From an uncultured Acidobacteriota bacterium (GTDB taxonomy: Bacteria; Acidobacteriota; UBA6911; RPQK01; JAPXNP01): a DNA stretch of 64,000 nucleotides. Under the pieces are notes generated by a model. That model saw only the letters and a program-made list of their open reading frames with translations, was not told the origin of the DNA and searched no databases. This document shows, piece by piece, positions 1 through 64,000 of this stretch. The stretch is from positions 64,001 through 128,000 of the forward strand of contig CAVZRV010000013.1 of NCBI GenBank assembly GCA_963777605.1. Direction: 5' to 3'. Made by a program: the position numbers and the translations under genes. How positions within the stretch are numbered: position 1 is the first letter of the stretch; the number at the start of each line of letters is the position of its first letter.

Positions 1-1
1 C

Positions 2-1285
2 GATGGAGACCTTCAGGGCTACCCGTTGAACCCGACCCAGTTCGAGATCGCTCCGGACGCCCAGTACGCGGCCCTGGGTCGGGAGATGTTCGACATTCCT
101 GCCGGAGAGAGCCATTCGGGTTGGGCCAGGCTGGTTTCGACCGATCCGGAGATCGGCAGCTTCTTCCAGTTCGGAAACGGGCTGGTTGGCCCGCTGACGA
201 AGATGGATGGGTCCACGGCCTGGACGACGCAATCCCAGAAGCTCTACTTCACCCGGATCTACCAGGGACAGGCGGTGTATCCCTCCTACAGCGGGCTCAA
301 GGATGCGACGACCTGGCTCTCGATCGTGAACCCGAACGAGCAGGACATCACCGTAACGATGCAGCTGTTCAGCCCCCAGGGTGCCCAGATTGGGACCAAC
401 GTGGTCCGGCCCATTGCAGCCCAGGGGCGGATTTTCGACACGGTCGCATCGATCTTCAACCGGGATGGCGATCCGTTCTATGACGGGTACGTCAAGGTGG
501 TGGTGGATGGCCCCGGCGCAATTGGGTTCGAGATGATCGAACTCGCCGACAGCCTGTTTGGACTGAACGCCGCAACCGATACCGCGGCCCAGGTTCTCTA
601 TTCGGCCCAGTTGGGACACGGATCCACAATTTATACGAGTCTGAAGCTCGTCAATCCAACCAGTACGGTGGCTACCGTCACCGTGAGAGCTTTCATTCGT
701 GAGGCCGGGGGGACGATTGGTGAGCGAGTGTTTGGCCCGTTTCAGCTCGGGCCAAATCAGGCCCTCCAGCAGACGGCCGCAGCCATGTTTGGCCTTGGGC
801 CTGGCGGCACGGACCTGGTGGAAGGATCGATGCGCGTGAACGTGGAGGGGGCGGGAGCTTTCGTCGTCGGTGACGTCGTTTTCGGCGATCCGCAGTCGGC
901 CCGCTTTGCGGCGGCCCTTCCACTGCAGTCGCGTCTTTTCCGGAAGGCCGTGCAGGGACAAATTTCCAACGGCCGAGTGCCCGGTAATCCGTCACTCGAT
1001 TCCTTTACCGGGCTGGCGCTCTTCAACCCGAACACCACTTCGGCGCACGTGACCGTGGAGGTTTTTGACAAGGACGGCAACAGCGTCGGCAGCAAGGAGC
1101 TCACGTTGAAGGCCAACGAACGGATCTCCAAGCTTCTCTACGAGACGGATTTCGTTCCGGAGAGCCTCGGGCTGATTCGAGGATATGTCGTCCTCACGGC
1201 CGATCAGCCGATCGTGGCCCAGCAACTCTTCGGGAATCTGGCTCTGGACTACCTCTCCGCCGTGGTCCCGACCATTGTGGAGTAG
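2..1285 (+). CDS. C-terminal part of a large secreted protein with repeated beta-sandwich modules (Acidobacteria-type, unknown function); truncated by the window start
   Basis: Frame is open from position 2. Three similar modules (TWLSIVNP, TSLKLVNP, TGLALFNP), each followed by GY/GS-x-x-V and an 'IG/VG/VA' strand. Confidence 0.7.
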   Translation, partial: DGDLQGYPLNPTQFEIAPDAQYAALGREMFDIPAGESHSGWARLVSTDPEIGSFFQFGNGLVGPLTKMDGSTAWTTQSQKLYFTRIYQGQAVYPSYSGLKDATTWLSIVNPNEQDITVTMQLFSPQGAQIGTNVVRPIAAQGRIFDTVASIFNRDGDPFYDGYVKVVVDGPGAIGFEMIELADSLFGLNAATDTAAQVLYSAQLGHGSTIYTSLKLVNPTSTVATVTVRAFIREAGGTIGERVFGPFQLGPNQALQQTAAAMFGLGPGGTDLVEGSMRVNVEGAGAFVVGDVVFGDPQSARFAAALPLQSRLFRKAVQGQISNGRVPGNPSLDSFTGLALFNPNTTSAHVTVEVFDKDGNSVGSKELTLKANERISKLLYETDFVPESLGLIRGYVVLTADQPIVAQQLFGNLALDYLSAVVPTIVE

Positions 1286-1292
1286 TCTGGTG

Positions 1293-1987
1293 ATGAGCCT
1301 GGAAACGATCACGACTGTGACCCTGGATGTGGGCGGGACGATCCTGTTCCCCCATCCGTCCGTAGGTGAAGTCTACGCCGAGGTAATGGCCTCCCATGGT
1401 CTTGTTGTGGGCCGGGAAGAACTGGAGAAGCGTTTCCAGAAGATGTTCGCCTTGACCCGGACAGGGCCCCGTGCCGTAGTGGATGATGCTGCGGAGAAGC
1501 TCTTCTGGCGCGGTCTGGTCTGGGAAGTAATTGGCGACTTTTGTGCTGAAGACGTTTTTGAGGCTCTCTTCTCAGATCTCTACGACGCCTTCGCTCACCC
1601 CCGTCGCTGGCGGATCGCGGACGATGCAGTCGATGACGATCGGTGGACTGTCGAACCGGGGCTACCGTGTCGCGATCCTGAGCAATGCCGATTCCCGGCT
1701 CCGGCACATCCTGGAAGTCCTGGGCATTGCCCGGCATGGTCGAGAAGGTCTTCATCTCTGCCGAAGTCGGGTGCGAGAAGCCCGACCCGCGAATCTTCCG
1801 CCTCGTGGAGCGGGAACTCGGAGTGAAACCTGGCCAGGTCGTTCATGTCGGGGACAGCGAGTTTCACGACATCGCCGGTGCCCGGGCCGCCGGCTGGGCC
1901 AGTTTCCTGCTGGCCGACCGGTTTGATCCCGTCGGAGGAACGATCGGTTGCCTCGGCGACCTCCTCCAGTTGCTCAATCGAGGCTGA
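1293..1987 (+). CDS. HAD-superfamily hydrolase (REG-2/HAD-IA-like), interrupted by two +1 frameshifts (~1634, ~1731)
   Basis: Motif I LDVGGT, motif II ILSNAD, KPDPRIF and motif IV HVGDS..DIAGA fall in three consecutive frames. Confidence 0.85.
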
Positions 1988-2163
1988 ACGGTCGAACGGG
2001 CCGAGCTGTTCAACTTGTCTGATCGTTCCGACCGGGTCCTTTTCGCGGGCGATCCCTTCGAATACACTAGCCTTGTGCCCGGCGTGGAGTATTGCGCCGG
2101 GCGGGTTAGCGCTGGCGCCGCCGATTGGGGTCGGCATTTCAAGAATTGGAGGGATGCCACTGC

Positions 2164-4654
2164 ATGGCACGAGAGGGAACGCTTTTCTTCACCGATTCGG
2201 TCCGGCGGGCCGGTTATTCGCTGAGTAACCAGTTTGCCGAGCACATGGAGTTCTCGCTCGTCAAGACCCGGAAAACGGCGACCGAGTATGATTTCTACCA
2301 GGCGCTTTCACTGGCGGTGAAAGATCGTCTGATCCGCAAATGGCTGCGGACCCAGCACCACTACGTGGAGCAGGACTCCAAGCAGGTCTACTACCTTTCA
2401 CTCGAATTCCTGATGGGGCGGCTGCTCGGCAACACGCTGATCAACATGGAGTTTTACGATCAGTGCCGGGAGATTCTGCTCAAGGACGGCATCAACCTGG
2501 AAGAGATCATGGAACTCGAGTACGACATGGCCCTCGGCAACGGCGGGTTGGGTCGACTGGCGGCCTGCTACCTGGATTCGATGGCGACCATCGGGATTCC
2601 CGCCTGCGGCTATGGAATTCGCTATGAATACGGGATTTTTCGCCAGGAATTGCGCAACGGCTACCAGGTCGAGCAGCCCGACAACTGGCTCAGCTTTGGG
2701 AACCCCTGGGAAACGCTGCGGCGCGACATTACCTACCGGGTCCACTTTCACGGCCGTCTCGAGCCCCAGGGCGGGCCGGCCGGGTTGGCAACCCGATGGG
2801 TTGAGACCGAAGATGTCCTGGCGGTGGCCTACGACGTCCCGGTTCCGGGGTACCGGACCGAAACCGTGAACAACCTCCGGCTCTGGCAGGCCAAGTCAAC
2901 CAACGATTTCAGTTTCAGTGAGTTCGACCGGGGCAATTACCTGGCTGCCGTGGAAGACAAGAATCGCTCGGAGAACATTTCCAAGGTCCTCTATCCGAAT
3001 GACTCATCGGCCCAGGGAAAGATCCTGCGCCTGAAACAGGAATACTTTTTCGTTTCTGCTTCACTTCAGGATATTATTAGTAACTACCTGTTAAAAAAAG
3101 ATTCTTTTGATGATTTTCCGGAGAAGATTTTCATTCAGCTCAACGATACCCACCCGGTCATCGCGATCCCGGAGTTGATGCGGTTGCTCATCGATGAACA
3201 CGGGCTGGACTGGGACCGGGCCTGGTCCATTAGCCGGCGGTGCTTCGGGTACACCAACCACACTGTGGTTCCCGAGGCCCTGGAAGAGTGGCCGGTGGAG
3301 GTGCTGGAAAGCCTGGTTCCGCGTCACCTGCAGATCATCTACGAGATCAATTCCCGATTTTCTGGCTTCGGTACGCCGAAGTCGAGCGGCGAATGAACGG
3401 GAGATCGCCGAACTTTCGATCATTCGGGAGTTTCCCGAAAAGACGGTTCGCATGGCCAATCTGGCAGTCGTGACCAGCACTGCCGTCAACGGCGTGGCTT
3501 CGTTGCACACCGAGATCCTGAAAACCCGGATCTTCCCCCTTTTCGACCGTCTCTTCCCGGGGAAGATTCAGAGCATCACCAACGGGATCACTCCCCGGCG
3601 CTGGCTCAAGGTCGCCAACCCGTTTCTGTCCAGTCTGATCACCGAGACGATTGGCGACGGGTGGGTCACCAACCTGGAAGAACTGAGGAAGCTGGAGCCT
3701 TTTGCCGAGGACGAGGCCTTTCGGGAGGCCTGGGCGAATGTCAAGACGGCCCAAAAACTTCTCCTCAAGCGGGAGATCGAGCGAGAGTCGGATCTTCGGG
3801 TGAAAGTGGATTCACTGTTCGATTCCCAGGTGAAGCGGTTCCACCTGTACAAGCGCCAGTTGCTCAATGCCCTGCACATGATCACTCTGTACAACAGGAT
3901 TCGGCGGGACCCCGGGGAAAACCATCTGCCGCGCACGATTGTCGTGGGGGGCAAGGCGGCCCCGGCCTATGTCGAGGCCAAGCTGGTCATCAAGTTGATC
4001 AATTCCATCGCGGACGTGGTCAACCGGGATCCGGCGGTCAAAGGGTTGTTGCAGATCGTGTTCATGCCCAACTACTCGGTTGCGCTGGCCGAGAAGATCA
4101 TTCCTGCGACCGAGTTGTCGGAGCAGATTTCGACCGCAGGATACGAAGCTTCCGGTACGGGAAACATGAAGCTTGCGCTCAACGGGGCGCTCACCATCGG
4201 GACCTTGGACGGCGCGAACATTGAGATCATGGACGAAGTCGGCCGGGAGAACATGTTCATTTTCGGGCTCAACGCGGACGAAGTTGCCCGTCGCCACCAG
4301 GGAGGGTACCGGCCGCGCGATTTTTACGAGCAGGACGCTGAACTTCGTGAAGTCATCGACATGATTGAGGGCGGCTACTTCAATCCCGATGAGCCGGGTA
4401 TCTTCGGAATTCTCGTGCAGGAACTTCTTGAACGTGATTTCTTTTGTTTGCTGGCAGATTACTCGGCATATATTAAGGCTCAACTCGAAGTAGAATCGGT
4501 CTATCGCAATAGCCACGAGTGGACTCGCAGGTCAATTCTCAATGTCGCTCGAATCGGTCGATTCTCAAGTGACCGTTCGATCGCGGAGTACAACCGGCAG
4601 ATCTGGCGGGTGGAACCGGTCGCGATTTCCGAGGAGCGGTTCGGATCAATCTGA
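2164..4654 (+). CDS. glgP: Glycogen/starch phosphorylase, +1 frameshift in a T-run at ~3358-3361
   Basis: YYLSLEFLMGR, LGNGGLGRLAAC, QLNDTHP, YTNHT in ORF 2125-3396; NGITPRRW, EASGTGNMK (PLP lysine) and FSSDRSI in ORF 3194-4654. Confidence 0.95.
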
Positions 4655-5262
4655 TGTTCCGTGACTCTCGAGATGAACCAGTCATGGCCTCGATTCAGCA
4701 GGCGGGGAGGCGGCTTCGATCGGTGCCTCCGCGGCGCCTGACTGCTCCGAACGGTAAGGAGGCGGCTGTCCTGATTGCACTGCAGGACCTGGCCGGAGAG
4801 GCCAACTTCCTGTTTACTCGACGGACCCAAACGGTGGCAACCCACAAGGGGCAGATCTCTTTCCCGGGTGGCGTGCGTGAGCGGCAGGATCGGGATCTCA
4901 TTGAGACCGCGTTGCGTGAAACCGAGGAGGAGATCGGGGTAGCCCGGGAGGAGGTCGAGGTCCTCGGAGAGTTCCACGATTACCTGGCCGTCACCGACCT
5001 GCTGGTCCGTTCCGTCGTGGGAATCGTTCCCGGTGACGTGGAATTCCGCCTCTTCCCCGAAGAGGTGGCCTATGTATTGCAAGTCCCGGTTCGCTTCTTC
5101 CAGACGACCGTGCCGGTCGTGGAGCAGCGCCTGGTTCAGGGCCAGGCACGGGACGTCTACTACTTCGATTACGAAGGAGAGACGATCTGGGGGCTGACAG
5201 CCCTGATCGTAGTCGATTTCGTTCAGTTTCTGCGCGATGATTGCGAACCAGGTATTGCATGA
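4654..5262 (+). CDS. Nudix hydrolase, CoA pyrophosphatase family
   Basis: LFTRR..HKGQISFPGG followed by Nudix box TALRETEEEIG, plus IWGLTA. Confidence 0.9.
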   Translation: MFRDSRDEPVMASIQQAGRRLRSVPPRRLTAPNGKEAAVLIALQDLAGEANFLFTRRTQTVATHKGQISFPGGVRERQDRDLIETALRETEEEIGVAREEVEVLGEFHDYLAVTDLLVRSVVGIVPGDVEFRLFPEEVAYVLQVPVRFFQTTVPVVEQRLVQGQARDVYYFDYEGETIWGLTALIVVDFVQFLRDDCEPGIA

Positions 5263-5289
5263 ACTCCGGGCTCTGAATAAGCTCGTCGG

Positions 5290-7179
5290 ATGCCAGTATT
5301 GACCGGAGGCTGGAACCTGGAGGGAGGATTCTCTCACCTTGTCGAAGGTACTTCGCTTGAGCTCCTGCTTCGAGCAGACTCCGCGAACCTCGACCTGGAC
5401 ATTCCGCCCGTCGAATTTCTCAGAAAGCGCCAGGGAGCGACACTGACTTTTCAGGCCAAACGGGCCCTCCGAGGATACCTGCCGAAGCGAGTTTCGTGGA
5501 GAATCGAACCGGACGCCAGAATCATTGCGAAACTGCTCAGGCCTGGAAATGCCTACCTGGGCAATTTCCGGATTCCAAAGGAACAGTTTGGGCTGCAGTG
5601 GACGGTATCGGGAAAGGTCACTGCGACCTCGGCGCGCCGGGTCAGTGACGTCCTCTTCAATTTCCGAAGCGGCAGTCGAGTCACCTTCGCCTGGGTGGAA
5701 GTATTTGACGGAGAGTGGACGGTCCGGGAGGCACTTCTTGCCACATGGACCGGCTTTCGCGATCCCTTTGAAGCGAGAGAAATCGCGCTGATGCGCCCGG
5801 CCCAGGTGAGTCAGTTCAGTTGGTCCGGAAGTGCCCAGATACGGCTGAGCGCCGGTTGGGACCTGGCCCGCGGGTGGGAGCTTGGGGCGGAGTCCGAACC
5901 CTGGTTCGATGTTGCGGCCGGACTGCGAGCCGACATGGGGTTGGATGCCCGCTATACGTGGAGGCGAAGTGGGGACTTCTCACTCCGCTGGTCGAACCGG
6001 AGAGGGGCACTCAGCCTGTCTCTGCGTCGGAACAGCGGATGGGATCGTTCGGCCTCGATCGAAGTTGCCCTGGGAGCCGCCTCCCGGACCCGGGTCAAGT
6101 CCCCGCACGCGCTCCTGGACCCGGCGTTCAAACCGCTCAGGGACAAGGTTAAGGACGGGCTTGTCCGGCGCGCTGAAATCCTCCTGGCGGCGGAGGTCGC
6201 TCGTTGGCGGCGACGCAAGGAGTGGGTCAAGGCGAGCTGGAAACTCCCGCTCCCGCCAGGATTCACCGGAAGCTGTTCCCGGCTTCTCGAGGGCCGGATC
6301 TCTGAAGTCGGCAGTGGCGTCAAGGTTACTTCAGCCCTCGAAACGCTTCGGGGGCGAAGAGCGCGGCTGAGCCTCAACTTCCTGAATTGGCTTTCTCTTG
6401 GAATCGAACGGATTACTGAAGAGTCCGAGCGGTTTGAGCTCGACCCGATGGGCAACCTGCTAATGGAGCGGAACCTCAATGTAGAAAAGCGGCGATGGAG
6501 GGGAGAGAACCTCCGTTTTCTGAGGCTTCTCGCAACGGCCGGCCCCGATTCTCCGGTTCGTTGGGTGTTCGGAACGGAGGGTGCGCTGGAGAGGGAGCAA
6601 TCTCTCCGCGTCCTGAAGGCCGCTCAGAGTTTCGGGGTGCAGTCGCCGGGACGGCAGCCCGCAGAGGCGGAAGCCGCGAACGGCTCGCGGATTGTCTGGG
6701 GAACGGAATTCTCGTCGGCGGCAATCGATCGCATTCGGAATTCGTCGGAGAGGGCCCGCTGGGACGCCCTGGTCCTGGCGCTCGAACTTTCCGAGCCGGA
6801 CCGTTACGGATCGGACAGCTATTGGAGAGACTGGATCGAGTCTCGGGAACTGCGCGAGATCGTTGACCGGGAGCCGCTCCAGGCCCACCTGAGGAACCAT
6901 TACCCTTTACCTGGTCGCAGTGAAATCCAGCGCCGGCAGGCTGTTTCTGAGTATCGGAGATTTCGAAGTTTTCTTCGCTTTCTGGATCGGTGGGCCGGCA
7001 GTGGAAAGACGGAACTGCCGGCCGGAGATGACCTGGAACAGCTTTTGGAGGTTCCGATCTTCTACTTCTTTCACGCGCTCTGTCCGCCGGAAACCCGGAC
7101 GTCCTTTCTCCTCATGACGGGGGAACGGGAGCAGTTCTGGGGTGACGAGCAGTTGTTGAGCGAGATGTTGGAAGGTTAA
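5290..7179 (+). CDS. Hypothetical protein (629 aa, Trp/Arg-rich)
   Basis: Long ORF 28 bp downstream of the Nudix gene on the same strand; no motif recognised. Confidence 0.65.
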   Translation: MPVLTGGWNLEGGFSHLVEGTSLELLLRADSANLDLDIPPVEFLRKRQGATLTFQAKRALRGYLPKRVSWRIEPDARIIAKLLRPGNAYLGNFRIPKEQFGLQWTVSGKVTATSARRVSDVLFNFRSGSRVTFAWVEVFDGEWTVREALLATWTGFRDPFEAREIALMRPAQVSQFSWSGSAQIRLSAGWDLARGWELGAESEPWFDVAAGLRADMGLDARYTWRRSGDFSLRWSNRRGALSLSLRRNSGWDRSASIEVALGAASRTRVKSPHALLDPAFKPLRDKVKDGLVRRAEILLAAEVARWRRRKEWVKASWKLPLPPGFTGSCSRLLEGRISEVGSGVKVTSALETLRGRRARLSLNFLNWLSLGIERITEESERFELDPMGNLLMERNLNVEKRRWRGENLRFLRLLATAGPDSPVRWVFGTEGALEREQSLRVLKAAQSFGVQSPGRQPAEAEAANGSRIVWGTEFSSAAIDRIRNSSERARWDALVLALELSEPDRYGSDSYWRDWIESRELREIVDREPLQAHLRNHYPLPGRSEIQRRQAVSEYRRFRSFLRFLDRWAGSGKTELPAGDDLEQLLEVPIFYFFHALCPPETRTSFLLMTGEREQFWGDEQLLSEMLEG

Positions 7180-7240
7180 AGTCAACCGGTCTCCGCTGCC
7201 GCCGTGGATCATTCAGAGAGTGAAGCTTGCCAAGAGTGCT

Positions 7241-7326
7241 TTGAACCGCAAAGTCGCCAAGGCGCAAAGAAATCTTTTGTTTTCAACAGCAACACTCTTA
7301 GCGCCCTTCGTGCTCTTGCGTTTCAA
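7241..7326. repeat. Imperfect inverted repeat of the AACCGCAAAG..CGCCAAG..CGCAAAG type
   Basis: TTGAACCGCAAAGTCGCCAAGGCGCAAAGA ... TCTTAGCGCCCTTCGTGCTCTTGCGTTTCAA, between convergent genes. Confidence 0.6.
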
Positions 7327-7361
7327 TTCGAGGTCGACAGATGATCTCTGGGAACCGGGTC

Positions 7362-7526
7362 TCGCCGGGCAGGCTGGCCGGCCGACATACCAGGCAGGGT
7401 TGCCTGGGGGTAATACAGGCTGCCAGCCTGTTGGGTTACACGGGCTGCCAGCCCGCGGACAGGAGAGGCGGTTCGGCCAGTCGCCGGGCAAGCTGCCCGG
7501 GCGACATCGCAGGCAAGGTTGCCTGG
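7362..7526. repeat. REP/BIME-like cluster of short palindromes
   Basis: Two ~46-nt units (7362-7407, 7481-7526: CGCCGGGCA.GCTG.CCGG.CGACAT..CAGGCA.GGTTGCCTGG) flank two GGCTGCCAGCC palindromes. A third copy is at 44642-44687. Confidence 0.75.
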
Positions 7527-7527
7527 A

Positions 7528-8526
7528 CTACTCTTCAGGGGCCAGGAACGCTTCAACCGCATCGAGGTAGACCTGGGGAGCCTCCCGGTAGGCAGCACCG
7601 TGGTCCGCTCCTTCCACGAAGAGCAGGCGCTTGTCGGCCCCGGGAATCGCGGCGTAGACCGCTTCGGCTACCGATCGAGGCATTCGGCGGTCCCTGTTTC
7701 CGTAGATGAGGAGGACGGGAACGTGATCGAGTTTGCTGGCGGCTTCGATGACGTTGACCGAGTTTGGCTCGAAGTGCCCGATTCGACAGAAGTTCCAGAG
7801 GAAGACCCGGGAGAAGGGAACTGCCGGGAAGCCCAGCAGGAGTTCCGCGTGATGTTCGACGGTCCGTTCCAGGCTGGCGAAGGGACTGTCGGCGACCAGC
7901 GACTGGATGCGGCCGGGATCCTGGGCGGCTGCCAGTACGACGGCGGCGGCTCCCATCGAAACACCACACAAGGCGATCTTTGAGGCTCCGGTTCGTGATC
8001 TCAGCTGGTCGGCGGCGGCGATGACGTCGAACTGCTCCATGTATCCCAGGGTGATCGGGGCCGGGTCACTGTGGCCATGCCCGCGGAAATCGAACAGAAG
8101 GGCAGGGAATCCCATTTCATTCAACCGGCAGGAGCGTTCCAGTACTTCGTGGCGGTCCCGGAAGAGTCCGTGGCAAAAGACAAACGGGCTGCGGCCGGCC
8201 TTGCCGGGTAGGTACCAACCGCGCAGCACGACGCCATCAGAGCTCGGGAAAGAGACGTCTTCGAAGGGGCGACCGTAGGTGGCCGGGTCCTGGGTCAGAT
8301 GCTGGTCCATAGGCCGGGTGGATGCGTGGGCAAGAAATTGGGAGGCGACAACGGGGAGCGCGACCAGAACCACCAGCGGCAGCAGGACGAGGTAGGCTAC
8401 GCCGGTCCATTTGAGGGTCTGGCGAAGGTGTCCGCGGCGGCCGGTGAGCCGGATGAGTAGCCAGCAGAGCCCTCCCACGATGACTGAAACCAACGCTAGA
8501 GCACCGGAAATGAAAAGCAGGGGCAT
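7528..8526 (-). CDS. Membrane-anchored alpha/beta hydrolase
   Basis: Two N-terminal TM segments, CHG oxyanion motif, nucleophile elbow GVSMG, catalytic Asp (GNRD) and His (GADH). Confidence 0.9.
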   Translation of the reverse strand: MPLLFISGALALVSVIVGGLCWLLIRLTGRRGHLRQTLKWTGVAYLVLLPLVVLVALPVVASQFLAHASTRPMDQHLTQDPATYGRPFEDVSFPSSDGVVLRGWYLPGKAGRSPFVFCHGLFRDRHEVLERSCRLNEMGFPALLFDFRGHGHSDPAPITLGYMEQFDVIAAADQLRSRTGASKIALCGVSMGAAAVVLAAAQDPGRIQSLVADSPFASLERTVEHHAELLLGFPAVPFSRVFLWNFCRIGHFEPNSVNVIEAASKLDHVPVLLIYGNRDRRMPRSVAEAVYAAIPGADKRLLFVEGADHGAAYREAPQVYLDAVEAFLAPEE

Positions 8527-8724
8527 GGGAATCTTGCGGGTAAGTATATGCCAGAGATGTGGAATGAGGCTATTTTAGTAGGCTCCGGTTACAATAGTCG
8601 GAAAATTCCTTGCCCGGATATGAGTTGCCGGAATTGAAGGCCGGTGCTGTTTTCAGGTCAATCGCCGCAGGGAGCGGATCTCAGTTCCGGGGACTGAAGT
8701 CAGAGTTGCAGGAAAGGACGAAGC

Positions 8725-10386
8725 GTGGAACAGCGACCTTGGCACGAGTTTTATGAGCCGGGAATACCGGTAGAGGGAGAGTATCCCGACCTTAATCTGT
8801 ATCAGCTCTTGCAGTGGGCTACCGAAGAGCATTCCGAGGGTGCGGCGACACTCTTCTTCGGGTCAAGAAAGACCTACCGCGAGTTGCTGGCGCAGGTCGA
8901 TCGTTTCGCGGATGTCCTCGCTCACCTCGGAGTGGGGAAGGGGGATCGGGTGGCATTGATCCTGCCCAATTTCCCCGGCTACCCGATCGCTCATTTTGCG
9001 GTCGCCAAGCTGGGCGGGATCCTGGTTCCTACCAATCCACTTTACGTCGAGCGGGAACTCGAACATCAGCTCAACGACTCTGGTTCGAAGACCGTGATCG
9101 TCCTGGACAAGTTGTTGCCGATGCTGGAGAAGGTCCGGCCCCACACGGATGTGCGGAGGATCATCGTGATGTCGGTACGGGATTTCCTGCCCTTCCACCT
9201 CGCGTTTCTTCTTGGACTGAAAGAGAAGTCCAAGGTTGAACAGGACGAGGGGACGGGCCGGTTTCTCTATTCAACCCTGATCAAAGAGGGCCACCCGCGC
9301 CACCCCGGGACGCACGTTCCGACGGAGGAAACGGCGTTGTTGCTTTACACCGGGGGAACCACCGGGCTTTCAAAGGGAGCCGAGTTGACTCACCGGAACG
9401 TGGTCATCAACGTGATACAGACCCGCCGGTGGCTGCGCACCGTGGAAGAGAAGAAAGAGACGATTCTCTGCGTGCTGCCATTCTTCCACAGCTACGGGAT
9501 GACGACGGGGCTGCACCTGGCCGTCGCGGCCCAGTCCGCCATGCTCCTGCTGCCCCGCTTCGAGCTGGCCGATGTGGCCAAGGCGATCAAGAAGCACCGG
9601 CCCACGATCTTTTGCGCCGTTCCATCGATGTACAACGCGATCAACCGATATCCGGACCTCACTCCCGACGACGTTTCGTCGATCAAGCTTTGCGTCAGCG
9701 GTGGAGCTGCCTTGCCGGCTGAGGTGCAGAGCCGCTTTGAAGAGCGTACCGGGGGGAAACTTGTCGAAGGATACGGTCTGACCGAGACGTCACCGGTGGC
9801 AGTGGTGAATCCCCTGCTGGGATTCCGGAAGCTGGGCACCATCGGCATTCCAATTTCCGACACCGACGCCCGCGTGGTCGATCTTGATACGCGTGAGGCA
9901 TTGCCTCCCGGAGAAGTGGGAGAACTGGCGTTGAAGGGGCCTCAGGTGATGAAGGGATACTGGAATCGACCCGAGGAGACCGCCCAGGTTCTGCGGGACG
10001 GCTGGTTACATACGGGCGACATGGCGGTGATGGACGAGGACGGGTTCTTTCGGATCGTCGACCGGAAGAAGGACGTGATCATCAGTGCCGGCATGAATGT
10101 TTACCCGAGGGAGGTCGAAGAGGTCCTCCACCAGCATCCAAAGATTGTCGAGGCCGCGGTTGTCGGAATGCACAGCAAGGTCCGGGAGGAGTCGGTCAAG
10201 GCGTTCGTCGTGGTGGAAAAAGGCCAGACTCTGACCAAGGCGGAAGTCGTCGAGTTCTGTCGGGACAAGTTGTCCAAGTTCAAGATCCCCAGGCAGGTTG
10301 AGATCGTCGATGCGCTCCCGAAAAGCGCCATGGGCAAGGTGCTCAAGCGTGCGCTCAAAGACGACCAGGCGGGGGGCGGGAAGTAG
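8725..10386 (+). CDS. fadD: Long-chain fatty acid--CoA ligase
   Basis: YTGGTTGLSKG, EGYGLTETSP, GWLHTGD, DRKKD, PKSAMGK. Confidence 0.9.
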   Translation: MEQRPWHEFYEPGIPVEGEYPDLNLYQLLQWATEEHSEGAATLFFGSRKTYRELLAQVDRFADVLAHLGVGKGDRVALILPNFPGYPIAHFAVAKLGGILVPTNPLYVERELEHQLNDSGSKTVIVLDKLLPMLEKVRPHTDVRRIIVMSVRDFLPFHLAFLLGLKEKSKVEQDEGTGRFLYSTLIKEGHPRHPGTHVPTEETALLLYTGGTTGLSKGAELTHRNVVINVIQTRRWLRTVEEKKETILCVLPFFHSYGMTTGLHLAVAAQSAMLLLPRFELADVAKAIKKHRPTIFCAVPSMYNAINRYPDLTPDDVSSIKLCVSGGAALPAEVQSRFEERTGGKLVEGYGLTETSPVAVVNPLLGFRKLGTIGIPISDTDARVVDLDTREALPPGEVGELALKGPQVMKGYWNRPEETAQVLRDGWLHTGDMAVMDEDGFFRIVDRKKDVIISAGMNVYPREVEEVLHQHPKIVEAAVVGMHSKVREESVKAFVVVEKGQTLTKAEVVEFCRDKLSKFKIPRQVEIVDALPKSAMGKVLKRALKDDQAGGGK

Positions 10387-10392
10387 GTTCCG

Positions 10393-11610
10393 ATGGACGT
10401 GACGTTGGAGTGCGCTGATTTTCTGAGGCGCCTGATCCGGACCCCAGGCCTGCCCGGGGAAGAGGGCAATGTGGCAGAAGTGGTCGCCGGAGAGATGACG
10501 CGGCTGGGTTTTGACACCGTGGACCGGGACGGCGCGGGGAACATCATCGGGTTGGTGCGGGGAAACGGCCCGTCAGAGCCGATCATGCTCAATACCCACC
10601 TGGACCACGTTGCGGCTGGCGAGGAGAGCGAGTGGCCCTATCCCCCATTCGAGGGATCGGTGTCGGATGGCCGGATTTGGGGCCGGGGAGCTGTTGACAT
10701 CAAGGGACCACTCGCGGCGCAGGTTTACGCCGTGGGTGAACTGGCGCGGGCGGGCCGGAGGCCTCCCGGAGACGTGTGGGTCACCACGGTCGTGATGGAG
10801 GAAATTGGGGGTTTGGGTGCGCGCTACCTGGCTCGAAACCTGTTCACCAAATGTGTAATTGTCGGAGAGCCGAGCCGGAATCGGCTGATGCGAGGACACC
10901 GGGGCCGGACCGAGTTGCTTCTGACCGTCACGGGAAGGAGCGTTCACGCGAGCATTCCCGATCACGGAGTGAATCCGCTTGAAGTGACCGCGTCCTTCAT
11001 CTCGGCGATACCGGGACTCCCGCACCTGGTCGATGCCGAACTCGGACCGAGCAGTGTGGCCCCGACACTTTTCCGGACCGACCAGTCGAGCCCAAATGTC
11101 ATTCCCGGGCGAGCCTGGCTGACCTGCGACTGGCGCAATGTCCCAGGAGAGACCGGGGAGAGTATTCGCAAGTTGCTTCAGGAACTCGCCAACCGCTGTC
11201 TGATCGAGGGCGCGCGTGCCGAAGTCACCATTCCAGGCAGTGAGTTGACAACCTACACCGGATACCGGGAGTTCTCCCATTCCTACCACCCGTCATTTTG
11301 TCTCGGTCCGGAGGATCCCTCCTTGAAGGCGGCTGAAGCGGTTGTTGCTCGTGTTTTGGAAAGGCCGGCGAAAGCCGGAGTCTGGAAGTTTGCCACTGAC
11401 GGTGGCCACTTCGCGGAAGCTGGCATGAAAGTTCTGGGCCTGGGTCCGGGTGAGGAAACCCTGGCGCACACTGTGCGGGAGTCGATCGGCCTGGACGAGC
11501 TCGAAGAAGGCCGCCGATTGTACCAGGCCCTGGTCTGCGACGAGGCGTTTCGGCGCACGCAAGCCGGGGGTATCGGAACGCGGAACGGCCGAGACACGGC
11601 CGCGGGGTAA
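10393..11610 (+). CDS. M20 family metallopeptidase/deacylase (ArgE/DapE/YgeY-like)
   Basis: NTHLDHV, GRGAVDIKG, MEE, VGEPS, ATDG, AHT. Confidence 0.88.
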   Translation: MDVTLECADFLRRLIRTPGLPGEEGNVAEVVAGEMTRLGFDTVDRDGAGNIIGLVRGNGPSEPIMLNTHLDHVAAGEESEWPYPPFEGSVSDGRIWGRGAVDIKGPLAAQVYAVGELARAGRRPPGDVWVTTVVMEEIGGLGARYLARNLFTKCVIVGEPSRNRLMRGHRGRTELLLTVTGRSVHASIPDHGVNPLEVTASFISAIPGLPHLVDAELGPSSVAPTLFRTDQSSPNVIPGRAWLTCDWRNVPGETGESIRKLLQELANRCLIEGARAEVTIPGSELTTYTGYREFSHSYHPSFCLGPEDPSLKAAEAVVARVLERPAKAGVWKFATDGGHFAEAGMKVLGLGPGEETLAHTVRESIGLDELEEGRRLYQALVCDEAFRRTQAGGIGTRNGRDTAAG

Positions 11611-11634
11611 GGAACGCGCCCCCGGGTGCCTGCC

Positions 11635-11696
11635 CTCCCGGCTGTCGGTTGCGCGGACGCAGGCCCGGTGAGGGCCTGGCCGACAGAGCCGGGGAG
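11635..11696. terminator. Long GC-rich hairpin between convergent genes (possible bidirectional terminator or REP)
   Basis: CTCCCGGCTGTCGG ... CCGACAGAGCCGGGGAG with inner CAGGCCC-GGTGA-GGGCCTG stem; no clear U-tract. Confidence 0.4.
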
Positions 11697-11766
11697 AAGC
11701 GGTTCCCCCAACCGAGATCCCTCGACAAATCAAGAATAAGAAATCGTAGATCGTACGTGTCCCACG

Positions 11767-13020
11767 TCACGGCTTCCAGGGGCTGATTTGCCCGCTTTCC
11801 ATCTCCACCATGGTTACCGGGCGCGTGTTTTGACCGGTCAGGTCCCAGACGATCGGTCCGGCCGCCCCGGACCAAGAGAATTTGGCCCGCAGCGTGTCTC
11901 CAATCCGGGCCCGGTTGGCACCGGCTTCTCGCACGGCTTCTCCCAGGAGTTCGATGGCGTCGTAGGTCTGGGCGGCAGCGAAGTCCGCGGGGTGTCCGGT
12001 TTCTGACCGGAAACGCTTCGAAAACTCTTCCAGGGCTCCAAGGTCGGCCGGGAGGGGGAATATGAAGCGGTTGGACAGCCCCGCCGCCGCTTCGTGGAAG
12101 GATCGGCGGCCCATCGCCGAAGAGCCGTAAACAGGTCCGGAATAGATCGGCGCCAGGTGGCGCGCAACCTGCGCCGAAACCTGCGGATCCGCCAGGATCA
12201 CCAGGGTGGGCCGGACCGAGCCGGCGAGGAGTTGACGATTGAGGTTGGAGAGTTCGGTCTCGTCGCCTGTGGTGACGTTCAGGTGGTAGTGAAGCGCGCT
12301 CTCCCGCTTCGAGAGCGCTTCGAGGAATTCAGTCGTCACGGCGCGGGAGTCATGGTCGGTGGCGGAGATCAGGACGATGGTGTCGGTATGGCCGTTCTTC
12401 TCCAGCGTTTCGAGGAGCAACTCCATCTGGAGGTCATCGCCCGGCAGGCAGGAAAAGATCCACGGAACGTGGGCCATGTTGGCCGACCGGTCGGTCGATC
12501 CCGGGTTGAGCAGGGGCAGGCGGGCTTTGGCGACGATCTGCTCGGCCAGGTGCGCGGTAGGCCCGTCTACGCCGCCGATGATGGCCTGGATTCCGTCGTT
12601 GTAAACCATCCGCGCGATCTGCCCGACACCGCTGCCCCAGGGATTCTCCGACCACGCGGGAAGGAGTCGGAAGGGCAGCCCCCGGTAGCCGCCTCGAGCG
12701 TTGAGGTCGTCGATGGCCATTTGGGCAGCGGTCCAGGAATCACCATACAGTGGGTGATCGGGATCGGACGGCCCGAAGTAACCGATGCGGATCTCCGTAA
12801 GGCCCGGCGGGTCGATGTCATCCCGCCCGGGGCCATTGTAGTGGTGCAGGCTTGTTCGGCCGTCGAAGAACGGGCCCTCGGCCTGTCCAGCCAGAGCCGG
12901 TCGAATCAGGCAGCACAGCCCGGCCAAAACAACCAGGGCTCGGCAAATCTGGAGCCGGCTCGCCTGCCAATCGGACGGAGGGTTCGATTGGCGAACCCTC
13001 CGGCACCGGTCAGCGGTCAA
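11767..13020 (-). CDS. Periplasmic binding protein, type 1 (LivJ/LIVBP-like), last gene of the HZS-like operon
   Basis: Signal-peptide-like stretch, IRIGYFGP, AIDDLNARGG, AIIGG, AAQTYDA, GAAGPIVWD. Start codon uncertain. Confidence 0.85.
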   Translation of the reverse strand: MTADRCRRVRQSNPPSDWQASRLQICRALVVLAGLCCLIRPALAGQAEGPFFDGRTSLHHYNGPGRDDIDPPGLTEIRIGYFGPSDPDHPLYGDSWTAAQMAIDDLNARGGYRGLPFRLLPAWSENPWGSGVGQIARMVYNDGIQAIIGGVDGPTAHLAEQIVAKARLPLLNPGSTDRSANMAHVPWIFSCLPGDDLQMELLLETLEKNGHTDTIVLISATDHDSRAVTTEFLEALSKRESALHYHLNVTTGDETELSNLNRQLLAGSVRPTLVILADPQVSAQVARHLAPIYSGPVYGSSAMGRRSFHEAAAGLSNRFIFPLPADLGALEEFSKRFRSETGHPADFAAAQTYDAIELLGEAVREAGANRARIGDTLRAKFSWSGAAGPIVWDLTGQNTRPVTMVEMESGQISPWKP

Positions 13021-13032
13021 TGGCAGGCCGCT

Positions 13033-14497
13033 TCACGGCTGACCCGGTCCCGTTCCGGGACGATATCCTTGGGGGATATCGAGGTCTTCCCGCGTGTAGT
13101 AGTGCCAGGCGCCGTCCTTGAAGTGCGCCATGGCGACCGTCCCGACGTCATCCAGTGCCGCACTGAGGGCGATCTGCCCCGTCACGCCCGGCCATGGCTT
13201 GGACCTGTAGGCCAGCACGTCACGAACTTTGGCCCGATTCAATCCCGCCACCTGGACGGCCCAGATCAGCATATTCATTCCGTCGTAGGCGTGAGCCGCG
13301 TAAGTGTCCGCCTCGACACCGAAGCGTCTCCGGAAGATCTCCCGAAAAGCGGACAGCTTGGGATCTTTCCGGTCCGGGTTCCAGGGGTACATTGCCCAGA
13401 CTCCCTCGGCGTTCTGGCCGGCTATCTCGGTGAAAGTCGGGCGAGACGTGCCGGTCGGAGCCGAAGAACGGTTGCTTCATCCCCATCTTCCGCATCTGGT
13501 TGAGAATCATGGCCCCTTCCTGGGCATCTCCCCAGTGGACGATGGCGTCCGGATTGGTCGCCTTGAGGCGTTCCAGTTGAAGCGAGAAATCGGTGTCCCC
13601 GAGACGGTAGGCCATCTCCAGAACGACCGGCTTCTCCAGGCGCCGGCTGCCGTCCCGAACCTCGCGCACACCGAAGCGGCCGTACCGGTTGGAAGCCCGG
13701 ATGATCCCCACCCGTTGGTAGCCCATTTTTCGGTACAGGTAGTCCACCAAAAGGTAACCCATCTGCCGGTCGTCCCCGATACAGCGGAACACCCACGGGA
13801 TGTTCGTCTCGATAAAGGTCGGGTCGGTGTCGCCGGAGTTCATCATGGCAACCTCGGCCTTCAGAGCGACCCGGATCGCGATGTGGCTGTTGGCGCCGTC
13901 AATCGTGCCGAGAATCGCCCAAACCTTGTCGTTGTAAGCCATTTTGATGATCTCGTTGCCCGAGGCTCCCCACAGCCCGTTGTCGTTGGAGACGGCCAGT
14001 TCGAATGGAACCGACCGTTTCAGGTAGCCTCCCCGGGCATTGGCCTGTTCGATGGCCAGTCGGCTGCCCCGCATCATCTGGATTCCCAGGGGCTCTTCGT
14101 GGCTCTTGCCGCCGGTAGCGACCGAAACGGTGGACATTATGGGACCGATGAATCCGATCTTGACCGAATCGACATGCTCGGGTTCGGGGATCGCGCGCCC
14201 GGGTCCGGTGTACTCGATCTGAAGGAGGAAGTTCTCCTTGAAGGGTTTGACCCCGCTGAACGGTTCGACGTCGACGGCGGTTCCGGCGTAGTTCTCGTCC
14301 CGCTTCAGGTCAATTGGAGGAGTTTCATAGGCAGTGATGTTGTTGAGGATTTCCAGGACCTTGGCCACGGCCGGATCATCCACCGCGAAAGGAGGCAGGA
14401 GTTCATCCGGGGGCAGAATGTCCGGTCGTTTTGTCGCCTGGGCAAAGAGCCCGGACACGGTCAGGATGACGAAGAATACTCTGCAGACCAGTTTCAT
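13033..14497 (-). CDS. Periplasmic binding protein, type 1 (LivJ/LIVBP-like), +1 frameshift at ~13432
   Basis: Signal peptide, VKIGFIGP, AIEQANARGG, DTDFSLQL; C-terminus (AAHAYDG, GVTGQI) is in ORF 13033-13392. Confidence 0.85.
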
Positions 14498-14503
14498 GGC
14501 TAG

Positions 14504-15754
14504 TTACCTCCTCGCACTCGCCGGCCGGGCAGGAGATGTCGCTGCGGTCGGGGTCGTGGCGGCTGCGTCGGAGCCCTCCGGTTTGAGCCCGGCAAAGTAG
14601 TTCGTTCCGATCCCGTGGGCCAGGCCTTTCGACGTTCCGATCCAGACATCAGAACCGTCGAAATCTACTGCAAGCGTGTAGTTGTGGGGAATTCCGGTGG
14701 CGGTCTCAACCTCCTTCAGTACCTGTTTGTTGCGGGATACGATCGCCTTTCCCTTGTGGGTTTCCGGGTCCATCGTATAGGTGACCCACGTATCGGTATC
14801 AAAGTCGGTCACGGTCCCCACGCCCTTGTCGGTACAGAACCAGGCCTCCTGGGCGCTCCGCCCTTTGACGGCATTGATGAAGTCACTGGGAAGCCCGGTT
14901 TCCTGGTTGTAATAACCGCGCCAGTGTCGTCCGTCGTAGCGGCATCCCCCGAAGTAGGTCGAAACCCAGAGGATCTTGTCCACGTAGCTGACTCCGGTCG
15001 TGATGACGTGGACAATCCCGTCATCGCGATAGAGGTCGATCTCCATCTCACCGTCCGGGTCGAGGTAGTCTTTCCAGGTCCCGCGCGCGATGTCGTATTC
15101 GAGTACACCGCTTCCCCAGACACCGAGGTAGACAAGGCCGTCGTTGTAGGTGACACCGTAGTTCCAGATCTCCTCCATGGGCGCATTCTTCTCTGTAAAA
15201 ATGGCCCATTCGCCGGTAACGGTGTTGAATCGGCTCGCACCCGCGGTAGTCGCACACCAGACATTGTCGTGCTCGACGGCGACCCCGTAGACGACGTCGT
15301 TGACCAGTCCGCTGTTCAACTGGTGCCAGTGATCGAACCGGCCGGCGGTATAGCGCGCCAGGCCGCCGCCGAACAGGGCCAGCCAGACCTCCCCGGTCTT
15401 TGGGTTGACGGCGATCCAGGAGACCACCTTCCAGGGGAGACCATCCTCCATCGTCCAGGTCCGCTTGACCTTGCCGGCGACCTTGTCGATGAGGGCCAGG
15501 CCGTTCTCCGTGCCGACCCAAACGTCGTTGCCGTTGACGGTGACGGCGAAAATGTGGTCGTTTGGCAGCCCATCCTTGACCGTGAACTGCTGCCAGTCCC
15601 GGTAGATGTACGGCAGCGGTTCCTGCTCAGCCGCGGGCGGAACCAGCGCGGATTCAGCGAACGGCAGGGCCGGGATCGTAAACAGTATCGCCAGGACTGT
15701 CAGCAGAAAACGCGGGCATTCCTTGATGCTGACTGGGAATGATTGTCTGCTCAT
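14504..15754 (-). CDS. Secreted beta-propeller protein (two-component regulator propeller / ligand-binding sensor repeats) with no kinase domain
   Basis: Repeats DGLPNDHI..VWVGTENGL, DGLPWKVV..VWL, SGLVNDVV..VWCAT, TGLPSDFI..AWFCT, GIPHNYT..VWIGTSKGL. Confidence 0.85.
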   Translation of the reverse strand: MSRQSFPVSIKECPRFLLTVLAILFTIPALPFAESALVPPAAEQEPLPYIYRDWQQFTVKDGLPNDHIFAVTVNGNDVWVGTENGLALIDKVAGKVKRTWTMEDGLPWKVVSWIAVNPKTGEVWLALFGGGLARYTAGRFDHWHQLNSGLVNDVVYGVAVEHDNVWCATTAGASRFNTVTGEWAIFTEKNAPMEEIWNYGVTYNDGLVYLGVWGSGVLEYDIARGTWKDYLDPDGEMEIDLYRDDGIVHVITTGVSYVDKILWVSTYFGGCRYDGRHWRGYYNQETGLPSDFINAVKGRSAQEAWFCTDKGVGTVTDFDTDTWVTYTMDPETHKGKAIVSRNKQVLKEVETATGIPHNYTLAVDFDGSDVWIGTSKGLAHGIGTNYFAGLKPEGSDAAATTPTAATSPARPASARR

Positions 15755-15782
15755 AATTGAGTCCTCACCGATTCTTCTCGGA

Positions 15783-18635
15783 TCAGAACGTCTTGATGTA
15801 CTCAATCAGATCGTTCAGTTGATCCTTGGTCAGATCGTTCGTCACCCCATGCTTATCCTGGGGGTTGTGCACGGTCCAGATCTCCTCCAGCGTGGGTGCG
15901 ATCCCGTTGTGAAGGTAAGGCGCTGAGTCATAGATGTTGTTCAGATGGGGAACGTCAAAGAGCGCTTCCCGATCATAGGGCATCCGGGTTCCGACATCCA
16001 CCTGGGTTCGGTTCGTGTAGAGCGGAGGTGGATGACAGAAGACACACTGTCCGGTCTTGGGAATTTCCCGGCCGTCGCTGGTCATCGATCGCTCGAAGAC
16101 GGACTTGCCTCGTCGCTGGGCGGGAGTGAGTTCGGCTCCCAGAGGACGATAGCGGTTTGGTGGCCGCTGAATCATGGAAATGTAGAGATCCAATGCGGCC
16201 AGTTCGTCCGGGCTAAAAGGCTGGATTCGGGTGAAGAAGACAGCCAGGCGGGGACCGCATTGCCGCTGCAGGCTTGGGTTGGTACCTTCCCACTTGAACG
16301 GGGCGGTGTCCAGAATCCCGCGAAGCGTCCGGTTGTCCACGGGGCTCACGCCCACTCCATCCGGTTCGATGTCGTAAGTGACTCCGTCAACGTGGCCGTC
16401 CGGGTGGCAGGAGTGGCAGGAGAATTGGCGTCGGAAGGTGATTTTGGCATTGTGAAAGAGCTGTTCTCCCAAGCGTGCCTTGGTGATCTGCCTGGGTCCG
16501 CCAAGGTCCACGACTCCAGCTGGCTCGAGTCGCTTCATGTCGATAACCGTGAGGGAATCGTCCAGGCAATTGGCGACGAAAGCAGTGCTGCCGTCCGGCG
16601 TCACCCGAATTCCCCGCGGGCTCTTCCCGGTCGGGATCAGCTTCGCAATGAACTCGGTGGGCAGGCCCAGGTGATTGGGCAGAACGTTCTTGCGCTCTTC
16701 ATCGGATGCCGACTTGAGGATGCCGACCAGTTTGTTGAGATCGACCACCGCCACCCGGTCGAGGCTCGCGCTGGTCACCAGGGCATACTTTCCGTCCGGC
16801 GTGATCGTCAGGCCGGTGGGGTCGGGAAACGAGATGTCGGTCTGGTCGAGCAAGACCTGGTCCACGTGCCCGTCCTTCCAGGCGATCCCGATGCCGTTGG
16901 TGATGGTCCAGCCCTGGGTCAGCCTGGTCATGGGCACCAGGTTCTTGGTTCGGAGCATTACGAAGACGGCGTATTCCCCGCTCGGATGCCAGTCTACGCC
17001 GAGCAGGAGGTTCGTTCCCCGGGCGGTGTAGCGGTCGTCCACCTTCTCGGTCTTGGTATTGACCACGGTCAGTTCCGAGACACAGGGAGTCCGGAAGGGG
17101 ATAAACCGGGACAGGGCATTGGTCACGACGATCTGGCTGCCGTCGGGAGACAGGGACATCGCCCAGGGATACCGGCTTGCCGTCAGCCGGGACTTCTCGG
17201 TCAGTGAATCGCCATCCAGGATCGAGATGCTGTCCTCAGAGGAGTTGAGAACGTAAACGTCCCGGCCCATGCCGTCCATCTGGACGCCGTGTGGTTCGTC
17301 GCCGACGGGTACGGTGCGCAACACCTTCCGCGTCACCACATCGATCTCGCTCAAGCTGTCGTCGAGCCGGTTGGTGACGAGGACCCTCTTCCCGTCTGGG
17401 CTGAACGTCAGGTCATTGGGCTGGCCTCCGACCTGAATCTCGGCCACCTTCTGGCGCCTGGCGACATCCACAACGATGACCGAATCAGAGGTTTCGCAGG
17501 TGAGCCAGACTTCACGGCCGTTTGGAGAGACAACCAGGTTAAGAGGGTTCTTGTAGCGGATTTGCGCCACCGGTGCAGGGCGCTTTTTCGGGTGGGCGAT
17601 CGATTTCCACGCTGCTTCGTAGTCGAAGGATTTTCCGTGGGCATCGGCATGGCACTCCATGCACATGTCGCGATTGCCCAGTTTGAGGCCAGCCTCGCGG
17701 GCCGCCTCCTTGTCCAGCATGATGGCTTCGTGCTGGTAGTCGCTGCCGGGTCCATGGCACGACTCGCAGCCGACTCCCTCATCCAGGGTAAGCGACGGGA
17801 GAGCCTCGGACAGTTTTCCTCCGGTGGTGGCATGGCAGCGCAGGCACTTGGGGCTCTGTTGGGCTGGACCTTCGATCCCGGCCTGGCGAGCAATACCCTG
17901 GGCCGCCTCAGTGGCGAGGCGCCCATAGGCCTTGGCGTGCGGAGACATCTTCCAAATGCTGAATTGGTAACCCATCATGGCCGCGCGGTGGCACTGGGTG
18001 CAGGCCTGCACGCCGACGTAGTGAGGACCAGGGGTCGTTTCGTCCGCCGTCCCGGACAGGGCGGGCAGTTCCGTGAGTTCCGCCGAGTCCGGCGTCGGGT
18101 GAGCAATCCTGTTCCAGCCCTCGTCGATGTCCAGCTTGGGCAGGTTGTGGACTGCGACGTGCGATCCCTTCTCGTTGTGGCACATCTTGCAGTCGTTCTT
18201 GGTGATCTTCTTCAGCCCGGCCCGCATCGCGGCTGCGGGATCGCTCATGACCTCGGCGTCCATGTACTCGCTTCCGGGACCGTGACACTTTTCGCACTGG
18301 ACCCCGTCCTCGATGCGGAACCCGTCGTCATGTTCCCAGTCTTCGGCTTCCGCCCCGGTGGCATGGCATCCGAGACACACCGGTGACTCCTGCGGAACCT
18401 GGGGCACTCCGCTGAGGCGGGCAATTTCCAGGGCCTCCGACTTGGCCAGGACCGCGTAGGCCCGGCTGTGCTTGGTCATCAGCCACTTGCTGAACTGGTG
18501 GCCCATGGAAGGCCCGTCATGGCAGGTAGCGCAGGCCCGTGCCCCGACGTAGATGGGCTGGCGTTGCTGAGCCGCAGCGGAAACCAGAAGGCAGCTCATG
18601 CTCAGCAGGAATGGCAGCAGGGATTTGGAACGCAT
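15783..18635 (-). CDS. Decaheme fusion: tandem cytochrome c554-like domains + YVTN beta-propeller (hydrazine synthase beta-like) + diheme cytochrome c peroxidase-fold domain (hydrazine synthase gamma-like)
   Basis: Signal peptide MRSKSLLPF. Ten CxxCH: CATCH, CLGCH, CEKCH, CKMCH, CTQCH, CLRCH, CESCH, CMECH, CHSCH, CVFCH. Propeller repeats (VGGQP..FSPDGK). CCP-type motifs TAPFKWEG and VPHLNNIYDSAPYLHNG. Confidence 0.9.
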   Translation of the reverse strand: MRSKSLLPFLLSMSCLLVSAAAQQRQPIYVGARACATCHDGPSMGHQFSKWLMTKHSRAYAVLAKSEALEIARLSGVPQVPQESPVCLGCHATGAEAEDWEHDDGFRIEDGVQCEKCHGPGSEYMDAEVMSDPAAAMRAGLKKITKNDCKMCHNEKGSHVAVHNLPKLDIDEGWNRIAHPTPDSAELTELPALSGTADETTPGPHYVGVQACTQCHRAAMMGYQFSIWKMSPHAKAYGRLATEAAQGIARQAGIEGPAQQSPKCLRCHATTGGKLSEALPSLTLDEGVGCESCHGPGSDYQHEAIMLDKEAAREAGLKLGNRDMCMECHADAHGKSFDYEAAWKSIAHPKKRPAPVAQIRYKNPLNLVVSPNGREVWLTCETSDSVIVVDVARRQKVAEIQVGGQPNDLTFSPDGKRVLVTNRLDDSLSEIDVVTRKVLRTVPVGDEPHGVQMDGMGRDVYVLNSSEDSISILDGDSLTEKSRLTASRYPWAMSLSPDGSQIVVTNALSRFIPFRTPCVSELTVVNTKTEKVDDRYTARGTNLLLGVDWHPSGEYAVFVMLRTKNLVPMTRLTQGWTITNGIGIAWKDGHVDQVLLDQTDISFPDPTGLTITPDGKYALVTSASLDRVAVVDLNKLVGILKSASDEERKNVLPNHLGLPTEFIAKLIPTGKSPRGIRVTPDGSTAFVANCLDDSLTVIDMKRLEPAGVVDLGGPRQITKARLGEQLFHNAKITFRRQFSCHSCHPDGHVDGVTYDIEPDGVGVSPVDNRTLRGILDTAPFKWEGTNPSLQRQCGPRLAVFFTRIQPFSPDELAALDLYISMIQRPPNRYRPLGAELTPAQRRGKSVFERSMTSDGREIPKTGQCVFCHPPPLYTNRTQVDVGTRMPYDREALFDVPHLNNIYDSAPYLHNGIAPTLEEIWTVHNPQDKHGVTNDLTKDQLNDLIEYIKTF

Positions 18636-18651
18636 CAAGTCTGCTCTCCCT

Positions 18652-20289
18652 TCAGTTGGCGCCTTGAATGATTTTGAGAACCTGGTTGGCCGGGACATTC
18701 TCGAGTTTCTGGGTCTCTCCTCCCGGCCATCGAATCTCAATTGAGTCCACCTTCTGCGCTTTTCCCAGTCCGAAGTGGAGCCGGGAATCGACCTCTGAGA
18801 GGTATCCCCGGACGGGTTGAACGTTTTCGATTTGTCGCAGCGAATCAACCTGGACGGTGACCCGCGCGCCCAGAGCATCCCGCTCGGGGCCGGGGAGCTT
18901 CGGGACGACCTTAATCCAGTTGTTCTCGTTGCCACCGTCGTTGCGCAGCAACTTGGCGCGATCGTTCAGGTTGACGATCACCAAGTCGAGATCCCCGTCG
19001 TTGTCAAAATCGCCGAAGGTGGATCCCCGTCCAACCATTTTTACCCTGAAATAGTCTCCGGAGCGGTCGGAAACATCGTTGAAAACACCGGTGCCGTCGT
19101 TGTGAAGCAGCACATCCTCCTCGGTGTACTCGTGGTGAGCGTTGCCGTTGGAGACAAAGAGGTCGAGGTAGCCGTCATTGTCGTAGTCCACCAGGAGACC
19201 GCCCCAGCCGGTGTACTGACCGCAGGTGATGGCGACCTTGGAGCGGGTGGTCTGGTCTTCGAAGAACTCTCCCTGGTTCATTAGGAGACTGCTGTAGCCC
19301 ATGTCGGGGACGTAGATGTCCAGCAGTTGATTGCGGTCGATATCGCCCGGAAAGGGGCCCATCGAGGAAACGCCCTGTCCATGTTCGCCGAACGCCAAAC
19401 CCAGGAAGAGTCCCTTTTCGACGAAGGTCCCCTTTCCGGTGTTCTCGAAGTAGTAGTTTTCGGTGGCATCGTTGGCGACGTAGATGTCCATGTAGCCATC
19501 GCCGTTGAGATCGGCGGCGGTGGCACTCATGGCACGCCCGTTGTCCTTGAATACGCCTGCCTCACGGGCGACGTTAGTGAACGTGCCGTCGCCGTTGTTC
19601 CGATAGAGCGCATCGCTCTCGGCGCTGTAGCTCAGGGGGCCAGGGTAGCCGGCCGCGGCGTAGTAGGCCCGGAACTTTCCGTCATCGTAACGCAGGTAGT
19701 TGGCCACGTAGACGTCGAGGTCACCGTCATTGTCGTAATCGAGCCAGGGAGCGGAAAGGCTCCAGTTGGGGTCGGCCAGGCCCGCCTCTTTCGCAACGTC
19801 GGTAAACGTGCCGTCGCCGTTGTTCCGGTAGAGGACGTTCGAGCCGTAGTTCAAAACGTAGATGTCCACGTCCCCGTCGGCGTCGAAATCGACGGCGGAG
19901 CAGCCGAAGCTGGGACTTGGATCGCCAACCCCTGCCGAGTCGGTGACATCGGTGAAGGTGCCGTCCCCGTTGTTTCGGTAGAGATGGTTGAAGAGCTTTC
20001 CGCGCAGCTTCCGGCCACGGTTGTCGCTGATGGATTTGTCCCAGGAACCGTTCGGGAAGTAGAGGTCGAACCAGCCGTCGTTGTTGTAGTCGAGGAAGCA
20101 TGCCCCGGCACCGGTCCCCTCAACGATGTTGGTCAGGTCGAAATCGCCGAAGCTGTGTTTGAAGTCAATTCCCGCAGAGTCGGTGACGTCCACAAAAACC
20201 GGCAGGTTCGCCGGGTTCTGGGCCTGTCCCAGCGATCCGGCAATCGCCAGCGCGAACAAGAATAGGCATGGTCGGCGAAAGCACCTCAT
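18652..20289 (-). CDS. CRTAC1 family protein (FG-GAP/VCBS repeats + ASPIC/UnbV C-terminal domain)
   Basis: Multiple DxDxDGxxD Ca-binding repeats with LYRNNGDGTFTDV; C-terminal ALGARVTV..GYLS..RLHFGLG..IEIRWPGG. Confidence 0.92.
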   Translation of the reverse strand: MRCFRRPCLFLFALAIAGSLGQAQNPANLPVFVDVTDSAGIDFKHSFGDFDLTNIVEGTGAGACFLDYNNDGWFDLYFPNGSWDKSISDNRGRKLRGKLFNHLYRNNGDGTFTDVTDSAGVGDPSPSFGCSAVDFDADGDVDIYVLNYGSNVLYRNNGDGTFTDVAKEAGLADPNWSLSAPWLDYDNDGDLDVYVANYLRYDDGKFRAYYAAAGYPGPLSYSAESDALYRNNGDGTFTNVAREAGVFKDNGRAMSATAADLNGDGYMDIYVANDATENYYFENTGKGTFVEKGLFLGLAFGEHGQGVSSMGPFPGDIDRNQLLDIYVPDMGYSSLLMNQGEFFEDQTTRSKVAITCGQYTGWGGLLVDYDNDGYLDLFVSNGNAHHEYTEEDVLLHNDGTGVFNDVSDRSGDYFRVKMVGRGSTFGDFDNDGDLDLVIVNLNDRAKLLRNDGGNENNWIKVVPKLPGPERDALGARVTVQVDSLRQIENVQPVRGYLSEVDSRLHFGLGKAQKVDSIEIRWPGGETQKLENVPANQVLKIIQGAN

Positions 20290-22205
20290 TCATCCCCTCC
20301 TGAAAGTCTCTTCTGCTCCATCTCAACTGCGTTCTGCACCCGGGATCCGCCATGAGCACCCAGATCGATCCACTCAATCATCACCTGGGCGTGTGCCGGT
20401 TGCACCAGCGGTTTCCCCATATTGGGCGGGCCCTCGTTCTGATTCGGCACTGTCCCGTCCCAGGGAAGAGTAGTGATTTTGCCCAGGATGTGCCAGACCA
20501 GGGGACTGGTTCGGGCCCGGCCCGGGTCGATCCAGCGTTTTTCCCCGCCTTCCGAACCCGGGTTTCCGCCATTCAATCGCGCGTAAATTCTTGCGACATA
20601 CCCACTGGAATCCGTCCGGCCGTCGGGAGGACGGAAGTCCGCCCCCGAAGTTCCCCCGGAATGGCATGACTCGGTCGTGCATCCCTTCTGGATAACCGGA
20701 AGGACATCCCGCTGGAAATCGACATAGCGGCGCAGGTGGGCGGGCGCGGTCAGCCGGACGGGAGGCTTCTTCACCGCATCGACAAACCGGTTGTCCGGGA
20801 CCAGTTCTCCGTCTTCGTGGCAGCCGATGCATCCACGAGGTTCCTTGTTCCTGGCCCAGATCCAGCCGCAACTCTTGAGGGACATCCCCTTGTCGTCAAT
20901 GAGTTGCAGCTGGACCGGCGTGTTGGCCGGCACCTCGAAGAAGACGGAGCCGTCGGCTTCCAGGGGAACCTCACCGAGGATACGTTTGGGAATCATCGAA
21001 TCCCTGGATTCGGAATGAGCCGGCAGGCCCTCGAGGACGCGCACGCGCCTGGCGAGGGACTGCAGTTGTGTCCCATTCTTCAGATCGTTGATGCCGACGT
21101 TGAGGCAGTAGAACTGCCCGAAGGGATGGTTCTCGTTGACCACGCTGGAGCGGCCGTCGGGTTGGGGGCGAGCTTTGACTAGGCGCCCGTAAAGCAGGTT
21201 GCTGGATGAACTGGACAGCCAGGGCGTGAAGGTCCCGCTTTCCGGGTCCAGTTTCACGACTTCGAAACGTGAAGAGCCGGCCGAGGCTTTCCGGGAAACC
21301 AGGATCGAACCGTCCGGAAGCGGGGCGGGGGAGTAGAAAATCCCCTCTGCCGGCCCGGTGAGTCTTCGATAGGTGTGCATCGGGCGCCGAAGCGAGACCG
21401 AGCCCAGGGTTCCCCCGATGGCCCCCGCGTCGAGAGCCGATTCGACGAACACGGCCAGGTCATGGGTCGTCACCGTGGGCATTTGCTGGACCGGCGATCC
21501 CTGCAAGCCGGAAAAGGCGACCAGGTCGGTGCCGTCAACGTTCATGTTGAAGATCCGGGTCTGGCCGGCATCGCTTGCAGCAGTCCCGGCCCGCCGGCTC
21601 GAGAAGAGGATGCGACCGTCCCAACAAAGGAAGGGATCTTCGTCGGAGGACGGGTTATAGGTGATCCGCTTGATCTCGCTCCCGTCGAGTTGGCAGGAAT
21701 AAAGGTTGAGGGCTTTGCCGGTGCCCCGCTCGTTGTACTCACCTGCCGCGTCACTGACAAAGAGGATCTGAAGCCACGGCTCGTTCGCCGTGATGATGTA
21801 GTAGGCTGACAGGTAGATCGGAGAGCGACAGTTTCCGGAGTCGCGGGTGACCTGCCGGGTCTTTCCCGAATCAATCTCGTACTCGAAAATGTTCCAGGGT
21901 TCGCCGGCTGAGGGCCTTCCGGAAAAAAGGATCCGCTTCCCGTCGTAGGAGACGTCAGGTTCGCAGGCGCTCTCGAAACCCTTGCTGACGGCAACCGTTC
22001 GGCCGTCCGGATAGCGCAGTACTAAGCGGGCCCCGTCACAGACCTCGGAACGCTGAACTTTTGCCGGGGAGACGGAAGGCGGAAGCGCTCGTGCTTCCAC
22101 CAGGACGGTTGGTTCGGGGGGGGCGGGGGATTGCGCCCAGACCAACCCCGACACTCCGAAAACGATGAGAGAGAAAGAGAGGAGACCTCGCATTTCACGA
22201 GTCAT
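20286..22205 (-). CDS. Hydrazine synthase alpha subunit-like protein (TolB-like propeller + HZS-alpha middle domain + c-type heme domain)
   Basis: PDVSYDGKRILFS propeller; RILGEVPLEADGSVFFEVPANTPVQLQLID middle-domain signature; CIGCH; VDFQRDVLPVIQKG-CTTESCH. Its stop overlaps the next start (ATGA). Confidence 0.85.
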   Translation of the reverse strand: MTREMRGLLSFSLIVFGVSGLVWAQSPAPPEPTVLVEARALPPSVSPAKVQRSEVCDGARLVLRYPDGRTVAVSKGFESACEPDVSYDGKRILFSGRPSAGEPWNIFEYEIDSGKTRQVTRDSGNCRSPIYLSAYYIITANEPWLQILFVSDAAGEYNERGTGKALNLYSCQLDGSEIKRITYNPSSDEDPFLCWDGRILFSSRRAGTAASDAGQTRIFNMNVDGTDLVAFSGLQGSPVQQMPTVTTHDLAVFVESALDAGAIGGTLGSVSLRRPMHTYRRLTGPAEGIFYSPAPLPDGSILVSRKASAGSSRFEVVKLDPESGTFTPWLSSSSSNLLYGRLVKARPQPDGRSSVVNENHPFGQFYCLNVGINDLKNGTQLQSLARRVRVLEGLPAHSESRDSMIPKRILGEVPLEADGSVFFEVPANTPVQLQLIDDKGMSLKSCGWIWARNKEPRGCIGCHEDGELVPDNRFVDAVKKPPVRLTAPAHLRRYVDFQRDVLPVIQKGCTTESCHSGGTSGADFRPPDGRTDSSGYVARIYARLNGGNPGSEGGEKRWIDPGRARTSPLVWHILGKITTLPWDGTVPNQNEGPPNMGKPLVQPAHAQVMIEWIDLGAHGGSRVQNAVEMEQKRLSGGDE

Positions 22206-22311
22206 ACAACAAATCCTGAATAGACTCGACCCGCCGCGTGCTCGTTGGCCATGAGAGTGAGGCACTCGGGCCGAATGACAGTGTCTCGGTCTCGGAATCG
22301 CAGAAGACGAA

Positions 22312-22899
22312 CTACTCTTCCCGCTTCAGCATCGCAATGGCCTCGATCTCGACAAGCAGATCCTCACGGCAAAGCCTGGCCTGGATTCCGACACTCGCCG
22401 GCAGAGGGCTCAGTTCGAGGTAATTGAAGAAGGCGTTTCGGACCCGGTTGAATTCTTCGTAATCGCGCTCGATATCACGCAGATAGCAGGTGCATTTCAC
22501 GATATCGCGCCAGGTTGCCCCCTGGGCGGTGAGCAGTTCGGTGATATTCCGGTAGGTACGCCAGCACTGGGCGCGAAAATTGCCTTTGTGGACCGTGTCT
22601 CCTTTTTCGTCGACACTGGCGGTTCCCGAAATGAAAATCAGGTCGTGGTTGCCCATCTCGATGCGAAGGCCGCGCGAGAAGGCCGAACCGTAGTCATACG
22701 CTTCGTTCAGGACGGTGGAGGCGGAGACCGCCTGCCGTGTGACGGACGTGAACCCCGGTTGGTGTGCGACCTCGAGCAACGGTCGAACTGAGCCAGAAGA
22801 AGAGAGCAGGCCGAGAGCGACCAATTCCTGTCTTTCACCTTTAGTCAGGTTGCCAAATCCCGCCAGAATGTCGTCGCGCACGCTCACCAATGTGCTCAT
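22312..22899 (-). CDS. Rid (YjgF/YER057c/UK114) family protein, FkbO/Hyg5 chorismatase-like subtype
   Basis: SAFSRG, IFISGTAS, LCREDLLVEIEA; first gene of the operon, no signal peptide. Confidence 0.8.
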   Translation of the reverse strand: MSTLVSVRDDILAGFGNLTKGERQELVALGLLSSSGSVRPLLEVAHQPGFTSVTRQAVSASTVLNEAYDYGSAFSRGLRIEMGNHDLIFISGTASVDEKGDTVHKGNFRAQCWRTYRNITELLTAQGATWRDIVKCTCYLRDIERDYEEFNRVRNAFFNYLELSPLPASVGIQARLCREDLLVEIEAIAMLKREE

Positions 22900-23384
22900 T
22901 TACCGGTCCCTCCCAATCAGCATGTTTAAGAAGTACAGAATTCACCCACGGCTTCAGAACAGCAAGATCAGTGCCAGCATTCCAACTTTCTGAACGGAGC
23001 CCTCTAAGCCCTGAAAAAGAAATAGTTTATATAAAAAGTACGGTTTGCCGGGCCGCGCCTCGTGGAAAGCCTGTTCATAGATTCTATGGGCACCGGGATA
23101 CAAGCCGGCACCCTGGACCGGTCGGGCCCGCGGCAACAGGGAGCCGACTAACTTGTGGCGAATGAGTAGATTAGCCTTGAAGCCCTGAAGAAGGGCGGCT
23201 CCCGCATATACATGAGATGTAATTCGTACAATATGTGTTAACTCAAGATCTACATCGCGCGTTGGGGATTTGGTTTTCGGTCGCCGGCCCGAACCATCGG
23301 TGTTATGATGCTCTCCTGCCGCCCGGCGGGACCATTTTGACTTGAGCCCGACCACGTCCTTTCATATGATCTAACCTGCGGATC

Positions 23385-23400
23385 TTTGATTACTTTCAAA
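23385..23400. promoter_or_regulatory. Putative CRP/FNR-family binding site
   Basis: TTTGATtactTTCAAA matches TTGAT-N4-ATCAA at 9/10. A -10-like TATACG is at 23421-23426, followed by an AGGAGG RBS and ATG at 23449. Confidence 0.45.
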
Positions 23401-23448
23401 CGGTCTTTGGGAATCTACCGTATACGGAAAAAGACTAGGAGGATTTGA

Positions 23449-24078
23449 ATGCCCAAAGAGAAGAAGCCTGAGATGAGCAGCTCCGGCCTGTCCCGAAGAG
23501 ACTTCTTCAGAAGCGGCACCGTGGCCGGCATGTCGGCGGCACTGGTTTCGCAGAAGTCAGGGCTGGCCAAGAGTGAGGCGGGAACCCAGATTCTGGGCCC
23601 GGACCCGGTGCCAATCAGACTGATCGTCAATGGAAAGCAGCTCAATCTCAAGGTCGAGCCGCGGGTCACCCTGCTGGACGCATTGCGCAACGACCTGGGA
23701 ATAACCGGTGCAAAGAAGGTTTGTGACCGTGGAACGTGTGGTGCGTGCACGGTACTTCTTGACGGAAAGCCGGTTTACTCCTGCTCGGTGTTCGCGATCG
23801 AAGCGCAGGGAAAAGACATCGTCACCGTTGAGGGCCTCGGCACTCCCGACAAGATGCACCCGATACAGGAGGCGTTCGTGGATCACGACGCCCAGCAGTG
23901 CGGGTTCTGTACTTCGGGATTCGTGGTTGCCAGCAAGGCATTTCTGGACAAGAACCCGAATCCGAGCCTGGAGGATATCAACAAGGGTTTGGGCGGTAAC
24001 CTGTGCCGTTGCGGAACCTACGCCGGAATCCGCGGTGCAATCCTGCAGGCGGCTGGGAAAGGAGGAGACAATGCCTGA
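23449..24078 (+). CDS. Xanthine dehydrogenase/aldehyde oxidoreductase family 2Fe-2S subunit with Tat signal (PaoA/YagT-like)
   Basis: SRRDFF twin-arginine motif; GAKKVCDRGTCGACTV; QCGFC; NLCRCG. Confidence 0.93.
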   Translation: MPKEKKPEMSSSGLSRRDFFRSGTVAGMSAALVSQKSGLAKSEAGTQILGPDPVPIRLIVNGKQLNLKVEPRVTLLDALRNDLGITGAKKVCDRGTCGACTVLLDGKPVYSCSVFAIEAQGKDIVTVEGLGTPDKMHPIQEAFVDHDAQQCGFCTSGFVVASKAFLDKNPNPSLEDINKGLGGNLCRCGTYAGIRGAILQAAGKGGDNA

Positions 24079-26197
24079 TTATAAGTGGCCAGAAGCCGAT
24101 CAACGATGGCGAATCGGCCGCAACGTGTCCCGCGTGGACGGCCCCTCCAAGTCGACCGGATCGGCCGAGTACGCCTATGATGTCCGGCTCTACGGAATGC
24201 TCACCGCGAAAATGCTGACCTGCCCTTACGCTCACGCGCGGATTGTCAGCATCGACAGTTCCGCGGCCGAGAAGTTGCCGGGTGTCAAGGCTGTCAACGT
24301 GATCCAGGGGCCGGGAACGGAAATCCAGTGGGCGGGTGACGAAATCATATCAGTCGCCGCCGAGACCGAGGAGATCGCCCGGGATGCCCTCAAGCTGATC
24401 GACGTCAAATACGAGGTCCTTCCTCACCAGTTGGACGGTGAGAAGAAAGACGCCCCGGACGCCTCGGCGGCCCAGGAACAGGTGGCGGGCGATCCCGACC
24501 AGGGCATGACGAGTGCCGACAAGGTTTCGGAGGGGTACTACGGACTCGAATTGATCTCTCACTGCTGCCATGAATCGCACGGGACCGTGGCCTACTGGGA
24601 GGACGATGACCATCTCGTGGCTTATGCCTCGACCCAGGGAGTGAGCGTTCTGCCGGGTCAGTTCGCTGAAGGCCTGGGTATTCCCGCCGCCAATGCGCGC
24701 GTGATCTGTCAGAACATGGGCGGCGGATTCGGGAGTAAGTTCAGTGCCGACCGTTGGGGCATCGAGTGCGCCAAGCTCGCGCGAATGACCAAGCGGCCGG
24801 TCAAGCTCATGCTCGACCGGGATACGGACCTCCAGGTCGCCGGCGGGCGTCCATCTACATATGCCAGGATCAAGATTGGCGTGAAATCGACCGGCGAGAT
24901 CACGGCCTGGGCCTCCGAAACGTGGGGGACCGGTGGACCGAGCGGGACCAATAGTCCTCCGGTACCGTACGTGGTCGAAGTTCCCAACCGGCGGCACCAG
25001 CATACATCGGTCCCGACCAACACTGGTCCGTCCAGAGCCTGGCGGGCACCCAATCATCCCCAGGCCTGCCTGGTGACGATGGCGGCGATCGAGGATGCCG
25101 CGGCAGCGATCGGGATGGATCCGGTTGACTTCATCATGAAGAACATCCAGATGACCGAACCCCGGTCTCGGGAGTACACGGAAGAACTGCAGATCGGTGC
25201 CGAATTGATGGGCTGGAAGGAGCGCTGGAAGCCACGGGGACAGGGTGGCGACGGACCGGTCAAGCGCGGTCTGGGCGTTTCCCTGCATACTTGGGGCGGG
25301 CGCGGTCACAACAGCAACTGCGAGTTGCTGCTTCATCCCGACAGTTCCGTCGAGATCCGCCTGGGAAGCCAGGACCTCGGGACGGGAACCCGGACCGTCA
25401 TCGCGCTGGTTTGCGCGGACACCTTCGGCCTGGAAGCGAGCGACATCACCGTTCGTATTGGAGACAGTCGTTTTCCGGCTTCTGGCGCTTCCGGTGGAAG
25501 CACCACGGTCGGAGGCGTCAGTTCTACCGCACGGAGGGCGTCTCTGCTGGCTCTCGAGCAGTTGCTGACCCGGGTCGCACCGGAGTTGAACGCCCAGCCA
25601 GGCGAGTTGGAAGCGATCAATGGTCGAATCCAGGTCAAGGATTTTCCGGATCGCTACCTGACCTGGAAAGAAGCAACGTCGATGCTGGGTGTCTCGCCCA
25701 TCAGTGTTACGGGTCAGAATCCCGGCCCCGGGCGCCTGATCGACGGTGGCGTTGGCGGCATCCAGATGGCTGACGTTTCGGTCGATGTGGAAACCGGAAT
25801 CCTCAAGATCAACAAGATGGTCGCTGTCCAGGACTGCGGCCTCATCATCAACATGAAGACGGCCAAGAGCCAGGTTTACGGCGCCCTCATCATGGGAATT
25901 TCCTATTCCCTGGCCGAAGAGCGGATCATGGATCCGACGACCGGCTGGCTTCTCAACGATGACATGGAGTTCTACAAGCTGCCCGGCGTTGGAGACATCG
26001 GCGAGCTGGTCGTTCACATGATGACGGGACCGGGATACGACGAACGCGGCGTGATCGGCCTCGGTGAACCTCCGGTGATTTCTCCGGGGGCGGCGATCTC
26101 CAATGCCGTGGCCAATGCGATCGGAGTCCGGGTGCCTTACCTGCCCCTGACCTCCGATCGGATTCTCCAGGCTCTGGAGAAAGGAGGAGCAGCCTGA
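24071..26197 (+). CDS. Xanthine dehydrogenase family molybdopterin-binding subunit (PaoC/YagR-like)
   Basis: GGAGGAG RBS; RVDGPSKSTG; MGGGFGSK; AWRAP; QDLGTG; SGGSTT; catalytic GLGEPP. Confidence 0.93.
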   Translation: MPDYKWPEADQRWRIGRNVSRVDGPSKSTGSAEYAYDVRLYGMLTAKMLTCPYAHARIVSIDSSAAEKLPGVKAVNVIQGPGTEIQWAGDEIISVAAETEEIARDALKLIDVKYEVLPHQLDGEKKDAPDASAAQEQVAGDPDQGMTSADKVSEGYYGLELISHCCHESHGTVAYWEDDDHLVAYASTQGVSVLPGQFAEGLGIPAANARVICQNMGGGFGSKFSADRWGIECAKLARMTKRPVKLMLDRDTDLQVAGGRPSTYARIKIGVKSTGEITAWASETWGTGGPSGTNSPPVPYVVEVPNRRHQHTSVPTNTGPSRAWRAPNHPQACLVTMAAIEDAAAAIGMDPVDFIMKNIQMTEPRSREYTEELQIGAELMGWKERWKPRGQGGDGPVKRGLGVSLHTWGGRGHNSNCELLLHPDSSVEIRLGSQDLGTGTRTVIALVCADTFGLEASDITVRIGDSRFPASGASGGSTTVGGVSSTARRASLLALEQLLTRVAPELNAQPGELEAINGRIQVKDFPDRYLTWKEATSMLGVSPISVTGQNPGPGRLIDGGVGGIQMADVSVDVETGILKINKMVAVQDCGLIINMKTAKSQVYGALIMGISYSLAEERIMDPTTGWLLNDDMEFYKLPGVGDIGELVVHMMTGPGYDERGVIGLGEPPVISPGAAISNAVANAIGVRVPYLPLTSDRILQALEKGGAA

Positions 26198-27177
26198 TGA
26201 ACAAGTTCGAATATGCGAGTCCAAACACAGTCGAAAGCGCCATTCAGCTCCTCGGACCGGAAGCGGCCGTTCTGGCCGGCGGCAGTGACCTGCTGAGCCT
26301 GATGAAGGACGGGGGTGCCGCTCCCAAGCGGCTCGTCAGCATCAAGGCCATTCCGGACCTCTGCGGGATCACCGACCTCGGCAACAAGGGAATCCGCATC
26401 GGAGCCCTGGTGACGATTGACGAGTTCGTGGAACATCCCCTGATCCAGGCCAATTATCCGGCCCTGATTCAGGCCGCCGACGGTATCCGGAGCCACCAGA
26501 TTCAAAGCCTGGGAACCGTCGTGGGTGACCTCTGCCAGCGTCCCCGTTGCTGGTATTTCAGGACCGGCTTCGGTCTTCTCGCCATGAAAGACGGCAAGTC
26601 AATGGTCCTGGACGGCGATAACCGGTATCACGCGATTCTCGGGAATTCCGGGCCGGCCTACTTTGTTAGTCCTTCAACCATCGGCCCTGGGCTGATCGCT
26701 TTGGGGGCGCAGGTCGCCATTCAGGGACCCAAGGGAAGCCGGCAGACTCCGGTCGCCGATTTCTTCCGGATCCCGACTGCAGAAGGGGAGTTGGAACACG
26801 ACCTGGCTCCCGACGAAATCGTAACCGAGATCGTGATTCCTCCGGCTGCCGGCAAAAAGTCGGCAACCTATGAAGTCCGCCAGAAGGAAGCCCTGGACTG
26901 GCCGCTGACGGCCGCCGCAGTTGCTCTCGAAATGGACGGAGACACGGTCAAGGCAGCCAAAGTGGTCCTCGGACACGTGGCGCCCAAGCCCTGGGTAGCG
27001 GACGCTGCAGCTGCGGCCCTCGTTGGCAAATCGGTCAGCGAGGCGACTGCGGCCGCTGCGGGAAAGGCCGCTGTTCAGGGAGCCAAGGCACTGAGCAAGA
27101 ATGGCTACAAGATCAATCTTACTCAGGTGACCGTCAAGCGCGCTGTGCTTCGAGCGGCCGGCAAGGAGGTAGCCTAA
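26197..27177 (+). CDS. Xanthine dehydrogenase family FAD-binding subunit (PaoB/YagS-like)
   Basis: LAGGSDL; IRIGALVT; CQRPRCWYFR; LGHVAPKPW; NGYK. Confidence 0.92.
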   Translation: MNKFEYASPNTVESAIQLLGPEAAVLAGGSDLLSLMKDGGAAPKRLVSIKAIPDLCGITDLGNKGIRIGALVTIDEFVEHPLIQANYPALIQAADGIRSHQIQSLGTVVGDLCQRPRCWYFRTGFGLLAMKDGKSMVLDGDNRYHAILGNSGPAYFVSPSTIGPGLIALGAQVAIQGPKGSRQTPVADFFRIPTAEGELEHDLAPDEIVTEIVIPPAAGKKSATYEVRQKEALDWPLTAAAVALEMDGDTVKAAKVVLGHVAPKPWVADAAAAALVGKSVSEATAAAAGKAAVQGAKALSKNGYKINLTQVTVKRAVLRAAGKEVA

Positions 27178-27383
27178 TGCCAATGGATAAGATCGAACGC
27201 GATGTCTGCAAGCGCCTCCGGACCAAGGGGATGTTCATTGATGCCGAGCCGGAGCCGACCGTTCCCAACACGAGCGACGGTTTCTGCTGGTGCACGCATT
27301 CCATGAACTGCCTCGGTCCTGACGGCAAGGTCGCGACCAAGGAAGTCTGCCGAATCGGAAGAGGCTGCTTCGAGTCTCGCTGA
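27177..27383 (+). CDS. Small Cys-rich hypothetical protein (6 Cys, possible metal or Fe-S binding)
   Basis: Translationally coupled (TAATG) with a GGAGG RBS; C..LRTKGMF..CWC....C LGPDG..C.....C. Confidence 0.7.
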   Translation: MPMDKIERDVCKRLRTKGMFIDAEPEPTVPNTSDGFCWCTHSMNCLGPDGKVATKEVCRIGRGCFESR

Positions 27384-27430
27384 GCAGGTGGCTGGTGTTC
27401 TGACTCAGGACACTGGATCGTTCGAATGTA

Positions 27431-27475
27431 ACGGGCGCGGAGGTTCCCCTCATGAGGGACGAGCCTCGCGCCCGT
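27431..27475. terminator. GC-rich hairpin between convergent genes
   Basis: ACGGGCGCGGAGGTTCCCCTC-AT-GAGGGACGAGCCTCGCGCCCGT imperfect stem. Confidence 0.45.
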
Positions 27476-27569
27476 AACTCTGTTTGCTCGCCTTTGGTGA
27501 TGAAGCCGGGCGGTTCGTGTTGTTGTGGGCTCTTCGCCGCCGGTTGGACCACAGGATTCGGAGCGTCCG

Positions 27570-28262
27570 TCAATTCTCCTGGTTCGGATACCAGTCGAGG
27601 AGCTTCACCTCGATCCCCTCATCGACCTCTTCCCGGAATATTTCGAGGTCGGAACCCCGGTAGTGGTAGGGGATAACGACCCTGGGCCTGAAGGTGTTGA
27701 CGCAGGCCGCCGCCTCGTCCGGAGGCATGGTGTAGGGGACGTTCATGCAGACCATGGCAACGTCGATGTCGCGGACCGCCTTCATCTCAGGCGTGCACGC
27801 CGTGTCGCCGGAGATGTAGATACGCTGGTCACCAAGACTCAGAATGTACCCATTGCCCCTTCCTTTTTCGTGGTAGACCCTCCCGGCCGAGGGGCCGCGT
27901 TTCAGGTTGTACATGGGAATCGCCTCGAGGTGAATCCCGAGGACGTCCATGCTTTCTCCGTTCTTGAGAACACGGGCCTGCGAGACCTGCTGCTGGACAG
28001 CGAGAGGCGCCACGATAATCGTGTCGTCCCGGCTCAGGGCCTCGATCTCGCCGAGGTCGAGGTGATCGCCGTGGATGTCCGTCAGCAGGATCAGGTCGGC
28101 CTTGGGCTGCCCGGTGTAGTCTCCCTGGCTCCACGGATCGACGTGAATGACTTTCCCGTCCCACTTTATGACAAACGATGCGTGGACGATCGGAGTGATC
28201 TCGACCGGACCGGAAGTGAAGGAAGCTCCAAGCGAAAGAATGAGGGGAATCGTTAGCAGCAT
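27570..28262 (-). CDS. Secreted MBL-fold metallo-hydrolase
   Basis: HASF, VDPW, variant metal motif TDIHGDHLD, YISGDT, IPYHY. Confidence 0.88.
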   Translation of the reverse strand: MLLTIPLILSLGASFTSGPVEITPIVHASFVIKWDGKVIHVDPWSQGDYTGQPKADLILLTDIHGDHLDLGEIEALSRDDTIIVAPLAVQQQVSQARVLKNGESMDVLGIHLEAIPMYNLKRGPSAGRVYHEKGRGNGYILSLGDQRIYISGDTACTPEMKAVRDIDVAMVCMNVPYTMPPDEAAACVNTFRPRVVIPYHYRGSDLEIFREEVDEGIEVKLLDWYPNQEN

Positions 28263-28373
28263 AGGTGCACCTCGCTAGTGATTGGTGTCAGAGTATAACG
28301 CCCGCCAGGCTGATTCTCCAATTGGGAGGAGGGTCGGACGGGTCAGACCTGTCTGACGGAGAGTTTTGGTATA

Positions 28374-30581
28374 TCAGCGAAACAGCGTGCCCAGTGAGAA
28401 GTAGAGCCGGAAACGGGACGACTCTCCCCAACTTCCCCCGATGAAGAGCGGTCCGACGATGGAATCCAGGACGATCCCAGCCGAGCCGACATGACGGTAG
28501 TCGGGCTTTTGGTGGCGGTCGAACGCTGAGCCGACTTCATACCAGGTTCCAATGTAGGTTGCTCCTCCGAAAAAGAGGGAGTTGTCCACGACGCGGTGAA
28601 GAACGCCGGTTGATCCGTATACGACTCTGGAGGCCCGAAACTGGTCGATCTCGTATGCCCCGAGGTTGAGAGGGCCACCCAGTGTGAAATCGAGATACAG
28701 GGGAGGGTCCGTATTGGCGGTGGCTCCACCTGAGACCCTGCTGAAGAGAGTGTCCCGCCTGGTAGCGGGGAAGAAGATCTGGGCTCGGCCCGACCATTGA
28801 TCGAGATTTCGCGCGATGCCCGGGCCGGCGAAGTATCGGGTCCACGTCAGATCCACAGCCACGCCGGAACTCGGAATCACCGCGTCATTCAACCGGTTGA
28901 GTTTCCACTGCACGCGTGCGGACGTTACATTGCCGTCGAGTCTCGGGAGACCGGGGGGGCCGACCCTGGGGCGCCCCGAAAAGTCGGTGATGGCATAACC
29001 GATTCTCAGTTCCTGACTGGACTGTTGAAACCCGTAGCCTAGATCCAGTCCGAAGCCCGCCTTGCGTTGAAGGTACTCCGCGGATCTCGTGTCTCCTTCG
29101 AAAAGGTATATCGTTTCCCGAGAACCGGTGCCCCGGGGGGCAACGAACCACCCCTTCCAGACTGGAACGTAGTACTCGACGGCCGCGAAATTGGGGGCGC
29201 CGACGCCCAGATCGATGCGGGTCTCCGATGATTGAAAACCCCAGTCCATGGCCGTGAGCCGAGTCCTCAGCCCGAAACGAACGGCGTCGATGTCGGATCC
29301 GTTGATGAAGAGCCCAAAACGCACGAATGGAGGTCCGTGGGAGGCCGGTTGAACGATTACGTCCAGGACCTTCTTTCCATCGACCTCGTCTACCTGGTAT
29401 CCGACCGAGTCGAACTTGTTGATCGAGTAGATTTGAGTCAGACGGGACTCCAGTTGATCGGGTCTCAACGGCCCGGGCACCTGGTCTTCGAGTTGTTGCC
29501 GGATCGTTTTCGACATTTGCTCGCCGACGCCCGCAACGGTGAGTCCGGCGACGTCGGGAAGACGGGTTCGGCGGCGGCCCAGGCGAGATCGGATGTGCTC
29601 CTCCCATTCGGACGGGGAAACTGAGAGTGTGGACAAGAACCGGCGTTTGGATTCCACCGCCGAATATCCTCTTTCGGCAATCTCGGATGTGTCGCCAAAA
29701 TCGAGGGTGAAGATGCCCTCGAGGTCGGGCGAAATGATCAGGTCGGCCTGCCGGATGATTCGACGGACGTTGTTGATCATCATGATCGAAATGGTCTGAT
29801 CCGCAACGCCGAGTATCGACGACAGTTCATCGGCGCTTCGCAACGGCGAGCCCACGTCAACGGCAATTACCACATCAGCTCCCAGCCTGCGGGCAACGTC
29901 GGCCGGGACATTATTCAGGATGCCGCCGTCCACGTAAAGATGCCCCCGGACCTGTGTCGGGGTGAAGACTCCGGGGATGGCCATTGTTGCCCGAAGCGCC
30001 TCCCAGAGTTGCCCGTCCGAGAAAACCTTCTCGCGGCCGCTTTCCAGGTCAACCGCCACACAGCGAAACGGGATGGGGAGCTCGTCGAAACTCTGAAGAC
30101 TCCCGTAGGGGACACTGAGGCGCTGCAGGAGCAGATCGATGAAGTGGCCGGGGTTGAGCCCGCTGGGGACGGACAGGCCATTCCGGAGTCCCACTTCAAA
30201 CCCGACCGGGTAGTCGGAGGCGTCCTCCTTCCGGCGAAACGCCATTTCACGATAAGGGGGCGAGCCGGCAAGGACCTTGGTCCAGTCAATGCTGCCGACC
30301 AGAGTGTCGAGTTCTTCGCTGGAATAGCCCATCGAATACACGCCTCCGATGAGCCCGCCCAAGCTGGTCCCGACGACCATGTCAACCGGGATGCGGTGTT
30401 CCTCGAACCAGCGGATGACGCCAAGGTGGGCAATGCCGCGGGCGCCGCCGCCTCCGAGGACGAGGGCGACCTTTTCGCGGGCGAGAAGAGTCGGGCCCAG
30501 GATAACCGAAAGGCCCGCCAGGAGCACGATGAGTCCGGCAGCAGACCAGTTCGACTGAAAGTGCTTTTTCGCTTCAAACAT
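28374..30581 (-). CDS. Patatin-like phospholipase fused to POTRA/BamA-type barrel (PlpD, type Vd secretion-like)
   Basis: LGGGGARG, GTSLG, DGG patatin motifs; C-terminal beta-strands ending YFSLGTLF. Confidence 0.88.
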   Translation of the reverse strand: MFEAKKHFQSNWSAAGLIVLLAGLSVILGPTLLAREKVALVLGGGGARGIAHLGVIRWFEEHRIPVDMVVGTSLGGLIGGVYSMGYSSEELDTLVGSIDWTKVLAGSPPYREMAFRRKEDASDYPVGFEVGLRNGLSVPSGLNPGHFIDLLLQRLSVPYGSLQSFDELPIPFRCVAVDLESGREKVFSDGQLWEALRATMAIPGVFTPTQVRGHLYVDGGILNNVPADVARRLGADVVIAVDVGSPLRSADELSSILGVADQTISIMMINNVRRIIRQADLIISPDLEGIFTLDFGDTSEIAERGYSAVESKRRFLSTLSVSPSEWEEHIRSRLGRRRTRLPDVAGLTVAGVGEQMSKTIRQQLEDQVPGPLRPDQLESRLTQIYSINKFDSVGYQVDEVDGKKVLDVIVQPASHGPPFVRFGLFINGSDIDAVRFGLRTRLTAMDWGFQSSETRIDLGVGAPNFAAVEYYVPVWKGWFVAPRGTGSRETIYLFEGDTRSAEYLQRKAGFGLDLGYGFQQSSQELRIGYAITDFSGRPRVGPPGLPRLDGNVTSARVQWKLNRLNDAVIPSSGVAVDLTWTRYFAGPGIARNLDQWSGRAQIFFPATRRDTLFSRVSGGATANTDPPLYLDFTLGGPLNLGAYEIDQFRASRVVYGSTGVLHRVVDNSLFFGGATYIGTWYEVGSAFDRHQKPDYRHVGSAGIVLDSIVGPLFIGGSWGESSRFRLYFSLGTLFR

Positions 30582-30603
30582 GGGCGCGACCCGCCGGACA
30601 ATT

Positions 30604-31623
30604 CTATCGAATGGACGGTGCGTGCTGGGCCAGGGTGCGATCGATCGCTGCGATCTCCTCTTGATTGAGTTCCAGATCGCCCGCGGCGGCGTTGGCAATC
30701 GCCTGTTCGCTACTTCGGGCTCCCACCAGAGCATGCGTCACGCCCGGCTGGGCCAAGGTCCAGGCGATTACGAGCTGGGCCAGGGAAACGTTCCGATCCC
30801 CGGCAATCGGACGGAGTTCGTCGAGCATCGCATCCACACGCCGGAGATTATCCGGGCTGAAACGGGGGTGGGATCGACGAAGGTCTCCCTCTCCGAATTC
30901 GCGATCGGCGCCGATCTTCCCGGTCAGAAGCCCGTTGGCCAGCGGAGAGTACGCCAGAAAGGAAATCTTCCGCTTCCGGCAAAAGGGGAGGTTGGAGGAC
31001 TCGAGTTTTCGGTCGAGCATGCTGTACTGTTCCTGGTCCGAGTCAACGGCTCCGCGAGCCAGGTACTTCTGCATGTGGTCCACGGTCGCGTTGCTGACTC
31101 CGATGGCCCGGATTTTGCCCTCGGCACGAAGTGTCTCGAGGGCGGCCATGGTGTCTTCAATGGCCGTGGTGGTTTCCTGCCAGTGAGTCTGGTACAGGTC
31201 GATAGTTTCGACGTTGAGGCGGCGCAGGCTGGCTTCAATCTCTTCCCGGATCGAGTCGGGACCGAGGAAGCGATACACCTGGTAGGGGGCTTCCGACGAG
31301 TCTTCGAGGCCTTTCTCATTGGAACTGAAATAAAAGCTTCCCTGGCGTGGTTCAGAGCCTTCCCATCGCAGTCCGCACTTGGTGGCCAGGACGACCTCCT
31401 GGCGCCGGCCCACAATTGCCCTGCCGACGACTTCCTCCGAATGTCCGAACCCGTAAATGGCGGCCGTGTCGATGAAGTTGACTCCCTGGTCGATCGCCGT
31501 CTGGATTGTACGGATGGAATTCGAGTCATCCTGCCCGCCCCACATCCAGCCCCCGATAGCCCACGCTCCGAGGGCTACTCTCGATGCCTGGATGCCGGTC
31601 TTTCCAATTTCACTGTACTGCAT
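30604..31623 (-). CDS. Aldo/keto reductase
   Basis: GAWAIGG, DTAAIYGFG, LATKCG, IDLYQTHW, AYSPLANG. Confidence 0.93.
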   Translation of the reverse strand: MQYSEIGKTGIQASRVALGAWAIGGWMWGGQDDSNSIRTIQTAIDQGVNFIDTAAIYGFGHSEEVVGRAIVGRRQEVVLATKCGLRWEGSEPRQGSFYFSSNEKGLEDSSEAPYQVYRFLGPDSIREEIEASLRRLNVETIDLYQTHWQETTTAIEDTMAALETLRAEGKIRAIGVSNATVDHMQKYLARGAVDSDQEQYSMLDRKLESSNLPFCRKRKISFLAYSPLANGLLTGKIGADREFGEGDLRRSHPRFSPDNLRRVDAMLDELRPIAGDRNVSLAQLVIAWTLAQPGVTHALVGARSSEQAIANAAAGDLELNQEEIAAIDRTLAQHAPSIR

Positions 31624-31649
31624 TCACACCCTCCCCCTGATCGAGTTTT

Positions 31650-32595
31650 TCAGGCAAAGACGACTTTCTTGACGACGGCCTTGGTCCAATTCACGGCCTG
31701 CCAGTCTTCTTTCTTGACTGCTTCGGCCTCGGTGGGGCCTTCGCCGCGGGAATGACGGATTCCCGACTCGATTCCCCAGAACCCCGTGTAACCGGCAGCC
31801 TTGGAGACGGACAGCATTTCGGCAAGATCGTACTGAGGATGGGTTCCATCGGGAAGCCATCCGGCCTTCACCGAGACTCCCTTGGCGAAGACCATTGCCT
31901 TCTTGAGGGCCGCCTTGATGTCGCTATCGGGGAGATAGTTGCCGTAATCGGGCAAGATTCCGAAATTCGGATTGTTGAGTTTGGCGGCCAGACCGGGCAA
32001 AAAGTCAGGCTCCGAAGAGATTCCGCCATGGTTTTCGATCATGATGTTGATCTTGAATTCCCTGGCGTAATCGAGCAGCGCGGAGAAAGCCTCGGCCGCC
32101 CGGTTGATGGCGTCGGGGTCTTCGGCCATCGATGCCCCGGCACCTCGCGCATTGCATCGGATTGCGTGGCAGCCCAGATAGTTTGCCACTTCCACCCATT
32201 TCCGGTGGTTGATGACAGCCTGTTTCCGTACCGCTGGGTCCCGGGAAACCATGTCGCCCTCGTTGTCGACCATGATCAGGACATTCCTGATACCGTAGTC
32301 TTTCGAAGCCTTGTTGAGCCGATCGAGATACCCTGCGACTGGTGCTTCAAAGAAGGCGGTAACGTATTCGACACCATCCAGGCCGAAATCCTCGCGGCAA
32401 ATCCGGTGAATATCTGTAAGTTTCCAGATGCCGGCGCGGAAGCTGCGCACCAGAGACCAGGTGGCCAGAGAGATTTTGTTTTCGGTCGGCCGTGGATAAG
32501 CCCACTGCGCCGGCCGTCACGCTGGGCGCGATACCTGCTGCGATCCCGGCTAATGTTGTGTTGCGGAGAAAACTGCGACGGTTGAATGAGTTCAC
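31650..32595 (-). CDS. Tat-exported sugar phosphate isomerase/epimerase (xylose isomerase-like TIM barrel), +1 frameshift at ~32485
   Basis: NRRSFL Tat signal in ORF 32347-32640 joins KISLATWSL.. and then IENHGG, LPDYGN, GIE in ORF 31650-32450. Confidence 0.85.
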
Positions 32596-32708
32596 GATGC
32601 CCCCTCTTTCTTGGTGGTTGGAGGACAAACCTCCTCCCATCTTGTCTCGACTTGGCTATGCTACCACTCGGACCAGTCTGAGCTAAATGTTAGGATTGCC
32701 CGAATTCT

Positions 32709-34829
32709 ATGGACATTGTTCTGGCTCTCAGCCTATTGCTGGCAACAGGGTTCGGCGTCGCCCGACTCGTGAAACTGGTCCGCCTTCCGGCTGTCACCGG
32801 CTATATCATCGCGGGACTCGCCCTCGGGCCTTCAGGATTCGGAATCATCGGGCCCGAGTTGAGTGAGAGCCGGTTGGTGGTTTTCACCAACATTGCGATG
32901 ATGTTGGTTGCGTTCGGAATCGGGGAACGCTTTGACCTCCAGCAATTGCAGCGCTGCAGGGCGGCGTTGGTTAGAGTCAGTGCCGGGGAGTGCGGCTTGA
33001 CTTTTCTGCTGGTGTTGGTTGGCGTAACCCTCTCCGCTTTTCTCCTGGGAGAGGGAGGAGCCGACGGTGACCTGGGATGGTGGCTGGCCCTCGGACTGAT
33101 AGCGGCTTCGATCGCGGTCGCGACCGCTCCCGCTTCCACGGTCGCAGTTTTGAGGGAAATCGAGGCCTCGGGACCGATATCGCGTCTGGTGCTGTCCAAT
33201 GTTGTGGTCAACAACGCAGTCAGCGTCACCCTGTTCGGGGTTGCCCTGACGGCCGGGGCGGTCCTGCTCGAAACCCACACGTCGCCCGGCTTGGCAGGTC
33301 TCCTGCTTCCGCTGGGGAAGACACTGAGTTCCCTGGTCCTGGGAATGCTCGTGGGCTGGCTGATTGACCTGATCGTCCACCGTCTGGTCCGCCGCGACGA
33401 CGTGCTGATTGTCGCTCTGGCGGCGGTCTTCTTTTGCGGAGGACTCGCGAGTTTCCTGGGCCTGTCTTCTTTGCTGGCTGGCGTTTCGGCCGGGTTTGCA
33501 GTGGTCAACCGGGATCGGCGCGACGTCCGTGCCTTCCGGGCACTCAACGATTTTGAGCCCCCGATCTATGGGATTTTCTTCGCCCTTGCCGGGGCCCAGC
33601 TTCACCTGGCCGAAATGGCCTCGTCCGGGATTCTGGCGGCTGTCTACATCGCCTGCAGGTCGGGAGGAAAGTACCTCGGGGCCTGGTGGGGGGCGCGGGC
33701 GGCCGGGCTCGAGCCATTGCGCGCGCGTTCCATCGGCCTCGGCCTGCTGCCCCAGGCTGGACTGGCGATCGCTCTGGCCTACATCATTCGTCAGGAGCCG
33801 ACCATGGTCCCGATCCGGTCGGTGCTGCTCAACATCGTCATTGCCAGCGTCGTAATCAACGAGCTGGTTGGACCTCCCCTCGTCGCGGTGATGGCCTGGC
33901 GGGTTGGAGAGGTTCCCCAAGCCGTTCAATCGGTGGTTCCGTCGCGATCGGTCCAGGTTTCTCAGGTTCAGGCCTGGGAGGGCCCCCGCCTGGTTCCGAC
34001 CGAGCGGCAAGAGGGATATGTCCTCTTCGGCCTGTCGCATCCCGGCCGGGCTGTGGCGATGACCCGGGTTGCGACGCTACTGAGCCACCAATTTCAGGCA
34101 AAGCCGCTGGCGGTACGAATCATTGCGGGAGAGCACCAGGGTGATTTCTGGGAAGCCAAGACCGACCAGGAGACGCTCGGCCTGTTCCAACTGGCACGGC
34201 GTGAAGCGCAGGCACTCGGGTATTCGCTGGACACCTATTCCGAGTTCGCGCATGAAACTGCGGAGGGAATTGTGCGGGCTGCGGATTCGGTCGATGCGAG
34301 GGCAATCATCCTGGGACATCCCCTGGCGAGGCGAGCTCCCGAGTTTGCCAGGATCGTGGATGCGGTGGCCCGGGATGCCGTGTGTCCCGTCGTGATTGCC
34401 AAAATTACTTCCGACGTAAACCTGAAGAGCGTCCTGGTACCGATCAGCGCAATGGCCGAGATTCCATCCGTGGTGCCGATCGTGATGTCGCTGAAGCTGG
34501 TGAGTGGAAGCCAGATCCGCTTTCTCCGGCTCATGCCGCATGAGGCGTCGAGCGGGGAACTGGACCAGCGCGCCGAGCAACTAAGAGATGCCTTGCCCGA
34601 CTTTCTGAAAGATTCGAGGTGCGATGCGACTGCAACCGAATCGAGAGTTCACCGGATCTTGGAAGCATCGGGAAATCACGATATTGTCGTGATGAGCGCC
34701 AGTGACCAGCGTGGCTTGCGACGGGTTTTCTTCGGGTCTCTGGCGGAAGATGTCGCATTGAGAATCGAGCGGCCAATGCTGCTGGTTCGTGGAGGCATGG
34801 AGTGGCGTGCACTAACTGGTTGGAGTTGA
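32709..34829 (+). CDS. Cation:proton antiporter (CPA2/Kef-like) with two C-terminal universal stress protein domains
   Basis: About 12 TM segments, LPAVTGY, ATAPAST, PQAGLAI; USP motifs DAVCPVVIAK and FFGSLAEDV..PMLLVR. Confidence 0.88.
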   Translation: MDIVLALSLLLATGFGVARLVKLVRLPAVTGYIIAGLALGPSGFGIIGPELSESRLVVFTNIAMMLVAFGIGERFDLQQLQRCRAALVRVSAGECGLTFLLVLVGVTLSAFLLGEGGADGDLGWWLALGLIAASIAVATAPASTVAVLREIEASGPISRLVLSNVVVNNAVSVTLFGVALTAGAVLLETHTSPGLAGLLLPLGKTLSSLVLGMLVGWLIDLIVHRLVRRDDVLIVALAAVFFCGGLASFLGLSSLLAGVSAGFAVVNRDRRDVRAFRALNDFEPPIYGIFFALAGAQLHLAEMASSGILAAVYIACRSGGKYLGAWWGARAAGLEPLRARSIGLGLLPQAGLAIALAYIIRQEPTMVPIRSVLLNIVIASVVINELVGPPLVAVMAWRVGEVPQAVQSVVPSRSVQVSQVQAWEGPRLVPTERQEGYVLFGLSHPGRAVAMTRVATLLSHQFQAKPLAVRIIAGEHQGDFWEAKTDQETLGLFQLARREAQALGYSLDTYSEFAHETAEGIVRAADSVDARAIILGHPLARRAPEFARIVDAVARDAVCPVVIAKITSDVNLKSVLVPISAMAEIPSVVPIVMSLKLVSGSQIRFLRLMPHEASSGELDQRAEQLRDALPDFLKDSRCDATATESRVHRILEASGNHDIVVMSASDQRGLRRVFFGSLAEDVALRIERPMLLVRGGMEWRALTGWS

Positions 34830-34896
34830 GGATTGGCCCTGCCGGTTCCTCCTGGGGATGCCGAGTGGGTTCTGGAGTGTAAGGGAGGAGAGATAG

Positions 34897-36541
34897 ATGA
34901 GTGACAATGCTTCGAAGTTGAGCCGCCGTGGATTTATTGCTGTCTCCTCGAGCGGGGTCCTGGTTGCGGGCCTGAGCGGGTGTGTAACGGTTGACCAGGA
35001 AACCGGATCCGAATCGGGAGGCGGGCAGTCCGACCGTTTTCAACTTAACGAACTATCGATTGCCGATCTCCACAAGGCGATGGACGAGGGAAGCCTGACC
35101 AGTCACGAGATCACCCGGCTATACCTGGACCGGATTGAGAAGATGGACCGGCGAGGGCCTGCCCTGCGGGCCGTCATCGAGGTGAATCCGGAGGCTCTCG
35201 AGATTGCTCAGAAGCTTGACAAGGAACGTAAGGACGGAAAGAAGCGGGGGCCGCTTCACGGCATTCCGGTCGTCCTCAAGGACAACATCGATACCGCCGA
35301 TCGAATGACGACGACAGCCGGTTCGCTCGCCCTTGAGGGGTCGATCCCGGCCCAGGATTCGTTTGTGGCCGCCCAACTCAGAAAGGCGGGCGCGATTCTG
35401 CTCGCCAAGGCCAATCTCAGCGAATGGGCGAACTTTCGATCCGACTACTCTTCGAGCGGCTGGAGCGGTCGGGGAGGGCAATGTCGCAACCCCTACGCCC
35501 TCGACCGAAATCCATGCGGTTCTAGTTCTGGGTCGGCGGTGGCGGCTTCGGCCAATCTTTGTGCTGGAGCCATCGGCACTGAAACCAACGGCTCGATCGT
35601 GTGTCCCTCCAATGCCAACGGGGTCGTCGGGCTGAAGCCGACCGTCGGCCTGGTGAGCCGGTCCGGCATTATTCCCATTTCGCACACCCAGGATACGGCC
35701 GGCCCGATTACCCGAACCGTGGCGGATGCCGCCACGATTCTGAGTGCCCTGGTCAGGGACCGACCCGCACGATCCGGCGACGGCCGCCAGCGAAGGCCAC
35801 TTCCAGCAGGACTACACTACCGCCCTCAAACGGGGAAGCCTGAAAGGTGCGCGAGTTGGGGTGGTTCGGCAGTACCTGGGATTCCTCCCCGCCGTTGACC
35901 GGCTCATGGAGGATGCGATGCGGGTCATGAAGGAACTCGGTGCCGAGATCGTCGATCCTGCCGACATCCCGACCAACCGCCAGTTCGGCCGACCGAGCTT
36001 CCAGGTTCTCCTGTATGAGTTCAAAGCCGACCTCAACGCCTATCTGGCCGGATTGGGAGAGAAGGCCCCGGTCCACAGCCTGGCGGAGTTGATTCAGTTC
36101 AACAACGAGCACGCAGACGAAGAGATGCCCTTTTTCGGCCAGGAACTCTTGATCCAGGCCGAGGCGAAAGGTGACCTGGCCAGCAAGGAGTATCTGGACG
36201 CCGTGGAGGCGGCCAAGCGCCTGGCGGGACCCGAGGGGATTGACAAGGTCATGGACGACAACAAACTCGACGTGCTGGTGGCGCCGACGGGTGGACCTGC
36301 CTGGAAGACCGATCACATCACAGGGGACCATTTCCTGGGCGGGAGCTCGGGTCCGGCCGCGGTAGCGGGATACCCGAACCTATCAGTCCCTGCCGGCTTC
36401 GTCAGCGGGTTGCCGATCGGGATCTCGTTCTTTGGCCGGGCCTGGAGCGAAGCGAAACTGATCGGGTATGCCTATGACTTTGAGCAGGAGACGAAACTTC
36501 GCCTCCCGCCCCAGTTCATCCCTTCCCTGGAAACCGTGTAG
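34897..36541 (+). CDS. Amidase signature family enzyme, predicted Tat lipoprotein; +1 frameshift at ~35755
   Basis: SRRGFI and LSGC lipobox; GPLHGIPVVLKDN; GSSSGS; GTETNGSI; C-terminal half (AVAGYP, GLPIGISF) is in ORF 35744-36541. Confidence 0.9.
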
Positions 36542-39124
36542 CTACGGTTTGACTCGCGAGACTCGACTTCGCCGCCCCTGCTGGTCGAAGGTTGCGAGAA
36601 TCACCTCGCCGCTGACCGGGATCGGGTCTTCGTATGCCGGTGATTCCGGGGTGGGAGCCTTCCCGTCAAGCGTATAGCGGATGGTGAGGCCGGGGAATGC
36701 CACGTTGGCAGTCAAGAGTCCATCCGTGATGGAGGCTCCGGGAGGCGGAAGCCGGTAGGCCACTCCTCCGTGCCAGTAGTCGAGGCGCGGAAGCTCTCGT
36801 CGGCCAACCAGGTTGGCAAAGCGATTCCAGGCCTGCTCCCGCATCTCCAAAGCTCTTTTCAGGTTGGGGGTTTCTGCCCACTGCGGCGGCTGCGCCCAGG
36901 CCCGCTCGGAAAGTCCCATCAACTTGGGAAGGGCGAGGTACTCGGTGATCTCGTCGGTCTTTTGGTTTTCGGACCAGAGCTGTCCCTGAAGTCCGAGGAT
37001 GTTCGACCGGCCGTTGGAACTGAGCCGGGTGGCGTCCCGGTATCTCGAGGGTTCGATCGGATTGCCCATGACGTCCCTTTCAGCACCCCGGTAAATGTCG
37101 AAAGGAATCAGCTCCCAGGCGCTGCGGGTCTCTACGAAACCGGCCCAGTAGTATCCCGGCTCCTGGGGATGCTTGCCGTAAGCCAGGTCGAAGTAGAGGT
37201 TGCTTGCATTGGAGAGAACGACGCGGTATCCGGCATTCGCAAGCTCGTAGGCATTCTGCTCTCCGCCCGATCCCCAAACGCTGTTCCAAACGTAGGCGAC
37301 GAAGTTCCGGTTCACGAATTTCGGGTTGGGCTTCCTGGATGCGGAATCGTCGTGACCTGAACTGGTCAGGCCCACTTCCTCCCACCCGGCGAGGGTCAGT
37401 CCGCGGGATGAGAGAATGTCGTCGAGTCGACCGAGGAAATAGGTTGTCAGCGGCCCCGGACCAGAGCTCCCGGTTTGCTCTTCGAACGCCTGGCAGCGAG
37501 GAGAACCTTCCCAGACGCCGGCCGGCACCTCATCCCCACCGACGTGGACAGAGTGAAGCGGCACCCCGGCTTCAAGGTACATGCCGCGAACCTCGTCGAT
37601 CACCTTTTCCAGGAATGCATAGGTAGAGTCCTGGCAGACGTTGACCACGTTGTCATTCCATCCCTGCACTGACCGGTAGACCGACTGGTCCTCGGGATCG
37701 TTGAGCAGGTAGCGGTCCGCCTCTGAGTCAGAGCCCTCCGCCATGAGCCGGTCGTGGCGCACCTGCATCGACTTGATTGCCGCCCGGGCGTGGCCGGGGA
37801 CGTCGATTTCGGGAATTACCTCGATGTGTCGGCTGGCTGCGTAGCGCAGGATGTCGATGAACTCCGTCCGGGAGTAGAAACCCGAGCCGGAGGAAGCCGA
37901 TGGGTCGGGGTTCGGGCCTGAACCGAAGGACGGATAGAGGCGGTCCCTTTCGTCCAGGGTGTGTCCCCGGTGTCCTCCGACGTTGGTGAGTTCGGGCAGT
38001 CCCGGGATCTCAAGGCGCCAGCCTTCGTCGTCGGTGATGTGGAAATGGAATCGATTCAGCTTGTAGAAAGCCATCAGATCGAGAAGTCGCTTGACCTCGT
38101 CTGCTTTTCTGAAGTTCCGCGCCACGTCGAGGTGGAGTCCGCGATAGGCGAACCGCGGGCTGTCGAGCACCTCCACTTCTCCAACTTCAATGGAACCTCC
38201 CTCACGAGCCCATGCGGAAATCGGGAACCACGCGCGCAGCGTCTGGATCCCGCAAAGGACCCCTGCAGGCGACGCGCCCGATATCGACACGCCATTCTCC
38301 GCGGAAATGCTGAGACGATAGGCGTCCGGAGAAGGCTGCCCTTCCGGCTCGAGTTCCAGGCAGATCCGGTTGGGCCCGGTCTCGGGACTGCTTTCCTCCA
38401 CGATGTCCGGGCTGGCTCCCAGCAGGTCCGATATCGCCTCTGCCAGGTAGGAGGCTTCGAACGCGAGCCCGGGCTGGTAGAGAAGAAGAAAGTCGGAGGT
38501 CAAGTCCAGTTGTCCGGTGCCGGGGCGAAGGGAGACTGGAGTCGGGACGATTCCCCGAATTTCGGTTTCCGGCATGAGGGAAAGCGGGGCGTTGGCCTGG
38601 AAGAGCACGTCGGGGGTCTGAACCGGCACGACATCGTTCTTCGCCCGGGACGTCTGGTCCGGTCCCTCGAATGCGCCGATCTCCTCCGATCCGATCTCTT
38701 GCGGAGCGGCATCGCCGTCGTACACGATGTAGAAGCCGGCCGGGGCGACGGAGTCATTGATCACCGATGCCTCGCCGTCGAAGCGAACGGTGATCCACTC
38801 ACCGGGTTCGAGGGGAGAGAAGTCGTCTCCGGGACGGAGCCGGTAAAAGTCTCCGTTCACGTGTTCGATCCGGACCGGACCCTTGACCGAGTCCTTGATA
38901 ATCACTCGTGCGAAGTTGAAGTAGATTGCCCAGCCTCCGGTCGGGAGGCTTGCCTGCCCATGATTGGAGAGCACCAGTTCAGACGAAAATCCGTCGGGAG
39001 CAAAATTAGTGATCAAGCTCCAGCGGGCTCCCAGGTCATTGCCGGAGGGGTGATCCTTCGTCGAACGACAGGACATCAGGCCAACCATACAGCAACATGC
39101 CACCAGCGTGATCCCTTTCAGCAT
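36542..39124 (-). CDS. Beta-N-acetylhexosaminidase/chitobiase (GH20), probable lipoprotein
   Basis: PRFAYRGLHLDVARNF, HITDDEGWR, PEIDVPGH, catalytic HVGGDE, GQLWSE; C-terminal IRYTLDG domain. Confidence 0.93.
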   Translation of the reverse strand: MLKGITLVACCCMVGLMSCRSTKDHPSGNDLGARWSLITNFAPDGFSSELVLSNHGQASLPTGGWAIYFNFARVIIKDSVKGPVRIEHVNGDFYRLRPGDDFSPLEPGEWITVRFDGEASVINDSVAPAGFYIVYDGDAAPQEIGSEEIGAFEGPDQTSRAKNDVVPVQTPDVLFQANAPLSLMPETEIRGIVPTPVSLRPGTGQLDLTSDFLLLYQPGLAFEASYLAEAISDLLGASPDIVEESSPETGPNRICLELEPEGQPSPDAYRLSISAENGVSISGASPAGVLCGIQTLRAWFPISAWAREGGSIEVGEVEVLDSPRFAYRGLHLDVARNFRKADEVKRLLDLMAFYKLNRFHFHITDDEGWRLEIPGLPELTNVGGHRGHTLDERDRLYPSFGSGPNPDPSASSGSGFYSRTEFIDILRYAASRHIEVIPEIDVPGHARAAIKSMQVRHDRLMAEGSDSEADRYLLNDPEDQSVYRSVQGWNDNVVNVCQDSTYAFLEKVIDEVRGMYLEAGVPLHSVHVGGDEVPAGVWEGSPRCQAFEEQTGSSGPGPLTTYFLGRLDDILSSRGLTLAGWEEVGLTSSGHDDSASRKPNPKFVNRNFVAYVWNSVWGSGGEQNAYELANAGYRVVLSNASNLYFDLAYGKHPQEPGYYWAGFVETRSAWELIPFDIYRGAERDVMGNPIEPSRYRDATRLSSNGRSNILGLQGQLWSENQKTDEITEYLALPKLMGLSERAWAQPPQWAETPNLKRALEMREQAWNRFANLVGRRELPRLDYWHGGVAYRLPPPGASITDGLLTANVAFPGLTIRYTLDGKAPTPESPAYEDPIPVSGEVILATFDQQGRRSRVSRVKP

Positions 39125-39335
39125 CGGCCCTTCTTTCCTTCTCCTGAATTTCGAAGCAGCGCAGCCGTTGCCATGCTAAAGCGGGGCGGCTGAAACGGCA
39201 AGGGATCTTGCATTGTCGAACGGGGTCAGGTAGCTTGCTCGGCAATGTTCGAAGGCCGCAAATCTTACGGAGGTGGTAACCGGGGGGCTGGCGGAACGCC
39301 GGAAGCGCCTCGGTAATCGAAAAGGAGGAGCGAAC

Positions 39336-40004
39336 GTGAAGAAAGGTTTCCTGGGAGTTCTGGTGTTCGCATTTGTGGTGGGAATACAGGTGTTCACGGC
39401 GCTGACTGCCGGGGATACTATCCGGCTGTTCGACGGAAAGGACCTCTCGGGGTGGCACGCCTATCTGTCTGAACACGGGGTCCCGATGGGAGATGTCTGG
39501 AGCGTCAAGGATGGACTGCTCGTGTGCAAGGGTACGCCAATGGGTTATCTTTACACCAACCAGACTTTCACCAGTTATGAGTTAGAGGTCGAATGGAGAT
39601 GGGCACCGGGTTCGGAACCCGGCAACAGCGGGGTCCTGTTACGAATCAACGGCGAACCGAGGCCGTTGCCGCGAACGATTGAGGCTCAGCTTAAAAGTGG
39701 GGATGCCGGGGACCTTTACGGGTTTCACGGGATGAAGATCAACGGTGATGCCGCTCGCACCAGCCGCAGCAGTAACGCTCTGGCCGGCGAATTCGTCGGC
39801 GTGAAGAAGATCACGGGAGCCGAAAAGGCTCCCGGTCAGTGGAATCGCTACGAGATCCGGCTGGACGGCGGCAACCTCGAGGTGAAGGTAAACGGGAAAT
39901 TGGTTAACCAGGCCACCGATTGTGAGGTTCTGAGTGGGCCGATCGGGCTCCAGTCCGAGGGCGGAGAGATCCAGTTCAGGACCGTGGAATTGCGGCCTCT
40001 CTGA
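39336..40004 (+). CDS. DUF1080 (3-keto-disaccharide hydrolase-like) secreted protein
   Basis: AGGAGG RBS + GTG; LFDGKDLSGW, GNSG, GQWNRYEI, GPIGLQSEG. Confidence 0.9.
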   Translation: MKKGFLGVLVFAFVVGIQVFTALTAGDTIRLFDGKDLSGWHAYLSEHGVPMGDVWSVKDGLLVCKGTPMGYLYTNQTFTSYELEVEWRWAPGSEPGNSGVLLRINGEPRPLPRTIEAQLKSGDAGDLYGFHGMKINGDAARTSRSSNALAGEFVGVKKITGAEKAPGQWNRYEIRLDGGNLEVKVNGKLVNQATDCEVLSGPIGLQSEGGEIQFRTVELRPL

Positions 40005-40089
40005 AGGGTCTGTAAGTTCCGGCCATCCGTTCGGCGACAGGACTGGCCGGAGGGGGAAGCGGGTCCTGCCAGAATAGCGGGAGTGAATT

Positions 40090-40446
40090 ATGCCCCAGAT
40101 CATTGAAGGTCCGGCCGTCATTGAGTCGGCTGGAAACAAGCCCAAGCGCATCGAAGAATATTTCGGTCGGGTCAACTCCGGTACTGCTGCTGTCAGTATT
40201 GCTCGAATGAAGAGTCCCCCGGGATGGCTGGAACCGGGACAGCGGCCAGAGTTCGATGAATACACGATCGTTCTGTCGGGTTACCTGCAGGTCGATTCCG
40301 AGGAAGGCGTCTCCAGAGTTTCGGCCGGACAGGCGGTTCTGGCGAGGGCTGGTGAGTGGGTTCAGTACAGCACGCCGGAGGGCGCGGAATATGTGGCAGT
40401 CTGCATTCCGGCCTTCTCCCCTGATACGGTCCGCCGCGACGATTAA
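40090..40446 (+). CDS. Cupin domain protein (EutQ-like)
   Basis: AGNKPKRIEEYFG, EPGQRPEFDEYTIVLSG, CIPAFSP. Confidence 0.85.
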   Translation: MPQIIEGPAVIESAGNKPKRIEEYFGRVNSGTAAVSIARMKSPPGWLEPGQRPEFDEYTIVLSGYLQVDSEEGVSRVSAGQAVLARAGEWVQYSTPEGAEYVAVCIPAFSPDTVRRDD

Positions 40447-40497
40447 ATGGCCAGGATGAGGACGGAATACGGCGCAGGGGACAGGGGCCCTATGGAC

Positions 40498-41643
40498 CTA
40501 TGGGACAGGACGAGTTTGTGACGGTTTGACTCGGGCGATCAGGAGTGTCTGGTCGTCCCTCTGGGTGACCTCTCCGGTGTATTCGGACACTGCCTGAAGA
40601 ATCATCGACGCGAGGTCTTCTACGGGAAGCTGTCGCTTGGCGACGATCAGGGCCTCCATGCGCTCTTCTCCGAACTGGTTGAGGTCGGGACGCTCCGCTT
40701 CGGTCAGGCCGTCCGTGAAGACGACCAGGAGATCCCCGTTCTGGAGGTCAATGGCCTCTTGCCGGTATGCGGACTCTTCAAACGCTCCCAGCAGCGGCCC
40801 GGTAGGATTGAGCCGCTGAGCCTGGCCGTCCCGGACGAGGAAGGGCGGGCAATGTCCGGCATTGAAGTACTCGAGCCGGCAGGTGGCTGAGTCAAAGACA
40901 CCGTAGAAGAGTGACGCGAACCGATTGCCGTTGTTGCTCTCGCCCATCGACTGGTTGAGGACGTGGGCCAATCGATCGAGTCGGTCCGGGTGGAGCGGTC
41001 CGTTGCTTCGCAGCAATCCCTGCAGGTTGGCCATCAGGAGGGCCGCCGAGATCCCCTTGCCCGAGATATCCCCGACTGCCAGGGAGAGCTTGCCGGGCCA
41101 GAGTTCCAGGTAGTCAAAGTAGTCTCCCCCGATGATTTTGGCGGGCTGACACACCGCGTAGTAATCCATGCCCGGGATCGAGGGTTTGAGCTGGGGAAAG
41201 AGATGGGTTTGGACCTCGGCCGCGATCCGGAGTTGCTCGTTGATGGCGGCATTTTCCTCGCGGAGTCGTTGCAGTTCGAGGTCCTGAAGCACCGTCGTTC
41301 TGAGTGAGTAGGGCTCCCACGGCTTCAGGATGTAGCGGTGCACCTGTCCCTCGTTGATTGCCCCCATCAGGTCCTCGGCTTCGCTGTAGCCGGTGAGGAT
41401 GATGCGGAGCGCCCGCGGCGAAAGAGCCAGCGACTCCCGAAGCAGATCGACACCGCTCATTCCCGGCATCCTCTGGTCGGTGATAATGACCTGGAACGTC
41501 TGCTCTTTCAGCCGCCTGAGCGCTTCTGCGCCTGAGCCGGCCTGGCAGACTTCGAAATCGCCAAGGAAGGTTCGCTTCAGTTTTTGAAGATTGGCCGGTT
41601 CGTCATCGACGACGAGAAGCCGGGGCTTGCTTCCACTCTTCAT
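40498..41643 (-). CDS. Response regulator receiver + PP2C/SpoIIE phosphatase (RsbU-like)
   Basis: VVDDE, TDQRMP, KPW receiver motifs; GGDYFD, GDISGKG, NAGH, TDG, DDQT phosphatase motifs. Confidence 0.93.
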   Translation of the reverse strand: MKSGSKPRLLVVDDEPANLQKLKRTFLGDFEVCQAGSGAEALRRLKEQTFQVIITDQRMPGMSGVDLLRESLALSPRALRIILTGYSEAEDLMGAINEGQVHRYILKPWEPYSLRTTVLQDLELQRLREENAAINEQLRIAAEVQTHLFPQLKPSIPGMDYYAVCQPAKIIGGDYFDYLELWPGKLSLAVGDISGKGISAALLMANLQGLLRSNGPLHPDRLDRLAHVLNQSMGESNNGNRFASLFYGVFDSATCRLEYFNAGHCPPFLVRDGQAQRLNPTGPLLGAFEESAYRQEAIDLQNGDLLVVFTDGLTEAERPDLNQFGEERMEALIVAKRQLPVEDLASMILQAVSEYTGEVTQRDDQTLLIARVKPSQTRPVP

Positions 41644-41676
41644 CTGGTTCCCATCGCTCTCAAAATGAACCGAGTG

Positions 41677-42453
41677 CTAATCCAGGACTTCGATCACGGC
41701 CTGGTCACGGCCGAAGTTGCGCGTCTCGGGCTGGCTGGCGACAACTTCGAGCAGGTATGAACCCGCAGACGGAAGCGGCAGTTGACCGGTGAACACGCTG
41801 ACTTCACCGGAGAATGCCAGCGGGACTTCGGCAACCTTTTTCTCGCTGGAATCATAGATTTGGGCGACCACGTTGATCTTGTCGGCATCCCAGAGCCCAC
41901 CGGGCTCGATCGGGCACCCTCAGGTCATGGTCATCTTTGCCCGGATTGTCGTTTTCGTCCCGGCAGTTAGCTCCCGTCCTTCCTCCGGAGCGAGGATCTC
42001 GACGATGAACCCGTTCAGTTCCAGGATCAGCCCTTCTCCGAGGACATCTTTGCCGGGGACCAGGAGGATGGTCTTGGAACTCGTCTGGACGGCCTGCGGG
42101 TACTCCAGGGGGCCCTCGGCGATGACCTGCACCGGAGTGGGCCGGTGGAGCATGAGCGTGGTCTCGAAGTAGGCCGTTCCCTCCAGGTCGTAGACCGTCC
42201 CATGACGCTCCCGCGGTTGCACCATGATCTTATCGGTGTTCCCGGTTCCCCCCAACTGAAGACCTTTGGCCAGGATCTCACCCGTTTCGAGATCCTTAAT
42301 GGTGACAGAAGCGCCGCCGACGTGTGTTCCAACCACCTTGGCATCACGGGAAACGACACGGACGCGCAGCTTTGTAGGGACCTGTTCGGCGAGTGCCGGC
42401 ACAAGGAGGAGCAGGGTCGCTCCCAGAGCTACTACGAATCTTCGAAATTTCAT
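41677..42453 (-). CDS. Putative secreted selenoprotein (258 aa, Sec at codon 178, U-G-C motif)
   Basis: ORF 41920-42453 ends in TGA. The frame stays open (GCPIEPGGLWDADKINV) into ORF 41677-41871. A SECIS-like hairpin follows the TGA. Confidence 0.8.
41893..41907 (-). other. Putative bacterial SECIS element
   Basis: On the coding strand: UGA-12 nt-GAGCCC-GGU-GGGCUC, a perfect 6-bp stem with G as first loop base, 19 nt after the UGA. Confidence 0.65.
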
Positions 42454-42532
42454 GCGCCGATTATATCTGCCTCCGCGCTGTCATCCACGCTGAATTGACT
42501 TCCGGCGGCCGGGTTCGACAAACTAACGGGCC

Positions 42533-43862
42533 ATGAAGTCTCTTCTCGTCCGGGCCGAATCGGGCCACCAACTGGATCGCGTGACCCCGCTGAGCCCTTC
42601 CGACCTGTCCGGTGTGGTCCGCCGAAGTGGCCGCCAGGCCATGGTCGAGAGTTCTTCCCGTCGGTGTTTTCCGGACGCGACCTACCGGGAAGCCGGTGCC
42701 CGCATTGTTCCTGTTGGAAGCACGGGTGACGTTGCTCTGGGAATTCGAAACCTGTCCAGTGAGCCCTTCGAACCGGGGAGTGTCCAGTTGCTGTTCCTTG
42801 ACGCTCCATCAGGACGGCTCGACCGGATGAGCGTTCTCAAGGCAGCCCTTGAAGGTGGAGCCACCCTGATCGATCTGGAGGGAATCAAAGATGCGCAGGG
42901 GAAGCGCCTGGTTGGCCTGGGACCCTATTCCGGGCACGCAGGTGCCTTGAACGGGGCGTGGCTGCTGGGACGCAAGTGGGCGGGAAGGGGACTGATCACC
43001 CCATTGGCCCACTGCCGCCAGGCGAGAGATTTCGCAGATCTCTCGGCAGCCTGTACCGAGTTCCAGCATATCGGCCGGATCATTTCGGACAAGGGGTTTC
43101 CGAGGGAACTCTGTCCGGTGACGATCGGGATCCTGGGCCATGGCCCGGCGGCGAACGGGGTAGTGGAGGTGTTGGAGAACTGGCCCGTGGAGTGGGTTGA
43201 ACCCTCGGCACTCGTCACTGCTCTCCAGACGTGCGGGAGCCGATCCCAGAAAGGTCTACTTGACGGTGTTCGAAGAGAAGCACCTGGTCGAGCGGCTGGA
43301 CGGGAAAGGCTTCGAGCCGCGCGACTATATTGTCCATCCATGGCTGTATCGCAGCCGTTTCGACACCTACCTACCCTGGTTGACTGCTGTGATCAACGCC
43401 GTGTCGTGGGATTCCCGTTACCCCCGTTTCGTAACCTGGGCGGGGTTGGGAGCGCTTGCCGCCCGTCCCGGAGCGATGAAACTGGAGGCTCTGATCGACC
43501 TGCCCGGACACGTCGAGGGATCGATCGAGTGTACCGTTCGGGCAACCGACAGCGAACAGCTGGCTTACCTCTGTGACCCCGTTCGTAAGGAGGTCTGTGA
43601 GAGCATCGAAGGGGACGGGGTTCTGGTCATGGCGAACGGTGAACTGGAAGGGGAACTCCCGGTAGACACTTCCACCTTCCTCAGCGGGAGCCTGAAACCG
43701 TATCTCCCGCAGATTCTGCTGGCCGACTTCGACGAAGGGCTGGAGCGGTCAGGACTTTCCGAAGAGGTCAAGAGAAGCGTTGTCGCCTGTCGCGGCGAGT
43801 TGACTCAGCCATACCGCTACCTGGCGGAGCTGGTTGACCGGTCAGAGGCGTCGGCTCCCTGA
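42533..43862 (+). CDS. Lysine-ketoglutarate reductase/saccharopine dehydrogenase-like (AlaDH/PNT fold) protein, divergent; +1 frameshift at ~43213
   Basis: VESSSRRCFPDATYREAGA, LIDLEGIKD..GKRLV, GHGPAANG, INAVSWDSRYPR, GSIECT, ELPVDTS. Confidence 0.75.
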
Positions 43863-44474
43863 TACGTGAATCACCCGGTCGGTTGCCTCCTCAATCGAGA
43901 TGTCCGGACCGAGGACGAAGTGGGCGAACTCTCTCGTCGGTTCGACAAATTGCCGATGCATGGGCCGGACGCTGCGCAGGTACTGGTCCAAAACCGATTC
44001 GACCGTCCTGCCGCGCTCCCGGATGTCTCTCTGCAGCCGGCGAATCAGGCGAATGTCGTCCTCTACATCAAGGTAGACTCGCAGGTCGAGCAGGTCCCGG
44101 ATGACGGGATCGTGAAAGAGGAGGATACCGTCAACGAGCAGGGTTGAAACAGGGCTGAGGTGGCGCGTCGATCCAGTCCGTGTGTGTGTAGGAAAGTCGT
44201 ATCGCGGCACGTCCACAGGCTCTCCCGAGCGCAGCGTTCGCAGGTGTTCCAAGAACAGCGGCCAGTCCAGTTGGTCCGGGTGATCGTAGTTGAGGCCGGC
44301 GCGCTGTTCCGAGTTGAGTGCCCCCCGGTCCCGGTAGTAGGAGTCGAGTTCGAGGGAGCTGGCTCGTTCGGGCCCGAGCCGGTCAATCAGACGCCCCACC
44401 AGAGTGCTCTTCCCGGAACCGCTTCCCCCAGCAATCCCGATGACGACTGGACACGGTTTCGGAGAACTCTTCAT
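43842..44474 (-). CDS. udk: Uridine kinase
   Basis: IGIAGGSGSGKST, DSYYRD, NYDHPD, RRLQRDIRERGR, VRPMH. Confidence 0.93.
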   Translation of the reverse strand: MKSSPKPCPVVIGIAGGSGSGKSTLVGRLIDRLGPERASSLELDSYYRDRGALNSEQRAGLNYDHPDQLDWPLFLEHLRTLRSGEPVDVPRYDFPTHTRTGSTRHLSPVSTLLVDGILLFHDPVIRDLLDLRVYLDVEDDIRLIRRLQRDIRERGRTVESVLDQYLRSVRPMHRQFVEPTREFAHFVLGPDISIEEATDRVIHVSGSRRL

Positions 44475-44600
44475 GAGCTCAAAGATATTGCACGAAACTG
44501 TGACCAAATCCAGTACCGCGAAGGCGCTTCTTGATGCGGGGCACCTGCCTCGCCTGCGGTGAACCGGGCCAAGTGGGGCTTGAAACTTCATTTGGGATGA

Positions 44601-44628
44601 GTTCCTGGTTCCTGGTTTCTCGTTCCTG
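44601..44628. repeat. Heptamer tandem repeat (GTTCCTG x4, one degenerate)
   Basis: GTTCCTG GTTCCTG GTTTCTC GTTCCTG. Confidence 0.6.
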
Positions 44629-44641
44629 GAGGGAGAATAAT

Positions 44642-44687
44642 CCAGGCAGGCCGTGCCTGGTATGTCGGCCGGGCAGCTTGCCCGGCG
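44642..44687 (-). repeat. Third copy of the REP-like unit at 7362-7407 and 7481-7526, inverted
   Basis: CCAGGCAGGCCGTGCCTGGTATGTCGGCCGGGCAGCTTGCCCGGCG is nearly the reverse complement of those units. Confidence 0.75.
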
Positions 44688-45045
44688 GAAGTGAACCTTC
44701 TCAATCCAGGATTCTTGATTTCCGGTTTGTTCTGAAACAGTCCGCCACCGGGACTGAATCGCACTTTCAGTGCTGCATTGCCGTCCCGGCTCCTATTCCC
44801 GGGCGTTGCCGCCGGGCTGAAAATGACCCAGCGCCGTTGGCGCGCTCATCTGGCGATGCTTCACCAGTTTTACACGCTGAATGATCCGCGCAGGGCGGGG
44901 GGCGCGGGCTGATTTGAACGGTCCGTTGTGTGGGATTATTAAAAGGGTGGTATCGTCTGGAATGAGAGAGCGTTGCAGTTCTTGAATCATGAACATCGAC
45001 ACCTCTGGATCCGTCCGTTCCAGGGTTGAGGAGCAGGAGAATTCT

Positions 45046-46158
45046 ATGGACCCGCGGTACGTTAAGCTGGCCGGCACGCTGATTGAGTATTCGGTAGACC
45101 TTCAGAAAGGCGAGAAGGTTCTCATCGAGGCGATTGAGGTCCCGACCGCATTTACTCAGTCCCTGATCCGGGCCGTCTATAATCGTGGCGGCACGCCTGT
45201 GGTCTTGCTGAAGGACCTTTCGGTGCAGAGAGAATTGCTGCTCGGTGCCGAAGAAGATCAACTCCGGCTGATCGGAGCCTCGGAGAAGTTGCTGATAGAG
45301 AATGTCCAGGGATACGTGGGAGTTCGCGGAAGTGCCAACATCTCCGAGTTGGGTGACGTGCCGGCTTCGAGAATGAAGCTTTACGACTCCGAGATCTGGC
45401 GACCCGTGCATATCGAACGCCGGGTTCCGAACACGAAGTGGGTCGTCCTGCGCTGGCCGAGCCCTTCAATGGCCCAGCTTTCCCAGATGTCTACCGAGGC
45501 GTTCGCCGACTTCTTCTTCCAGGTCTGCACGATGGACTATGCCCGGATGTCACGGGCCATGGAACCGCTCGAGGAACTGATGGAGGCAACGGACCGGGTT
45601 CGCCTTGTGAGCCCCGGCACCGAACTCGAGTTCAGCATTAAGGGGATCCCGGCGATCCGCTGTGATGGTCGGCGCAACATTCCCGACGGGGAGGTCTACA
45701 CGGCCCCGGTTCGGGACAGCATCAACGGGACCATCACGTACAACACACCGACGATTTACCAGGGAGTTACCCACGAAAACGTCCGTTTCAGGTTCGAGAA
45801 TGGAAAGATCGTGGATGCTTCGAGCAGCAATCCTGAGCATCTCAACCAGGTTCTGAACACCGACGAAGGGGCCCGATACGTCGGAGAATTCGCGATCGGT
45901 TTCAACCCCTACATCACCCGGCCGATGAAAGACATCCTGTTCGACGAGAAGATTGCGGGCAGCATTCACCTGACTCCCGGCAATGCCTACAAGGAAGCCA
46001 ATAACGGCAATTCCAGCCAGGTTCACTGGGACCTGGTGTTGATGATGGATCCATCGACCGGAGGCGGCGAGGTCTACTTCGACGGGCGGCTGGTTCGCAA
46101 GAACGGACTCTTCGTACTGGATCAGCTTCAGGGACTCAACCCGGATCAGCTGAAGTAG
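45046..46158 (+). CDS. M29 family aminopeptidase (AmpS/AmpT-like)
   Basis: AGGAG RBS; NIPDGEVYTAP, GEFAIG, LFDEKIAGSIH, SQVHWD. Confidence 0.92.
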   Translation: MDPRYVKLAGTLIEYSVDLQKGEKVLIEAIEVPTAFTQSLIRAVYNRGGTPVVLLKDLSVQRELLLGAEEDQLRLIGASEKLLIENVQGYVGVRGSANISELGDVPASRMKLYDSEIWRPVHIERRVPNTKWVVLRWPSPSMAQLSQMSTEAFADFFFQVCTMDYARMSRAMEPLEELMEATDRVRLVSPGTELEFSIKGIPAIRCDGRRNIPDGEVYTAPVRDSINGTITYNTPTIYQGVTHENVRFRFENGKIVDASSSNPEHLNQVLNTDEGARYVGEFAIGFNPYITRPMKDILFDEKIAGSIHLTPGNAYKEANNGNSSQVHWDLVLMMDPSTGGGEVYFDGRLVRKNGLFVLDQLQGLNPDQLK

Positions 46159-46166
46159 GCGGTTCC

Positions 46167-48308
46167 GTGACGAATTCCAAGCTGCCCCTGGTGTTGCCAC
46201 TGGCATTAGTACTGTCTTGCGGCCTTGCTCCGTACGCGCTCTCCCAGACCGTGAACGTGGAGCCGACGACACAACCTCCTCGAATCGACGGGAAGCTCGA
46301 CGACCCGGTCTGGCGTGACATCGTCCCAATTCGAAATTTCCAGCAGCGGGAACCAAACCCGGGAGCGCCGCCCTCAGAGGAGACCGAGGTCTACGTCACC
46401 TTTGACCACGACCAAATCTATTTCGGATTCCGCTGCAAAGTGAGTAGTCCGGACGAGATTACGGCCAAGGAAATGGCCCGGGATGCCGACCTCTCGGTGG
46501 ACGATCGGGTCCAGATCATCCTCGATACGTTCCTGGATCGACGAAACGGCTACTGGTTTCAGATCGGTCCCCGCAGCTCCATCGGTGACGCGCTCGTCAG
46601 CGACAATGGCGAACGCTTCAACAAGGAGTGGGACGGGCTCTGGGAAGGGAGGGCGGCAATTGGTCCGGACGCCTGGACGGCTGAGGTCGCCATCCCGTTC
46701 AAGACTCTGAACTTCCGCCCGGGTCAGTCGGAGTGGGGCCTGAAGCTGATCCGCTATATCAAGCGCAAGGAAGAAGTAGACTACTGGCCCCTGGGAAACC
46801 TGGACACCTACCGCTTTCAGATCTCCGATTCGGGAACCATCAGTGGACTCAAGGGGTTGTCGCAGGGCAAAGGTCTGGACATTCGGCCTTACGGATTGGC
46901 GGGTATCAACCAGTATGCCGACCGGGATAGCGAGCTGGTCGGTGACGCCGGAGTGGACGTCTTTTACCAGTTGACTCCCGGCCTGAAAACAGCTCTGACG
47001 ATCAATACCGATTTTGCCGAAACCGAGGTAGACCAACGACGGGTCAACCTGACTCGTTTCCCGCTCTTTTTTCCCGAGAAACGGGATTTCTTTCTGGACG
47101 GCGCCGACTACTTCACCTTCGGGACCAGCCGATCCGACCTGATCCCGTTCTTCTCCCGGCGGTTGGGTCTCGACGAGAACGGCGAGCCGATCCCGATCAC
47201 GGTGGGAGGGAAGCTGACCGGTCGCCAGGGACAGTGGAATATGGGAGTCCTGGGCGTGATCGATGATCAGAATGGGGACAACCGTGGGTTCGGAGTTGTA
47301 CGGGTAACCCGCAACCTGGGACGCCAGTCCTCGGTCGGGATGATCGCCACCGGCGGCAATGCGCTGGGAAGCCTCGACAATTCGGTGATCGGCGGAGACT
47401 TCCGGCTCGCAAGTTCGACCTTCCGCGGGAATCAGAACATCGGACTGACCTTCTTTGGGCTCAAATCATCGACTTCGGGAACCCGGGGAAACGATTCCGC
47501 TTACGGGTTCCAGTTTCTTTACCCCAACGACTTTGTTCAGGCCCAGGCCGGGTTCCAGGAGATTGGCGACGACTTCAATGCTGGAATAGGCTTTGTTCCC
47601 CGAGTCGGGATTCGCCAGTCATACGCAAGTGCAGGCCTCGGCCCGAGGCCCCGGGCCTGGGGCATTCGCCAATTCTTCTTCAGGGCGTCCGGAGAGTACA
47701 TCACCGACCTGGACAACAGTCTCTTAACCCGCAGCCTGAGGTTCACACCGGTCGAGGTTCTCTTCGATTCGGGGGATCACTTTGAAGGCGACGTCACTTT
47801 CCAGTACGAGTGGTTGACCGAGGATTTTGCCATCCATCCCGACTACACGATTCCAACCGGAAGCCACGAGTTTGCCTACTACTCCGCTGAGTTCCGGTCG
47901 GCTCATCGGAGGGATCTCTGGTTTGATGCCGAGGTGGAGTGGGGAGAGTTCTTCAACGGGAGAACCCGGGACCTCCAGTTGGCTACCGGGTACAAGGTAG
48001 CGGTTCCCCTTTTCCTGGGAGTTCAGTATGAGAGAAACCGGGTATACCTCCCGGAAGGGGACTTCACTGCCAATGTCTCCCGCCTGAACGCCAACATTCT
48101 GTTCAGCCCTGATGTCACGCTATACAACTATGTGCAGTATGACAATCTCAGCGAGCGACTTGGCTGGCAGTCCCGGTTCTACTGGATCCTCAAGCCGGGA
48201 AACGAGATCATAATGGTCTGGAACTCGAGCATTACAGATCCCTTCGACCGGTTTGTTCTCACCGAGAGCACTGCCCGGTTCAAGGTGAATTACAATTTCC
48301 GTTTTTGA
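46167..48308 (+). CDS. CBM9-like domain + DUF5916 outer-membrane barrel protein
   Basis: PRIDGKLDDPVW, WTAEVAIPF, NTDFAETEVD, FFPEKRDFFL, C-terminal YNFRF. Confidence 0.88.
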   Translation: MTNSKLPLVLPLALVLSCGLAPYALSQTVNVEPTTQPPRIDGKLDDPVWRDIVPIRNFQQREPNPGAPPSEETEVYVTFDHDQIYFGFRCKVSSPDEITAKEMARDADLSVDDRVQIILDTFLDRRNGYWFQIGPRSSIGDALVSDNGERFNKEWDGLWEGRAAIGPDAWTAEVAIPFKTLNFRPGQSEWGLKLIRYIKRKEEVDYWPLGNLDTYRFQISDSGTISGLKGLSQGKGLDIRPYGLAGINQYADRDSELVGDAGVDVFYQLTPGLKTALTINTDFAETEVDQRRVNLTRFPLFFPEKRDFFLDGADYFTFGTSRSDLIPFFSRRLGLDENGEPIPITVGGKLTGRQGQWNMGVLGVIDDQNGDNRGFGVVRVTRNLGRQSSVGMIATGGNALGSLDNSVIGGDFRLASSTFRGNQNIGLTFFGLKSSTSGTRGNDSAYGFQFLYPNDFVQAQAGFQEIGDDFNAGIGFVPRVGIRQSYASAGLGPRPRAWGIRQFFFRASGEYITDLDNSLLTRSLRFTPVEVLFDSGDHFEGDVTFQYEWLTEDFAIHPDYTIPTGSHEFAYYSAEFRSAHRRDLWFDAEVEWGEFFNGRTRDLQLATGYKVAVPLFLGVQYERNRVYLPEGDFTANVSRLNANILFSPDVTLYNYVQYDNLSERLGWQSRFYWILKPGNEIIMVWNSSITDPFDRFVLTESTARFKVNYNFRF

Positions 48309-48326
48309 GCATTCCGGAGTGCAGCC

Positions 48327-49079
48327 ATGCGTATTCGACTTGCCTTTCTTCTCTTCGCTGCGGCAGCGATCTGCCTGATCGGGGCTACCTCGCCCCGCCC
48401 GACGCTGCGTGTTCTGACATACAACATCCACCACGGAGAGGGGAGGGACGGGCTGTTCGACTACAACCGCCTGGGTCGCATCATTTCGGGTGTCAATCCG
48501 GATGTCGTTGCCCTGCAGGAAGTTGACAAGGACACTATTCGGGCGGATCGCAAAGACCAGGCTCAGCTTCTCGGCGAACTCACCCAGATGGACCCGTTCT
48601 TTGGACGGGCGATGTACTATCAGGAAGGCGAATACGGGGGGGCGGTCCTGTCCCGGTATCCGCTCGAGAACATGAAAGCACATTCGCTTCCGTATCGGAC
48701 CGGGAGTGAACCCCGGGTGGCCGTCGAAGTGACCGTGAACCCGGGCGATGGCCTGCCGAATTTCATTTTCGTTTCAACGCATCTCTGTAATGCCAACGAG
48801 GTGGTTCGAACCGACCAGGCGACTCGCCTTCAGGCACTCTTCGGTGATGCCAAACTCCCGGTCGTAATGGCGGGTGACTTCAACTCCCGGGCCCATCAGC
48901 CGCCCATGCGTTTGCTGTTCTCGAAAGGCTGGCTCGATGCGACCCGAAATGTCTCTCGAATCGACTACATCCTGATCAGGAACATGGATCCCTGGAAAGT
49001 CATTGAAGATAAGGCTTTGGACGAACCCGTCGCGTCCGACCACCTCCCCCTCCTGGCCGTGCTCGAGTGGGAACAGTGA
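48327..49079 (+). CDS. Endonuclease/exonuclease/phosphatase family protein (secreted)
   Basis: TYNIH, LQEVD, STHL, GDFN, IDYI, SDHLP. Confidence 0.92.
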   Translation: MRIRLAFLLFAAAAICLIGATSPRPTLRVLTYNIHHGEGRDGLFDYNRLGRIISGVNPDVVALQEVDKDTIRADRKDQAQLLGELTQMDPFFGRAMYYQEGEYGGAVLSRYPLENMKAHSLPYRTGSEPRVAVEVTVNPGDGLPNFIFVSTHLCNANEVVRTDQATRLQALFGDAKLPVVMAGDFNSRAHQPPMRLLFSKGWLDATRNVSRIDYILIRNMDPWKVIEDKALDEPVASDHLPLLAVLEWEQ

Positions 49080-49452
49080 TTTTCGATTGACGATTGTCGA
49101 CCTGCGATTGACGATTTTGGGGTGTCTTTCCGAAATCGCTATCGGAGGCAGATCTAGCCCATCTCTCCGTGCCCAACCCGTCGGCGGGCACACGACACCC
49201 CCGGGCAAAGCCTCCGGCGGGGGCCAAACCCCAAACCCCAACTAATATTTACGAACGTGCGGGAAAAAGTGCGAAGAGCCCGCTGGAAAAAAGTGGAAAC
49301 GGTGGGATTTGAAGGGAGATGAAGCGGAGGGAATGGAGGGGAGCAAGGATGGACGGGACAATCCAGGGAGAGACAGTGTCTCCACTCGAGTCTGGGCAGC
49401 GCGGCCTTTGTTCTTCCTGGAACCAGCAATCGAAAACAGCAATCGTCAATCG
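49078..49452. repeat. Inverted heptamer arrays (CGATTGA-type) at both ends of a convergent intergenic region
   Basis: 49078-49118 GATTTTCGATTGACGATTGTCGACCTGCGATTGACGATTTT versus 49427-49452 CAATCGAAAACAGCAATCGTCAATCG. Confidence 0.65.
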
Positions 49453-50315
49453 CGAAACTTCTTCTCCAACTCCTCCCAGCGGGGCAGGCCGACGATCTTC
49501 TTGAACTCGGGAAAGTCTATCGGGGTTGGAAATCCACGGGTCGTTCCCTGGCTCTGCAGGTATTCGAAAGCCTGCCGCATGGCTGAAGTGGCTGCGAAGA
49601 GCCCGGTCAATGGGTAGACGACTATCTTGAAACCCATTCCGGACAGTTCGTCAGCCGGCAGCAGAGGCGTCCGGCCTCCCTCGATCATATTGGCAAAGGT
49701 GGGGATCCCGGGCAGTGATTTGGGAATTTTCTTCAGTTCCTCGAGGGATTCGGGCGCCTCGATGAAGATCACGTCTGCGCCGGTCTCGAAATACTTTTGA
49801 CCGCGCGCAATTGCCCTGTCCAGGCCTTCGACCGCCCGAGCGTCGGTTCTGCCAATAATCACCAGTTCCGAGTCGCCACGTGCTTCGACCGCGGCCCTGA
49901 TCTTTTCACTGTGCTCTTCCACCGGGATTACCCGCTTGCCGCCGAAGTGCCCGCAACGTTTTGGCCAGACCTGGTCTTCGAGGATGATTCCGGCGATTCC
50001 CGCGCGAACCGCCGATTCAACTGTGCGAAAGACGTTCAGGGGCCCGCCGTAGCCGGTGTCGAGGTCGGCAACGATCGGAACCTTCACCGAACGGGCCAGG
50101 TTCCCCGAGGCGTCGAGAACCTCAGACGCGGTCAGGAGTCCGTAATCGGGTCCTCCGAGCAGCGCCGCTGACAATCCGAATCCGCTCGTGAACAGGGCAG
50201 GGAAGCCCGCCTGCTCGGCCAGCCGTGCACTCAGGCAGTCGTAGACTCCGGGCAGGACCAGTGCACCGGGCTCATTCAGCAGGGAACGCAGTTGGGGACT
50301 GCGGGACTTCGTCAC
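49446..50315 (-). CDS. Isocitrate lyase/PEP mutase superfamily enzyme (PrpB / carboxy-PEP mutase-like)
   Basis: GAGGAGG RBS + GTG; PGVYDCLSA, DLDTGYG, EDQVWPKRCGH, RTDA. Confidence 0.9.
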   Translation of the reverse strand: MTKSRSPQLRSLLNEPGALVLPGVYDCLSARLAEQAGFPALFTSGFGLSAALLGGPDYGLLTASEVLDASGNLARSVKVPIVADLDTGYGGPLNVFRTVESAVRAGIAGIILEDQVWPKRCGHFGGKRVIPVEEHSEKIRAAVEARGDSELVIIGRTDARAVEGLDRAIARGQKYFETGADVIFIEAPESLEELKKIPKSLPGIPTFANMIEGGRTPLLPADELSGMGFKIVVYPLTGLFAATSAMRQAFEYLQSQGTTRGFPTPIDFPEFKKIVGLPRWEELEKKFRD

Positions 50316-50436
50316 GTGGGCAACCTCCTCGGGATCAAGTTGGCGGAAAACTATACCCCAGACAAAGGAATAGCCCAACCGGGTTTCCCCGGTCGGGCTG
50401 GGAGTCTCAAGTGGCTCTGAGGAGCGCTCGTGGCTC

Positions 50437-52467
50437 CTAGTGAGGCCGCTCTCGCGGGGGGCGAGGAGCCGAACTGGGCCTGCTTGGTGCGGGCCGGCTC
50501 GGCATCGGCGTTGACCTTTGATAGCTGGGTCTCGATGGCGATGGTCGGGACATGGTCGAAGGCCGGCTGATCGACGGGCTCGGCCGGCTTGCCGGGGACG
50601 GCCGGCTGATCGATGGCGACACCGATCGGCTCGGGCGCTCGGGCCGCGTGGAACGGTAGCTCGGCGTTGACCGGGAACTCGGAGTTGACCACCAGCGCGA
50701 GGAAGAGCGATTCGGTGACACGGTCGATCGAGGGACCGCCGGTGTGGAACGGGCGGTCGATGGAGGTGTCACCATCTCTCGAGTTGGGTAACGGTACGGT
50801 TCAATCGTGTTGCTGCGGCTCGAGCTCGGACGTGCGTCTGGAGTGGAGTATGTGAAACCCGAACGATCCTGTGATCGATTTGAGAACGTATTTCGTTCCG
50901 GCACCGGAGGCCTGGTCGTACTTCGTTGCGGCACGGCAGGCCTGGTCGTATTCGATCCTGGTCGAACCGTTTCGGGAGTTCTACTGGGTACCGTTCTCGA
51001 TCGCACAGCCGGAGCGATGTCGGGGGAGCGGGCCACGGACCGTCCACTCACGCCGCCGCCGCGCGAGTTACCCGGGTTTGTCTGCACCGGCGAGCGTCCC
51101 CCGGTAGCCCGGCTTTCCGGGATGCTGCGGGTCGTCGTGGGCGGACGTACATAAGAACGGTCGGTGTTTCCCCGGGTCGATCCGCGCTCCGTGAATGAAG
51201 AGGCCACGCCGTTCGGCGGAGTCCTTCCCACGGTGCCGCGATCACCGGAGACCGCCCGGTTCTGGCCACGGGTGAAGCTGTAATTGCGGAGGTTGTCGGG
51301 GAGCCCGGTGCGAACCTCGCGGCTAAACTCGGAGGGGATCCGGTTGAGAGCAACCTGGTTGACTCTGGTTCGGCTGAAGTCGTTGGAACGCACCAGCGTC
51401 AAGCCTCTTCGCGAAGCATTGTTGATGATCGTCGTGTTGTTGATGATCGTTGTGTTGTTGGAGTTCCAGTTGCTGCGGGGATACCAACCCACGTAGCCGC
51501 CCGAGTGGTAGAAGTTAACGGGCGCAGCGCTCCAGTGGTTGAATCCGCCTGGGAGCCAGCACCAGCGGGAGTTGTAGTATCTCCAGGCCCCGTAGTGGTA
51601 GGGGAGGTAGCCCCAGGGTTCATTGCTCATCCAGGTCCAGCCCCATCCGAGCGAGAAGTCCACCCAGAAACCGTTGCGGAACGGAACCCACCCGACCGAC
51701 ACGTTCGGAACCCAAACTGTTCCGTAGGTCGGGTAGTTGACCCAGGTTCCATAGTAGTCAAGGTCGTAGACTCCCGGGTAGTAGACACCGCCGACGTGGG
51801 CAACCGAACGGCTCGAAACCATGCGGGCGTCACGCCGGGAGCTCCACACATCAAAGGAGTCCTCCGAGTAGCCGTAGCTGACGTTGACGACCGTACCCTG
51901 GGTGGAATCGATCAGGGCCCGCTGGTCGTTCTCGATCCTCTGAGTACCCTGGGATCCGTCAAAGTCGGCTCTGCCCTTGCGGACAACGACTTCGATGGCC
52001 CCGTTGGAATCGAGACCGATGCGATACAGACCTTTCTTGTTGATGTAAACGGGACCGGCGGGAGTATAGATCCGGAAGTTTTCGCTGTCGTTCACACGCA
52101 GGATCACGGCACCGGTGTGCAGTTCCAGCACCGTTTCCTTGCCGTCAACCTGGACGAAGGCCACGTCGGTCTCCGGTCCAAGTCTGAGAAAGTTCTGCTT
52201 CCCGAAATCGACTTCAACTCGTGAGTCGGCCTGGGAGAAAATTCGGTCCCCGTTTAGAAGCGGGAGGTTCACGGTTACTTCGTCCCAATCCACGTTGCCG
52301 GCAGGCTCGTAGGCACCACGGCCGTCCAGGTAGCTGATCCGCGGAGGGTAGTAATCAGCCGCCAGCACCCCCGCCTGCAGCCCAAAAAAGACGAGCAGCA
52401 GGAAAATCGGCACCGGCAAATGGAATCGAGACAAGGACGTTTTGTTTTTCATTGTCTTGCTCCTCAT
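50437..52467 (-). CDS. FecR-domain / DUF6600 secreted protein with a long Pro-Ser-Arg-rich tail
   Basis: RISYLDG..NLPLLNGD FecR-like start; LDYYGTW..WVP..G.W..WTW.S.EPWG..PYHYG.W; low-complexity C-terminus. Confidence 0.88.
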   Translation of the reverse strand: MRSKTMKNKTSLSRFHLPVPIFLLLVFFGLQAGVLAADYYPPRISYLDGRGAYEPAGNVDWDEVTVNLPLLNGDRIFSQADSRVEVDFGKQNFLRLGPETDVAFVQVDGKETVLELHTGAVILRVNDSENFRIYTPAGPVYINKKGLYRIGLDSNGAIEVVVRKGRADFDGSQGTQRIENDQRALIDSTQGTVVNVSYGYSEDSFDVWSSRRDARMVSSRSVAHVGGVYYPGVYDLDYYGTWVNYPTYGTVWVPNVSVGWVPFRNGFWVDFSLGWGWTWMSNEPWGYLPYHYGAWRYYNSRWCWLPGGFNHWSAAPVNFYHSGGYVGWYPRSNWNSNNTTIINNTTIINNASRRGLTLVRSNDFSRTRVNQVALNRIPSEFSREVRTGLPDNLRNYSFTRGQNRAVSGDRGTVGRTPPNGVASSFTERGSTRGNTDRSYVRPPTTTRSIPESRATGGRSPVQTNPGNSRGGGVSGRSVARSPDIAPAVRSRTVPSRTPETVRPGSNTTRPAVPQRSTTRPPVPERNTFSNRSQDRSGFTYSTPDARPSSSRSNTIEPYRYPTREMVTPPSTARSTPAVPRSTVSPNRSSSRWWSTPSSRSTPSYRSTRPERPSRSVSPSISRPSPASRPSPSISRPSTMSRPSPSRPSYQRSTPMPSRPAPSRPSSAPRPPRERPH

Positions 52468-52638
52468 TCCACTCTTTTAGATTGGGTTTCTACGATTATG
52501 TTTCATTCTGTCACGAATTGTAAGGGCTGGGGATGTCGATGAACAGGGTGAACTGGGAGGGGCAGGTGGTCCAGGCCGGCCGGGCCGGGCTGGGCTTTCT
52601 GACCGGATCGACCGGAGACTCCTCAATTGACCCGGAGT

Positions 52639-53797
52639 TCAGGGCGTTTGCCGGTCCATCGTAAACGTACCGCTGTCGGTGCTCAGATCATCGAGATGGG
52701 TGATCACCCAGGTCCCCGTCACCTGGGTGTCCGAGAACGCGAAGTCTGTGACTCCCATGTAGATGGTCAGGTAGGGACTGCTGATCAACCCGGTACCTCC
52801 GTCCATGAACTTCGTCTCCGCGAAGAAGGAGAGATCGAGGAACTGTTCGAGTTTCTGTCCGTTCACCAGGACTGGGAAGTCGTTGCTAACCGTCTGGTTG
52901 TCGAGATTGTTGATGGCAAGGTAGCCTTTGACGAAATGGCCTTCCGCCCAGAGGCGTGATCGTGCCGTCGATTCTCTGGATCGAACTTCCCGCGTCTCCG
53001 ACCAGAGCGATGTTGTAAGCCACCGGGGAGGGAAGCAGGGGAAGACTTGAGATTTGACCGTTGACGAGGGTCAGGGCGGTGCCCACGATGGGGGCGGGAA
53101 GCGACAACGGTCCCACGCTGGCGATCTCCACTTTGCCCTTTCCAAGGCTGATGCCCGGGAAAATCTCACTGAGAAACTGTGCGGTGTGGGCTTGGGGGCC
53201 GAGGCTGATCGTCGTGGATGTGACCTCCCTTGCGTCGCTGCCGTCGATCAGGGTGATCAGCACCTGGGTTGGAGCGACATTCGGGGAGGGGTTGGCGAGC
53301 GCGAGTGCTACCGCAAAAAAGTCCTCAAAGGGAAGCGCGGTGAGGTAGAACTCGGTGGACGGCGATACCCCGACGCTGTCGGTGATCACGCCGTTTTGAC
53401 GGAAGTAGTAGGTCAGATTGGCTTCAACAAAATTGTCCTGGTAGAGGTCGATGGCACGGATCACCGCAAACCCGGTTTCAACCGTATTGGTGCCGGTAAC
53501 GTGCAGGACCACGGTCTGGTCAGTCGGAATCTGGAATCGAAGTTGGCCCAATGTGACCGGCGTCCCATTGACTACCGGGTTCCAGGCGGAACCGTTCAAG
53601 CCGCGCGAGAAGGAGATCTTGGCGTCGTATTCATGGCCGCCCCGGTTGGTCAGCGTGAGCACGGTTTCGAGGCCGGGCCCGGCGGCGACCTGGGCAAATG
53701 CGAGATCCTTCTGGGCTACCAGCCACTGACCAAAGGCCGTCGTTCCAGTCAGGAAAATGGTTGCTGCAAGAAGAACTACCTTCGCTGAATTCCGCAT
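52639..53797 (-). CDS. Secreted hypothetical protein (same module family as the ORF at 2-1285), +1 frameshift at ~52954
   Basis: Signal peptide; FAQVAAG..TVLTLTN and ALALANP modules. Removing one C joins it to ORF 52639-52866 via LWAEGHFVKGYL. Confidence 0.7.
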
Positions 53798-53884
53798 GGA
53801 GATTTCCTTTCGTGGTCTATTCGTGGTTTATTATGCCACTAAGTAAGAGACGGTTCCCACGGCCGGGTAGGTTCAAACCTTACG

Positions 53885-55150
53885 TCACGGCCGGGCAGGG
53901 GGCGAAGGGTTGACGCGGGCGCCTTCTTCGAGGTCTCTCAACACCTGGAAAGGACCGGTGATGAGCTCCGTTCCCGGGTTGATCCCGTCCACTGAGATGT
54001 CGAGCCCGCCGATGATGCCCGCCTTGACCGGTTTGAAATGGGCGACTCCGCCTTCCGGAACAAAGACACCGGTCTGTTCGGTACCGTCCCGGTTTCGCAG
54101 GACGACCGACTGGAGGGGGACGACGACCGCGTCGGGGATTTCATCGGTGAGAATTTCGGCGTCGCAGGTCAATCCGGGCCGGAAACCGGGATCCGGGTTG
54201 TCGATCCGGATGACGACTTTAAATTCGCGGGCAGCCGCACCCAGGCCCACGTCGCTAAGGGCACTGGTTCCGACTTCAATCACCTCTCCACCGAACTTCT
54301 GGTCGGGCACCGCATCCAGTGTCACGGTCGCTTTCTGGCCCAGTTTGATTCTGAGTATGTCGGCTTCGGCCACTTTGACTTCGGCGTTGACGCCGCTCAG
54401 GTCCGAGATGGTCATGAGAGTGGTTCCGGGTTGGTTCTGGATTCCAATGACAACCATTTCGCCAAGGCGCACCCGGAGCCGGCTGACAATCCCGGACATC
54501 GGGGAGCGGACCTCGGTCTTGGAGAAGGTGTCGGCAGCCCGGGTGAGCTGCGCTTTCGACTGGAGCAATCGCTCGCGGGCCGCGTTGACCACGCTACCGG
54601 ATCGATCCAGATCGGCCATCGCCGCATCCAGATCGGCTGCTGCCGCGTCGCGATTGACAGTGGCCTGGTCGAGATCGGCCTTCGAGGAAACACCCTTGGA
54701 GTAAAGTGTCTGAGTCCGATCCAGCGTGAGTTGGCGGTCCTTCAAAACGGCTTGGGTACGGGCCACCTGGGACTGGGAGACCTGTACCTGCCTCTCGGCC
54801 GACTCGACGTCCGCGCTGAGGGCCTTGACCTGCTTGTCCGCGGCATCCTTCTCGGCAGCGGCCTGGATCGGGTCGATGCGTGCCAGCAGGTCACCCCGCC
54901 GAACCGGTTGCCCCTCCTGAACCGGCAGATCGACGATCTTTCCCATGATGCTGGAGCCAATGTCGGCGTATCTCGTGGCGACGATCTCTCCTGAGGCTGT
55001 GACGTAAGAACGGAATACCTCGCGCCGGGCTACCGCCTCGACATCGACGGCGACTCCCTTCTCTTCGCGTTGGGAAACCAGTCGATAGGTCACCGCGGCG
55101 ATAGCGAGCAGAACCAGGAAGACCAGTAGACGACGAACTATTCGGCTCAA
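53885..55150 (-). CDS. Efflux periplasmic adaptor subunit (MacA/HlyD-like)
   Basis: N-terminal TM, VTASGEI, VQEGQPVRRGDLL, coiled coil, SPMSG, RPGLT. Confidence 0.92.
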   Translation of the reverse strand: MSRIVRRLLVFLVLLAIAAVTYRLVSQREEKGVAVDVEAVARREVFRSYVTASGEIVATRYADIGSSIMGKIVDLPVQEGQPVRRGDLLARIDPIQAAAEKDAADKQVKALSADVESAERQVQVSQSQVARTQAVLKDRQLTLDRTQTLYSKGVSSKADLDQATVNRDAAAADLDAAMADLDRSGSVVNAARERLLQSKAQLTRAADTFSKTEVRSPMSGIVSRLRVRLGEMVVIGIQNQPGTTLMTISDLSGVNAEVKVAEADILRIKLGQKATVTLDAVPDQKFGGEVIEVGTSALSDVGLGAAAREFKVVIRIDNPDPGFRPGLTCDAEILTDEIPDAVVVPLQSVVLRNRDGTEQTGVFVPEGGVAHFKPVKAGIIGGLDISVDGINPGTELITGPFQVLRDLEEGARVNPSPPARP

Positions 55151-55318
55151 TCCGCTAACTCCTTGTTGTCAAACATTTTCACAAACCGAGGTGAAGATGC
55201 AACCCGCTCCCGAAGTCGGCCGGTCAACCTGACTGAACGTGCAGGAAGCCGCCGGTCAGCCGGGCAACTTTCCCGACGTGATCGAAGCCACGGAAGATTC
55301 GGGAGATAATACGCAAGA

Positions 55319-56569
55319 ATGGCGGACAGGACGCGAATAATTCGGGCAGTTTCGGACACTCTGGCGGTTTCCTTCCGGAGCGCCTTCACTCATCCGCTTC
55401 GGACCGGGCTGTCGAGCCTCGCGATTGCGGTGGCGGTCGCGACCGTTGCGGTCGTCAACACCGGTCTCGAAGGCTTCGGGCGGTTCGCGCGGGAAACCAG
55501 CGCCAAGACGTTTGGGACCGACAGCTTCGTTGTGGTCCAGGTTGTCACGGGCGATCTCAGCCGGAAAGAACTGGTGGAGAAGCTGCGACGAAACCCGCCG
55601 GTCCGCCGCGACGACGTTCGCTTTCTGGAACGTTTCGCCGAAGGTGACGTGATCTATTCTCCGGTTGCGCAGCGGAGGGCCGATGTGGTCTACCGGTCCC
55701 GCAAGGCTGAAGAGGTCTCTGTCAACGGAGTGGGTGCCGACATGTTTCGCATTCGGGACCTGGGAATCTCGAGAGGGCGTTTCTTTGAGGCTTCTGAAGA
55801 CCTGTCGGGAGCCCAGGTCGTGGTCCTGGGGGCGGAAATCGTAGACGAGTTGTTCCCGGCGGGCGACCCGCTGGGGAAGACCGTTCGGCTGGGTGGGCGA
55901 GGGTTCAGGGTGATCGGGTTGCAGGAACGCCAGGGGACAACGGTTGGGGTGTCGCTCGATCGGTACGCCTGGATCCCGATCCGGGCCTACGAGCGGATTT
56001 ACCCGGTACCGGATTCCCTGCAGGTTTTTGCCCGGCCTGCCGACGGTGACTCGACTCAGGTAGCGGAAGACCGGGCTCGGGTCACGATGCGGGCGCGCAG
56101 ACAGCTGAGACCCGGGGCTGAGGCGAATTTCGACATCCTGACACCCGAGGCGTCGCGGGGATTTGTCTTCGAAATATCCCAGCGGATCAGCATGGCTGGC
56201 GGACCGATCTCGGCGGCGGCGCTTTTGGCCGCGATCGTGGTGGTCACCAATACGATGTTGGTTTCGATAACCGAAAAGACCCGGGAAATTGGGATTCGAA
56301 GGGCCATCGGAGCAACCCGGAGCCGAATCATCGGCGAGGTCCTGGCCGAGTCCGCCCAGGTCGCGCTTTTGGGCGGGGGCCTGGGAATTCTGGTTTCGCA
56401 GGCGGCGCTTACGCTGGGCGGCCGGCTCCTCGGCTTCGGGTTGCCTCTTTCGGCTGAAACGCTCGGCTGGAGCCTGGCGGCTGCCGGATTGAGCGGGGTG
56501 GTTGCCGGAATCTACCCGGCACGAAGAGCTGCCCGGGTCGAGGTGATACAGGCTCTGAGAATTGAATAG
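55319..56569 (+). CDS. MacB/FtsX-family ABC transporter permease
   Basis: LRTGLSSL, periplasmic GRFF, MLVSITEKTREIGIRRAIGA, YPARRAA. Confidence 0.92.
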   Translation: MADRTRIIRAVSDTLAVSFRSAFTHPLRTGLSSLAIAVAVATVAVVNTGLEGFGRFARETSAKTFGTDSFVVVQVVTGDLSRKELVEKLRRNPPVRRDDVRFLERFAEGDVIYSPVAQRRADVVYRSRKAEEVSVNGVGADMFRIRDLGISRGRFFEASEDLSGAQVVVLGAEIVDELFPAGDPLGKTVRLGGRGFRVIGLQERQGTTVGVSLDRYAWIPIRAYERIYPVPDSLQVFARPADGDSTQVAEDRARVTMRARRQLRPGAEANFDILTPEASRGFVFEISQRISMAGGPISAAALLAAIVVVTNTMLVSITEKTREIGIRRAIGATRSRIIGEVLAESAQVALLGGGLGILVSQAALTLGGRLLGFGLPLSAETLGWSLAAAGLSGVVAGIYPARRAARVEVIQALRIE

Positions 56570-56587
56570 GAGTAAGGCAATCCGATA

Positions 56588-57868
56588 ATGCGCGCTCTGG
56601 CGAAATGGATCCGGCGATGGGTTCTGGCTCTCTTCGAGGCCGTTCGGCTTTCGGTCGAGTCGGTCTGGGCTAACCGTCTTCGCTCGGCACTGGCCATCTC
56701 GGGTGTGGTTATTGGTATCGTGACCGTCGTGCTGGTGGCCTCCGTTCTCTCCAACCTGCGTGACCAGATTGCTCTGCTCTTCCGTGAGCTGGGCACGGAC
56801 AATGTTTTTGCCTATCACCTGACCGGTGATCCCTACCAGCCGCCGACCGAGCAGGAGATCGGCCGGAAGCCGCTCAAGCCGGAGTTTGCCGGGGACCTGA
56901 TTCGTCTCGGCACTTCGATTCGCACGGTGTCGGTGCAGATCCTTGTCCCCAACATCGTCAACGGGGTCGCCGTGACGGCGCGGGCGGGGGGCAACGAATC
57001 CGACAGCGTCCTGGTCGAAGGCGTTTCTTCCAATTTCTTCGACGTGGTTGGCGCCGAGTTCAGCAGTGGCCGGCCGTTTACCGAGTTGGAGGATCGATCG
57101 GGTGCCCGCGTTGCGGTTCTGGGTCCCTCCATTGCCCGGGCCCTCTTCGGCAAGCGGTCGGCAGTCGGGCGTTCCCTGGTGCTGACTGGAGACACCTATT
57201 TCGTGGTGGGGGAGCTGGCTCGAAGGCGAGGAGGCTTCTTCGGCGAAAACCGGCAGGACAGCGTCCTGGCGATTCCTGCGGGTACCGCCCGGAAACGGTT
57301 CTCCGATGCGGATCGGACGGTGCTCTACATACAGGCGAAACCGGGGCGGCTCAACGAAGCCCGTGACGAGGCTGAGTTCATTCTTCGCCGGCTGCGGGGC
57401 CTGGGTCCGAGGCAGGCGGATGACTTTAACCTCTCCACCGCGGAGTCGATCATTCGTTCGTTCGACGAGTTGAGCGCCCGGATCGGGCTGGCGACGATTG
57501 CCCTGGCGGGCCTGAGCCTGCTGATCGGGGGAATCGGGATTGCCAACGTGATGGTGATCTCAGTGACCGAACGTACCAGGGAGATCGGCGTGCGTCTGGC
57601 GATCGGGGCCCGCAGAATCGAGGTTCTGACCCAGTTCTTGATCGAGTCGGGAATCCTCTCGGTGATCGGGGGAATCGCCGGCGTCTCGGTCTCCCTTCTC
57701 ATCGGCCTTGCCCTGAAATATGTTTTGCAAGGCTTCTCGGCGGTCCCTCCGCTGTGGGCCGTCTTATCGGGTGTCGCGGCGTCTTTTGGTGTCGGTGTAA
57801 TTGCCGGGTTCTGGCCCGCTCGCCGAGCCGCCGCCCTGGACCCGGTGGATGCCCTGCGGCACGAGTAG
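56588..57868 (+). CDS. MacB/FtsX-family ABC transporter permease
   Basis: NRLRSAL, GGIGIANVMVISVTERTREIGVRLAIGA, PARRAAALDPVDALRHE. Confidence 0.93.
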   Translation: MRALAKWIRRWVLALFEAVRLSVESVWANRLRSALAISGVVIGIVTVVLVASVLSNLRDQIALLFRELGTDNVFAYHLTGDPYQPPTEQEIGRKPLKPEFAGDLIRLGTSIRTVSVQILVPNIVNGVAVTARAGGNESDSVLVEGVSSNFFDVVGAEFSSGRPFTELEDRSGARVAVLGPSIARALFGKRSAVGRSLVLTGDTYFVVGELARRRGGFFGENRQDSVLAIPAGTARKRFSDADRTVLYIQAKPGRLNEARDEAEFILRRLRGLGPRQADDFNLSTAESIIRSFDELSARIGLATIALAGLSLLIGGIGIANVMVISVTERTREIGVRLAIGARRIEVLTQFLIESGILSVIGGIAGVSVSLLIGLALKYVLQGFSAVPPLWAVLSGVAASFGVGVIAGFWPARRAAALDPVDALRHE

Positions 57869-57970
57869 CGTTTCAAATCTCACCGCCGCTCGTGCGCACG
57901 ACTCCCATGTCCTACAAGTCGTAAAGGTCGCATGAGTCTCATGGGCTCGTGATGATCAATAAAGGGCCCC

Positions 57971-58267
57971 TCACGACTCCGAGCGAACTTTCTCGAGCTC
58001 CTTCTCCAGGGCCCTCTCGAAGCGCTGCTTCTCGTCGCCCAGGATTTTCCGGGCCTGCTCGGCTGCTTCGGGCTCGCCTGACAGGAGAGCTTTGCGAACC
58101 TTGGTTTGGGTGGCGATTTCGAGTTCCGCGGCCTTGGCGCTGTAACGAGAGCGGATGTCGGCAATCCGAGCCTTCTGGTCGTCGGTCAATTGCCGAGGGC
58201 TCGTTCCCTCCGCACGATCGAGTTTCTCCATTGCCAGGTCCAAAGCCGATTTCAGTTCGTCGCTCAT
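57971..58267 (-). CDS. Small coiled-coil hypothetical protein
   Basis: GGAGG RBS; LKSALDLAMEKL..LTDDQKARIA; helical and charged. Confidence 0.75.
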   Translation of the reverse strand: MSDELKSALDLAMEKLDRAEGTSPRQLTDDQKARIADIRSRYSAKAAELEIATQTKVRKALLSGEPEAAEQARKILGDEKQRFERALEKELEKVRSES

Positions 58268-58393
58268 CCAGTCAACCTCCACCCACCATCATAACGTAAG
58301 CTCCATATCACCAGTCAGCTCGATTCCTCGATACCACAAAGATCACTCAACGAGTGACCCGGTCAACTCAATTCAAGAATCACAAATCAAACA

Positions 58394-59512
58394 TCACAGA
58401 TGTTCTTCGACTTGCTGCCGTCCTTCGAGAAGCTCGAATTCAAGCCTGAACTCCCGGGTCTCACCTGGTTCGAGGACCGGAACACGTCCCGCCTTCCGTT
58501 CGTGGTTCCGGTTGTGTGGAAACCCCGTCGACGGTTCCAGGCCGGTCACGTAGCCGTCCTCTTCCGCGGCCAAATTCTTCCACAGGCTGAAATAGGGAAG
58601 TTGGTTGGCTGGATAGCGAAGGAGGATTCCCCGGTCACCTCCGGGCGAGGCGAGCAGTACTGCTGCCAAACCCCGGCTGTCGGCCTGGGGCCGCATGCAG
58701 TAGACCTGTTCGACAAACCCGGCCTGGGGTCCCGGGTAGAAATCGTAGGTGTCGAGATTCTCTGCCGCCCTCGCATTGATCGGCTCGACCTCGGAAACAG
58801 CCCCGTAGAAGCGGGATCCGTCACCCAGAAGTGGCTTGCCGACATTAATGTGATAGAGCAATTGAAACTCCTGCTTCTGGGCCGAGCGATTGGTGATCCG
58901 GTCGTGGACGACGAACCGGGACGAACCGACCTCAGTTCCAATTTCGCTGGTCAGTTCGAAATTGGGCCCGAAGAGCATGGTCTCCTCAACGATCCCGCAC
59001 AGTCGGAGACGATGGGGTGCTTCCCGGTCTGCCTCGAACCAGACGTCGGAGGCCGGAATGTTGGCGATCTTCCCGTGGAGAGTCAGGTTCATCTCCGCCT
59101 GGTCTCCCATGTTATTGACGAACTGATCCAGCCCTGGGGCACCCGCCCACTCCAGTCCGCAGCGAACCAGCCATTCGTTGAAACCTTCCAGCCATCCGAG
59201 ACCACCGCGGGACTCCAGGTTGACGTGCCGGGGATGAACGACCTGGCGGACCGGCGAATGCCACCCCAGCCGAAAGTCGCCCATCGTCACGTCGAGTATT
59301 CCCATGCCGCGGGTGGGAATTACTCGGATGTTGAGCCGGCCGTTGTCGAGGGTGACCAGATCGACCCCGTCCTGCTTGCCGCCTGTGAGGCGATTCATTT
59401 CGACCGACCAGGGAAGCCGGGCTGAACTCGACATCTCGTAAGAGGTCAGTTTGCCGTGAGGAATCGTTTCCTCTCCACGCGAACCAATCAAACAGTGACG
59501 TTTACGCTGCAT
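58394..59512 (-). CDS. Aldose 1-epimerase family protein (DUF4432)
   Basis: PTRGMGI, LGWHSPV, LTLHG, YHIN, YVTGLEP. Confidence 0.88.
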   Translation of the reverse strand: MQRKRHCLIGSRGEETIPHGKLTSYEMSSSARLPWSVEMNRLTGGKQDGVDLVTLDNGRLNIRVIPTRGMGILDVTMGDFRLGWHSPVRQVVHPRHVNLESRGGLGWLEGFNEWLVRCGLEWAGAPGLDQFVNNMGDQAEMNLTLHGKIANIPASDVWFEADREAPHRLRLCGIVEETMLFGPNFELTSEIGTEVGSSRFVVHDRITNRSAQKQEFQLLYHINVGKPLLGDGSRFYGAVSEVEPINARAAENLDTYDFYPGPQAGFVEQVYCMRPQADSRGLAAVLLASPGGDRGILLRYPANQLPYFSLWKNLAAEEDGYVTGLEPSTGFPHNRNHERKAGRVPVLEPGETREFRLEFELLEGRQQVEEHL

Positions 59513-59516
59513 AATT

Positions 59517-59544
59517 TCCTGTCTCCTGTCTCCTGTCTCCGGTC
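59517..59544. repeat. Heptamer tandem repeat (TCCTGTC x4) overlapping the RBS region of the DUF4432 gene
   Basis: TCCTGTC TCCTGTC TCCTGTC TCCGGTC. Confidence 0.65.
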
Positions 59545-59553
59545 TCTAGCCCT

Positions 59554-60597
59554 TCACCAAACTCTCAGTCCCTGCCGTGACAGGTAGATCGGAAGGATCG
59601 AGTACGAGCGCCCGTGGATTTCCTTCAACATCCGGCGCTTCTTGGTCATGTCCCCGTCAGAGAGGATGGTCAGCGATCCCCCGTCTCCCCCCGCCCCGTT
59701 GACCTTGCAGCCGAGAGCCGCGAAATCGCTTGCGATCTCCATGAGTTCCTCGAACTGATGGCAGACCAGGCCGGGGTGAAGGCTCCGCTGCATTTCGGTG
59801 TTTCGATTCATAGTCTCCCCGAGTCGTTCGAAGTCGGCCTCATAGACCGCGTCCTTGGCCTCGTGGGCCAAGCGGCGCAACTCAATCAGCACGGGGTTGT
59901 CCCGGGCATCGTCTCCGAGTCGCTCGATCACCTTGCGATGAATGTCGCTCGAGTTGTGGGGGCTTCCGATGAAAATGACCGACAGGCGGTTCTCCAGTTC
60001 CCACCAGACCGGATTGGCGATCTGGATGCTCGACACGCTGGCCCTGGGATACTCGTACATCTCGATGAAATTGATGCCGCCGTAGGCACTGGCCAGTTGA
60101 TCCTGGATCCCTGACTGAAGATTGAGCTTGTCGGTCTCGATCGAGTGTGCCATCGCGGCGACCTCGTGGGGAGTCAGACGGCCCCGGGTGAGCCGGTCGA
60201 GGGCGCCGATCAGCGCCACCGAGACCGCCGCGGAGGTTCCCGTCGAGGCTCCCGGAGGAGCGTCCGAGTAGACATTGAGCAAGAGCGAGAACTCGTCGGG
60301 CCAATCCATGACTTCGAGGGCGGCCTCGAGCAGGGGATGCTTGCCGTAGGCCAGCCGTTCGCGGTCAACGACATAGTCTTCCCCGTAGTTCTCGACTGAA
60401 ATGCGAATCGTGGACCGGTTCGAGAGTGGTTCCACTACTCGAAGTTGCACTTCCACGTAGGGGTAAACGGCAATGTTGAATACCGTTCCAGTACCGGCAA
60501 ACCAGGTGTCGGTCCACCCGCCAATGTCACAGACCCGGATGGGTGCTACCGCGTTGACCCGGGCACCCGCTTCAACTGCAAAATTCTGCTTGGCCAT
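59554..60597 (-). CDS. GHMP kinase (HddA / heptose-7-phosphate kinase-like)
   Basis: APIRVCDIGGWTD, PPGASTGTSAA, GIQDQ, GAGGDGG. Confidence 0.85.
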   Translation of the reverse strand: MAKQNFAVEAGARVNAVAPIRVCDIGGWTDTWFAGTGTVFNIAVYPYVEVQLRVVEPLSNRSTIRISVENYGEDYVVDRERLAYGKHPLLEAALEVMDWPDEFSLLLNVYSDAPPGASTGTSAAVSVALIGALDRLTRGRLTPHEVAAMAHSIETDKLNLQSGIQDQLASAYGGINFIEMYEYPRASVSSIQIANPVWWELENRLSVIFIGSPHNSSDIHRKVIERLGDDARDNPVLIELRRLAHEAKDAVYEADFERLGETMNRNTEMQRSLHPGLVCHQFEELMEIASDFAALGCKVNGAGGDGGSLTILSDGDMTKKRRMLKEIHGRSYSILPIYLSRQGLRVW

Positions 60598-60737
60598 CTA
60601 GAGATTGGATGCTAGATTCCTCGACGCCCACGGTCAAGTCGAACTGCTTGACCCAAAGCCCCTCGAAACTTACAATTTGACCGTCCAATCGGGCGGACCT
60701 GGCGGATCGGTCCCAACCCGTACCGTTAATTGAGGAA

Positions 60738-61337
60738 TTGGGATTGAGCTGGGAAGAACTGTTTGGGACATTATTCGGTGCCAAGCGGCCGGAGGTTTTT
60801 AATCTCGATTTGTCCGGCCGGGACCTGGTTGAGGTTCCTCCCGAGGTCTATCGCCTGGGGAGCCTCACCCAGTTGAACCTGCAGCGCAACCGGCTACAGA
60901 CAATTCCCGATGAACTACGATCCCTGGCTGACCTGATCAGCCTGGATCTGAGCTTCAATGAAATCGATGAACTTCCGAGGTCGTTCTTCGAGCTCCAGAA
61001 TCTGATCCAGCTTGATCTAAGTTACAATTCGATGGGGGCTCTACCGCAGGAAATCGAGCATCTGGGCAGTTTGGTCCAGCTGAACCTGAGCCATAATCGC
61101 TTGCGCGATTTACCCGATCAGGTGGGGTCGCTTCCCAATCTGGTGCAGTTGGACCTGAGTTTCAATCAACTCAGCCAGGCGCCGTCGGCCCTGTTTCAGT
61201 TGAAGAACCTGGTCCGACTCGACCTGGAAGGGAATAACTTGCCGTTGGATGAAGAACTTGTGGCCCGAAAAACGGAGCCGGGACTGATCCTTCGTGCCCT
61301 TAGCGGGAGCGCGGAGAATCGTTTGATGCGATCGTGA
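60738..61337 (+). CDS. Leucine-rich repeat protein
   Basis: About seven 23-aa repeats LxxLxLxxNxLxxLPxx; start codon uncertain. Confidence 0.88.
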   Translation: MGLSWEELFGTLFGAKRPEVFNLDLSGRDLVEVPPEVYRLGSLTQLNLQRNRLQTIPDELRSLADLISLDLSFNEIDELPRSFFELQNLIQLDLSYNSMGALPQEIEHLGSLVQLNLSHNRLRDLPDQVGSLPNLVQLDLSFNQLSQAPSALFQLKNLVRLDLEGNNLPLDEELVARKTEPGLILRALSGSAENRLMRS

Positions 61338-61398
61338 CACTCGATTGAGATGTCGCAAGCCTCGACGAGAGTCCGAGCGAGGCATGGAGAGACAATAG

Positions 61399-62406
61399 AT
61401 GAAGAGGCTCGACAAAATGCTGGCAGCCAGGATGGCTGCTCGGGGGACGCTCAATTACAGCCTCAAGAGGCCCATTGCCGTTTCTTTCGAATTAACCCAT
61501 TCCTGCAGTTGCAACTGCCTTCATTGTGACCATGGAGGGCGCCTCAAGAAGGAACCACGCCTGACCGCGGATGACTATCACCGGCTCGAGCGGAAACTCA
61601 AGCCAGTCCTTCTCCAGTTGTCCGGTGGAGAGCCGACGCTGCGTGAAGACCTGCTCGAAATTGCCCGGGCCGTCAAGGAACCGTCCGGGATGCCTTACTT
61701 GATCGTGGTCAGTAATTCCAGCGACCTGACGGAAGACCTGTACTTGAAGTGTATCGAGGCTGGAGTCAACCAGTTCTCGATCTCCCTCGATTTTCCCGAC
61801 GAACGGCACGATGAGTTCCGTCGCCTCAAGGGGCTGTATAAGCACCTTTCCGAGTTGATCCCTCGTCTGCAGTCGCACGGGTACGGGAACATCGTCATGA
61901 ACACCGCGATCACGCGGTGGAATCTTCCTGTCCTGGAGGACTGCTACCGGAAGGCCCAGGAGTGGGGAGTGAGCATTTCCTACAGTGCGTACACCTCCAA
62001 GCGGACCGGGGAAGAGGATTACACGATTAAGAGCCCCCAGGACCTGGAACTTCTGCGCAAGACGATTGACCGGCTCCTCGAACTGAAGCGAAATAACGGT
62101 GCGATCGTTAATTCCGATTGGACCCTTTCGGGAACCTACGATTTCTACAAGAACGGAGAGGCCCCCGGGTGCAAGGCCGGCGAGCGCTACGTCGTCGTCA
62201 ATCCAGATGGAACCTACCGGGCCTGCTCCATGTTTGACCATAAGTACGAGACCATGGGGGAGATGAAGCGGGATTTCGTGAAGAACAACCATTGTGGGGA
62301 TTGCTACGTCTCGATTCGCGCCTACCTGAGCGAAGACTATTGGACGTTGCTGAGCCAGAACGTTCGCGAGCGAGTGTTCAAGCGCCAGGATTGTGGCTGC
62401 CATTAG
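61399..62406 (+). CDS. Radical SAM protein with twitch/SPASM-like C-terminus
   Basis: CSCNCLHC (CxxxCxxC), SGGEP, ISLD; CKAG..NPDG..C..CGDC. Confidence 0.9.
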   Translation: MKRLDKMLAARMAARGTLNYSLKRPIAVSFELTHSCSCNCLHCDHGGRLKKEPRLTADDYHRLERKLKPVLLQLSGGEPTLREDLLEIARAVKEPSGMPYLIVVSNSSDLTEDLYLKCIEAGVNQFSISLDFPDERHDEFRRLKGLYKHLSELIPRLQSHGYGNIVMNTAITRWNLPVLEDCYRKAQEWGVSISYSAYTSKRTGEEDYTIKSPQDLELLRKTIDRLLELKRNNGAIVNSDWTLSGTYDFYKNGEAPGCKAGERYVVVNPDGTYRACSMFDHKYETMGEMKRDFVKNNHCGDCYVSIRAYLSEDYWTLLSQNVRERVFKRQDCGCH

Positions 62407-62433
62407 TGCCTCCAGGAGCAAGGCCTGAATCCG

Positions 62434-63183
62434 ATGGCGAAGTGGTACCAGGGGTTCTTCGACGAACTGGTCCTGGATCTTTGGAGTCGGTCCAACTCAC
62501 CGGAACAGACTGCAGCCGAAGTCGAAATGATTCAGGACCTGTGTGGCTGCCGTCCGGGCTGCCGGATTCTGGATTTGGCCTGTGGAATGGGACGACACGC
62601 TCTGGGTCTTGCCCGGTTGGGTTGCGGCGTCACGGCAGTTGACCTCTCCGGCGATGCCCTGCGGGCGGTTCGTACGTCGGCCGAACGCGAGGACCTGGCG
62701 ATCCACACGGTTCAATGCGATCTCGCGGATCTCGAAGTGCCCGGTTCCTTTGACGGGAGTTGCCTCCTGGGAAACAGTTTTGGCTATCTTGATGCCGGAG
62801 CCACACTTGGTTTTTTTCAACGACTTGCGAACTGCCTCGAGCCGGGGGCGGGGTTCCTGCTCCACACGGGAATGGCTGCCGAGTGTCTCCTCCCCAACCT
62901 GGACGAGCGGAACTGGGTCCAAGTCGGAGGAGCGCATCTCTTGCTGGAGAACGAGTACCACAGTCGGGAAGGCTTTCTCGTTACCCGCTACACCATTCTC
63001 GACGGTAAGCGTCAGGAAGCCCGGGAGGCAAAGCATTATGTCTTTACGGTCTCGGAAATCGGGAGAATGCTCGATGCCTCCGGATTTGAAACGATCGCCC
63101 ACTTCGCCTCGAGTGAACAGGATGCCTTCGACGTTGGAGATCCCGAACTCTACCTGTTTGCCTGCCGCCGATCTGAAAGGTAG
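62434..63183 (+). CDS. Class I SAM-dependent methyltransferase
   Basis: ILDLACGMGRH, AVDLS, GNSFGY. Confidence 0.9.
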   Translation: MAKWYQGFFDELVLDLWSRSNSPEQTAAEVEMIQDLCGCRPGCRILDLACGMGRHALGLARLGCGVTAVDLSGDALRAVRTSAEREDLAIHTVQCDLADLEVPGSFDGSCLLGNSFGYLDAGATLGFFQRLANCLEPGAGFLLHTGMAAECLLPNLDERNWVQVGGAHLLLENEYHSREGFLVTRYTILDGKRQEAREAKHYVFTVSEIGRMLDASGFETIAHFASSEQDAFDVGDPELYLFACRRSER

Positions 63184-63521
63184 CTGGAGCCGGTGATCAG
63201 GACTCCGAGGCCCACAATGGCGGTCAGGACCAGGAACAACGGGTCGTGGGTCGAGCGGTAATTCCAGATCAGGACAACCAGGATCACCAGCCGAACCAGC
63301 AGTGTCGTGGGGTAAAGCGGCTCCACCCGGTGCCGGATCACTTGGATCACGATGATGGCGAGTCCGAGCAGTAGCACGCCCGCCAGTCTGACCATGGCGA
63401 AATCGTAGTTCCCGGTTGAGAGGAACAGCTTGAGACTTGGCCCGGGAAAGAAGACGAGCCCGCCTCCCCCAAACAGCAAGTACAAGGCAAGGTAATAGAG
63501 GCTGAATCGTGTCCTGCTCAT
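63150..63521 (-). CDS. Small 4-TM membrane protein of unknown function
   Basis: ATG overlaps the upstream stop (ATGA); four hydrophobic segments. Confidence 0.75.
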   Translation of the reverse strand: MSRTRFSLYYLALYLLFGGGGLVFFPGPSLKLFLSTGNYDFAMVRLAGVLLLGLAIIVIQVIRHRVEPLYPTTLLVRLVILVVLIWNYRSTHDPLFLVLTAIVGLGVLITGSSYLSDRRQANR

Positions 63522-64000
63522 GGATGTGCCACCAGTTCCCGGGAGTTCTCCTTGATTTTCCGAACCGCTCCACCAATATCTGCCAGGTCTTCGTCCGGGG
63601 AGAGAAGGACCTGGTGGGGAATCACCACCGTCTCGGCGCATATCCGTTCGCTGACCGGCAGGGGCGTATTGGCCAGATCGACTTCCCTGCCGTAATAGGG
63701 GCAGGTATAGGGACAGCCTTTCGCGCCTTCCGGGATATTTTGGAACATGGGATTTCGGGTCAGCGGCCAGGGGTAACCGATGTGGCACGGGATCCCTTCG
63801 GCATTCAGGGCTTCCACGAACCGGTCTCGGGAGGCACCTGAGAACTGCGATGCGTCATATCGGAGCAGGCAAAGGTAAAGTCCGTTGACGTCGGTGTTGC
63901 TGTCGCCAGGGACGGCCTGAAGGCCTCCGATCGAGTCGAGTTCACTTGCCAGGAACTTTCTCGCGCGGTTCTTTCTGGCGATCTGTTCGTCAAGCCGCTC
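63518..64000 (-). CDS. DegT/DnrJ/EryC1/StrS aminotransferase, C-terminal part (truncated by the window end)
   Basis: Frame open from 64000: ERLDEQIARK..RDRFVEALNAEGIPC..LPVSERIC. Confidence 0.8.
   Translation of the reverse strand, partial: ERLDEQIARKNRARKFLASELDSIGGLQAVPGDSNTDVNGLYLCLLRYDASQFSGASRDRFVEALNAEGIPCHIGYPWPLTRNPMFQNIPEGAKGCPYTCPYYGREVDLANTPLPVSERICAETVVIPHQVLLSPDEDLADIGGAVRKIKENSRELVAHP

Follow-up and report, generated by a model that had tools for sequence, protein, structure and literature searches.

The seven genes of Table 1 raise the question of whether a bacterium outside the anammox group carries a hydrazine synthase (HZS) and, if not, what an operon of this architecture encodes. 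They lie in a window of 64,000 nucleotides from an uncultured Acidobacteriota bacterium (GCA_963777605.1, CAVZRV010000013.1:64001-128000), where the first-pass annotation had described them as co-oriented at these coordinates and given each a domain label. All seven ORFs are indeed on the minus strand, from 22899 to 11767, and Pfam and NCBIfam agree on the seven labels. The operon is genuine; it encodes a periplasmic complex with twelve haems and an architecture like that of anammox hydrazine synthase. We put a probability of about 0.9 on the reading that its proteins are homologous to HzsA and HzsB/C, assemble in the predicted HZS-like manner, carry a cytochrome c554-type electron wire, are exported to the periplasm and do not make hydrazine.

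Table 1. Genes of the operon and features within them (window positions)
Feature	Position	Strand	Remarks
Rid/YjgF protein (FkbO C-terminal-like)	22312..22899	-	195 aa, no signal peptide; accessory, non-core
HZS-alpha-like dihaem protein	20286..22205	-	639 aa from ATG at 22205
Haem alphaI motif CIGCH	20831-20817	-	middle domain of alpha-like protein
Haem alphaII motif CTTESCH (CX4CH)	20681-20661	-	C-terminal domain of alpha-like protein
ATGA overlap	20286-20289	-	alpha stop / CRTAC1 start
CRTAC1-family FG-GAP/UnbV_ASPIC propeller protein	18652..20289	-	545 aa, signal peptide
Decahaem fusion	15783..18635	-	950 aa, signal peptide
Two cytochrome c554-type tetrahaem modules	about 18557-17589	-	in decahaem gene
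HZS-beta-like seven-bladed propeller	about 17555-16521	-	in decahaem gene
HZS-gamma/CCP-like dihaem domain	about 16520-15786	-	in decahaem gene
Reg_prop-type beta-propeller protein	14504..15754	-	416 aa, signal peptide; fifth core gene
SBP1, HAAT-family (Peripla_BP_6)	13033..14497	-	1-nt frameshift near 13438 in assembly
SBP2, HAAT-family (Peripla_BP_6)	11767..13020	-	417 aa from TTG

The genes had been said to be separated by 28 bp or less from the alpha-like gene onward, with one ATGA overlap. This holds at the start codons chosen here: 16 bp separate CRTAC1 from the decahaem gene, 28 bp the decahaem gene from the Reg_prop propeller gene and 6 bp the latter from SBP1, and the SBP1-SBP2 gap is 12 bp only when SBP1 is read through its frameshift. 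For the decahaem gene the ATG at 18635 was taken as the true start, not that of a 1050-aa ORF, and the alpha start was fixed by a database protein of 639 aa; the Rid-alpha gap is 46-106 bp. The claimed twelve c-haem motifs stand as a total, but only 11 are canonical. The fusion has ten CxxCH motifs, eight of them N-terminal, and alpha has one CxxCH and one expanded CX4CH. Six proteins have signal-peptide-like hydrophobic N-termini in the translations as judged by eye, in line with the annotation, and export of the complex to the periplasm is a strongly supported prediction.

All three HZS subunit architectures had been reported at this locus, and significant sequence homology bears this out. 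The alpha-like protein consists of a TolB-like propeller, an HZS_alpha middle domain (Pfam 5.1e-21) and a C-terminal domain, and phmmer matches it to chain 5c2v_A at 1.8e-34 in four stretches within chain residues 53-766. Its best structural match is likewise HZS and not an unrelated propeller: an AlphaFold model (pLDDT 81.1) finds 5C2V first among PDB entries in Foldseek (5c2v_D, E 1.2e-34, TMq 0.69) over its whole length, with TolB second (4.8e-14). Alignment, Foldseek and motifs all show the three-domain alpha architecture with both haem sites. The RGCIGCHED block is kept in all 37 aligned rows; across the same rows the alphaII motif is retained as CX4CH or CXXCH, the former in 13 including the window.

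On the decahaem protein Pfam recognizes Cytochrome_C554 (6.9e-31, two stretches), a YNCE propeller and CCP_MauG, and its PDB matches are 5c2v_B (3.4e-37), 5c2v_C (1.1e-18) and cytochrome c554 (1bvb, 1.2e-8). It has more than 3493 database relatives at E<=1e-5, the best 120 of which are 66-92% identical. Homology of the window's alpha, beta and gamma to the HZS subunits, beyond similarity of fold, is strongly supported. The gamma-like domain also appears to share its fold, two CxxCH motifs and, by alignment, an inter-haem Trp with the dihaem cytochrome c peroxidases and MauG (PF03150, 25.6 bits, equal to the cut-off; PDB CCP matches 1e-5 to 1e-2). It differs from them in occupying one polypeptide with a propeller and an octahaem module, and in a gammaI haem that keeps the HZS-type extra Cys. 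The two tandem tetrahaem modules match Cytochrome_C554 and resemble Nitrosomonas cytochrome c554 (PDB 1BVB/1FT5). The latter is a free carrier accepting electrons from HAO; the window's modules form the N-terminal part of an enzyme subunit, in a genome without HAO. There is strong support for the view that these modules wire electrons to the gamma haems from within the same protein. Since eight haems are c554/MtrC-like, with matches to Mtrc-MtrF_II-IV_dom (2.1e-9) and to GSU2203/DmsE-type decahaem families, and sediment and soil lineages carry the cluster, one might picture a periplasmic or surface conduit that exchanges electrons with extracellular or insoluble acceptors such as metals and humics, for which the propellers and binding proteins are a scaffold. 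We consider this quite improbable: neither the cluster nor its flanking families contain a recurrent outer-membrane porin or MtrB-like gene, and two HZS-type catalytic haem pockets and a tunnel-side beta segment are strictly conserved, which would not be expected of a mere wire.

An interface between alpha and beta-gamma, the subject of one check proposed by the annotation, is predicted with an ipSAE of 0.72 (runs of 0.72, 0.74 and 0.70) against 0.00 for the best of three controls, with partner pLDDT of at least 74 and contacts that agree at 83% or more. The prediction spanned residues 330-635 of alpha and 361-950 of beta-gamma. Of 80 solved complexes 58 pass the interface mark of the tool, as do 2 of 110 mismatched pairs. 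Contacts are predicted between alpha 450-470 and beta 562-571, beta 650-657 and gamma 758-763. Because it resembles the solved complex 5C2V, the predicted interface may owe its score to the tool's prior exposure to that structure. The models strongly support a predicted assembly of alpha and beta-gamma as in HZS, in which the invariant beta segment RTKNLVPMTR would pack against the alpha stretch around and after haem alphaI.

A gene-neighbourhood survey, also proposed at the outset, found the order conserved in Acidobacteriota and Planctomycetota (Pirellulales, Thermoguttaceae, Phycisphaerae, Sedimentisphaerales) and in one locus each from Anaerolineales, Deltaproteobacteria and Verrucomicrobia. 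Among loci with room, alpha is present in 59/59, CRTAC1 between alpha and decahaem in 66/66, the propeller gene in 66/67 and SBP1 in 60/61, while a non-overlapping recount places SBP2 after SBP1 in 48/51 (it is missing in L015, L019 and L037). The six-gene core is complete in 45/45 loci with room, a tally that over-credits SBP2 via paralogue cross-hits and includes those same three loci. The Reg_prop propeller gene belongs to this conserved core. Chance cannot account for the arrangement, as the same order and strand in relatives of several phyla is far beyond it. The non-haem partners are as conserved as the haem proteins, at 55-81% identity across phyla. Identity is 58-73% to 80 loci of identical architecture, against 39% to a clade III-type paralogue in the same genome and 27-29% to HzsB/C, which lends indirect support to a placement in the published clade I discussed below. 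Four outcomes had been named beforehand as counting against the first-pass reading (unrelated best structural matches, no predicted interface, an order not conserved elsewhere, a genuine anammox host), and none of them was observed.

Gene order and residue features assign the operon to the clade I HZS homologues that Hagglund et al. 2025 described (Genome Biol Evol, PMC12758564), a gene cluster that is widespread and has been in print since 2025. Clade I carriers in that paper include Aquisphaera giovannonii, Thermogutta terrifontis, Novipirellula artificiosorum, Syntrophobacter fumaroxidans, Paludibaculum fermentans and Opitutus terrae. The first-pass annotation did not recognize the partner set from anammox clusters, and it does differ from the HZS partners, but it had already been published: the clade I description includes CRTAC1, the pair of binding proteins and the eight additional haems, whose novelty is largely gone (PMC12758564). 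Shared with published clade I are an upstream alpha with both haem sites and a C-terminal domain of about 100 aa, CRTAC1/FG-GAP between alpha and beta-gamma, a beta-gamma fusion to which two N-terminal c554 domains add eight haems, a downstream pair of genes for ABC-type binding proteins, Trp in the gamma-His144 position, Cys at gamma-165, and the absence of Tyr591, Cys303, His772 and the beta-loop Glu (PMC12758564). The window host is another organism, among uncultured Acidobacteriota MAGs, and the Reg_prop propeller and Rid genes go unmentioned in main-text sections of PMC12758564 on these clusters. What is added here is the six-gene core count, the propeller gene in the core, a second, clade III-type cluster in the host and the probable assembly frameshift in SBP1. 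Phycisphaerae UBA1845 MAGs also have hzsA-like genes upstream of fused hzsBC-like genes in non-Brocadiales genomes, and the idea of a wider HZS-like enzyme family with other substrates was raised for them (Dalcin Martins et al. 2023, PMC10732223). Compared by description, hzsA-like lies directly upstream there, without CRTAC1 between (PMC10732223).

Compared with the Kuenenia stuttgartiensis enzyme (PDB 5C2V/5C2W; HzsA, HzsB, HzsC), the complex has the same three-domain alpha, seven-bladed beta propeller, CCP-fold dihaem gamma, third Cys link of gammaI and predicted alpha/beta-gamma interface at the alphaI side. However, identity is only 22-29%, catalytic and ligand residues are unconserved, a single beta-gamma chain carries eight additional haems, gamma has 10-aa and 35-aa deletions, and the partners differ, without hdh, hao or an anammoxosome context. 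In alpha, CSGCHDGSY of six true HzsA aligns with CIGCHEDGE, which lacks Tyr591 (13 clade I rows displayed including the window; 37 aligned), and in the phmmer alignment the Cys303 column falls within a 5-residue deletion of the window protein. Neither the Cys303/His587 zinc site nor the proximal Tyr591 ligand of HZS alphaI was found in the aligned window alpha, and where six true HzsA have the VMHDK His, the distal His772 of the bis-His haem alphaII, the clade I rows show no His. From the alignment we infer that alphaI of the window family would be His-ligated and five-coordinate. In gamma, FRHEG aligns with FKWE, replacing His144 by Trp, and Cys165, the third covalent link of gammaI, is retained (13/13 clade I rows against four true HzsC); W782 and C793 of the decahaem protein are invariant across 37 rows. 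Gamma-Asp168 aligns with Leu (MAFFT) or Arg (phmmer), and with Asp in neither. In beta, PVCEAENG of four true HzsB aligns with PMTRLTQG, which lacks the Glu (the Mg ligand in HZS), in 13/13 clade I rows. We take this segment to be the beta tunnel loop, following the published description and, reportedly, Dietl 2015. Absence of the HZS-specific catalytic residues Tyr591, Cys303, His772, gamma-His144, gamma-Asp168 and the beta-loop Glu is thus strongly supported by the alignments. It indicates that the complex does not make hydrazine. The first-pass annotation had suggested, as a possibility, N-N, N-O or C-N chemistry on an organic substrate brought by the binding proteins; the lost residues speak against HZS-type formation of an N-N bond.

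The NCBIfam models (NF052339-NF052342) point the same way. Alpha reaches 149.3 bits against a cut-off of 800, and the decahaem protein 201.6 against 1250 for hydrazine_BC, 157.3 against 560 for beta and 79.8 against 625 for gamma, whereas true HzsA, found in 17/401 Planctomycetota genomes, scores 1518-1606 bits. The host genome (6.73 Mb, 96.7% complete) groups with uncultured Acidobacteriota MAGs. Since no protein in it reaches an HZS cut-off and its sole match to the HAO/HDH family (PF13447) is the decahaem protein itself, the host, a soil-type bacterium, is not an anammox organism, as had been suggested. The genes around the operon are heterotroph-like, with fadD-like, GH20 and glgP genes confirmed. 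A genuine divergent hydrazine synthase, in a cryptic anammox or hydrazine-producing host, would explain the full alpha plus beta-gamma architecture, the Scalindua-like fusion and the HZS-like interface prediction. With the sub-cut-off scores, the lost residues, a genome without HAO/HDH and a gene order reversed relative to hzsCBA (PMC12758564), we consider this identity hardly credible, and the published analysis likewise concluded that the homologues are not hydrazine synthase (PMC12758564).

What the complex does instead can only be proposed tentatively. In HZS the Tyr-ligated alphaI is not reducible and gammaI binds NO (JBC 2025, PMC12607021); loss of the Tyr in the clade I family would turn alphaI into a redox site. 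Judging from sequence, the complex is possibly, at less than even odds, a two-site, tunnel-linked reductase of a small nitrogen oxide (NO, perhaps nitrite or hydroxylamine). The N-oxide would be reduced at the gammaI-type haem, with its third covalent Cys link, and an intermediate would be handed internally to haem alphaI. AlphaI without the HZS tyrosine is predicted in print to have a canonical haem-c pocket, as inferred from a model of the S. fumaroxidans homologue; a reducible alphaI would complete the reduction to ammonium rather than condense hydroxylamine with ammonia, and HZS would have evolved from such a reductase when alphaI became non-reducible. In favour of a reductase, the second, clade III-type cluster of the host has a separate nine-haem cytochrome gene in the place of the clade I fused wire. 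On the other hand, the gammaI pocket is unlike that of HZS (His144 is Trp, Asp168 is lost), and the Trp fits peroxide chemistry too. The queries used found no NirK, NarG or NosZ in the host genome and an NrfA-like match that is marginal, so the host has no evident supply of NO or nitrite of its own. Nor does a reductase explain what two binding proteins of the amino-acid/amide type, CRTAC1 and an additional propeller would do, conserved as they are.

These partners have recognizable relatives. CRTAC1 matches FG-GAP_3 (2.5e-51), UnbV_ASPIC (2.3e-25) and cartilage acidic protein 1 (PDB 9etn, 1.4e-23). The Reg_prop propeller (Pfam Reg_prop 1.8e-6) matches Bacteroides hybrid two-component sensor propellers (PDB 3v9f and 4a2l, ~1e-14), and its all-beta model (pLDDT 84.7, pTM 0.81) finds the BT4663/BT3049 sensor domains first in Foldseek (E 1.7e-13, TMq 0.58). 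SBP1 matches Peripla_BP_6 at 8.3e-23 over profile positions 15-222 only, after an N-terminal extension of about 110 aa, and has the HAAT-family entries 4mlc and 4gnr as nearest solved relatives. The more divergent SBP2 matches the full profile (3.3e-26) and 4mlc (9.6e-12). Depositors name the nearest solved relatives of both branched-chain amino acid or Leu/Ile/Val binding proteins. We regard CRTAC1, the propeller and SBP1/SBP2 as putative conserved periplasmic accessory subunits or substrate-handling partners. It is a doubtful but wider proposal that all six proteins (alpha-like, CRTAC1, c554-beta-gamma decahaem, Reg_prop propeller and an SBP1/SBP2 heterodimer) form an unrecognized periplasmic nitrogen-transforming system, the functional ancestor of HZS, with the three non-haem partners as integral subunits. 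Such a module might convert NO, nitrite or hydroxylamine to ammonium via a channelled intermediate, or couple an N-oxide with an organic amine that the binding proteins hold; if real, it would have a wide distribution among Acidobacteriota and Planctomycetota of soils and sediments.

The binding proteins also invite an oxidative reading, in which a CCP/MauG-type machine oxidises organic nitrogen, whether as an amino acid, an amine or a small amide. The gamma dihaem would be activated by peroxide or yield electrons via the c554 wire, SBP1/SBP2 would capture the substrate and present it to alpha, and cytoplasmic Rid/FkbO-like or C-N hydrolase enzymes would process the products. Trp at the gamma-His144 position is a hallmark of CCP and MauG (PMC12758564), and the gamma domain has CCP_MauG, MbnH and MauG-like matches, all weak. 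The HAAT-family binding proteins come with no permease or ATPase gene within the cluster, and in L057 a single 829-aa ORF encodes SBP1 joined to SBP2. Such a machine nevertheless seems unlikely. GammaI keeps a third Cys link that is specific to HZS and missing from CCP and MauG, and the carriers include strict anaerobes such as S. fumaroxidans, where peroxide-driven catabolism is improbable (PMC12758564). In favour of the oxidative reading, a Rid/FkbO-like gene is upstream on the same strand in 19 of the 54 loci with room; against it, Rid is cytoplasmic and absent from the other 35. The window's Rid matches Ribonuc_L-PSP (6.4e-21), with NCBIfam Rid and FkbO/Hyg5 matches below cut-off; clustering separates a short form, in 7 fetched loci and the window, from a long FkbO-like form in 8 loci. 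Also in favour, a gene named by eye as C-N hydrolase-like follows SBP2 in 6 loci.

The interruption of SBP1 is probably an assembly frameshift. As assembled, the gene runs from 14497 to 13220 and encodes 425 aa with an aberrant C-terminus, while intact relatives have about 490 aa. Residues 55-410 and 389-516 of the relative in L009 match the two SBP1 frames at 80% identity each, with the switch near 13438, and a soil-metagenome contig over 13336-13487 (a single contig, depth 2.2) has one base fewer at 13438.

The hydrazine-synthase-like operon reported in the first-pass annotation is present in the window as seven co-oriented ORFs on the minus strand, between 22899 and 11767. Major features are summarized in the table below. 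From the alpha-like gene onward the spacing is as tight as was claimed (28 bp or less), with an ATGA overlap followed by gaps of 16, 28, 6 and 12 bp. The decahaem fusion starts at the ATG at 18635, which is preceded by GGGAGAG; the start of a longer, 1050-aa ORF is not the true one. The count of 12 haem motifs needs one amendment. Ten CxxCH motifs in the fusion and CIGCH in the alpha-like protein stand as read, while the twelfth is an expanded CTTESCH (CX4CH), also in the alpha-like protein. At this site, alphaII, 13 of 37 aligned rows carry CX4CH (mostly Acidobacteriota-labelled MAGs, and the window) and the others CXXCH; the expanded putative haem-binding motif is kept within the CX4CH subgroup. 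A scan of 11000-24000 for promoters and terminators was uninformative, with 5 promoter-like sites where 2.5 +/- 1.9 would be expected and 9 terminator-like sites where the expectation is 10.8 +/- 3.4.

Features of the operon and other window features discussed in the text, in window coordinates. All seven operon genes were assigned with Pfam and NCBIfam. Partner counts are from the 80 best related loci, restricted to those with enough flank (room) for the partner.
Feature	Coordinates	Strand	Assigned by	Partner present / loci with room
Rid/YjgF protein, FkbO-like similarity	22899-22312	-	Pfam and NCBIfam	
Alpha-like protein, PD40/TolB-like repeats and HZS_alpha middle domain (E 5.1e-21)	22205-20286	-	Pfam and NCBIfam	59/59
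AlphaII motif, alpha-like residues 505-511 (635-aa form)	20681-20661	-		
CRTAC1-type FG-GAP/UnbV_ASPIC protein	20289-18652	-	Pfam and NCBIfam	66/66
Decahaem fusion, 950 aa: two cytochrome c554 modules, YNCE/YVTN propeller, CCP_MauG-like end	18635-15783	-		
Reg_prop-type propeller	15754-14504	-		66/67
SBP1, Peripla_BP_6 binding protein	14497-13033	-		60/61
SBP1 frameshift, 1 nt, near 13438	13425-13445	-		
SBP2, Peripla_BP_6 binding protein	13020-11767	-		48/51 (non-overlapping assignment)
Xanthine-dehydrogenase-family molybdenum enzyme genes (MoCoBD and FAD subunits), divergent from the operon	23708-27177	+		
glgP, first ORF (Pfam Phosphorylase positions 4-296)	2125-3396	+		
glgP, second ORF (Pfam Phosphorylase positions 295-713)	3194-4654	+		

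[quoted passage not shown] In phmmer searches the sole match of the alpha-like protein is 5c2v_A, from the Kuenenia stuttgartiensis HZS structure (1.8e-34, in four stretches from chain residues 53 to 766), and the decahaem fusion matches 5c2v_B (3.4e-37), 5c2v_C (1.1e-18) and cytochrome c554 (1.2e-8). Modelled with AlphaFold from the 37-row alignment (pLDDT 81.1, pTM 0.84), the alpha-like protein finds its best PDB matches in the chains of 5C2V (E 1.2e-34, TMq 0.69), followed by TolB at 4.8e-14 over the propeller only. The multimer check proposed in the first-pass annotation also returns an alpha/beta-gamma interface, with an ipSAE of 0.72 (the best of three controls reached 0.00), partner pLDDT of at least 74 and contact agreement of at least 83%; it took in beta-gamma residues 361-950 and, from alpha, the middle and C-terminal domains (330-635). 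This score passes the tool's mark, which is also passed by 58 of 80 solved complexes and by 2 of 110 mismatched pairs. Because a similar complex has already been solved, the pass shows likeness and may reflect what the predictor had learnt from that structure. The predicted contact places alpha 450-470 (CIGCH and the residues following it) against the invariant beta segment RTKNLVPMTR (562-571); the HzsB segment that aligns with it we take to be the tunnel loop. That the alpha-like and beta-gamma proteins form an exported complex built like HZS is strongly supported, as are the fused octahaem wire as a part of it and two candidate catalytic haems, gammaI, which has the extra Cys link, and alphaI. 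That such a complex, wire included, is purely an electron conduit is improbable.

Judged from its sequence, the operon product is not a hydrazine synthase. NCBIfam scores lie far below the cut-offs (149 against 800, 202 against 1250, 157 against 560 and 80 against 625); true HzsA was found in 17 of 401 sampled Planctomycetota genomes, at 1518-1606 bits, and four of these 17 supplied the HzsB and HzsC reference sequences. In the alpha-like protein, CSGCHDGSY of HZS aligns with CIGCHEDGE and there is therefore no Tyr591; the column of Cys303 is deleted, and His772 has no counterpart. A Met in place of alpha-His772 appeared in the phmmer pairwise alignment only, and was dropped, the column being unconserved (M, I, other) in alignments of 37 and 43 rows. 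The beta segment reads PMTRLTQG where HzsB has PVCEAENG, and lacks the Glu. In gamma, FRHEG of HzsC becomes FKWE and His144 is therefore Trp; Cys165 is kept, Asp168 is not Asp, and there are deletions of 10 and 35 aa relative to HZS. A charge reversal of gamma-Asp168 to Arg was likewise seen with phmmer only and rejected; MAFFT with four true HzsC pairs the Asp with Leu. In the genome, which is 96.7% complete at 6.73 Mb in 53 contigs, no HAO/HDH-family genes were found besides the decahaem itself. For all the shared architecture, a true hydrazine synthase would be a great surprise.

The partner set, presented in the first-pass annotation as unrecognised, is already in print. Hagglund et al. 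2025 (PMC12758564) looked for homologues of HZS and sorted the co-localised alpha and beta-gamma genes into four clades. Cultured carriers named in print include Paludibaculum fermentans, Thermogutta terrifontis, Opitutus terrae and Syntrophobacter fumaroxidans. As far as the accessible text of that paper goes, the gene order and predicted proteins of our operon match its clade I feature by feature: alpha lies upstream, with both haem sites, and is separated from beta-gamma by a CRTAC1-family FG-GAP gene; two c554 domains give beta-gamma eight extra haems; two ABC-type binding-protein genes follow downstream; and the key residues of HZS are lost, with Trp at gamma-His144 and Cys at gamma-165. 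In the same portions of text the homologues are concluded not to be hydrazine synthases and no function is put forward, and the Reg_prop propeller gene is not mentioned. Dalcin Martins et al. 2023 (PMC10732223), in the text available, reported an hzsA-like gene beside a fused hzsBC-like gene in Phycisphaerae MAGs and proposed that a broader family of enzymes acts on other substrates. No other descriptions or functional studies of the family were found in the literature searched. The operon is real and was well read, yet it belongs to an already published family.

What the complex may do can be approached from its candidate catalytic haems. In HZS, the Tyr-ligated alphaI is reported, in the accessible part of PMC12607021, not to be reducible, and gammaI to bind NO; for alphaI, a model of the Syntrophobacter fumaroxidans homologue pointed to a canonical haem-c pocket, according to the text seen of PMC12758564. 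Lacking the Tyr, our alphaI is likewise predicted to have a canonical haem-c pocket. The simplest reading is that a small N-oxide would be reduced in two steps, with the intermediate channelled and ammonium rather than hydrazine as the end product; we give it a probability of about 0.3-0.35. Several points tell against it. The host has no recognisable nitrite- or NO-producing enzymes: NirK, NarG and NosZ were not found in the genome with the queries used, and an NrfA-like match is marginal. Trp at the position of His144 is a feature of CCP/MauG proteins. N-oxide reduction also gives no role to the binding proteins, to CRTAC1 or to the extra propeller.

These partners are nevertheless nearly constant. 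The gene order is conserved elsewhere, a gene-neighbourhood survey recovering the same order and strand across related loci in other genomes. The sole locus without the propeller and SBP1, L038, is a second copy. A count of 51/52 for SBP2 was discarded, being inflated by cross-hits between the SBP1 and SBP2 paralogues. The six-gene core was scored complete in 45/45 loci with room for all six, a tally that over-credits SBP2 from the same cross-hits and includes three loci (L015, L019 and L037) without SBP2 by the non-overlapping recount. The propeller was modelled at pLDDT 84.7, and the model is similar to the periplasmic sensor propellers found in hybrid two-component systems of Bacteroides. 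In a Phycisphaerae MAG (L057:14001-16487), a single uninterrupted ORF of 829 aa joins SBP1 and SBP2, the SBP2 part having no signal peptide of its own; this hints that they work as a pair.

Rid is an accessory gene, found upstream in 19/54 loci. Its short form (~195 aa) occurs in seven fetched loci and the window (22312-22899), and a two-domain FkbO/Hyg5-like form (~376 aa) in eight loci, mostly Pirellulales (e.g., L020:4321-5448). Beyond the six core families, the flank survey, in which several "families" are antisense ORF artefacts, yielded only a TPR protein, FkbO-like/Rid, a C-N hydrolase-like protein and lineage-specific neighbours. The TPR-like protein (assigned by eye) lies between two extra CRTAC1 paralogues (36-43% identity) in 16 loci; this group is on the opposite strand downstream of SBP2 in Planctomycetota loci, e.g., L020:17341-22123, L026, L033, L035 and L057. 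The C-N hydrolase-like protein (~340 aa, nitrilase/amidase family by eye) follows SBP2 directly, on the opposite strand, in six loci (L020:16265-17284, L026, L028, L033, L049 and L057). Such neighbours bear on the main rival to N-oxide reduction, in which the SBP pair would deliver an organic nitrogen compound whose oxidation is driven by peroxide or through the wire. The nearest solved relatives of the SBPs are named amino-acid binding proteins, the cluster contains no permease gene, and the Rid/FkbO-like and C-N hydrolase-like genes recur, although they are not universal. We regard this oxidation as unlikely, if less so than a mere conduit; the rest of the probability goes to something else.

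The same genome carries a second HZS-like cluster (L088, on its contig C30:24000-40000, positions 118-11712, plus strand). It consists of CRTAC1, an alpha-like protein that is short (406 aa) and has one haem, a beta-gamma-like protein, a Reg_prop propeller and one SBP. Ahead of these genes stand those for a nine-haem cytochrome, a histidine kinase (HAMP/HisKA_3) and a LuxR-type response regulator. Its beta-gamma has 39% identity to that of the window and an extra N-terminal CxxCH, and its C-terminus looks frameshifted before the gammaII haem motif. The gene order is that of clade III in the accessible text of PMC12758564, and the separate multihaem cytochrome takes the place of the fused c554 wire of clade I. 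Given the shared make-up, CRTAC1, alpha, beta-gamma, propeller and SBP form a unit conserved across both clusters.

By the decahaem protein, the nearest loci (72-73% identity) are MAGs labelled Acidobacteriota, and the molybdenum enzyme and other flank genes of the window are syntenic in up to five of them. The large-subunit molybdenum enzyme gene is syntenic in L007, L008, L009, L012 and L023, and the FAD-subunit gene in L008, L009 and L012. The decahaem gene is present in 5/6 other genomes of the host's GTDB family. Of 401 genomes sampled across the phylum, 24 have a match at E<=1e-50; the full-length decahaem form is seen in only 10 of these (the window's genome counted), the others having beta-gamma-only paralogues of ~700 aa. 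At E<=1e-5, and among 8000 scored candidates each, the database contains more than 3493 relatives of the beta-gamma type and 1392 of the alpha type, the top 120 of the former at 66-92% identity and ~950 aa. In a one-genome-per-species collection, 387/434 pattern-matched stretches encode a relative.

To our knowledge, hydrazine synthase has long been held to have no relatives, and its origin is therefore an open question in nitrogen-cycle evolution. The window is a clean, complete example of its closest known relatives, outside Planctomycetota. The family has many members, is strongly conserved and bears on how anammox arose; the literature searched assigns it no function. Its function, once worked out, would reveal chemistry that preceded anammox, and the family could add a common but unrecognised reaction to nitrogen or redox cycling in soil and sediment. 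With the cluster already in print, the window's own contribution is incremental.

Both SBP genes of the first-pass annotation are present, but SBP1 is broken by a frameshift, a reading based on a close relative whose matches fall in two frames, each at 80% identity. One short soil-metagenome contig, possibly from the source sample, covers 13336-13487 and has exactly one base fewer at 13438 (depth 2.2, single contig). A more divergent contig of the same metagenome run differs at two more single bases, 13024 and 13062. This DNA run shares a small fraction of its words with the sequence (0.11), and no RNA run with the sequence was listed; two other runs of that study yielded mostly 90-95% fragments, stacked on FG-GAP repeats from other organisms, and were left out. 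The split of glgP over two overlapping ORFs is probably another indel in the assembly, and a beta-gamma paralogue on another contig of the genome is also split over two frames. Since all three genes are split, we read the breaks as assembly indels, not pseudogenes. In two loci of other genomes (L061:6543-8314 and L063:13895-15152) an alpha-like or SBP1 homologue is matched as two adjacent pieces, which suggests frameshifts in those assemblies too.

Follow-up and report, generated by a model that had tools for sequence, protein, structure and literature searches.

Two questions are raised by the gene found at positions 15783..18635 (minus strand) of the window, by which we mean the whole 64-kb stretch of DNA analysed here: whether a protein that joins eight hemes of the cytochrome c554 type to a module resembling hydrazine synthase (HZS) is a true product of one gene, and what such a protein may do.

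The gene is one unbroken frame of 950 codons plus the stop and runs to position 15783. Translation probably begins at the ATG at 18635, which is preceded by GGGAGAG and lies 16 nt beyond the stop codon of the gene before it. The predicted product begins with a hydrophobic, signal-like segment (judged by eye), followed by two c554-type tetraheme domains, an HZS-beta-like propeller and an HZS-gamma-like diheme domain. Ten CxxCH motifs were found, at residues 35, 87, 114, 149, 212, 264, 290, 325, 740 and 864, and in the alignment all of them are kept in each of the 43 full-length homologues. Pfam matches were obtained for a YNCE/lactonase propeller, for CCP_MauG (PF03150, whose gathering score was only just passed, 26.6 against 25.6 bits), for a RoxA-like cytochrome c and for Cytochrome_C554 (PF13435). 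The four-domain layout proposed in the initial annotation is borne out by these motifs and by Pfam and PDB matches for the c554, propeller and diheme parts, and the single-chain AF2 model reached a mean pLDDT of 87.3 and a pTM of 0.85. Judged on its sequence, the gene is real and intact, and its predicted product is a ten-heme, secreted-type periplasmic protein.

The first tetraheme domain occupies 18066..18563 (minus strand; approximately residues 25-190) and holds the motifs at residues 35, 87, 114 and 149, the best PF13435 stretch being 34-119. The second, at 17571..18038 (minus strand; approximately residues 200-355), holds those at 212, 264, 290 and 325 and is a duplicate of the first. 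The layout read in the initial annotation, YVG..CxxCH..H.xAY..CxxCH..GV.CExCHGPGS.Y..CxxCH, does occur twice, and the internal duplication is real, since residues 25-195 and 196-355 share 41% identity over 154 columns (BLASTP, E = 2e-37). The c554-like character of this layout is likewise supported, as PF13435 scored 108.3 bits against a cut-off of 20.8 in two stretches with four CxxCH per domain, and cytochrome c554 (1bvb) matched residues 206-349 in the PDB sequence search (E = 1e-8). The NCBIfam equivalog for c554 (NF043010) gave 56.7 bits, below its cut-off of 400. The c554 of Nitrosomonas europaea (1bvb/1ft5), an electron acceptor of HAO, belongs to the same Pfam family and has the same four CxxCH per domain; unlike it, the domain found here is present as a tandem pair and is covalently fused to an enzyme module.

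It is plausible that the eight N-terminal hemes form a built-in wire. When the two halves of the protein (residues 24-355 and 356-950) were predicted as a complex, the median score was 0.60 (0.66, 0.60 and 0.54), against 0.00 for the best of three controls, with the runs agreeing in at least 98% of contacts and a partner pLDDT of at least 83. This was graded as weak support: the mark is passed by 116 of 157 solved complexes and by 2 of 215 mismatched pairs, and passing scores of 0.60 or less were seen only in 18 of the 157 solved complexes and in both of the passing mismatched pairs. Moreover, the halves are covalently joined in nature, so that a half-versus-half prediction adds little.

The seven-bladed YVTN-type propeller (16521..17558, minus strand; approximately residues 360-705) carries a helical insertion at residues 633-662, as does HZS beta, and the diheme domain of the HZS-gamma/CCP/MauG type follows at 15786..16520 (minus strand; approximately residues 706-950). 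In the PDB sequence search HZS beta (5c2v_B) matched residues 363-698, the insertion included, with E = 3e-37, and HZS gamma (5c2v_C) matched the diheme domain with E = 8e-19. The best fold match of the AF2 model in Foldseek was again 5c2v_B, with a target-normalised TM of 0.91, an rmsd of 3.2 Å and 24% identity. The beta-gamma architecture of HZS, namely a seven-bladed propeller with an insertion in blade 6 and a diheme gamma domain with two CxxCH motifs, is therefore found here. The beta and gamma subunits are themselves fused in the HZS of Scalindua. With the enzyme of Kuenenia stuttgartiensis (5c2v chains B and C) the protein shares the helical insertion, the diheme gamma fold, both CxxCH motifs and an alpha-type operon partner; it differs in that only about one quarter of the residues are identical, in the eight extra fused hemes, in the reversed gene order (alpha first) and in the additional genes of its cassette. 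Anammox HZS, in contrast to a protein with fused hemes, draws its electrons from a separate donor, as the initial annotation had stated; the discussion of a JBC 2025 article (PMC12607021) names a separate 'putative electron donor of HZS'.

Likeness to HZS is not membership of HZS, and of the beta-gamma-like module claimed in the initial annotation only the likeness stood. None of the cut-offs of the NCBIfam models NF052342, NF052340 and NF052341 was reached: the scores were 202.3 against 1250 for the beta-gamma fusion, 157.6 against 560 for beta and 80.4 against 625 for gamma. At the residue level, the gamma-I-like heme motif consists of C740, C743 and H744 with the extra Cys793, the gamma-II-like motif of C864, C867 and H868, and Trp782 lies between the hemes; Trp782, Cys793 and Arg796 are each invariant in 43 of the 43 full-length homologues. 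With the HZS gamma numbering of PMC12758564 and PMC12607021, mapped through the PDB alignment (offset 39), Cys793 aligns by sequence alone to gamma-Cys165, which gives the third covalent heme link in HZS, and the conserved H909 and H929 align to HZS gamma histidines near heme gamma-II. Trp782 takes the position of gamma-His144, and Arg796, in a column beside a gap, that of gamma-Asp168, which has been proposed to supply protons. The discussion in PMC12607021 describes heme gamma-I of HZS as the candidate NO-reducing site and gamma-II as surface exposed.

The partner that would complete an HZS-like enzyme is encoded at 20286..22265 (minus strand) in an ORF of 659 aa, whose likely start is an internal Met before a signal-like segment. 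This HZS-alpha-like protein has a PD40 propeller, an HZS_alpha middle domain with the motif CIGCH and a C-terminal CX4CH, and it matched PF18582 (E = 5e-21) and 5c2v_A (E = 1.8e-34); the NCBIfam model hydrazine_alpha scored 149 bits against a cut-off of 800. In HZS alpha, Tyr591 is the proximal ligand of heme alpha-I and the histidine of the motif binds zinc. Four residues past the CxxCH histidine of the alpha-like partner stands Glu instead of Tyr, and no equivalent of Tyr591 is present: the 50 aligned alpha-like proteins read E-D-G/P-E after CxxCH, and Y151 is the only tyrosine that reaches 95% conservation. The match to 5c2v_A breaks off at the CxxCH motif, about 50 residues being missing after the heme alpha-I motif, and the description of the homologues in PMC12758564 reports a 2-residue gap in the region of alpha-Tyr591. 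Because the positions of gamma-His144, gamma-Asp168 and alpha-Tyr591 differ, NO-to-hydroxylamine chemistry is not simply transferable to the present protein.

Both genes belong to a conserved cassette of six genes on the same strand. Between them lies a gene for a CRTAC1-like protein with FG-GAP/UnbV_ASPIC Pfam matches (18652..20289, minus strand), whose start overlaps the stop of the alpha-like gene by 4 nt. Directly downstream of the decaheme gene is a gene for a Reg_prop-type beta-propeller (PF07494; ORF bounds 14504..15805, minus strand, with a likely start at an internal ATG near 15754). It is followed by two genes for substrate-binding proteins of the Leu/Ile/Val-binding type (Peripla_BP_6), SBP1 at 13033..14497, which is interrupted by a frameshift, and SBP2 at 11767..13020, both on the minus strand. 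A RidA-family gene adjoins the cassette here, as it does in some of the other loci. The Pfam scan of 45 neighbouring ORFs identified no quinol dehydrogenase or other redox partner in the cassette.

Of the 260 pattern matches found in species-representative genomes (one per species), 254 encode a relative of the decaheme protein, and such HZS relatives are now known to be widespread among Acidobacteriota and Planctomycetota from soils and sediments. Almost all of the best 120 protein clusters are of about 950 aa, with 61-73% identity to the protein of the window; the closest loci share 73% identity, and the range across loci and phyla is 55-73%. In the 80 loci compared, where the contig had room, the alpha-like gene was present in 62 of 63, the CRTAC1-like gene in 65 of 68, the propeller gene in 70 of 71, and the genes for SBP1 and SBP2 in 64 of 66 and 57 of 59, respectively; 61 of the 80 loci had all six, and the genes stand in the order seen in the window across the loci compared. 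Across loci the Reg_prop-type propeller protein and SBP1 show 58-81% and 58-82% identity, SBP1 being among the most conserved proteins of the cassette. In other lineages, different cytochrome modules were found on the same beta-gamma core, namely one c554 domain (P0126), a C-terminal c554 domain (P0129) and a class-I cytochrome c (P0244), and in P0203 the alpha-like domain is fused to beta-gamma. The independent cytochrome fusions support the built-in wire, and with it the Rosetta-stone logic by which the initial annotation had linked c554-type carriers to the HZS-like heme.

The fusion of c554 domains to an HZS-like protein is already known in print and cannot count as new. The work of Hagglund et al. 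(Genome Biol Evol 2025, PMC12758564) presents "clade I" HZS homologues in which eight extra hemes form two c554 domains, with an alpha-like gene upstream, a CRTAC1-family FG-GAP gene between, and two ABC-type binding-protein genes downstream. [quoted passage not shown] By this match, the decaheme protein is probably a further member of the clade I family. Our literature searches found no functional study or biochemical data on any member.

On balance we lean towards a reading in which the decaheme protein serves a periplasmic, HZS-like multi-protein heme enzyme, distinct from hydrazine synthase, as its electron relay and first catalytic subunit. The relay-plus-HZS-like-complex architecture is the well-supported part of this reading; the substrate and the electron direction are guesses. 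The eight N-terminal hemes would act as the relay, through which the gamma-II-like heme (C864) would exchange electrons with a partner outside the protein, in the periplasm or the membrane. From that heme the electrons would travel via Trp782, in a CCP/MauG arrangement, to the gamma-I-like heme (C740/H744), which is probably cross-linked to Cys793, as its HZS counterpart is to gamma-Cys165. The compound reduced at the gamma-I-like heme, in a multi-electron step, would be a small nitrogen-oxygen species, NO or hydroxylamine being the most likely, and the alpha-like subunit would take over the product at its canonical His-ligated heme; a second small substrate is probably delivered or sensed by the two binding proteins. 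A multi-electron reaction, also suggested in the initial annotation, and the direction of electron flow are matters that we infer.

The same diheme domain might instead belong to a peroxide-reducing enzyme, that is, a module of the diheme cytochrome c peroxidase type with its own eight-heme electron supply, whose likeness to HZS would reflect shared ancestry only. The CCP_MauG and RoxA-like Pfam matches point that way, as do the CCP chains that appear in the PDB sequence search at E of about 1e-5. Like the decaheme protein, the diheme CCPs and MauG (PF03150) have a diheme fold with a conserved Trp placed between the two hemes, the invariant Trp782 standing at the position of their catalytic Trp, which is His144 in HZS (an equivalence given in PMC12758564). 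Against this, HZS gamma is a far better match to the diheme domain than any CCP, all of which matched at E = 1e-5 or weaker, and Cys793, near the active heme, corresponds to the HZS-specific third heme link. The protein differs from CCPs and MauG also in its fusion to a propeller and eight hemes and in its HZS-type operon, and a peroxidase could do without the rest of the conserved cassette, namely its alpha-like heme partner, CRTAC1-like protein, second propeller and pair of binding proteins. We regard such a function as unlikely.

We give a similarly low probability to an oxidising enzyme, in which an amine, an amino-acid-like compound or hydroxylamine, delivered by the binding proteins, would be oxidised at the diheme and alpha-like sites and the electrons would exit through the c554-type domains. 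In nitrifiers, c554 takes electrons from an oxidising enzyme, hydroxylamine oxidoreductase, so the wire of the decaheme protein could also run outward. The MauG-like Trp782 would fit too, MauG being known for oxidative chemistry, and so would the Leu/Ile/Val-binding type of both SBPs, the conservation of SBP1 and the RidA-family neighbour. Nevertheless, the cassette shows neither a quinone-cofactor subunit nor the small subunit of an amine dehydrogenase, amine dehydrogenase propellers are matched only weakly, and the c554 fold is silent on the direction of the electrons.

That the cassette encodes a genuine, divergent hydrazine synthase, in an organism with a cryptic anammox-type capacity, is very improbable. 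A capacity of this kind is proposed in PMC11828985 for divergent HzsA genes in ten phyla, and homologues of all three HZS subunits do stand in one operon with the gamma-Cys165 equivalent conserved. We rejected this identity because the NCBIfam scores of the beta-gamma, beta, gamma and alpha models fall far below their cut-offs and the key residues are replaced, gamma-His144 and gamma-Asp168 among them; the lack of an alpha-Tyr591 equivalent and the segment missing after heme alpha-I also speak against it. In addition, the Pfam scan of the 64-kb window found no HAO/HDH-type multiheme gene among the 45 neighbouring ORFs, and PMC12758564 likewise concludes for the family that it is not hydrazine synthase.

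The chance that assembly or gene calling has joined unrelated genes is close to nil, and misassembly was rejected: indel-type frameshifts do affect at least three other genes of the window, SBP1 included, but the decaheme frame is uninterrupted, and the same architecture and length recur in the best 120 clusters and at the 254 genome loci, which come from independent assemblies.

The strong conservation of the cassette across phyla argues for an important and specific periplasmic reaction. As a speculation to which we assign a low probability, the relay-and-HZS-like complex favoured above may be a new, widespread nitrogen-cycle enzyme of the periplasm of non-anammox bacteria, in which the octaheme wire would feed a heme of the gamma type, where NO (or nitrite) would be reduced to a hydroxylamine-level intermediate that stays bound, and the alpha-like heme would join this intermediate to an amine delivered by the SBPs or reduce it further. 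If this were true, the two-site, channelled chemistry of HZS would extend to a substrate other than ammonium, for example in N-N or N-C bond formation.

The value of the present locus is confirmatory, in that it provides an intact member of the family, residue-level checks and several cytochrome modules fused to the same core. To our knowledge, hydrazine synthase has long been regarded as an enzyme without relatives, and the reaction of the decaheme family, once known, would say what hydrazine synthase evolved from. Moreover, HZS-like genes have been taken in print as evidence of anammox (as proposed in PMC11828985), a use contested in PMC12758564, and knowing the reaction would guard against counting genes of the clade I type as metagenomic markers of anammox.

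The decaheme gene lies on the minus strand of the window (15783-18635) and its product, P0001, has 950 aa. The longest form of this ORF, which ends at 15783, would start from a GTG at 18935; this start is disfavoured because it overlaps the upstream gene (stop at 18652), and the ATG at 18635 is preceded by the ribosome-binding-like sequence GGGAGAG. The N-terminus, judged by eye, carries a hydrophobic signal-like segment. Ten CxxCH motifs were located, at residues 35, 87, 114, 149, 212, 264, 290, 325, 740 and 864, confirming the coordinates and motif layout of the initial annotation, and all ten were invariant in the alignment (43/43 full-length homologues).

Pfam recognized Cytochrome_C554 in two stretches of P0001 (108.3 bits, where the cut-off is 20.8), followed by a YNCE/lactonase-type propeller and by C-terminal CCP_MauG and RoxA-like cytochrome c matches, both weak. 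The internal duplication of tetraheme domains that had been proposed is real, residues 25-195 and 196-355 showing 41% identity over 154 columns (E = 2e-37). When compared with solved structures, the second tetraheme domain matched Nitrosomonas cytochrome c554 (1bvb, E = 1e-8), whereas the propeller (residues 363-698) matched the beta subunit of anammox hydrazine synthase (HZS; 5c2v_B) from end to end, including a helical insertion in a late blade. An AlphaFold2 model built from a 77-sequence alignment (mean pLDDT 87.3, pTM 0.85) also had 5c2v_B as its top PDB fold match (target-normalised TM 0.91, rmsd 3.2 A).

The claimed likeness to HZS beta-gamma holds for the fold, with E = 3e-37 to 5c2v_B for the propeller and E = 8e-19 to HZS gamma (5c2v_C) for the C-terminal domain, but not for family membership. 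NCBIfam scores were below the cut-off for beta-gamma (202 vs 1250 bits), beta (158 vs 560), gamma (80 vs 625) and, in the alpha-like protein of the same cassette, alpha (149 vs 800). Residues were mapped by alignment to 5c2v_C, with a chain-numbering offset of 39 consistent with C102/C105/H106. In all 43 full-length homologues gamma-Cys165 is kept (Cys793), gamma-Glu122 is replaced by Asp759, gamma-His144 by Trp782 and gamma-Asp168 by Arg796, this last column adjoining an alignment gap. Two further HZS gamma residues, both His, are matched by H909 and H929. A role in proton supply is proposed for gamma-Asp168 of HZS in PMC12607021. On these scores and residue differences, the decaheme protein is a relative and not a member of hydrazine synthase.

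Two genes upstream, a 659-aa ORF (20286-22265, minus strand) encodes an HZS-alpha-like protein (E = 5e-21 for the HZS_alpha middle domain of Pfam). Its four stretches of match to HZS alpha (5c2v_A, E = 1.8e-34) include both heme motifs: alpha-I, where CIGCH falls on CSGCH, and alpha-II, a CX4CH in the window. This second motif (residues 529-535, CTTESCH) is CxxCH, with the two middle residues absent, in 35 of the 50 homologues aligned. The alignment to HZS alpha stops at the CxxCH motif and restarts about 50 residues short, and the 50 aligned proteins have E-D-G/P-E after CxxCH, without a Tyr.

A CRTAC1-like FG-GAP/UnbV_ASPIC gene lies between the alpha-like and decaheme genes, and downstream come genes for a Reg_prop-type propeller and for two periplasmic binding proteins of the Leu/Ile/Val type (SBP1, SBP2), all closely packed on the minus strand. 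Using tblastn of the window proteins against 80 loci encoding decaheme relatives, and counting only where the contig has room, we found the gene order nearly always kept: the alpha-like gene in 62/63 loci, the CRTAC1-like in 65/68, the propeller in 70/71, SBP1 in 64/66 and SBP2 in 57/59, with all six genes in 61/80. Of the three loci scored as lacking the CRTAC1-like gene, two (L057, L073) actually have it, and were missed because a split decaheme match fails the distance rule. In two loci (L004, L008) the decaheme gene lacks most of these neighbours despite room on the contigs; it may at times occur on its own, or a rearrangement may have taken place there. Across phyla (L001-L080), SBP1 (58-82% identity) and the propeller (58-81%) are about level with the decaheme protein (55-73%), and the alpha-like protein (38-57%) and SBP2 (25-55%) are much lower. 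Adjoining the cassette (22312-27177) is an N-terminally extended RidA-family gene and then, on the opposite strand, come genes for xanthine-dehydrogenase-family molybdopterin and FAD subunits, an arrangement common to the closest Acidobacteriota loci (70-78% identity); some of the other loci also have RidA close to the cassette.

A word-indexed search gave 1456 relatives among 8000 scored candidates. The best 120 of these are nearly all of about 950 aa with 61-73% identity, and those that are named are called only 'YVTN family beta-propeller protein', 'beta-propeller fold lactonase family protein' or 'multiheme c-type cytochrome'. Contigs drawn from one genome per species were also scanned with a pattern; of the 260 stretches returned, 254 encode a relative. 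As labelled, the 80 loci kept are Planctomycetota-type (50; Pirellulales, Phycisphaerae, Sedimentisphaerales, Thermoguttaceae), Acidobacteriota-type (25), Anaerolineales (1), Verrucomicrobia (1), Arcobacter (2) and unclassified (1). The three closest (73%, 73% and 72%) are Acidobacteriota MAGs that also have flanking genes in common with the window, which therefore most likely derives from an Acidobacteriota genome. The two loci labelled Arcobacter sp. (L061, L072) are probably mis-binned contigs rather than evidence of transfer into Campylobacterota; their cassette coordinates and identities almost equal those of Acidobacteriota/Bryobacteraceae loci L066, L077 and L079.

Some genes of the window are frameshifted. 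In SBP1 (13033-14497, minus strand) the match to the intact L001 homologue changes frame, covering 14383-13376 before the shift and 13440-13057 after it, so that the gene either contains a sequencing indel or is a pseudogene. On the plus strand a glycogen/carbohydrate phosphorylase (2125-4654) is found as two overlapping ORFs (profile positions 4-296 and 295-713), and an amidase (34897-36541) is split likewise. Several indel-type frameshifts in one window suggest assembly errors rather than decay. Unlike these genes, the decaheme ORF is intact.

The initial annotation took the c554 part to be a built-in electron wire. An exhaustive search of representative proteins gave 44,953 matches at E <= 1e-3, of which 1,249 reached E <= 1e-30, the beta-gamma core being mostly stand-alone (about 600-680 aa). 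Among ten listed proteins examined with Pfam, the core carries a single N-terminal c554 domain (P0126, P0133), a C-terminal c554 domain (P0129), an N-terminal class-I cytochrome c (P0244), an HZS_alpha domain in front, giving a 1300-aa alpha-beta-gamma fusion (P0203), or a BlaR1-type M56 membrane domain (P0256). Such repeated, independent joining of different cytochrome modules at either end would be expected if the core needs an electron partner at a surface heme, and so supports the wire indirectly. Heme gamma-II of HZS is described as surface exposed, with a separate protein as putative donor, in PMC12607021.

In the most likely reading, a periplasmic HZS-like complex has the decaheme protein as its electron relay and first catalytic subunit. 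The protein's eight c554-type hemes would link an external partner to the C864 heme, and Trp782 would bridge it to the C740 heme, which probably has the HZS-type third link via Cys793. There a small N-O species would be reduced, its product passing to the alpha-like heme, with a second substrate supplied or sensed by the binding proteins. In nitrifiers, c554 takes electrons away from an oxidising enzyme, and an oxidising, MauG-like reading is a live rival. So is a peroxidase-type reading, in keeping with the weak CCP_MauG match, although the C-terminal domain is far nearer HZS gamma than its best cytochrome c peroxidase match (about 1e-5). The Trp and Arg that alter the pocket, an alpha heme that looks canonical and the direction of c554 in nitrifiers speak against any confident substrate call. 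True hydrazine synthesis is very unlikely, despite the alpha-like neighbour, given the beta-gamma score, the Trp and Arg at gamma-His144 and gamma-Asp168 and the alpha-like protein without its Tyr. A misassembled protein is also very unlikely, with relatives in 254/260 stretches and a recurring architecture of about 950 aa. The observation of the fusion is confirmed, and its interpretation partly supported.

A recent study (Hagglund et al., Genome Biol Evol, December 2025, PMC12758564) divides co-localised homologues of HZS into four clades. In clade I the alpha-like gene lies upstream of a fused beta-gamma homologue, with a CRTAC1-family gene between them, and two ABC-type binding-protein genes come downstream; the fused homologue bears eight extra heme motifs at its N-terminus, assigned to two c554 domains. 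Like the decaheme protein, it has Cys at gamma-Cys165 and Trp for gamma-His144. It also has a two-residue gap at alpha-Ser590/Tyr591, has lost the beta-loop Glu, and is judged not to be hydrazine synthases, with no function proposed in the sections consulted. Of two other papers, an earlier one reported that in Phycisphaerae hzsA-like genes precede fused hzsBC-like genes, and suggested that the enzyme family is wider and acts on other substrates (PMC10732223); in the second, divergent HzsA genes in ten phyla are taken as anammox potential (PMC11828985). We found no functional study of the family in the literature searched. The decaheme protein is a new member of a described but functionally uncharacterised family, and it adds little to the published account.

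Follow-up and report, generated by a model that had tools for sequence, protein, structure and literature searches.

A decahaem beta-gamma-type fusion protein of the clade I hydrazine synthase homologues, probably serving non-hydrazine chemistry, in an uncultured acidobacterium

A decahaem fusion protein and its gene neighbourhood

The window analysed here is a stretch of 64,000 nucleotides from an uncultured Acidobacteriota bacterium, and all the features described below lie on its minus strand. At 15783..18635 it carries an open reading frame (P0001) encoding a protein of 950 amino acids with ten CxxCH motifs. We set its start at MRSKS, in agreement with the length of its homologues (~950 aa); the longest version of the frame begins with a GTG codon and extends to position 18935. 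The N-terminus resembles a Sec signal peptide, and the protein is predicted to be exported. This segment is followed by two cytochrome c554-like tetrahaem modules that hold eight of the CxxCH motifs (17586..18536, residues ~34-350), a seven-bladed YVTN propeller similar to the HzsB subunit of hydrazine synthase (HZS) (16536..17555, residues ~361-700), and an HzsC-like dihaem domain of the CCP/MauG type (15786..16535, residues 701-950). The two motifs of this last domain are CHSCH (16404..16418, residues 740-744), which aligns with gamma-Cys102, Cys105 and His106 and thus marks the gamma-I-like haem, and CVFCH (16032..16046), assigned to the gamma-II-like electron-transfer haem in the alignment of the 106-sequence family.

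The N-terminal modules match Pfam PF13435 in two copies (108 bits, cut-off 20.8), and residues 206-349 match PDB 1bvb_A with E=1e-8 (phmmer against PDB sequences), but they miss the NCBIfam Cyt554 equivalog of Nitrosomonas by a wide margin (56.7 against a cut-off of 400), which shows membership of the fold and not orthology. The tetrahaem fold of Nitrosomonas europaea cytochrome c554 (PDB 1BVB, 1FT5) occurs twice in the fusion, as a fused module, whereas in N. europaea it is a free carrier.

Two genes upstream lies an HzsA-like gene (20286..22193, 635 aa from MRGLL) whose product combines a propeller with an HZS_alpha middle domain bearing a CIGCH motif (Pfam PF18582, E=5e-21); its only match in PDB is 5c2v_A (1.8e-34). 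The second haem site of this protein is spelled CTTESCH, that is, C-x4-CH. In the alpha-I site of HZS, Tyr591 is the proximal ligand and a zinc ion is held by His587 and Cys303. The 15 residues after CIGCH in the HzsA-like protein contain no tyrosine that could correspond to alpha-Tyr591, the position of alpha-Cys303 falls inside a 5-residue deletion, and alpha-His772 is aligned with Met.

Four other genes complete the cassette. Between the alpha-like and the beta-gamma-like genes, an FG-GAP/ASPIC-UnbV propeller gene of the CRTAC1 type (18652..20289) encodes a predicted exported protein, as does a Reg_prop-type propeller gene (14504..15754, Pfam PF07494) placed immediately after the fusion. 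Two genes for LIVBP-type periplasmic binding proteins follow, PBP1 (13033..14497) and PBP2 (11767..13020), the latter identified by Pfam and by comparison of loci. PBP1 is read in two frames, with the change of frame between 13376 and 13440, so the cassette may be damaged in this organism or the assembly may contain an indel error. All six cassette products have N-termini resembling signal peptides, as judged by eye. Directly upstream of the cassette, a RidA-family (Ribonuc_L-PSP) gene (22312..22899, Pfam PF01042, E=6e-21) encodes a protein without signal peptide and is possibly tied to the cassette. A complex prediction that paired the Reg_prop protein with the beta-gamma part of the fusion, run without controls, scored 0.00 against a mark of 0.32 and speaks neither for nor against binding. 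A scan of positions 11000-23600 for promoters and terminators found nothing exceeding shuffled sequences.

Similarity to hydrazine synthase

In phmmer searches against PDB sequences the fusion matches both the beta chain (5c2v_B, E=3e-37) and the gamma chain (5c2v_C, E=8.1e-19) of Kuenenia HZS, and the family profile gives 1.1e-52 and 7.2e-28, respectively. Identity to the Kuenenia enzyme (PDB 5C2V) is about 24-25%, and the resemblance lies far beyond chance. The HZS models of NCBIfam are also the best matches, even though all their cut-offs are missed by far (hydrazine_BC reaches 202 of the required 1250 bits, beta 158 of 560, gamma 80 of 625 and alpha 149 of 800).

Structure prediction agrees with these matches for the propeller. 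A first AF2 model, built with 36 sequences at 60-77% identity, gave pLDDT values of 30-40 in the dihaem domain; in a second one, with 76 more diverse rows, pLDDT reached 94.5. The model superimposes on 5c2v_B with a VIA Z of 46.8 (rmsd 1.8 Å over 340 residues), ahead of the next-best propeller in the same search (Z=37.8, 283 residues), and Foldseek gave a TM of 0.91 for the HzsB-like propeller. These fold searches used the whole model and listed propeller matches only. The proposal of the first-pass annotation that the protein shares the HZS scaffold is thus upheld by the sequence alignments and by the VIA match to 5c2v_B.

The fusion and its partner resemble 5C2V in having a propeller with a loop of the 245-260 type and a helical insertion, a gamma dihaem fold with a CxxCH His ligand and an extra Cys, and an alpha-type subunit that combines a propeller and an HZS_alpha middle domain and has two haem sites. 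They differ from it in the fusion of beta and gamma, in the addition of an N-terminal eight-haem wire, in the replacement of Asp168 by Arg, Glu253 by Arg and His144 by Trp, and in the lack of a Tyr/Zn site in alpha. Compared with Kuenenia HZS, the gene order is reversed and there are four additional conserved partners, predicted to be exported.

Residues of the tunnel loop and of the catalytic haem

HZS residues are named here as in the text of PMC12758564 and of bioRxiv 10.1101/2023.01.22.525020. For 5c2v_C we used the chain index plus 39, which reproduces the Cys102, Cys105 and His106 named in the text of PMC12758564, and for 5c2v_B the chain index plus 34, derived from the VIA chain range 41..386 and the 352-residue chain. 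With these offsets, Cys793, Arg796 and Trp782 of the fusion correspond to gamma-Cys165, gamma-Asp168 and gamma-His144, Arg571 corresponds to beta-Glu253, and residues 563-578 form the counterpart of the beta 245-260 loop. Invariance was counted in the alignment of clade I, the family of HZS homologues to which the fusion belongs (n=106, see below).

The first-pass annotation had pointed to a long propeller loop and a helical insertion as HzsB features, and to an extra Cys, in QRQCGPRL after CHSCH, as an HzsC one; all these strings were found, within this one minus-strand frame and at the coordinates given here, and all of them fall where it had placed them. The loop RTKNLVPMTRLTQGWTITN (16896..16952, residues 562-580) aligns with the 245-260 tunnel loop of HzsB and is nearly invariant among the 106 clade I sequences. 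The two-helix insertion LNKLVGILKSASDEERKNVLPNHLGL in blade 6 (16662..16739, residues 633-658) aligns with the HzsB insertion, its helices spanning residues 279-288 and 291-300 of the AF2 model. QRQCGPRL occupies residues 790-797 (16245-16268), and its Cys793 (codon 16257..16259) is aligned, by phmmer and by the family profile, with gamma-Cys165, the residue that makes the third haem thioether in HZS; it is present in 106/106 sequences. From this correspondence we infer that Cys793 would likewise form a third thioether to the gamma-I-like haem.

The replacement of catalytic acids, also suspected earlier, was borne out at both positions. Arg796 (codon 16248..16250) takes the place of gamma-Asp168, a distal residue 4.08 Å from the iron of HZS haem gamma-I, and Arg571 (codon 16923..16925) that of beta-Glu253, a Mg ligand in HZS; both arginines are invariant (106/106). 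So is Trp782 (codon 16290..16292; 106/106), which stands at the position of gamma-His144 as in CCP/MauG enzymes. The haem-propionate partners are kept, since gamma-Glu122 aligns with the invariant Asp759 and gamma-Arg143 with Lys781.

The acidic residues have not all disappeared from the fusion, Asp759 being one at the gamma-Glu122 position.

Among 61 wider relatives, down to ~32% identity, 24 have a Cys at the position of residue 793, and 20 of these 24 also have an Arg at +3, a C-x-x-R pairing that reads QCGxR in most. Position 571 is mostly Gln in the same set (43/61), which makes Arg571 specific to clade I. This residue map, in which the extra Cys stays and arginines that never vary stand in for two acids, offers clear handles for experiments, and it argues that such genes should not count as anammox markers in metagenomes.

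Distribution and conservation of the cassette

To our knowledge, hydrazine synthase was long believed to have no relatives. The clade I family, which reveals the origin of its scaffold, is common: we detected 254 relatives among the scanned GTDB species genomes and at least 3578 among database proteins. Of 80 loci, which come chiefly from Acidobacteriota and Planctomycetota, most keep the collinear order of HzsA-like, CRTAC1/FG-GAP, fusion, Reg_prop and two binding-protein genes; the alpha-like gene is present in 66, CRTAC1 in 73, Reg_prop in 78, PBP1 in 69 and PBP2 in 57-66. Identity across phyla is unusually high (60-77%), and the Reg_prop proteins are 58-81% identical across 78/80 loci. In 25/80 loci a RidA-like gene adjoins the cassette at one end or the other, and 6 have an asparaginase-like neighbour, named by eye from its sequence. 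Genes for ABC permeases or ATPases do not recur next to the binding proteins across the loci. Two loci (L063 and L074) carry the label 'Arcobacter', which probably reflects mis-binning; their G+C content is 65-67%.

The source genome (96.7% complete) yielded no copper nitrite reductase, and NrfA gave weak matches only. A search of sequencing runs found no RNA run, and the sole carrier was a DNA run from a soil metagenome, with a small word share (0.12).

Relation to described families

The family corresponds to the 'clade I' HZS homologues of Hagglund et al. (2025, Genome Biol Evol, PMC12758564), and the fusion with its cassette is a further member of that clade, without substantial difference. 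Cultured carriers named in that paper include Paludibaculum fermentans, Thermogutta terrifontis, Opitutus terrae and Syntrophobacter fumaroxidans. As in the clade I loci described in its text, the fusion comes after an alpha-like gene, with a CRTAC1/FG-GAP gene in between, and has two binding-protein genes downstream; beta and gamma are fused and preceded by eight extra CxxCH motifs that make up two c554 domains; the blade-6 insertion is kept and the Glu of the loop is not conserved; and Cys and Trp occupy the gamma-165 and gamma-144 positions. The same text reports that the features of alpha-Tyr591, Cys303 and His772 are missing and that the Tyr/Zn site is absent in clades I-III. Within clade I, this locus has a Reg_prop gene after the fusion and ahead of the binding-protein genes, a second alpha haem motif of the C-x4-CH form and a frameshifted PBP1. 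What appears to be new here is the change of both acids to invariant Arg, the constant presence of Reg_prop and the frequent RidA-like neighbour; a word search of the main text of PMC12758564 found neither the double invariant Arg nor a Reg_prop or RidA-like neighbour, and its supplements may list the arginines.

Dalcin Martins et al. (2023, FEMS Microbiol Lett, PMC10732223) describe hzsA-like and fused hzsBC-like genes in Phycisphaerae UBA1845 MAGs and, in the text of their article, suggest a broader HZS-like family with other substrates while also considering anammox potential. Compared by description, these MAGs share with our locus an alpha-like gene adjoining a fused beta-gamma-like gene outside the Brocadiales; unlike here, their alpha-like gene directly precedes hzsBC.

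Proposed function and alternative explanations

The fusion is, with good probability, the periplasmic decahaem beta-gamma-type subunit of a clade I HZS homologue that works as an HZS-like complex with non-hydrazine chemistry. Homology and gene order suggest that it would most likely assemble with the two-haem HzsA-like protein into a complex of twelve haems. Electrons would run through the c554 modules, reach the gamma-II-like haem and then pass, across Trp782 of the CCP/MauG type, to the gamma-I-like catalytic haem, held by CHSCH and presumably also by the Cys793 thioether, while in the alpha-like subunit an ordinary His-ligated haem site would replace the Tyr/Zn site. The same system would also include the propellers of the CRTAC1 and Reg_prop types and both binding proteins. 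A conserved periplasmic system of six proteins and, by this reading, twelve haems matters for the redox biology of soils and sediments.

Because gamma-Asp168 and beta-Glu253 have both given way to invariant Arg, a reaction other than hydrazine synthesis is very probable. The first-pass annotation had also favoured a different reaction, which gains support from this double change, the His144 to Trp replacement, the altered HzsA-like partner and the NCBIfam scores under the cut-offs. To us, the exchange of two acids for arginines also suggests a small substrate or intermediate that is anionic or different in some other way, and our guess would be that an N-oxyanion, or a related oxyanion or peroxide, undergoes a multi-electron conversion. 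The LIVBP-type proteins and the RidA-like and asparaginase-like neighbours hint at organic or amino nitrogen, which makes a simple oxyanion reductase a poor fit. A bolder and improbable proposal is that of a widespread periplasmic nitrogen enzyme that retains the tunnel-linked two-site design of HZS for a different coupling, served by the six-part cassette and often by an adjacent RidA-type imine deaminase. For example, the gamma-I-like haem, lined by Arg and triply bound, might reduce an N-oxyanion, and an amino compound brought by the binding proteins might react with the product at the alpha-like haem. If true, nature would have put the hydrazine-synthase design to use a second time, in Acidobacteriota and Planctomycetota of soils.

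Among the alternatives to an HZS-like complex, the gamma-like domain might be a dihaem CCP that removes H2O2 with electrons delivered through the c554 wire or, in a MauG-like variant, an enzyme that oxidises a residue or cofactor on the alpha-like, CRTAC1 or Reg_prop partner. A distal Arg is usual among peroxide-cleaving haem enzymes, which counts in favour of such activities. As in bacterial dihaem CCPs and MauG, the domain has two CxxCH haem sites with a Trp between the haems; it scores marginally above the gathering score of Pfam CCP_MauG (26.6 against 25.6 bits), also matches RoxA-like_Cyt-c, and shows weak matches to CCPs, MauG, MbnH and the dihaem enzyme 6e1c. The invariant Trp782 falls on the catalytic Trp position of CCP/MauG, in agreement with the text of PMC12758564. 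These activities are nevertheless unlikely, the variant with partner oxidation included, given that the family profile matches HzsC with E=7e-28 and CCP or MauG with only about 1e-5. With HzsC so much closer, the CCP_MauG match reflects kinship at the level of the domain only, to which the fusion adds a third Cys, a propeller, an octahaem wire and an HzsA-like partner. A plain peroxidase would have no need for this partner, the tunnel loop, the eight-haem wire or the binding proteins, all of which are strictly conserved.

The invariant Cys793 with its invariant Arg at +3 (QCGPR) might also be read as a free functional thiol close to the haem, which would bind it axially or serve as a redox or persulfide-carrying Cys flanked by Arg, in an enzyme acting on sulfur oxyanions such as thiosulfate, an idea that the two changes from acid to Arg would fit. 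TsdA and SoxA, which are dihaem enzymes with His/Cys ligation, provide the analogy. We find this very unlikely: Cys793 aligns exactly with the crosslinking gamma-Cys165 and its flanks are conserved, the residue that sits above the iron in HZS is the one at +3 and not the Cys, no sulfur-oxidation genes were seen in the cassette, and TsdA and SoxA are absent among the PDB sequence matches of the fusion.

Finally, although all three HZS subunits are the best or only PDB sequence matches and gamma-Cys165 is kept, a true divergent hydrazine synthase in a cryptic anammox-type bacterium is scarcely credible, as gamma-Asp168, beta-Glu253, gamma-His144, alpha-Tyr591, alpha-Cys303 and alpha-His772 are all altered, the scores fall far short of the NCBIfam equivalog cut-offs, the text of PMC12758564 rejects this reading for clade I, and the family spans Acidobacteriota and non-anammox Planctomycetota.

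A hydrazine synthase-like fusion protein

The longest reading of the fusion ORF extends on the minus strand from 18935 to 15783, and we assigned its start at 18635 (MRSKS..., 950 aa, P0001) because homologues are about 950 aa long and the N-terminus there reads as a signal peptide. P0001 contains ten CxxCH motifs, eight within the first 330 residues and two within the last 210. Pfam recognises Cytochrome_C554 twice, a propeller of the YVTN/YncE type and, weakly, CCP_MauG. Among PDB sequences, hydrazine synthase beta (5c2v_B) is matched by the propeller at E=3e-37 and hydrazine synthase gamma (5c2v_C) by the C-terminal domain at E=8.1e-19, with ordinary cytochrome c peroxidases at 1e-5 or poorer; a 36-member family profile improves the two hits to 1.1e-52 and 7.2e-28. 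The strings quoted in the first-pass annotation all occur where it placed them in this single minus-strand ORF: the HzsB-like loop (residues 562-580), a helical stretch (633-658), CHSCH (740-744) and QRQCGPRL (790-797). The sequence and its alignments directly show the order of the domains, the haem motifs, a conserved Trp between the two haem sites of the C-terminal domain, the retained Cys and the replacements by Arg.

An AF2 model computed from a diverse 76-row alignment (pLDDT 94.5, pTM 0.93), has 5c2v_B as its top structural match (Foldseek E=3.5e-31, target TM 0.91; VIA Z=46.8, rmsd 1.8 Å). Propeller matches filled both the Foldseek and VIA lists, so that the fold comparison covers the propeller only. 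VIA aligned 340 residues with 5c2v_B versus 283 with the next propeller, a surplus that fits a common loop and a common two-helix insertion.

Two acidic positions occupied by invariant arginines

Adding 39 to the HzsC chain index yields gamma-Cys102, Cys105 and His106 as numbered in PMC12758564. In the sequence alignment to HzsC, Cys793, Arg796, Trp782, Asp759 and Lys781 occupy the positions of gamma-Cys165, gamma-Asp168, gamma-His144, gamma-Glu122 and gamma-Arg143, respectively; passages of a preprint (bioRxiv 10.1101/2023.01.22.525020) place gamma-Asp168 4.08 Å from the haem gamma-I iron in HZS and give roles for gamma-Glu122 and gamma-Arg143. For HzsB, the entry is numbered 41..386 in the VIA row for a chain of 352 residues, which sets the offset at 34. 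The HzsB 245-260 loop then aligns with P0001 residues 563-578, in agreement with the likeness noted earlier, and Arg571 falls at the position of beta-Glu253. Following the first-pass annotation, we take beta-Glu253 to be the loop glutamate. The passage on this loop in PMC12758564 names only “a conserved glutamic acid”; Thr573 aligns with the second Glu of the loop and therefore, with Arg571 and Thr573 at both Glu positions, no acid is retained whichever Glu is meant.

We aligned P0001 with those of the 120 matches listed that are 900-1000 aa long (105 sequences). All 106 sequences in this alignment have Cys793, Arg796, Arg571 and Trp782, and the loop is almost invariant across its whole length, although identity to the query is 66-92% and the counts are consequently not independent. 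The extra Cys lies at the gamma-Cys165 position, and the proposed catalytic acids gamma-Asp168 and beta-Glu253 have indeed been replaced. With both acids turned into invariant arginines, the charge is reversed in the tunnel loop as well as next to the haem at the distal position. We present this as an addition to the published description: the words “arginine”, “aspartate” and “aspartic” are absent from the main text of PMC12758564. In a wider set of 61 sequences (the query, one paralogue and 59 representatives with lengths of 575-690 aa and 24-44% identity), Cys occurs at the 793 position in 24, Arg at +3 in 26, and both together in 20 of the 24 Cys-bearing sequences, so that the pair is older than clade I. 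Trp is found at the 782 position in 50/61. Position 571 is Gln in 43/61 and Arg in only 2/61, so Arg571 is specific to clade I.

The alpha-like partner and the possible reaction

Two genes upstream of the fusion, an HzsA-like gene carries the Pfam HZS_alpha domain, and its product has 5c2v_A as its sole PDB sequence match (E=1.8e-34). In this product CIGCH occupies the alpha-I position, with no Tyr within the following 15 residues in the alignment to 5c2v_A; the alpha-Cys303 position lies inside a 5-residue deletion, and the alpha-His772 ligand is matched by a Met. The second haem motif is CTTESCH (20679-20699, minus strand, residues 505-511). In a 40-row alignment, its C-x4-CH form, shared with the nearest relatives, is found in the window's protein and in ten further rows (L003, L004, L067, L017, L041, L007, L034, L016, L075 and L073), the other 29 having CxxCH.

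We rejected the cassette as a hydrazine synthase: the NCBIfam HZS models are its top matches, yet they reach only 13-28% of their cut-offs, and six residues of HZS function are altered (gamma-Asp168, beta-Glu253, gamma-His144, alpha-Tyr591, alpha-Cys303 and alpha-His772). The initial observation is confirmed, and the idea of a common scaffold with a different reaction is supported. Exactly the same cluster type is described as clade I in Hagglund et al. 2025 (PMC12758564), with c554 domains, the Cys kept, the Glu lost, the Trp, and alpha-site features missing, and with the conclusion that these proteins are incapable of making hydrazine; Dalcin Martins et al. 2023 (PMC10732223) had already proposed that HZS-like enzymes form a broader family acting on other substrates. 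The fusion gene joins a family known in print, with these features already published, but uncharacterised.

The alpha-like and beta-gamma-like proteins would assemble as they do in HZS, and electrons would pass along the c554 wire to the gamma-II-like haem and then to the gamma-I-like haem. Cys793 would make the third thioether, and the arginines would fit the site and the tunnel for a substrate that is anionic or differs in some other way. As to its nature, the binding proteins and a RidA neighbour point towards amino-nitrogen compounds, and the arginines towards oxyanions or peroxide.

Cassette distribution and genomic context

An exported FG-GAP/ASPIC (CRTAC1-type) gene sits between the alpha-like gene and the fusion, which is followed downstream by a Reg_prop-type propeller and two LIVBP-type binding-protein genes. 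The first of these, PBP1 (13033-14497, minus strand), is split into two reading frames that switch between 13376 and 13440 (one matches residues 73-408 of the L003 orthologue, the other residues 387-514), reflecting either a real frameshift or an assembly indel error. A scan of GTDB species genomes gave 254 relatives; in the best 80 loci, tblastn detected the alpha-like gene in 66, CRTAC1 in 73, PBP1 in 69, PBP2 in 57-66 (9 of the 66 being low-identity cross-matches onto PBP1) and Reg_prop in 78, its standing as the most constant neighbour being an addition of the present analysis. Order and orientation are the same in nearly all these loci, and many missing genes coincide with contig ends. 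One relative's fusion orthologue (G015:C75:2928-5780) contains one in-frame TAA within the matched region.

According to their records, the hosts are mostly Acidobacteriota and Planctomycetota (Pirellulales, Phycisphaerae, Sedimentisphaerales). The closest of the 80 loci belong to Acidobacteriota MAGs (identity 72-73% for the whole protein and 76-77% for its beta-gamma part) and have flanking genes in common with the window, whose genome therefore probably belongs to this phylum too. Among 40 genomes of the order, the fusion gene is present in 12/15 of the same family versus 4/25 from other families. In two loci titled Arcobacter sp. (L063, L074), the contigs bearing the cassette have 65-67% G+C and the layout matches that of the Acidobacteriota and Bryobacteraceae loci L068 and L081; both contigs are probably mis-binned and so are no reliable evidence of a spread to Campylobacterota.

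A RidA-family (Ribonuc_L-PSP) gene (22312-22899, minus strand) encodes the Arg of the ARL motif and no signal peptide. Such a gene borders the cassette in 25 of the 80 loci (L003-L082), window included, immediately upstream of the alpha-like gene in some and immediately downstream of PBP2 in others, also an addition of this analysis; since the side of the cassette varies, a functional tie is suggested. In 6/80 loci, roughly 250 bases separate the alpha-like gene from an upstream ORF that looks asparaginase-like by eye (for example, L068 5482-6831). Divergently upstream in the window, three plus-strand genes (23449-27177) encode the 2Fe-2S, MoCo and FAD subunits of a molybdenum hydroxylase of the xanthine-dehydrogenase/CO-dehydrogenase family, common only to the closest Acidobacteriota loci (L003-L005, L007).

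The same genome has a second, shorter HZS-like cluster on another contig (C30:24000-40000, locus L091), which we also add to the published picture. Its genes run as follows: a cytochrome truncated by the end of the locus, in which at least ten CxxCH motifs remain, a sensor kinase (HAMP/HisKA_3) that has two CxxCH, an ORF resembling a response regulator by eye, an FG-GAP/ASPIC gene, a short alpha-like gene (406 aa, one haem), a beta-gamma-like gene (39% identity) that lacks c554 modules and retains both Cys and Arg (QCGIR), Reg_prop and one binding protein, a layout that agrees with “clade III” as outlined in PMC12758564.

Follow-up and report, generated by a model that had tools for sequence, protein, structure and literature searches.

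A gene on the minus strand of the window (the whole 64,000-nucleotide stretch analyzed here, from an uncultured member of the Acidobacteriota) is very probably one intact gene that encodes an exported selenoprotein, as opposed to a broken gene or a pair of genes, and its in-frame UGA at codon 178 is predicted to be decoded as selenocysteine (Sec). Judged by comparative criteria, it almost certainly belongs to the class of bacterial selenoprotein genes whose UGA is recoded with the help of SelB and a SECIS element, Sec incorporation being a prediction. The gene, its recoding, and the family rest on the comparison with relatives; the chemistry proposed below is a guess from the motif. The family is widespread, and we could not find it catalogued as a selenoprotein: it is absent from the deep-Sep sequences, from the 2022 list (PMC9312934), and from the accessible parts of the 2026 list (PMC13188914), with the 111 families of BSepDB outside this comparison. 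The features of the gene are listed in Table 1.

Table 1. Features of the predicted selenoprotein gene in the window
Feature	Position	Strand	Basis or remarks
Selenoprotein gene, complete	41677..42453	minus	Translation with TGA = U; 258 codons (Sec = codon 178) plus TAG stop at 41677-41679
Predicted Sec-type signal peptide, residues 1-22	42388..42453	minus	Read from the sequence; MKFRRFVVALGATLLLLVPALA, cleavage after ALA and before EQ
Domain 1, residues 25-146, predicted beta-sandwich	42016..42381	minus	AF2; holds most invariant residues; only generic Ig-like fold matches
Domain 2, residues 149-258, predicted Ig/FN3/E-set-like beta-sandwich	41680..42009	minus	AF2 secondary structure
In-frame TGA, codon 178, read as Sec	41920-41922	minus	Column occupied by TGA in 31 distinct relatives as well, by Cys in others
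Upper hairpin of the candidate SECIS, GAGCCC-GGU-GGGCUC	41893-41907	minus	Overlaps codons E183-P-G-G-L187
Possible extended SECIS with lower stem, GGUGCCCG	41884..41918	minus	MFE fold; UGGG-A-UGCC; flanks the upper hairpin

The reading frame and its relatives

Translation of the minus strand reproduced the layout proposed in the first-pass annotation: the ATG at 42453 opens 177 codons that end in ...KMTMT, and the UGA is followed, in the same frame, by 80 codons (GCPIEPGGLWD...) up to the TAG stop, so that the motif around codon 178 reads MT-U-G-C-P-IEPGGLWD. Full-length Cys-containing homologs of ~250 to 290 amino acids align with the read-through protein from end to end. Matches were found in 25 of the 61 related genomes, and all 29 of them carry exactly one in-frame TGA; the 20 loci fetched from these genomes all have U-G-C in this position. 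Among a further set of 80 fetched contigs from named genomes, 14 were TGA forms and 61 were Cys forms, the other 5 being outside the motif used and left out of these counts. The U-G-C motif is found at the TGA in each of the 31 distinct TGA forms, whose frames then stay open for 77 to 91 codons (61 in L038, where the contig ends) and whose tails share 24 to 40 of 80 residues with that of the window. In 20 of these 31 forms, the terminal stop is also TGA, so a single mRNA would use this codon in both senses ~80 codons apart. In a quick tree, the TGA forms cluster phylogenetically, mostly within Acidobacteriota, and the 31 sequences are therefore not independent observations.

The residue that takes the place of the UGA in other members of the family is Cys, as expected in the first-pass annotation. 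It was found in all 55 aligned full-length homologs, with C178, G179, and C180 invariant in the 56 aligned rows, at 65 of the 99 fetched loci, and in 134 of the best 150 of the 819 family representatives, which were selected independently of the motif. Among the remainder of these best 150, 12 have a gap at position 178 (6 of them end exactly at residue 177) and 4 have another residue. The MMCGCP..GGLWD motif that the first-pass annotation ascribed to uncharacterized proteins indeed exists in homologs, such as RMMCGCPLEPGGLW in L109 and L120. The first Cys has probably been exchanged for Sec several times within the family.

The genome encodes the machinery needed for such recoding. Profile searches detected, all above the curated cutoffs, selA (528 bits), selB (354 bits), selD (363 bits), which has an in-frame TGA of its own, and the tRNA-Sec gene selC (70.5 bits, anticodon UCA), the product of which is the only tRNA in the genome that reads TGA. 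Two observations that had been named as potentially refuting, the residue in the homologs and the presence of this machinery, thus came out in favor of a selenoprotein. TGA terminates 1,468 of the 2,455 long frames and is the commonest stop codon of the genome, which makes it a normal stop codon in this organism. Decoding of codon 178 would then follow the standard bacterial route, with SelB delivering Sec-tRNA(Sec) to the UGA.

Could the TGA nevertheless be a true stop, produced by a fresh nonsense mutation or an assembly error, or marking the boundary of two genes, a 177-residue product and a tail that is either untranslated or translated separately? Gene callers do cut the frame there, and the database entries for the product in the window and the three relatives closest to it are proteins of 177 to 178 amino acids; TGA is the genome's most frequent stop; and the window contains other interrupted genes, including the adjoining one at 42533-43862, which looks frameshifted. 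However, this column is also TGA in 31 distinct sequences from other genomes, with identity as low as 43%, which speaks against a read or assembly error. The frame beyond it is open and conserved over the lengths given above without any start codon being required, the homologs are single polypeptides with Cys at this column, the position of the TGA is within a folded domain in the AF2 model, and the codon choice that preserves the hairpin (see below) is specific to the TGA forms. A true stop is accordingly hardly credible. A look-up of sequencing runs for the source listed no RNA run and two DNA runs, with a word share of only 0.10 to 0.14.

The family comprises 819 clusters at 50% identity, mostly from Acidobacteriota, Gemmatimonadota, and Rhodothermota. 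Of the 401 genomes sampled from the phylum, 26 carry a member, 15 of them as TGA forms. Its nearly invariant signature consists of the C-G-C motif and a Trp ten residues further on. In line with its earlier description as uncharacterized, the family is not covered by any Pfam or NCBIfam model: the Pfam scan (E value of up to 1) returned only Big_7, at 13 bits and below its cutoff, and the NCBIfam scan of the protein returned no families. A word-index search of longer proteins detected no fused forms, and an exhaustive search found two proteins, P0242 and P0251, that combine the family with the beta-lactamase-family domain PF00144, in opposite orders. Two such fusions do not suffice for any conclusion, and they may have arisen from the merging of genes during gene calling.

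The hairpin downstream of the UGA

In bacteria, the SECIS is a SelB-binding stem-loop located immediately 3' of the UGA, as described in the accessible part of PMC9312934. The perfect hairpin reported in the first-pass annotation, with a loop G at 19 nt after the UGA, is exact in the sequence; it starts 12 nt past the UGA, and its loop Gs are nt 19 and 20. The stem-loop formed by the E-P-G-G-L codons of the mRNA would recruit SelB with its Sec-tRNA(Sec).

Folding of a single sequence is uninformative here, as the 63-nt stretch (-23.2 kcal/mol) is no more stable than its shuffled versions (mean of -22.5 kcal/mol, z = -0.23; 73 of the 200 equaled or exceeded its stability), and an Rfam scan of positions 41700-42100 (E value of up to 10) gave no match. 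The comparison of relatives is far more telling. All six pairs are retained in 28 of the 31 TGA forms versus 2 of the 64 Cys forms (on average, 5.77 versus 3.55 pairs are kept), and 96.2% of the upper-hairpin cells are paired across the TGA relatives. In L062 and L063, the pair 22-36 is changed on both sides, from G-C to C-G, by a Gln codon combined with the Leu codon CUG. Since E-P-G-G-L is also conserved in the Cys forms, the first and second codon positions are uninformative, and the weight of the argument comes only from the third positions and from the contrast between the Sec and Cys forms. In the TGA forms, the third positions within the stem are nearly fixed (C in 30 of 31 for Pro184 and G in 29 of 31 for Gly186), that of the loop residue Gly185 is free (T11/C6/A8/G6), and other four-fold sites are variable (G8/C19/A3/T1 for Pro181 and C16/A8/G6/T1 for Ala190). 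Synonymous codon choice thus maintains the hairpin only where codon 178 is TGA, as would be expected if the SECIS proposed earlier is real.

Accordingly, the hairpin does not exceed chance in one sequence and, judging from the alignments, far exceeds it once the relatives are compared. Its identification as a candidate SECIS element that is under selection is well supported by this comparison. The inclusion of the extended lower stem in this element is weakly supported: only 76.6% of its cells are paired across the relatives, and several of its pairs are broken in 14 to 20 of the 31 TGA forms.

The apical loop in the bSECISearch model lies 16 to 37 nt downstream of the UGA, and the loop Gs at nt 19 and 20 fall within this range.

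Protein architecture and possible functions

The N terminus reads as a Sec-type signal peptide, in agreement with the earlier suggestion of a secreted protein; this is a prediction by eye, and the AF2 model has a helix at residues 3 to 16 with a lower pLDDT of ~67. The N termini of the homologs are hydrophobic as well. After cleavage, the mature protein would consist of ~236 residues folded into two Ig-like beta-sandwiches. The AF2 model (pLDDT of 92.5) places the TGA codon inside domain 2, with the U178-G-C180-P loop between the strands formed by residues 167 to 176 and 194 to 200, so that the segment U178-G-C180-P-x-E-P-G-G-L-W-D would form an exposed loop of the second domain. Most invariant residues are in domain 1, namely, R32, D37-A38-K39, G46-G47, G71-x-T73, P80, and R83.

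Searches of the PDB with Foldseek and the wide search with VIA-align retrieved only generic Ig/FN3/E-set sandwiches and gave no functional lead; in the latter, residues 148 to 258 matched many unrelated E-set domains with Z scores of 9 to 11.5. The family profile had no match among the PDB sequences at E values of up to 1, and the nearest clusters in the ESM Atlas are all annotated as "hypothetical protein" without a Pfam family. Gene neighborhoods were surveyed at 99 loci from 36 clades (633 neighboring open reading frames within 4.5 kb). The sole recurrent neighbor was an SSF-type sodium:solute symporter, seen at 9 loci in 4 of the 36 clades; no other neighbor recurred across lineages, in which the gene contexts otherwise differ, and no partner reductase was evident. 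In a single genus, the selenoprotein gene is flanked by a LarA-like gene as well.

Our best guess is that the protein presents an extracytoplasmic Sec/Cys loop that serves in redox reactions or in the handling of chalcogens or metals. The motif suggests that the U/C-x-C pair may be a redox-active center outside the cytoplasm, a possibility to which we would give slightly less than an even chance. In such a center, Sec178 would be the attacking nucleophile and Cys180 would resolve it into a selenenylsulfide, with a thiol, a polysulfide, or another chalcogen compound as the substrate. A more ambitious and rather unlikely proposal is that a U/C-G-C loop on an exported Ig-like sandwich is a recurring extracytoplasmic chalcogen module, found here and in DUF1573/OS_HP2, two families between which no sequence link was detected. 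In this family, the module, together with the strongly conserved surface of domain 1, might constitute a new type of periplasmic enzyme that acts on sulfur, selenium, or soft-metal species or a protein that carries them covalently. The domain 1 surface in question comprises R32, D37-A-K39, G-G-T-G-D-T, and P80-x-x-R83.

Recoding might also proceed as proposed while the U/C-G-C loop, instead of being redox active, binds a soft metal or metalloid, such as Cu(I), Hg(II), As(III), or Cd, in a periplasmic chaperone or resistance protein like CopC or CrdA. The E-set domains on which domain 2 superposes do include those of CopC (Z = 9.1) and CrdA (Z = 9.0), besides many others. However, 118 chains reach Z scores of at least 8, so this similarity may reflect only the shared fold, and there is no sequence match to these proteins. 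Metal-handling selenoproteins, including a MerT-like protein, the SO_0444 Cu/Zn efflux transporter (UxC), and MbdU, are found in the accessible parts of the catalogues. In the cultured Roseithermus sacchariphilus (L061), which has a Cys form, the gene is preceded at a distance of 43 nt by a same-strand gene for an ArsR/SmtB-type metalloregulator, and a ZIP transporter is encoded near the gene in L054, but each of these neighbors was seen at a single locus and did not recur in the clade analysis. Further, no more than two ligands are available in the loop, a whole clade has Leu in place of the Met that stands two positions ahead of Sec, and there is no invariant His or Met that could serve as another one. 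Metal binding is a possible function but not a likely one.

SoxY also has an Ig-like sandwich fold, with its carrier Cys in a Gly-rich loop. This likeness brings up the improbable option that the recoded protein is a SoxY-like covalent carrier of sulfur or selenium (as persulfide, thiosulfonate, or selenotrisulfide) for a periplasmic enzyme that oxidizes or reduces these elements. In the Terriglobia Cys forms L068 and L071, the divergently transcribed neighbor encodes a di-heme cytochrome c with subthreshold matches to the thiosulfate dehydrogenases SoxA/TsdA, followed in L071 by a sulfite-oxidase-type Mo enzyme, and at two Gemmatimonadota loci (L058 and L103), the convergent neighbor belongs to DUF3179, which is catalogued as a selenoprotein family. 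Such neighbors, however, are confined to a few related lineages, and the systematic count showed none of them to be repeated between clades. Also, the motif lies within the protein instead of on a C-terminal arm, and neither Pfam nor NCBIfam searches revealed any similarity to SoxY.

Significance and comparison with known selenoproteins

Annotation pipelines routinely split selenoprotein genes, as happened with the four stored fragments mentioned above, and cataloguing the present family would fix many misannotations. The family is large, and the phyla in which it occurs are dominant in soil but have been little studied with regard to selenium; if the chalcogen module exists, it would represent a new type of periplasmic enzyme or carrier in abundant soil bacteria (Acidobacteriota and Gemmatimonadota). 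The candidate SECIS offers a clean case of an RNA signal carried by the synonymous positions of the codons for a conserved peptide, EPGGL, for which the Cys forms provide a natural control of codon choice. The protein also supplies a second Ig-like scaffold with a UGC center for comparison with DUF1573.

The candidate SECIS resembles the classical bacterial elements, such as that of fdhF, in being a stem-loop within the coding region directly after the UGA, with apical-loop Gs ~19 to 20 nt downstream. It differs from them in being very compact, the upper stem having 6 bp and being capped by a GGN loop of 3 nt, and in a lower stem that is poorly conserved.

According to the accessible parts of PMC9312934 and PMC13188914, UGC is the listed Sec motif of the DUF1573 and TlpA/Prx-like redoxin families, and the DUF1573 selenoprotein (OS_HP2, PF07610) is credited there to Zhang and Gladyshev (2007). 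Like the latter, the present protein is an exported Ig-like beta-sandwich in which Sec takes the place of the first Cys of a strand-end C-G-C and is followed by a P-G turn, it comes in Sec and Cys forms, and its candidate SECIS lies in the codons just downstream. Unlike DUF1573, it has a fixed stand-alone architecture of about 250 to 290 amino acids with an N-terminal and a C-terminal sandwich, and the EPGGLWD signature and the invariant Trp ten residues past Sec are specific to the present family.

This likeness might mean that the protein is a very divergent branch of DUF1573/OS_HP2 whose domain 2 is a DUF1573 domain with an altered loop. In addition to the U/C-G-C-(T/P) shared at the end of a beta-strand, three of the loci (L037, L038, and L059) have UGCT instead of UGCP, as in DUF1573; DUF1573 genes containing an in-frame TGA are frequent in the same phylum; and the sole hhalign match lies between the penultimate strands ("LEVLAxDPxxANF" here and "tIxVxSNDPxxP" in DUF1573). 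However, this match between the family alignment A2 and a 20-sequence alignment of DUF1573 has a probability of 1.6%, spans 14 columns, and leaves the motif unaligned. PF07610 itself matched neither the protein (E value of up to 1) nor anything in the genome (E value of up to 0.01), nor did the NCBIfam models match; the spacing from CGC to PG differs (2 versus about 9 to 10 residues); and nothing in DUF1573 corresponds to the conserved domain 1. Descent from DUF1573 is accordingly quite doubtful, and assignment to that family is not supported, no profile-profile similarity having been found over the CGC-bearing domain. The U/C-G-C at the strand end of an Ig-like domain is a resemblance in design, which does not establish homology.

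Assignment to the TlpA/Prx-like redoxins is not supported either, as neither Pfam nor NCBIfam searches produced a match to any AhpC-TSA or thioredoxin model. The UGC-containing TlpA/Prx-like protein (WAxxUGC; cd02966/PF00578) has in common with the present one that it is an exported selenoprotein with a three-residue U-G-C, and the presence of this motif in a redoxin supports the view of UGC as a redox couple. The two proteins differ in their scaffolds, which is a thioredoxin fold in the TlpA/Prx-like protein and, as predicted by AF2, an all-beta Ig-like sandwich in the family described here.

Predicted Sec decoding of an in-frame TGA

The minus-strand frame under study starts with an ATG at position 42453 and runs for 177 codons to an in-frame TGA, past which it stays open for 80 codons until a TAG (see the table). 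The peptide flanking the TGA reads ...IRAKMTMT-U-GCPIEPGGLWDADKI..., and the N-terminus, MKFRRFVVALGATLLLLVPALA|EQ, resembles a Sec-type signal peptide when judged by sequence alone.

The window represents positions 64001-128000 of contig C13 in a 6.73-Mb assembly of 53 contigs (58.8% G+C) that encodes selA (528 bits), selB (354 bits), selD (363 bits, carrying one in-frame TGA), and a tRNA-Sec with the anticodon UCA (70.5 bits). The selD gene lies outside the window, ∼11 kb from the tRNA-Sec gene, and its in-frame TGA makes it a selenoprotein SelD itself. TGA is the commonest stop in this genome, ending 1468 of the 2455 stop-to-stop frames of at least 400 codons, and tRNA-SeC is the only one of the 52 tRNAs found that has a tca anticodon; a reassigned genetic code is therefore excluded.

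Coordinates of the features discussed (window positions, except those on contig C7 of the window's own genome, G000)
Feature	Position	Strand	Remark
Response regulator + PP2C/SpoIIE phosphatase fusion (RsbU-like)	40498-41643	-	Downstream neighbour
Selenoprotein gene	41677-42453	-	258 codons, TGA at codon 178
Terminator TAG	41677-41679	-	
Inverted repeat GAGCCC-GGU-GGGCUC	41893-41907	-	Exact; starts 12 nt past the UGA
In-frame TGA	41920-41922	-	
AlaDh_PNT-like gene, apparently frameshifted	42533-43862	+	Other neighbour
First long ORF of this gene	42533-43576	+	
Second long ORF of this gene	43197-43862	+	
selD	G000:C7:931111-932034		
tRNA-Sec	C7:942802-942896		

Conservation of the TGA and its pairing with Cys

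A protein search with the read-through sequence returned 577 homologues. The three closest ones (88, 79, and 77% identity) appear in the database as proteins of 177-178 residues that end in ...MTMT, i.e., are cut at the same codon, and the full-length homologues (∼250-290 residues) have C-G-C-P at the TGA site in every sequence of two alignments (20/20 in A1 and 55/55 in A2). Six-frame searches found matches in 25 of 61 related genomes, and all 29 matches, extending down to 43% identity, carried exactly one TGA. In each of 20 loci retrieved from these genomes, this TGA supplies the U of U-G-C-(P/T)-x-x-P-G-G-L-W. The best 80 of 187 named genome contigs comprised 14 TGA forms and 61 Cys forms, with the 5 contigs without a motif match left out of both classes. 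The former belong to Acidobacteriota (including Blastocatellia, Pyrinomonadaceae, and Chloracidobacterium) and one member of Thermodesulfobacteriota, the latter to Gemmatimonadota, Terriglobia/Acidoferrales, Rhodothermota, and one member of Bacteroidota; all four metagenome loci were Cys forms. Within a phylum sample of 401 genomes, the gene was present in 26, with the TGA in 15 and without it in 11.

Every one of the 31 distinct TGA forms has 77-91 open codons after the TGA (61 in locus L038, where the contig edge ends the frame), and 24-40 of 80 residues in these tails are identical to those in the window's tail. This set includes L044, from the unpublished genome G018, on which no result depends. 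In 20 of the 31 (L041-L043, L045-L052, L055, L059, L060, L062-L064, L067, L076, and L108), the gene itself also terminates in a TGA, located 79-91 codons past the Sec-TGA, so that one mRNA uses this codon in both senses.

A profile search of 1.84 billion representatives gave 819 hits at E ≤ 1e-3, 537 at 1e-10, and 214 at 1e-30. Among the best 150, picked without use of the motif, position 178 is Cys in 134, a gap in 12 (in 6 of which the sequence stops exactly at residue 177), and another residue in 4; Cys180 is found in 133 and Trp188 in 139. Parsimony on a quick maximum-likelihood tree of 96 sequences (65 Cys, 31 Sec) gave six Sec/Cys changes, and its well-supported branches force at least two. 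Copies labelled Verrucomicrobiia (L093) and Candidatus Saccharimonadales (L114) are near-identical to Acidobacteriota copies, with branch lengths of 0-0.004; these labels probably reflect mis-assignments in binning, not gene transfer.

Selection on the SECIS hairpin

The first-pass annotation had pointed to the in-frame TGA, the open tail, and the hairpin, all of which are present in the sequence, with an exact inverted repeat and loop Gs at nucleotides 19-20 after the UGA. The bSECISearch model is said to apply a 16-37 nt spacing rule and to require a loop G. The minimum free energy of the 63-nt stretch is -23.2 kcal/mol versus -22.5 ± 2.9 for shuffles (z = -0.23; 73 of 200 shuffles were as stable), and no Rfam family matches the hairpin region. 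The hairpin is thus unremarkable alone, and the case rests on comparison. Its stem is encoded by the E-P-G-G-L codons; these residues are conserved in the Cys forms too, which therefore serve as a natural control for selection on the SECIS.

All six pairs are retained in 28 of 31 TGA forms (mean, 5.77) versus 2 of 64 Cys forms (mean, 3.55). In the TGA forms, the four-fold third positions within the stem are nearly fixed (C in 30/31 at Pro184 and G in 29/31 at Gly186), while that of the loop Gly185 is free (T11/C6/A8/G6), and those of Gly179, Pro181, and Ala190, outside the stem, are variable. In L062 and L063, which have Gln for Glu, the outermost pair changes from G-C to C-G jointly with a Leu CUG codon. 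Across relatives, the upper helix is paired at 96.2% and the whole proposed structure at 85.0%, versus 33.6-51.2% for slid controls; the lower stem of the minimum-energy fold (76.6% paired) is a tentative part of the SECIS. The six-pair stem is not preserved in full in three TGA forms (L059, L089, and L118), whose RNA may adopt another fold. These comparisons indicate that the hairpin is selected solely in the forms that need SECIS, i.e., the TGA forms. Bacterial SECIS elements are described, in the 2022 review (PMC9312934), as stem-loops directly 3' of the UGA that are bound by SelB, a description that fits the window hairpin.

The conserved TGA, its pairing with Cys, the Sec machinery, and the TGA-specific hairpin selection bear out the earlier proposal of a selenoprotein. 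Judging by the sequence comparison, this is almost certainly an authentic selenoprotein gene that gene callers have wrongly divided: one gene, whose UGA is predicted to be decoded as Sec via a local SECIS, and whose product is predicted to be exported and has an invariant C-x-C in which Sec and Cys are interchangeable at the first position.

Fold, neighbourhood, and relation to known selenoproteins

AlphaFold2, run on a 56-row alignment, confidently predicts (pLDDT 92.5, pTM 0.84) a signal helix followed by a pair of beta-sandwiches, which span residues ∼25-146 and 149-258. Strands 167-176 and 194-200, both in the second sandwich, are joined by the U-G-C-P-x-E-P-G-G-L-W-D loop, which places the TGA inside a folded domain, and the invariant residues are mostly in the first sandwich (R32, D37-A-K39, G46-G47, G71-x-T73, P80, and R83). 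The protein matches no family in Pfam (Big_7, at 13 bits, is under its cut-off) or NCBIfam and has no relatives in a PDB sequence search; its ESM Atlas clusters are all "hypothetical protein." Two representatives are fused, in opposite orders, to a PF00144 beta-lactamase-family serine-hydrolase domain (P0242, 680 aa, and P0251, 709 aa), which could be a real association or merged gene calls; a word-index search found no fused forms.

The nearest named homologues of the phosphatase carry the label Acidobacteriota, which makes the source organism a probable acidobacterium. The two closest relatives of the phosphatase (87% and 79%) are on contigs whose lengths, 11202 and 4972, equal those of the contigs with the two closest selenoprotein relatives; the gene pair is thus probably syntenic in close kin. 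On the other side, two long overlapping ORFs lie in different frames; the first 136 residues of the first ORF alone match AlaDh_PNT_N, and the second has no match. This looks like one gene with a frameshift near 43200-43250, which could be a true pseudogene or an assembly indel, and agrees with the remark in the first-pass annotation on interrupted genes in the window. Among 99 loci with 633 neighbouring ORFs, sorted into 36 target-protein clades, a sodium:solute symporter (9 loci in 4 clades) was the sole neighbour to recur, and the remaining leads were confined to single or related lineages, such as DUF3179 in two Gemmatimonadota loci. A homologue of the nickel-pincer hydroxyacid isomerase LarA is confined to one genus within the window's order. 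In that genus, the gene is flanked by the LarA-like gene and the symporter in L043, L047, and L048 (partly in L045, L046, L049, L052, and L053), and the symporter gene starts ∼20 nt past the selenoprotein gene on the same strand.

The functional centre is likely to be the U178/C180 pair. Fold searches with Foldseek (E ∼6e-6, TM 0.2-0.35) and VIA-align (best Z 11.5; 118 chains with Z ≥ 8) found only generic Ig/FN3/E-set domains, CopC (9.1), CrdA (9.0), and the sulfite-oxidase C-terminal domain (9.3-9.7) being among the 118 chains; in Roseithermus (L061), a gene for an ArsR/SmtB regulator is located 43 nt upstream. A soft-metal or metalloid binding site in the U178/C180 loop is an unlikely reading. 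In Terriglobia (L068 and L071), neighbouring genes encode a di-haem cytochrome resembling TsdA/SoxA and an enzyme of the sulfite-oxidase type; a SoxY-like covalent sulfur/selenium carrier appears rather improbable. The favoured, albeit tentative, assignment is a redox couple, in which Sec178 would attack as the nucleophile, to be resolved by Cys180 with formation of a selenenylsulfide. Peptides with a C-G-C sequence catalyse disulfide exchange well. The redox couple is favoured because UGC is listed as the Sec motif both of DUF1573 and of a redoxin family with the thioredoxin fold (PMC9312934 and PMC13188914).

The family is absent from the 2022 review's table of 87 families (PMC9312934) and from the examined parts of the 2026 review table (PMC13188914), where nearly every family has a Pfam, NCBIfam, or cd identifier and UGC is listed for DUF1573 and a TlpA-like family only. 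Neither "GGLW" nor "UGCP" occurs in the deep-Sep representative-sequence supplements (PMC12013277), a term search of the Haft preprint on eight families found neither UGC/CGC nor Acidobacteria, and full-text literature searches found no description of the family. It is large, probably novel, in a comparison that excludes BSepDB Table S2 (111 families), and apparently uncatalogued; its Sec is predicted to be inserted by the ordinary bacterial mechanism.

DUF1573 (OS_HP2, PF07610) sequences were taken for comparison from genomes of the same phylum. Their genes were found in 86 of 151 sampled genomes (e.g., L137, L140, L144, L145, and L148), with none seen in the window's own order among the genomes searched; approximately a quarter (∼37, counted by eye) of the 150 matches listed had one in-frame TGA at the SCGCT motif. 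Membership of the window protein in this family was rejected: PF07610 has no matches in the protein or elsewhere in its genome, no NCBIfam match was found, and hhalign gave a probability of 1.6% for an alignment of 14 columns, none of them within the motif. DUF1573/OS_HP2 is nevertheless the nearest known selenoprotein family: like the window protein, it combines an exported Ig-like domain with U/C-G-C at a strand end, followed by P-G, its own motif being S-[U/C]-G-C-T.
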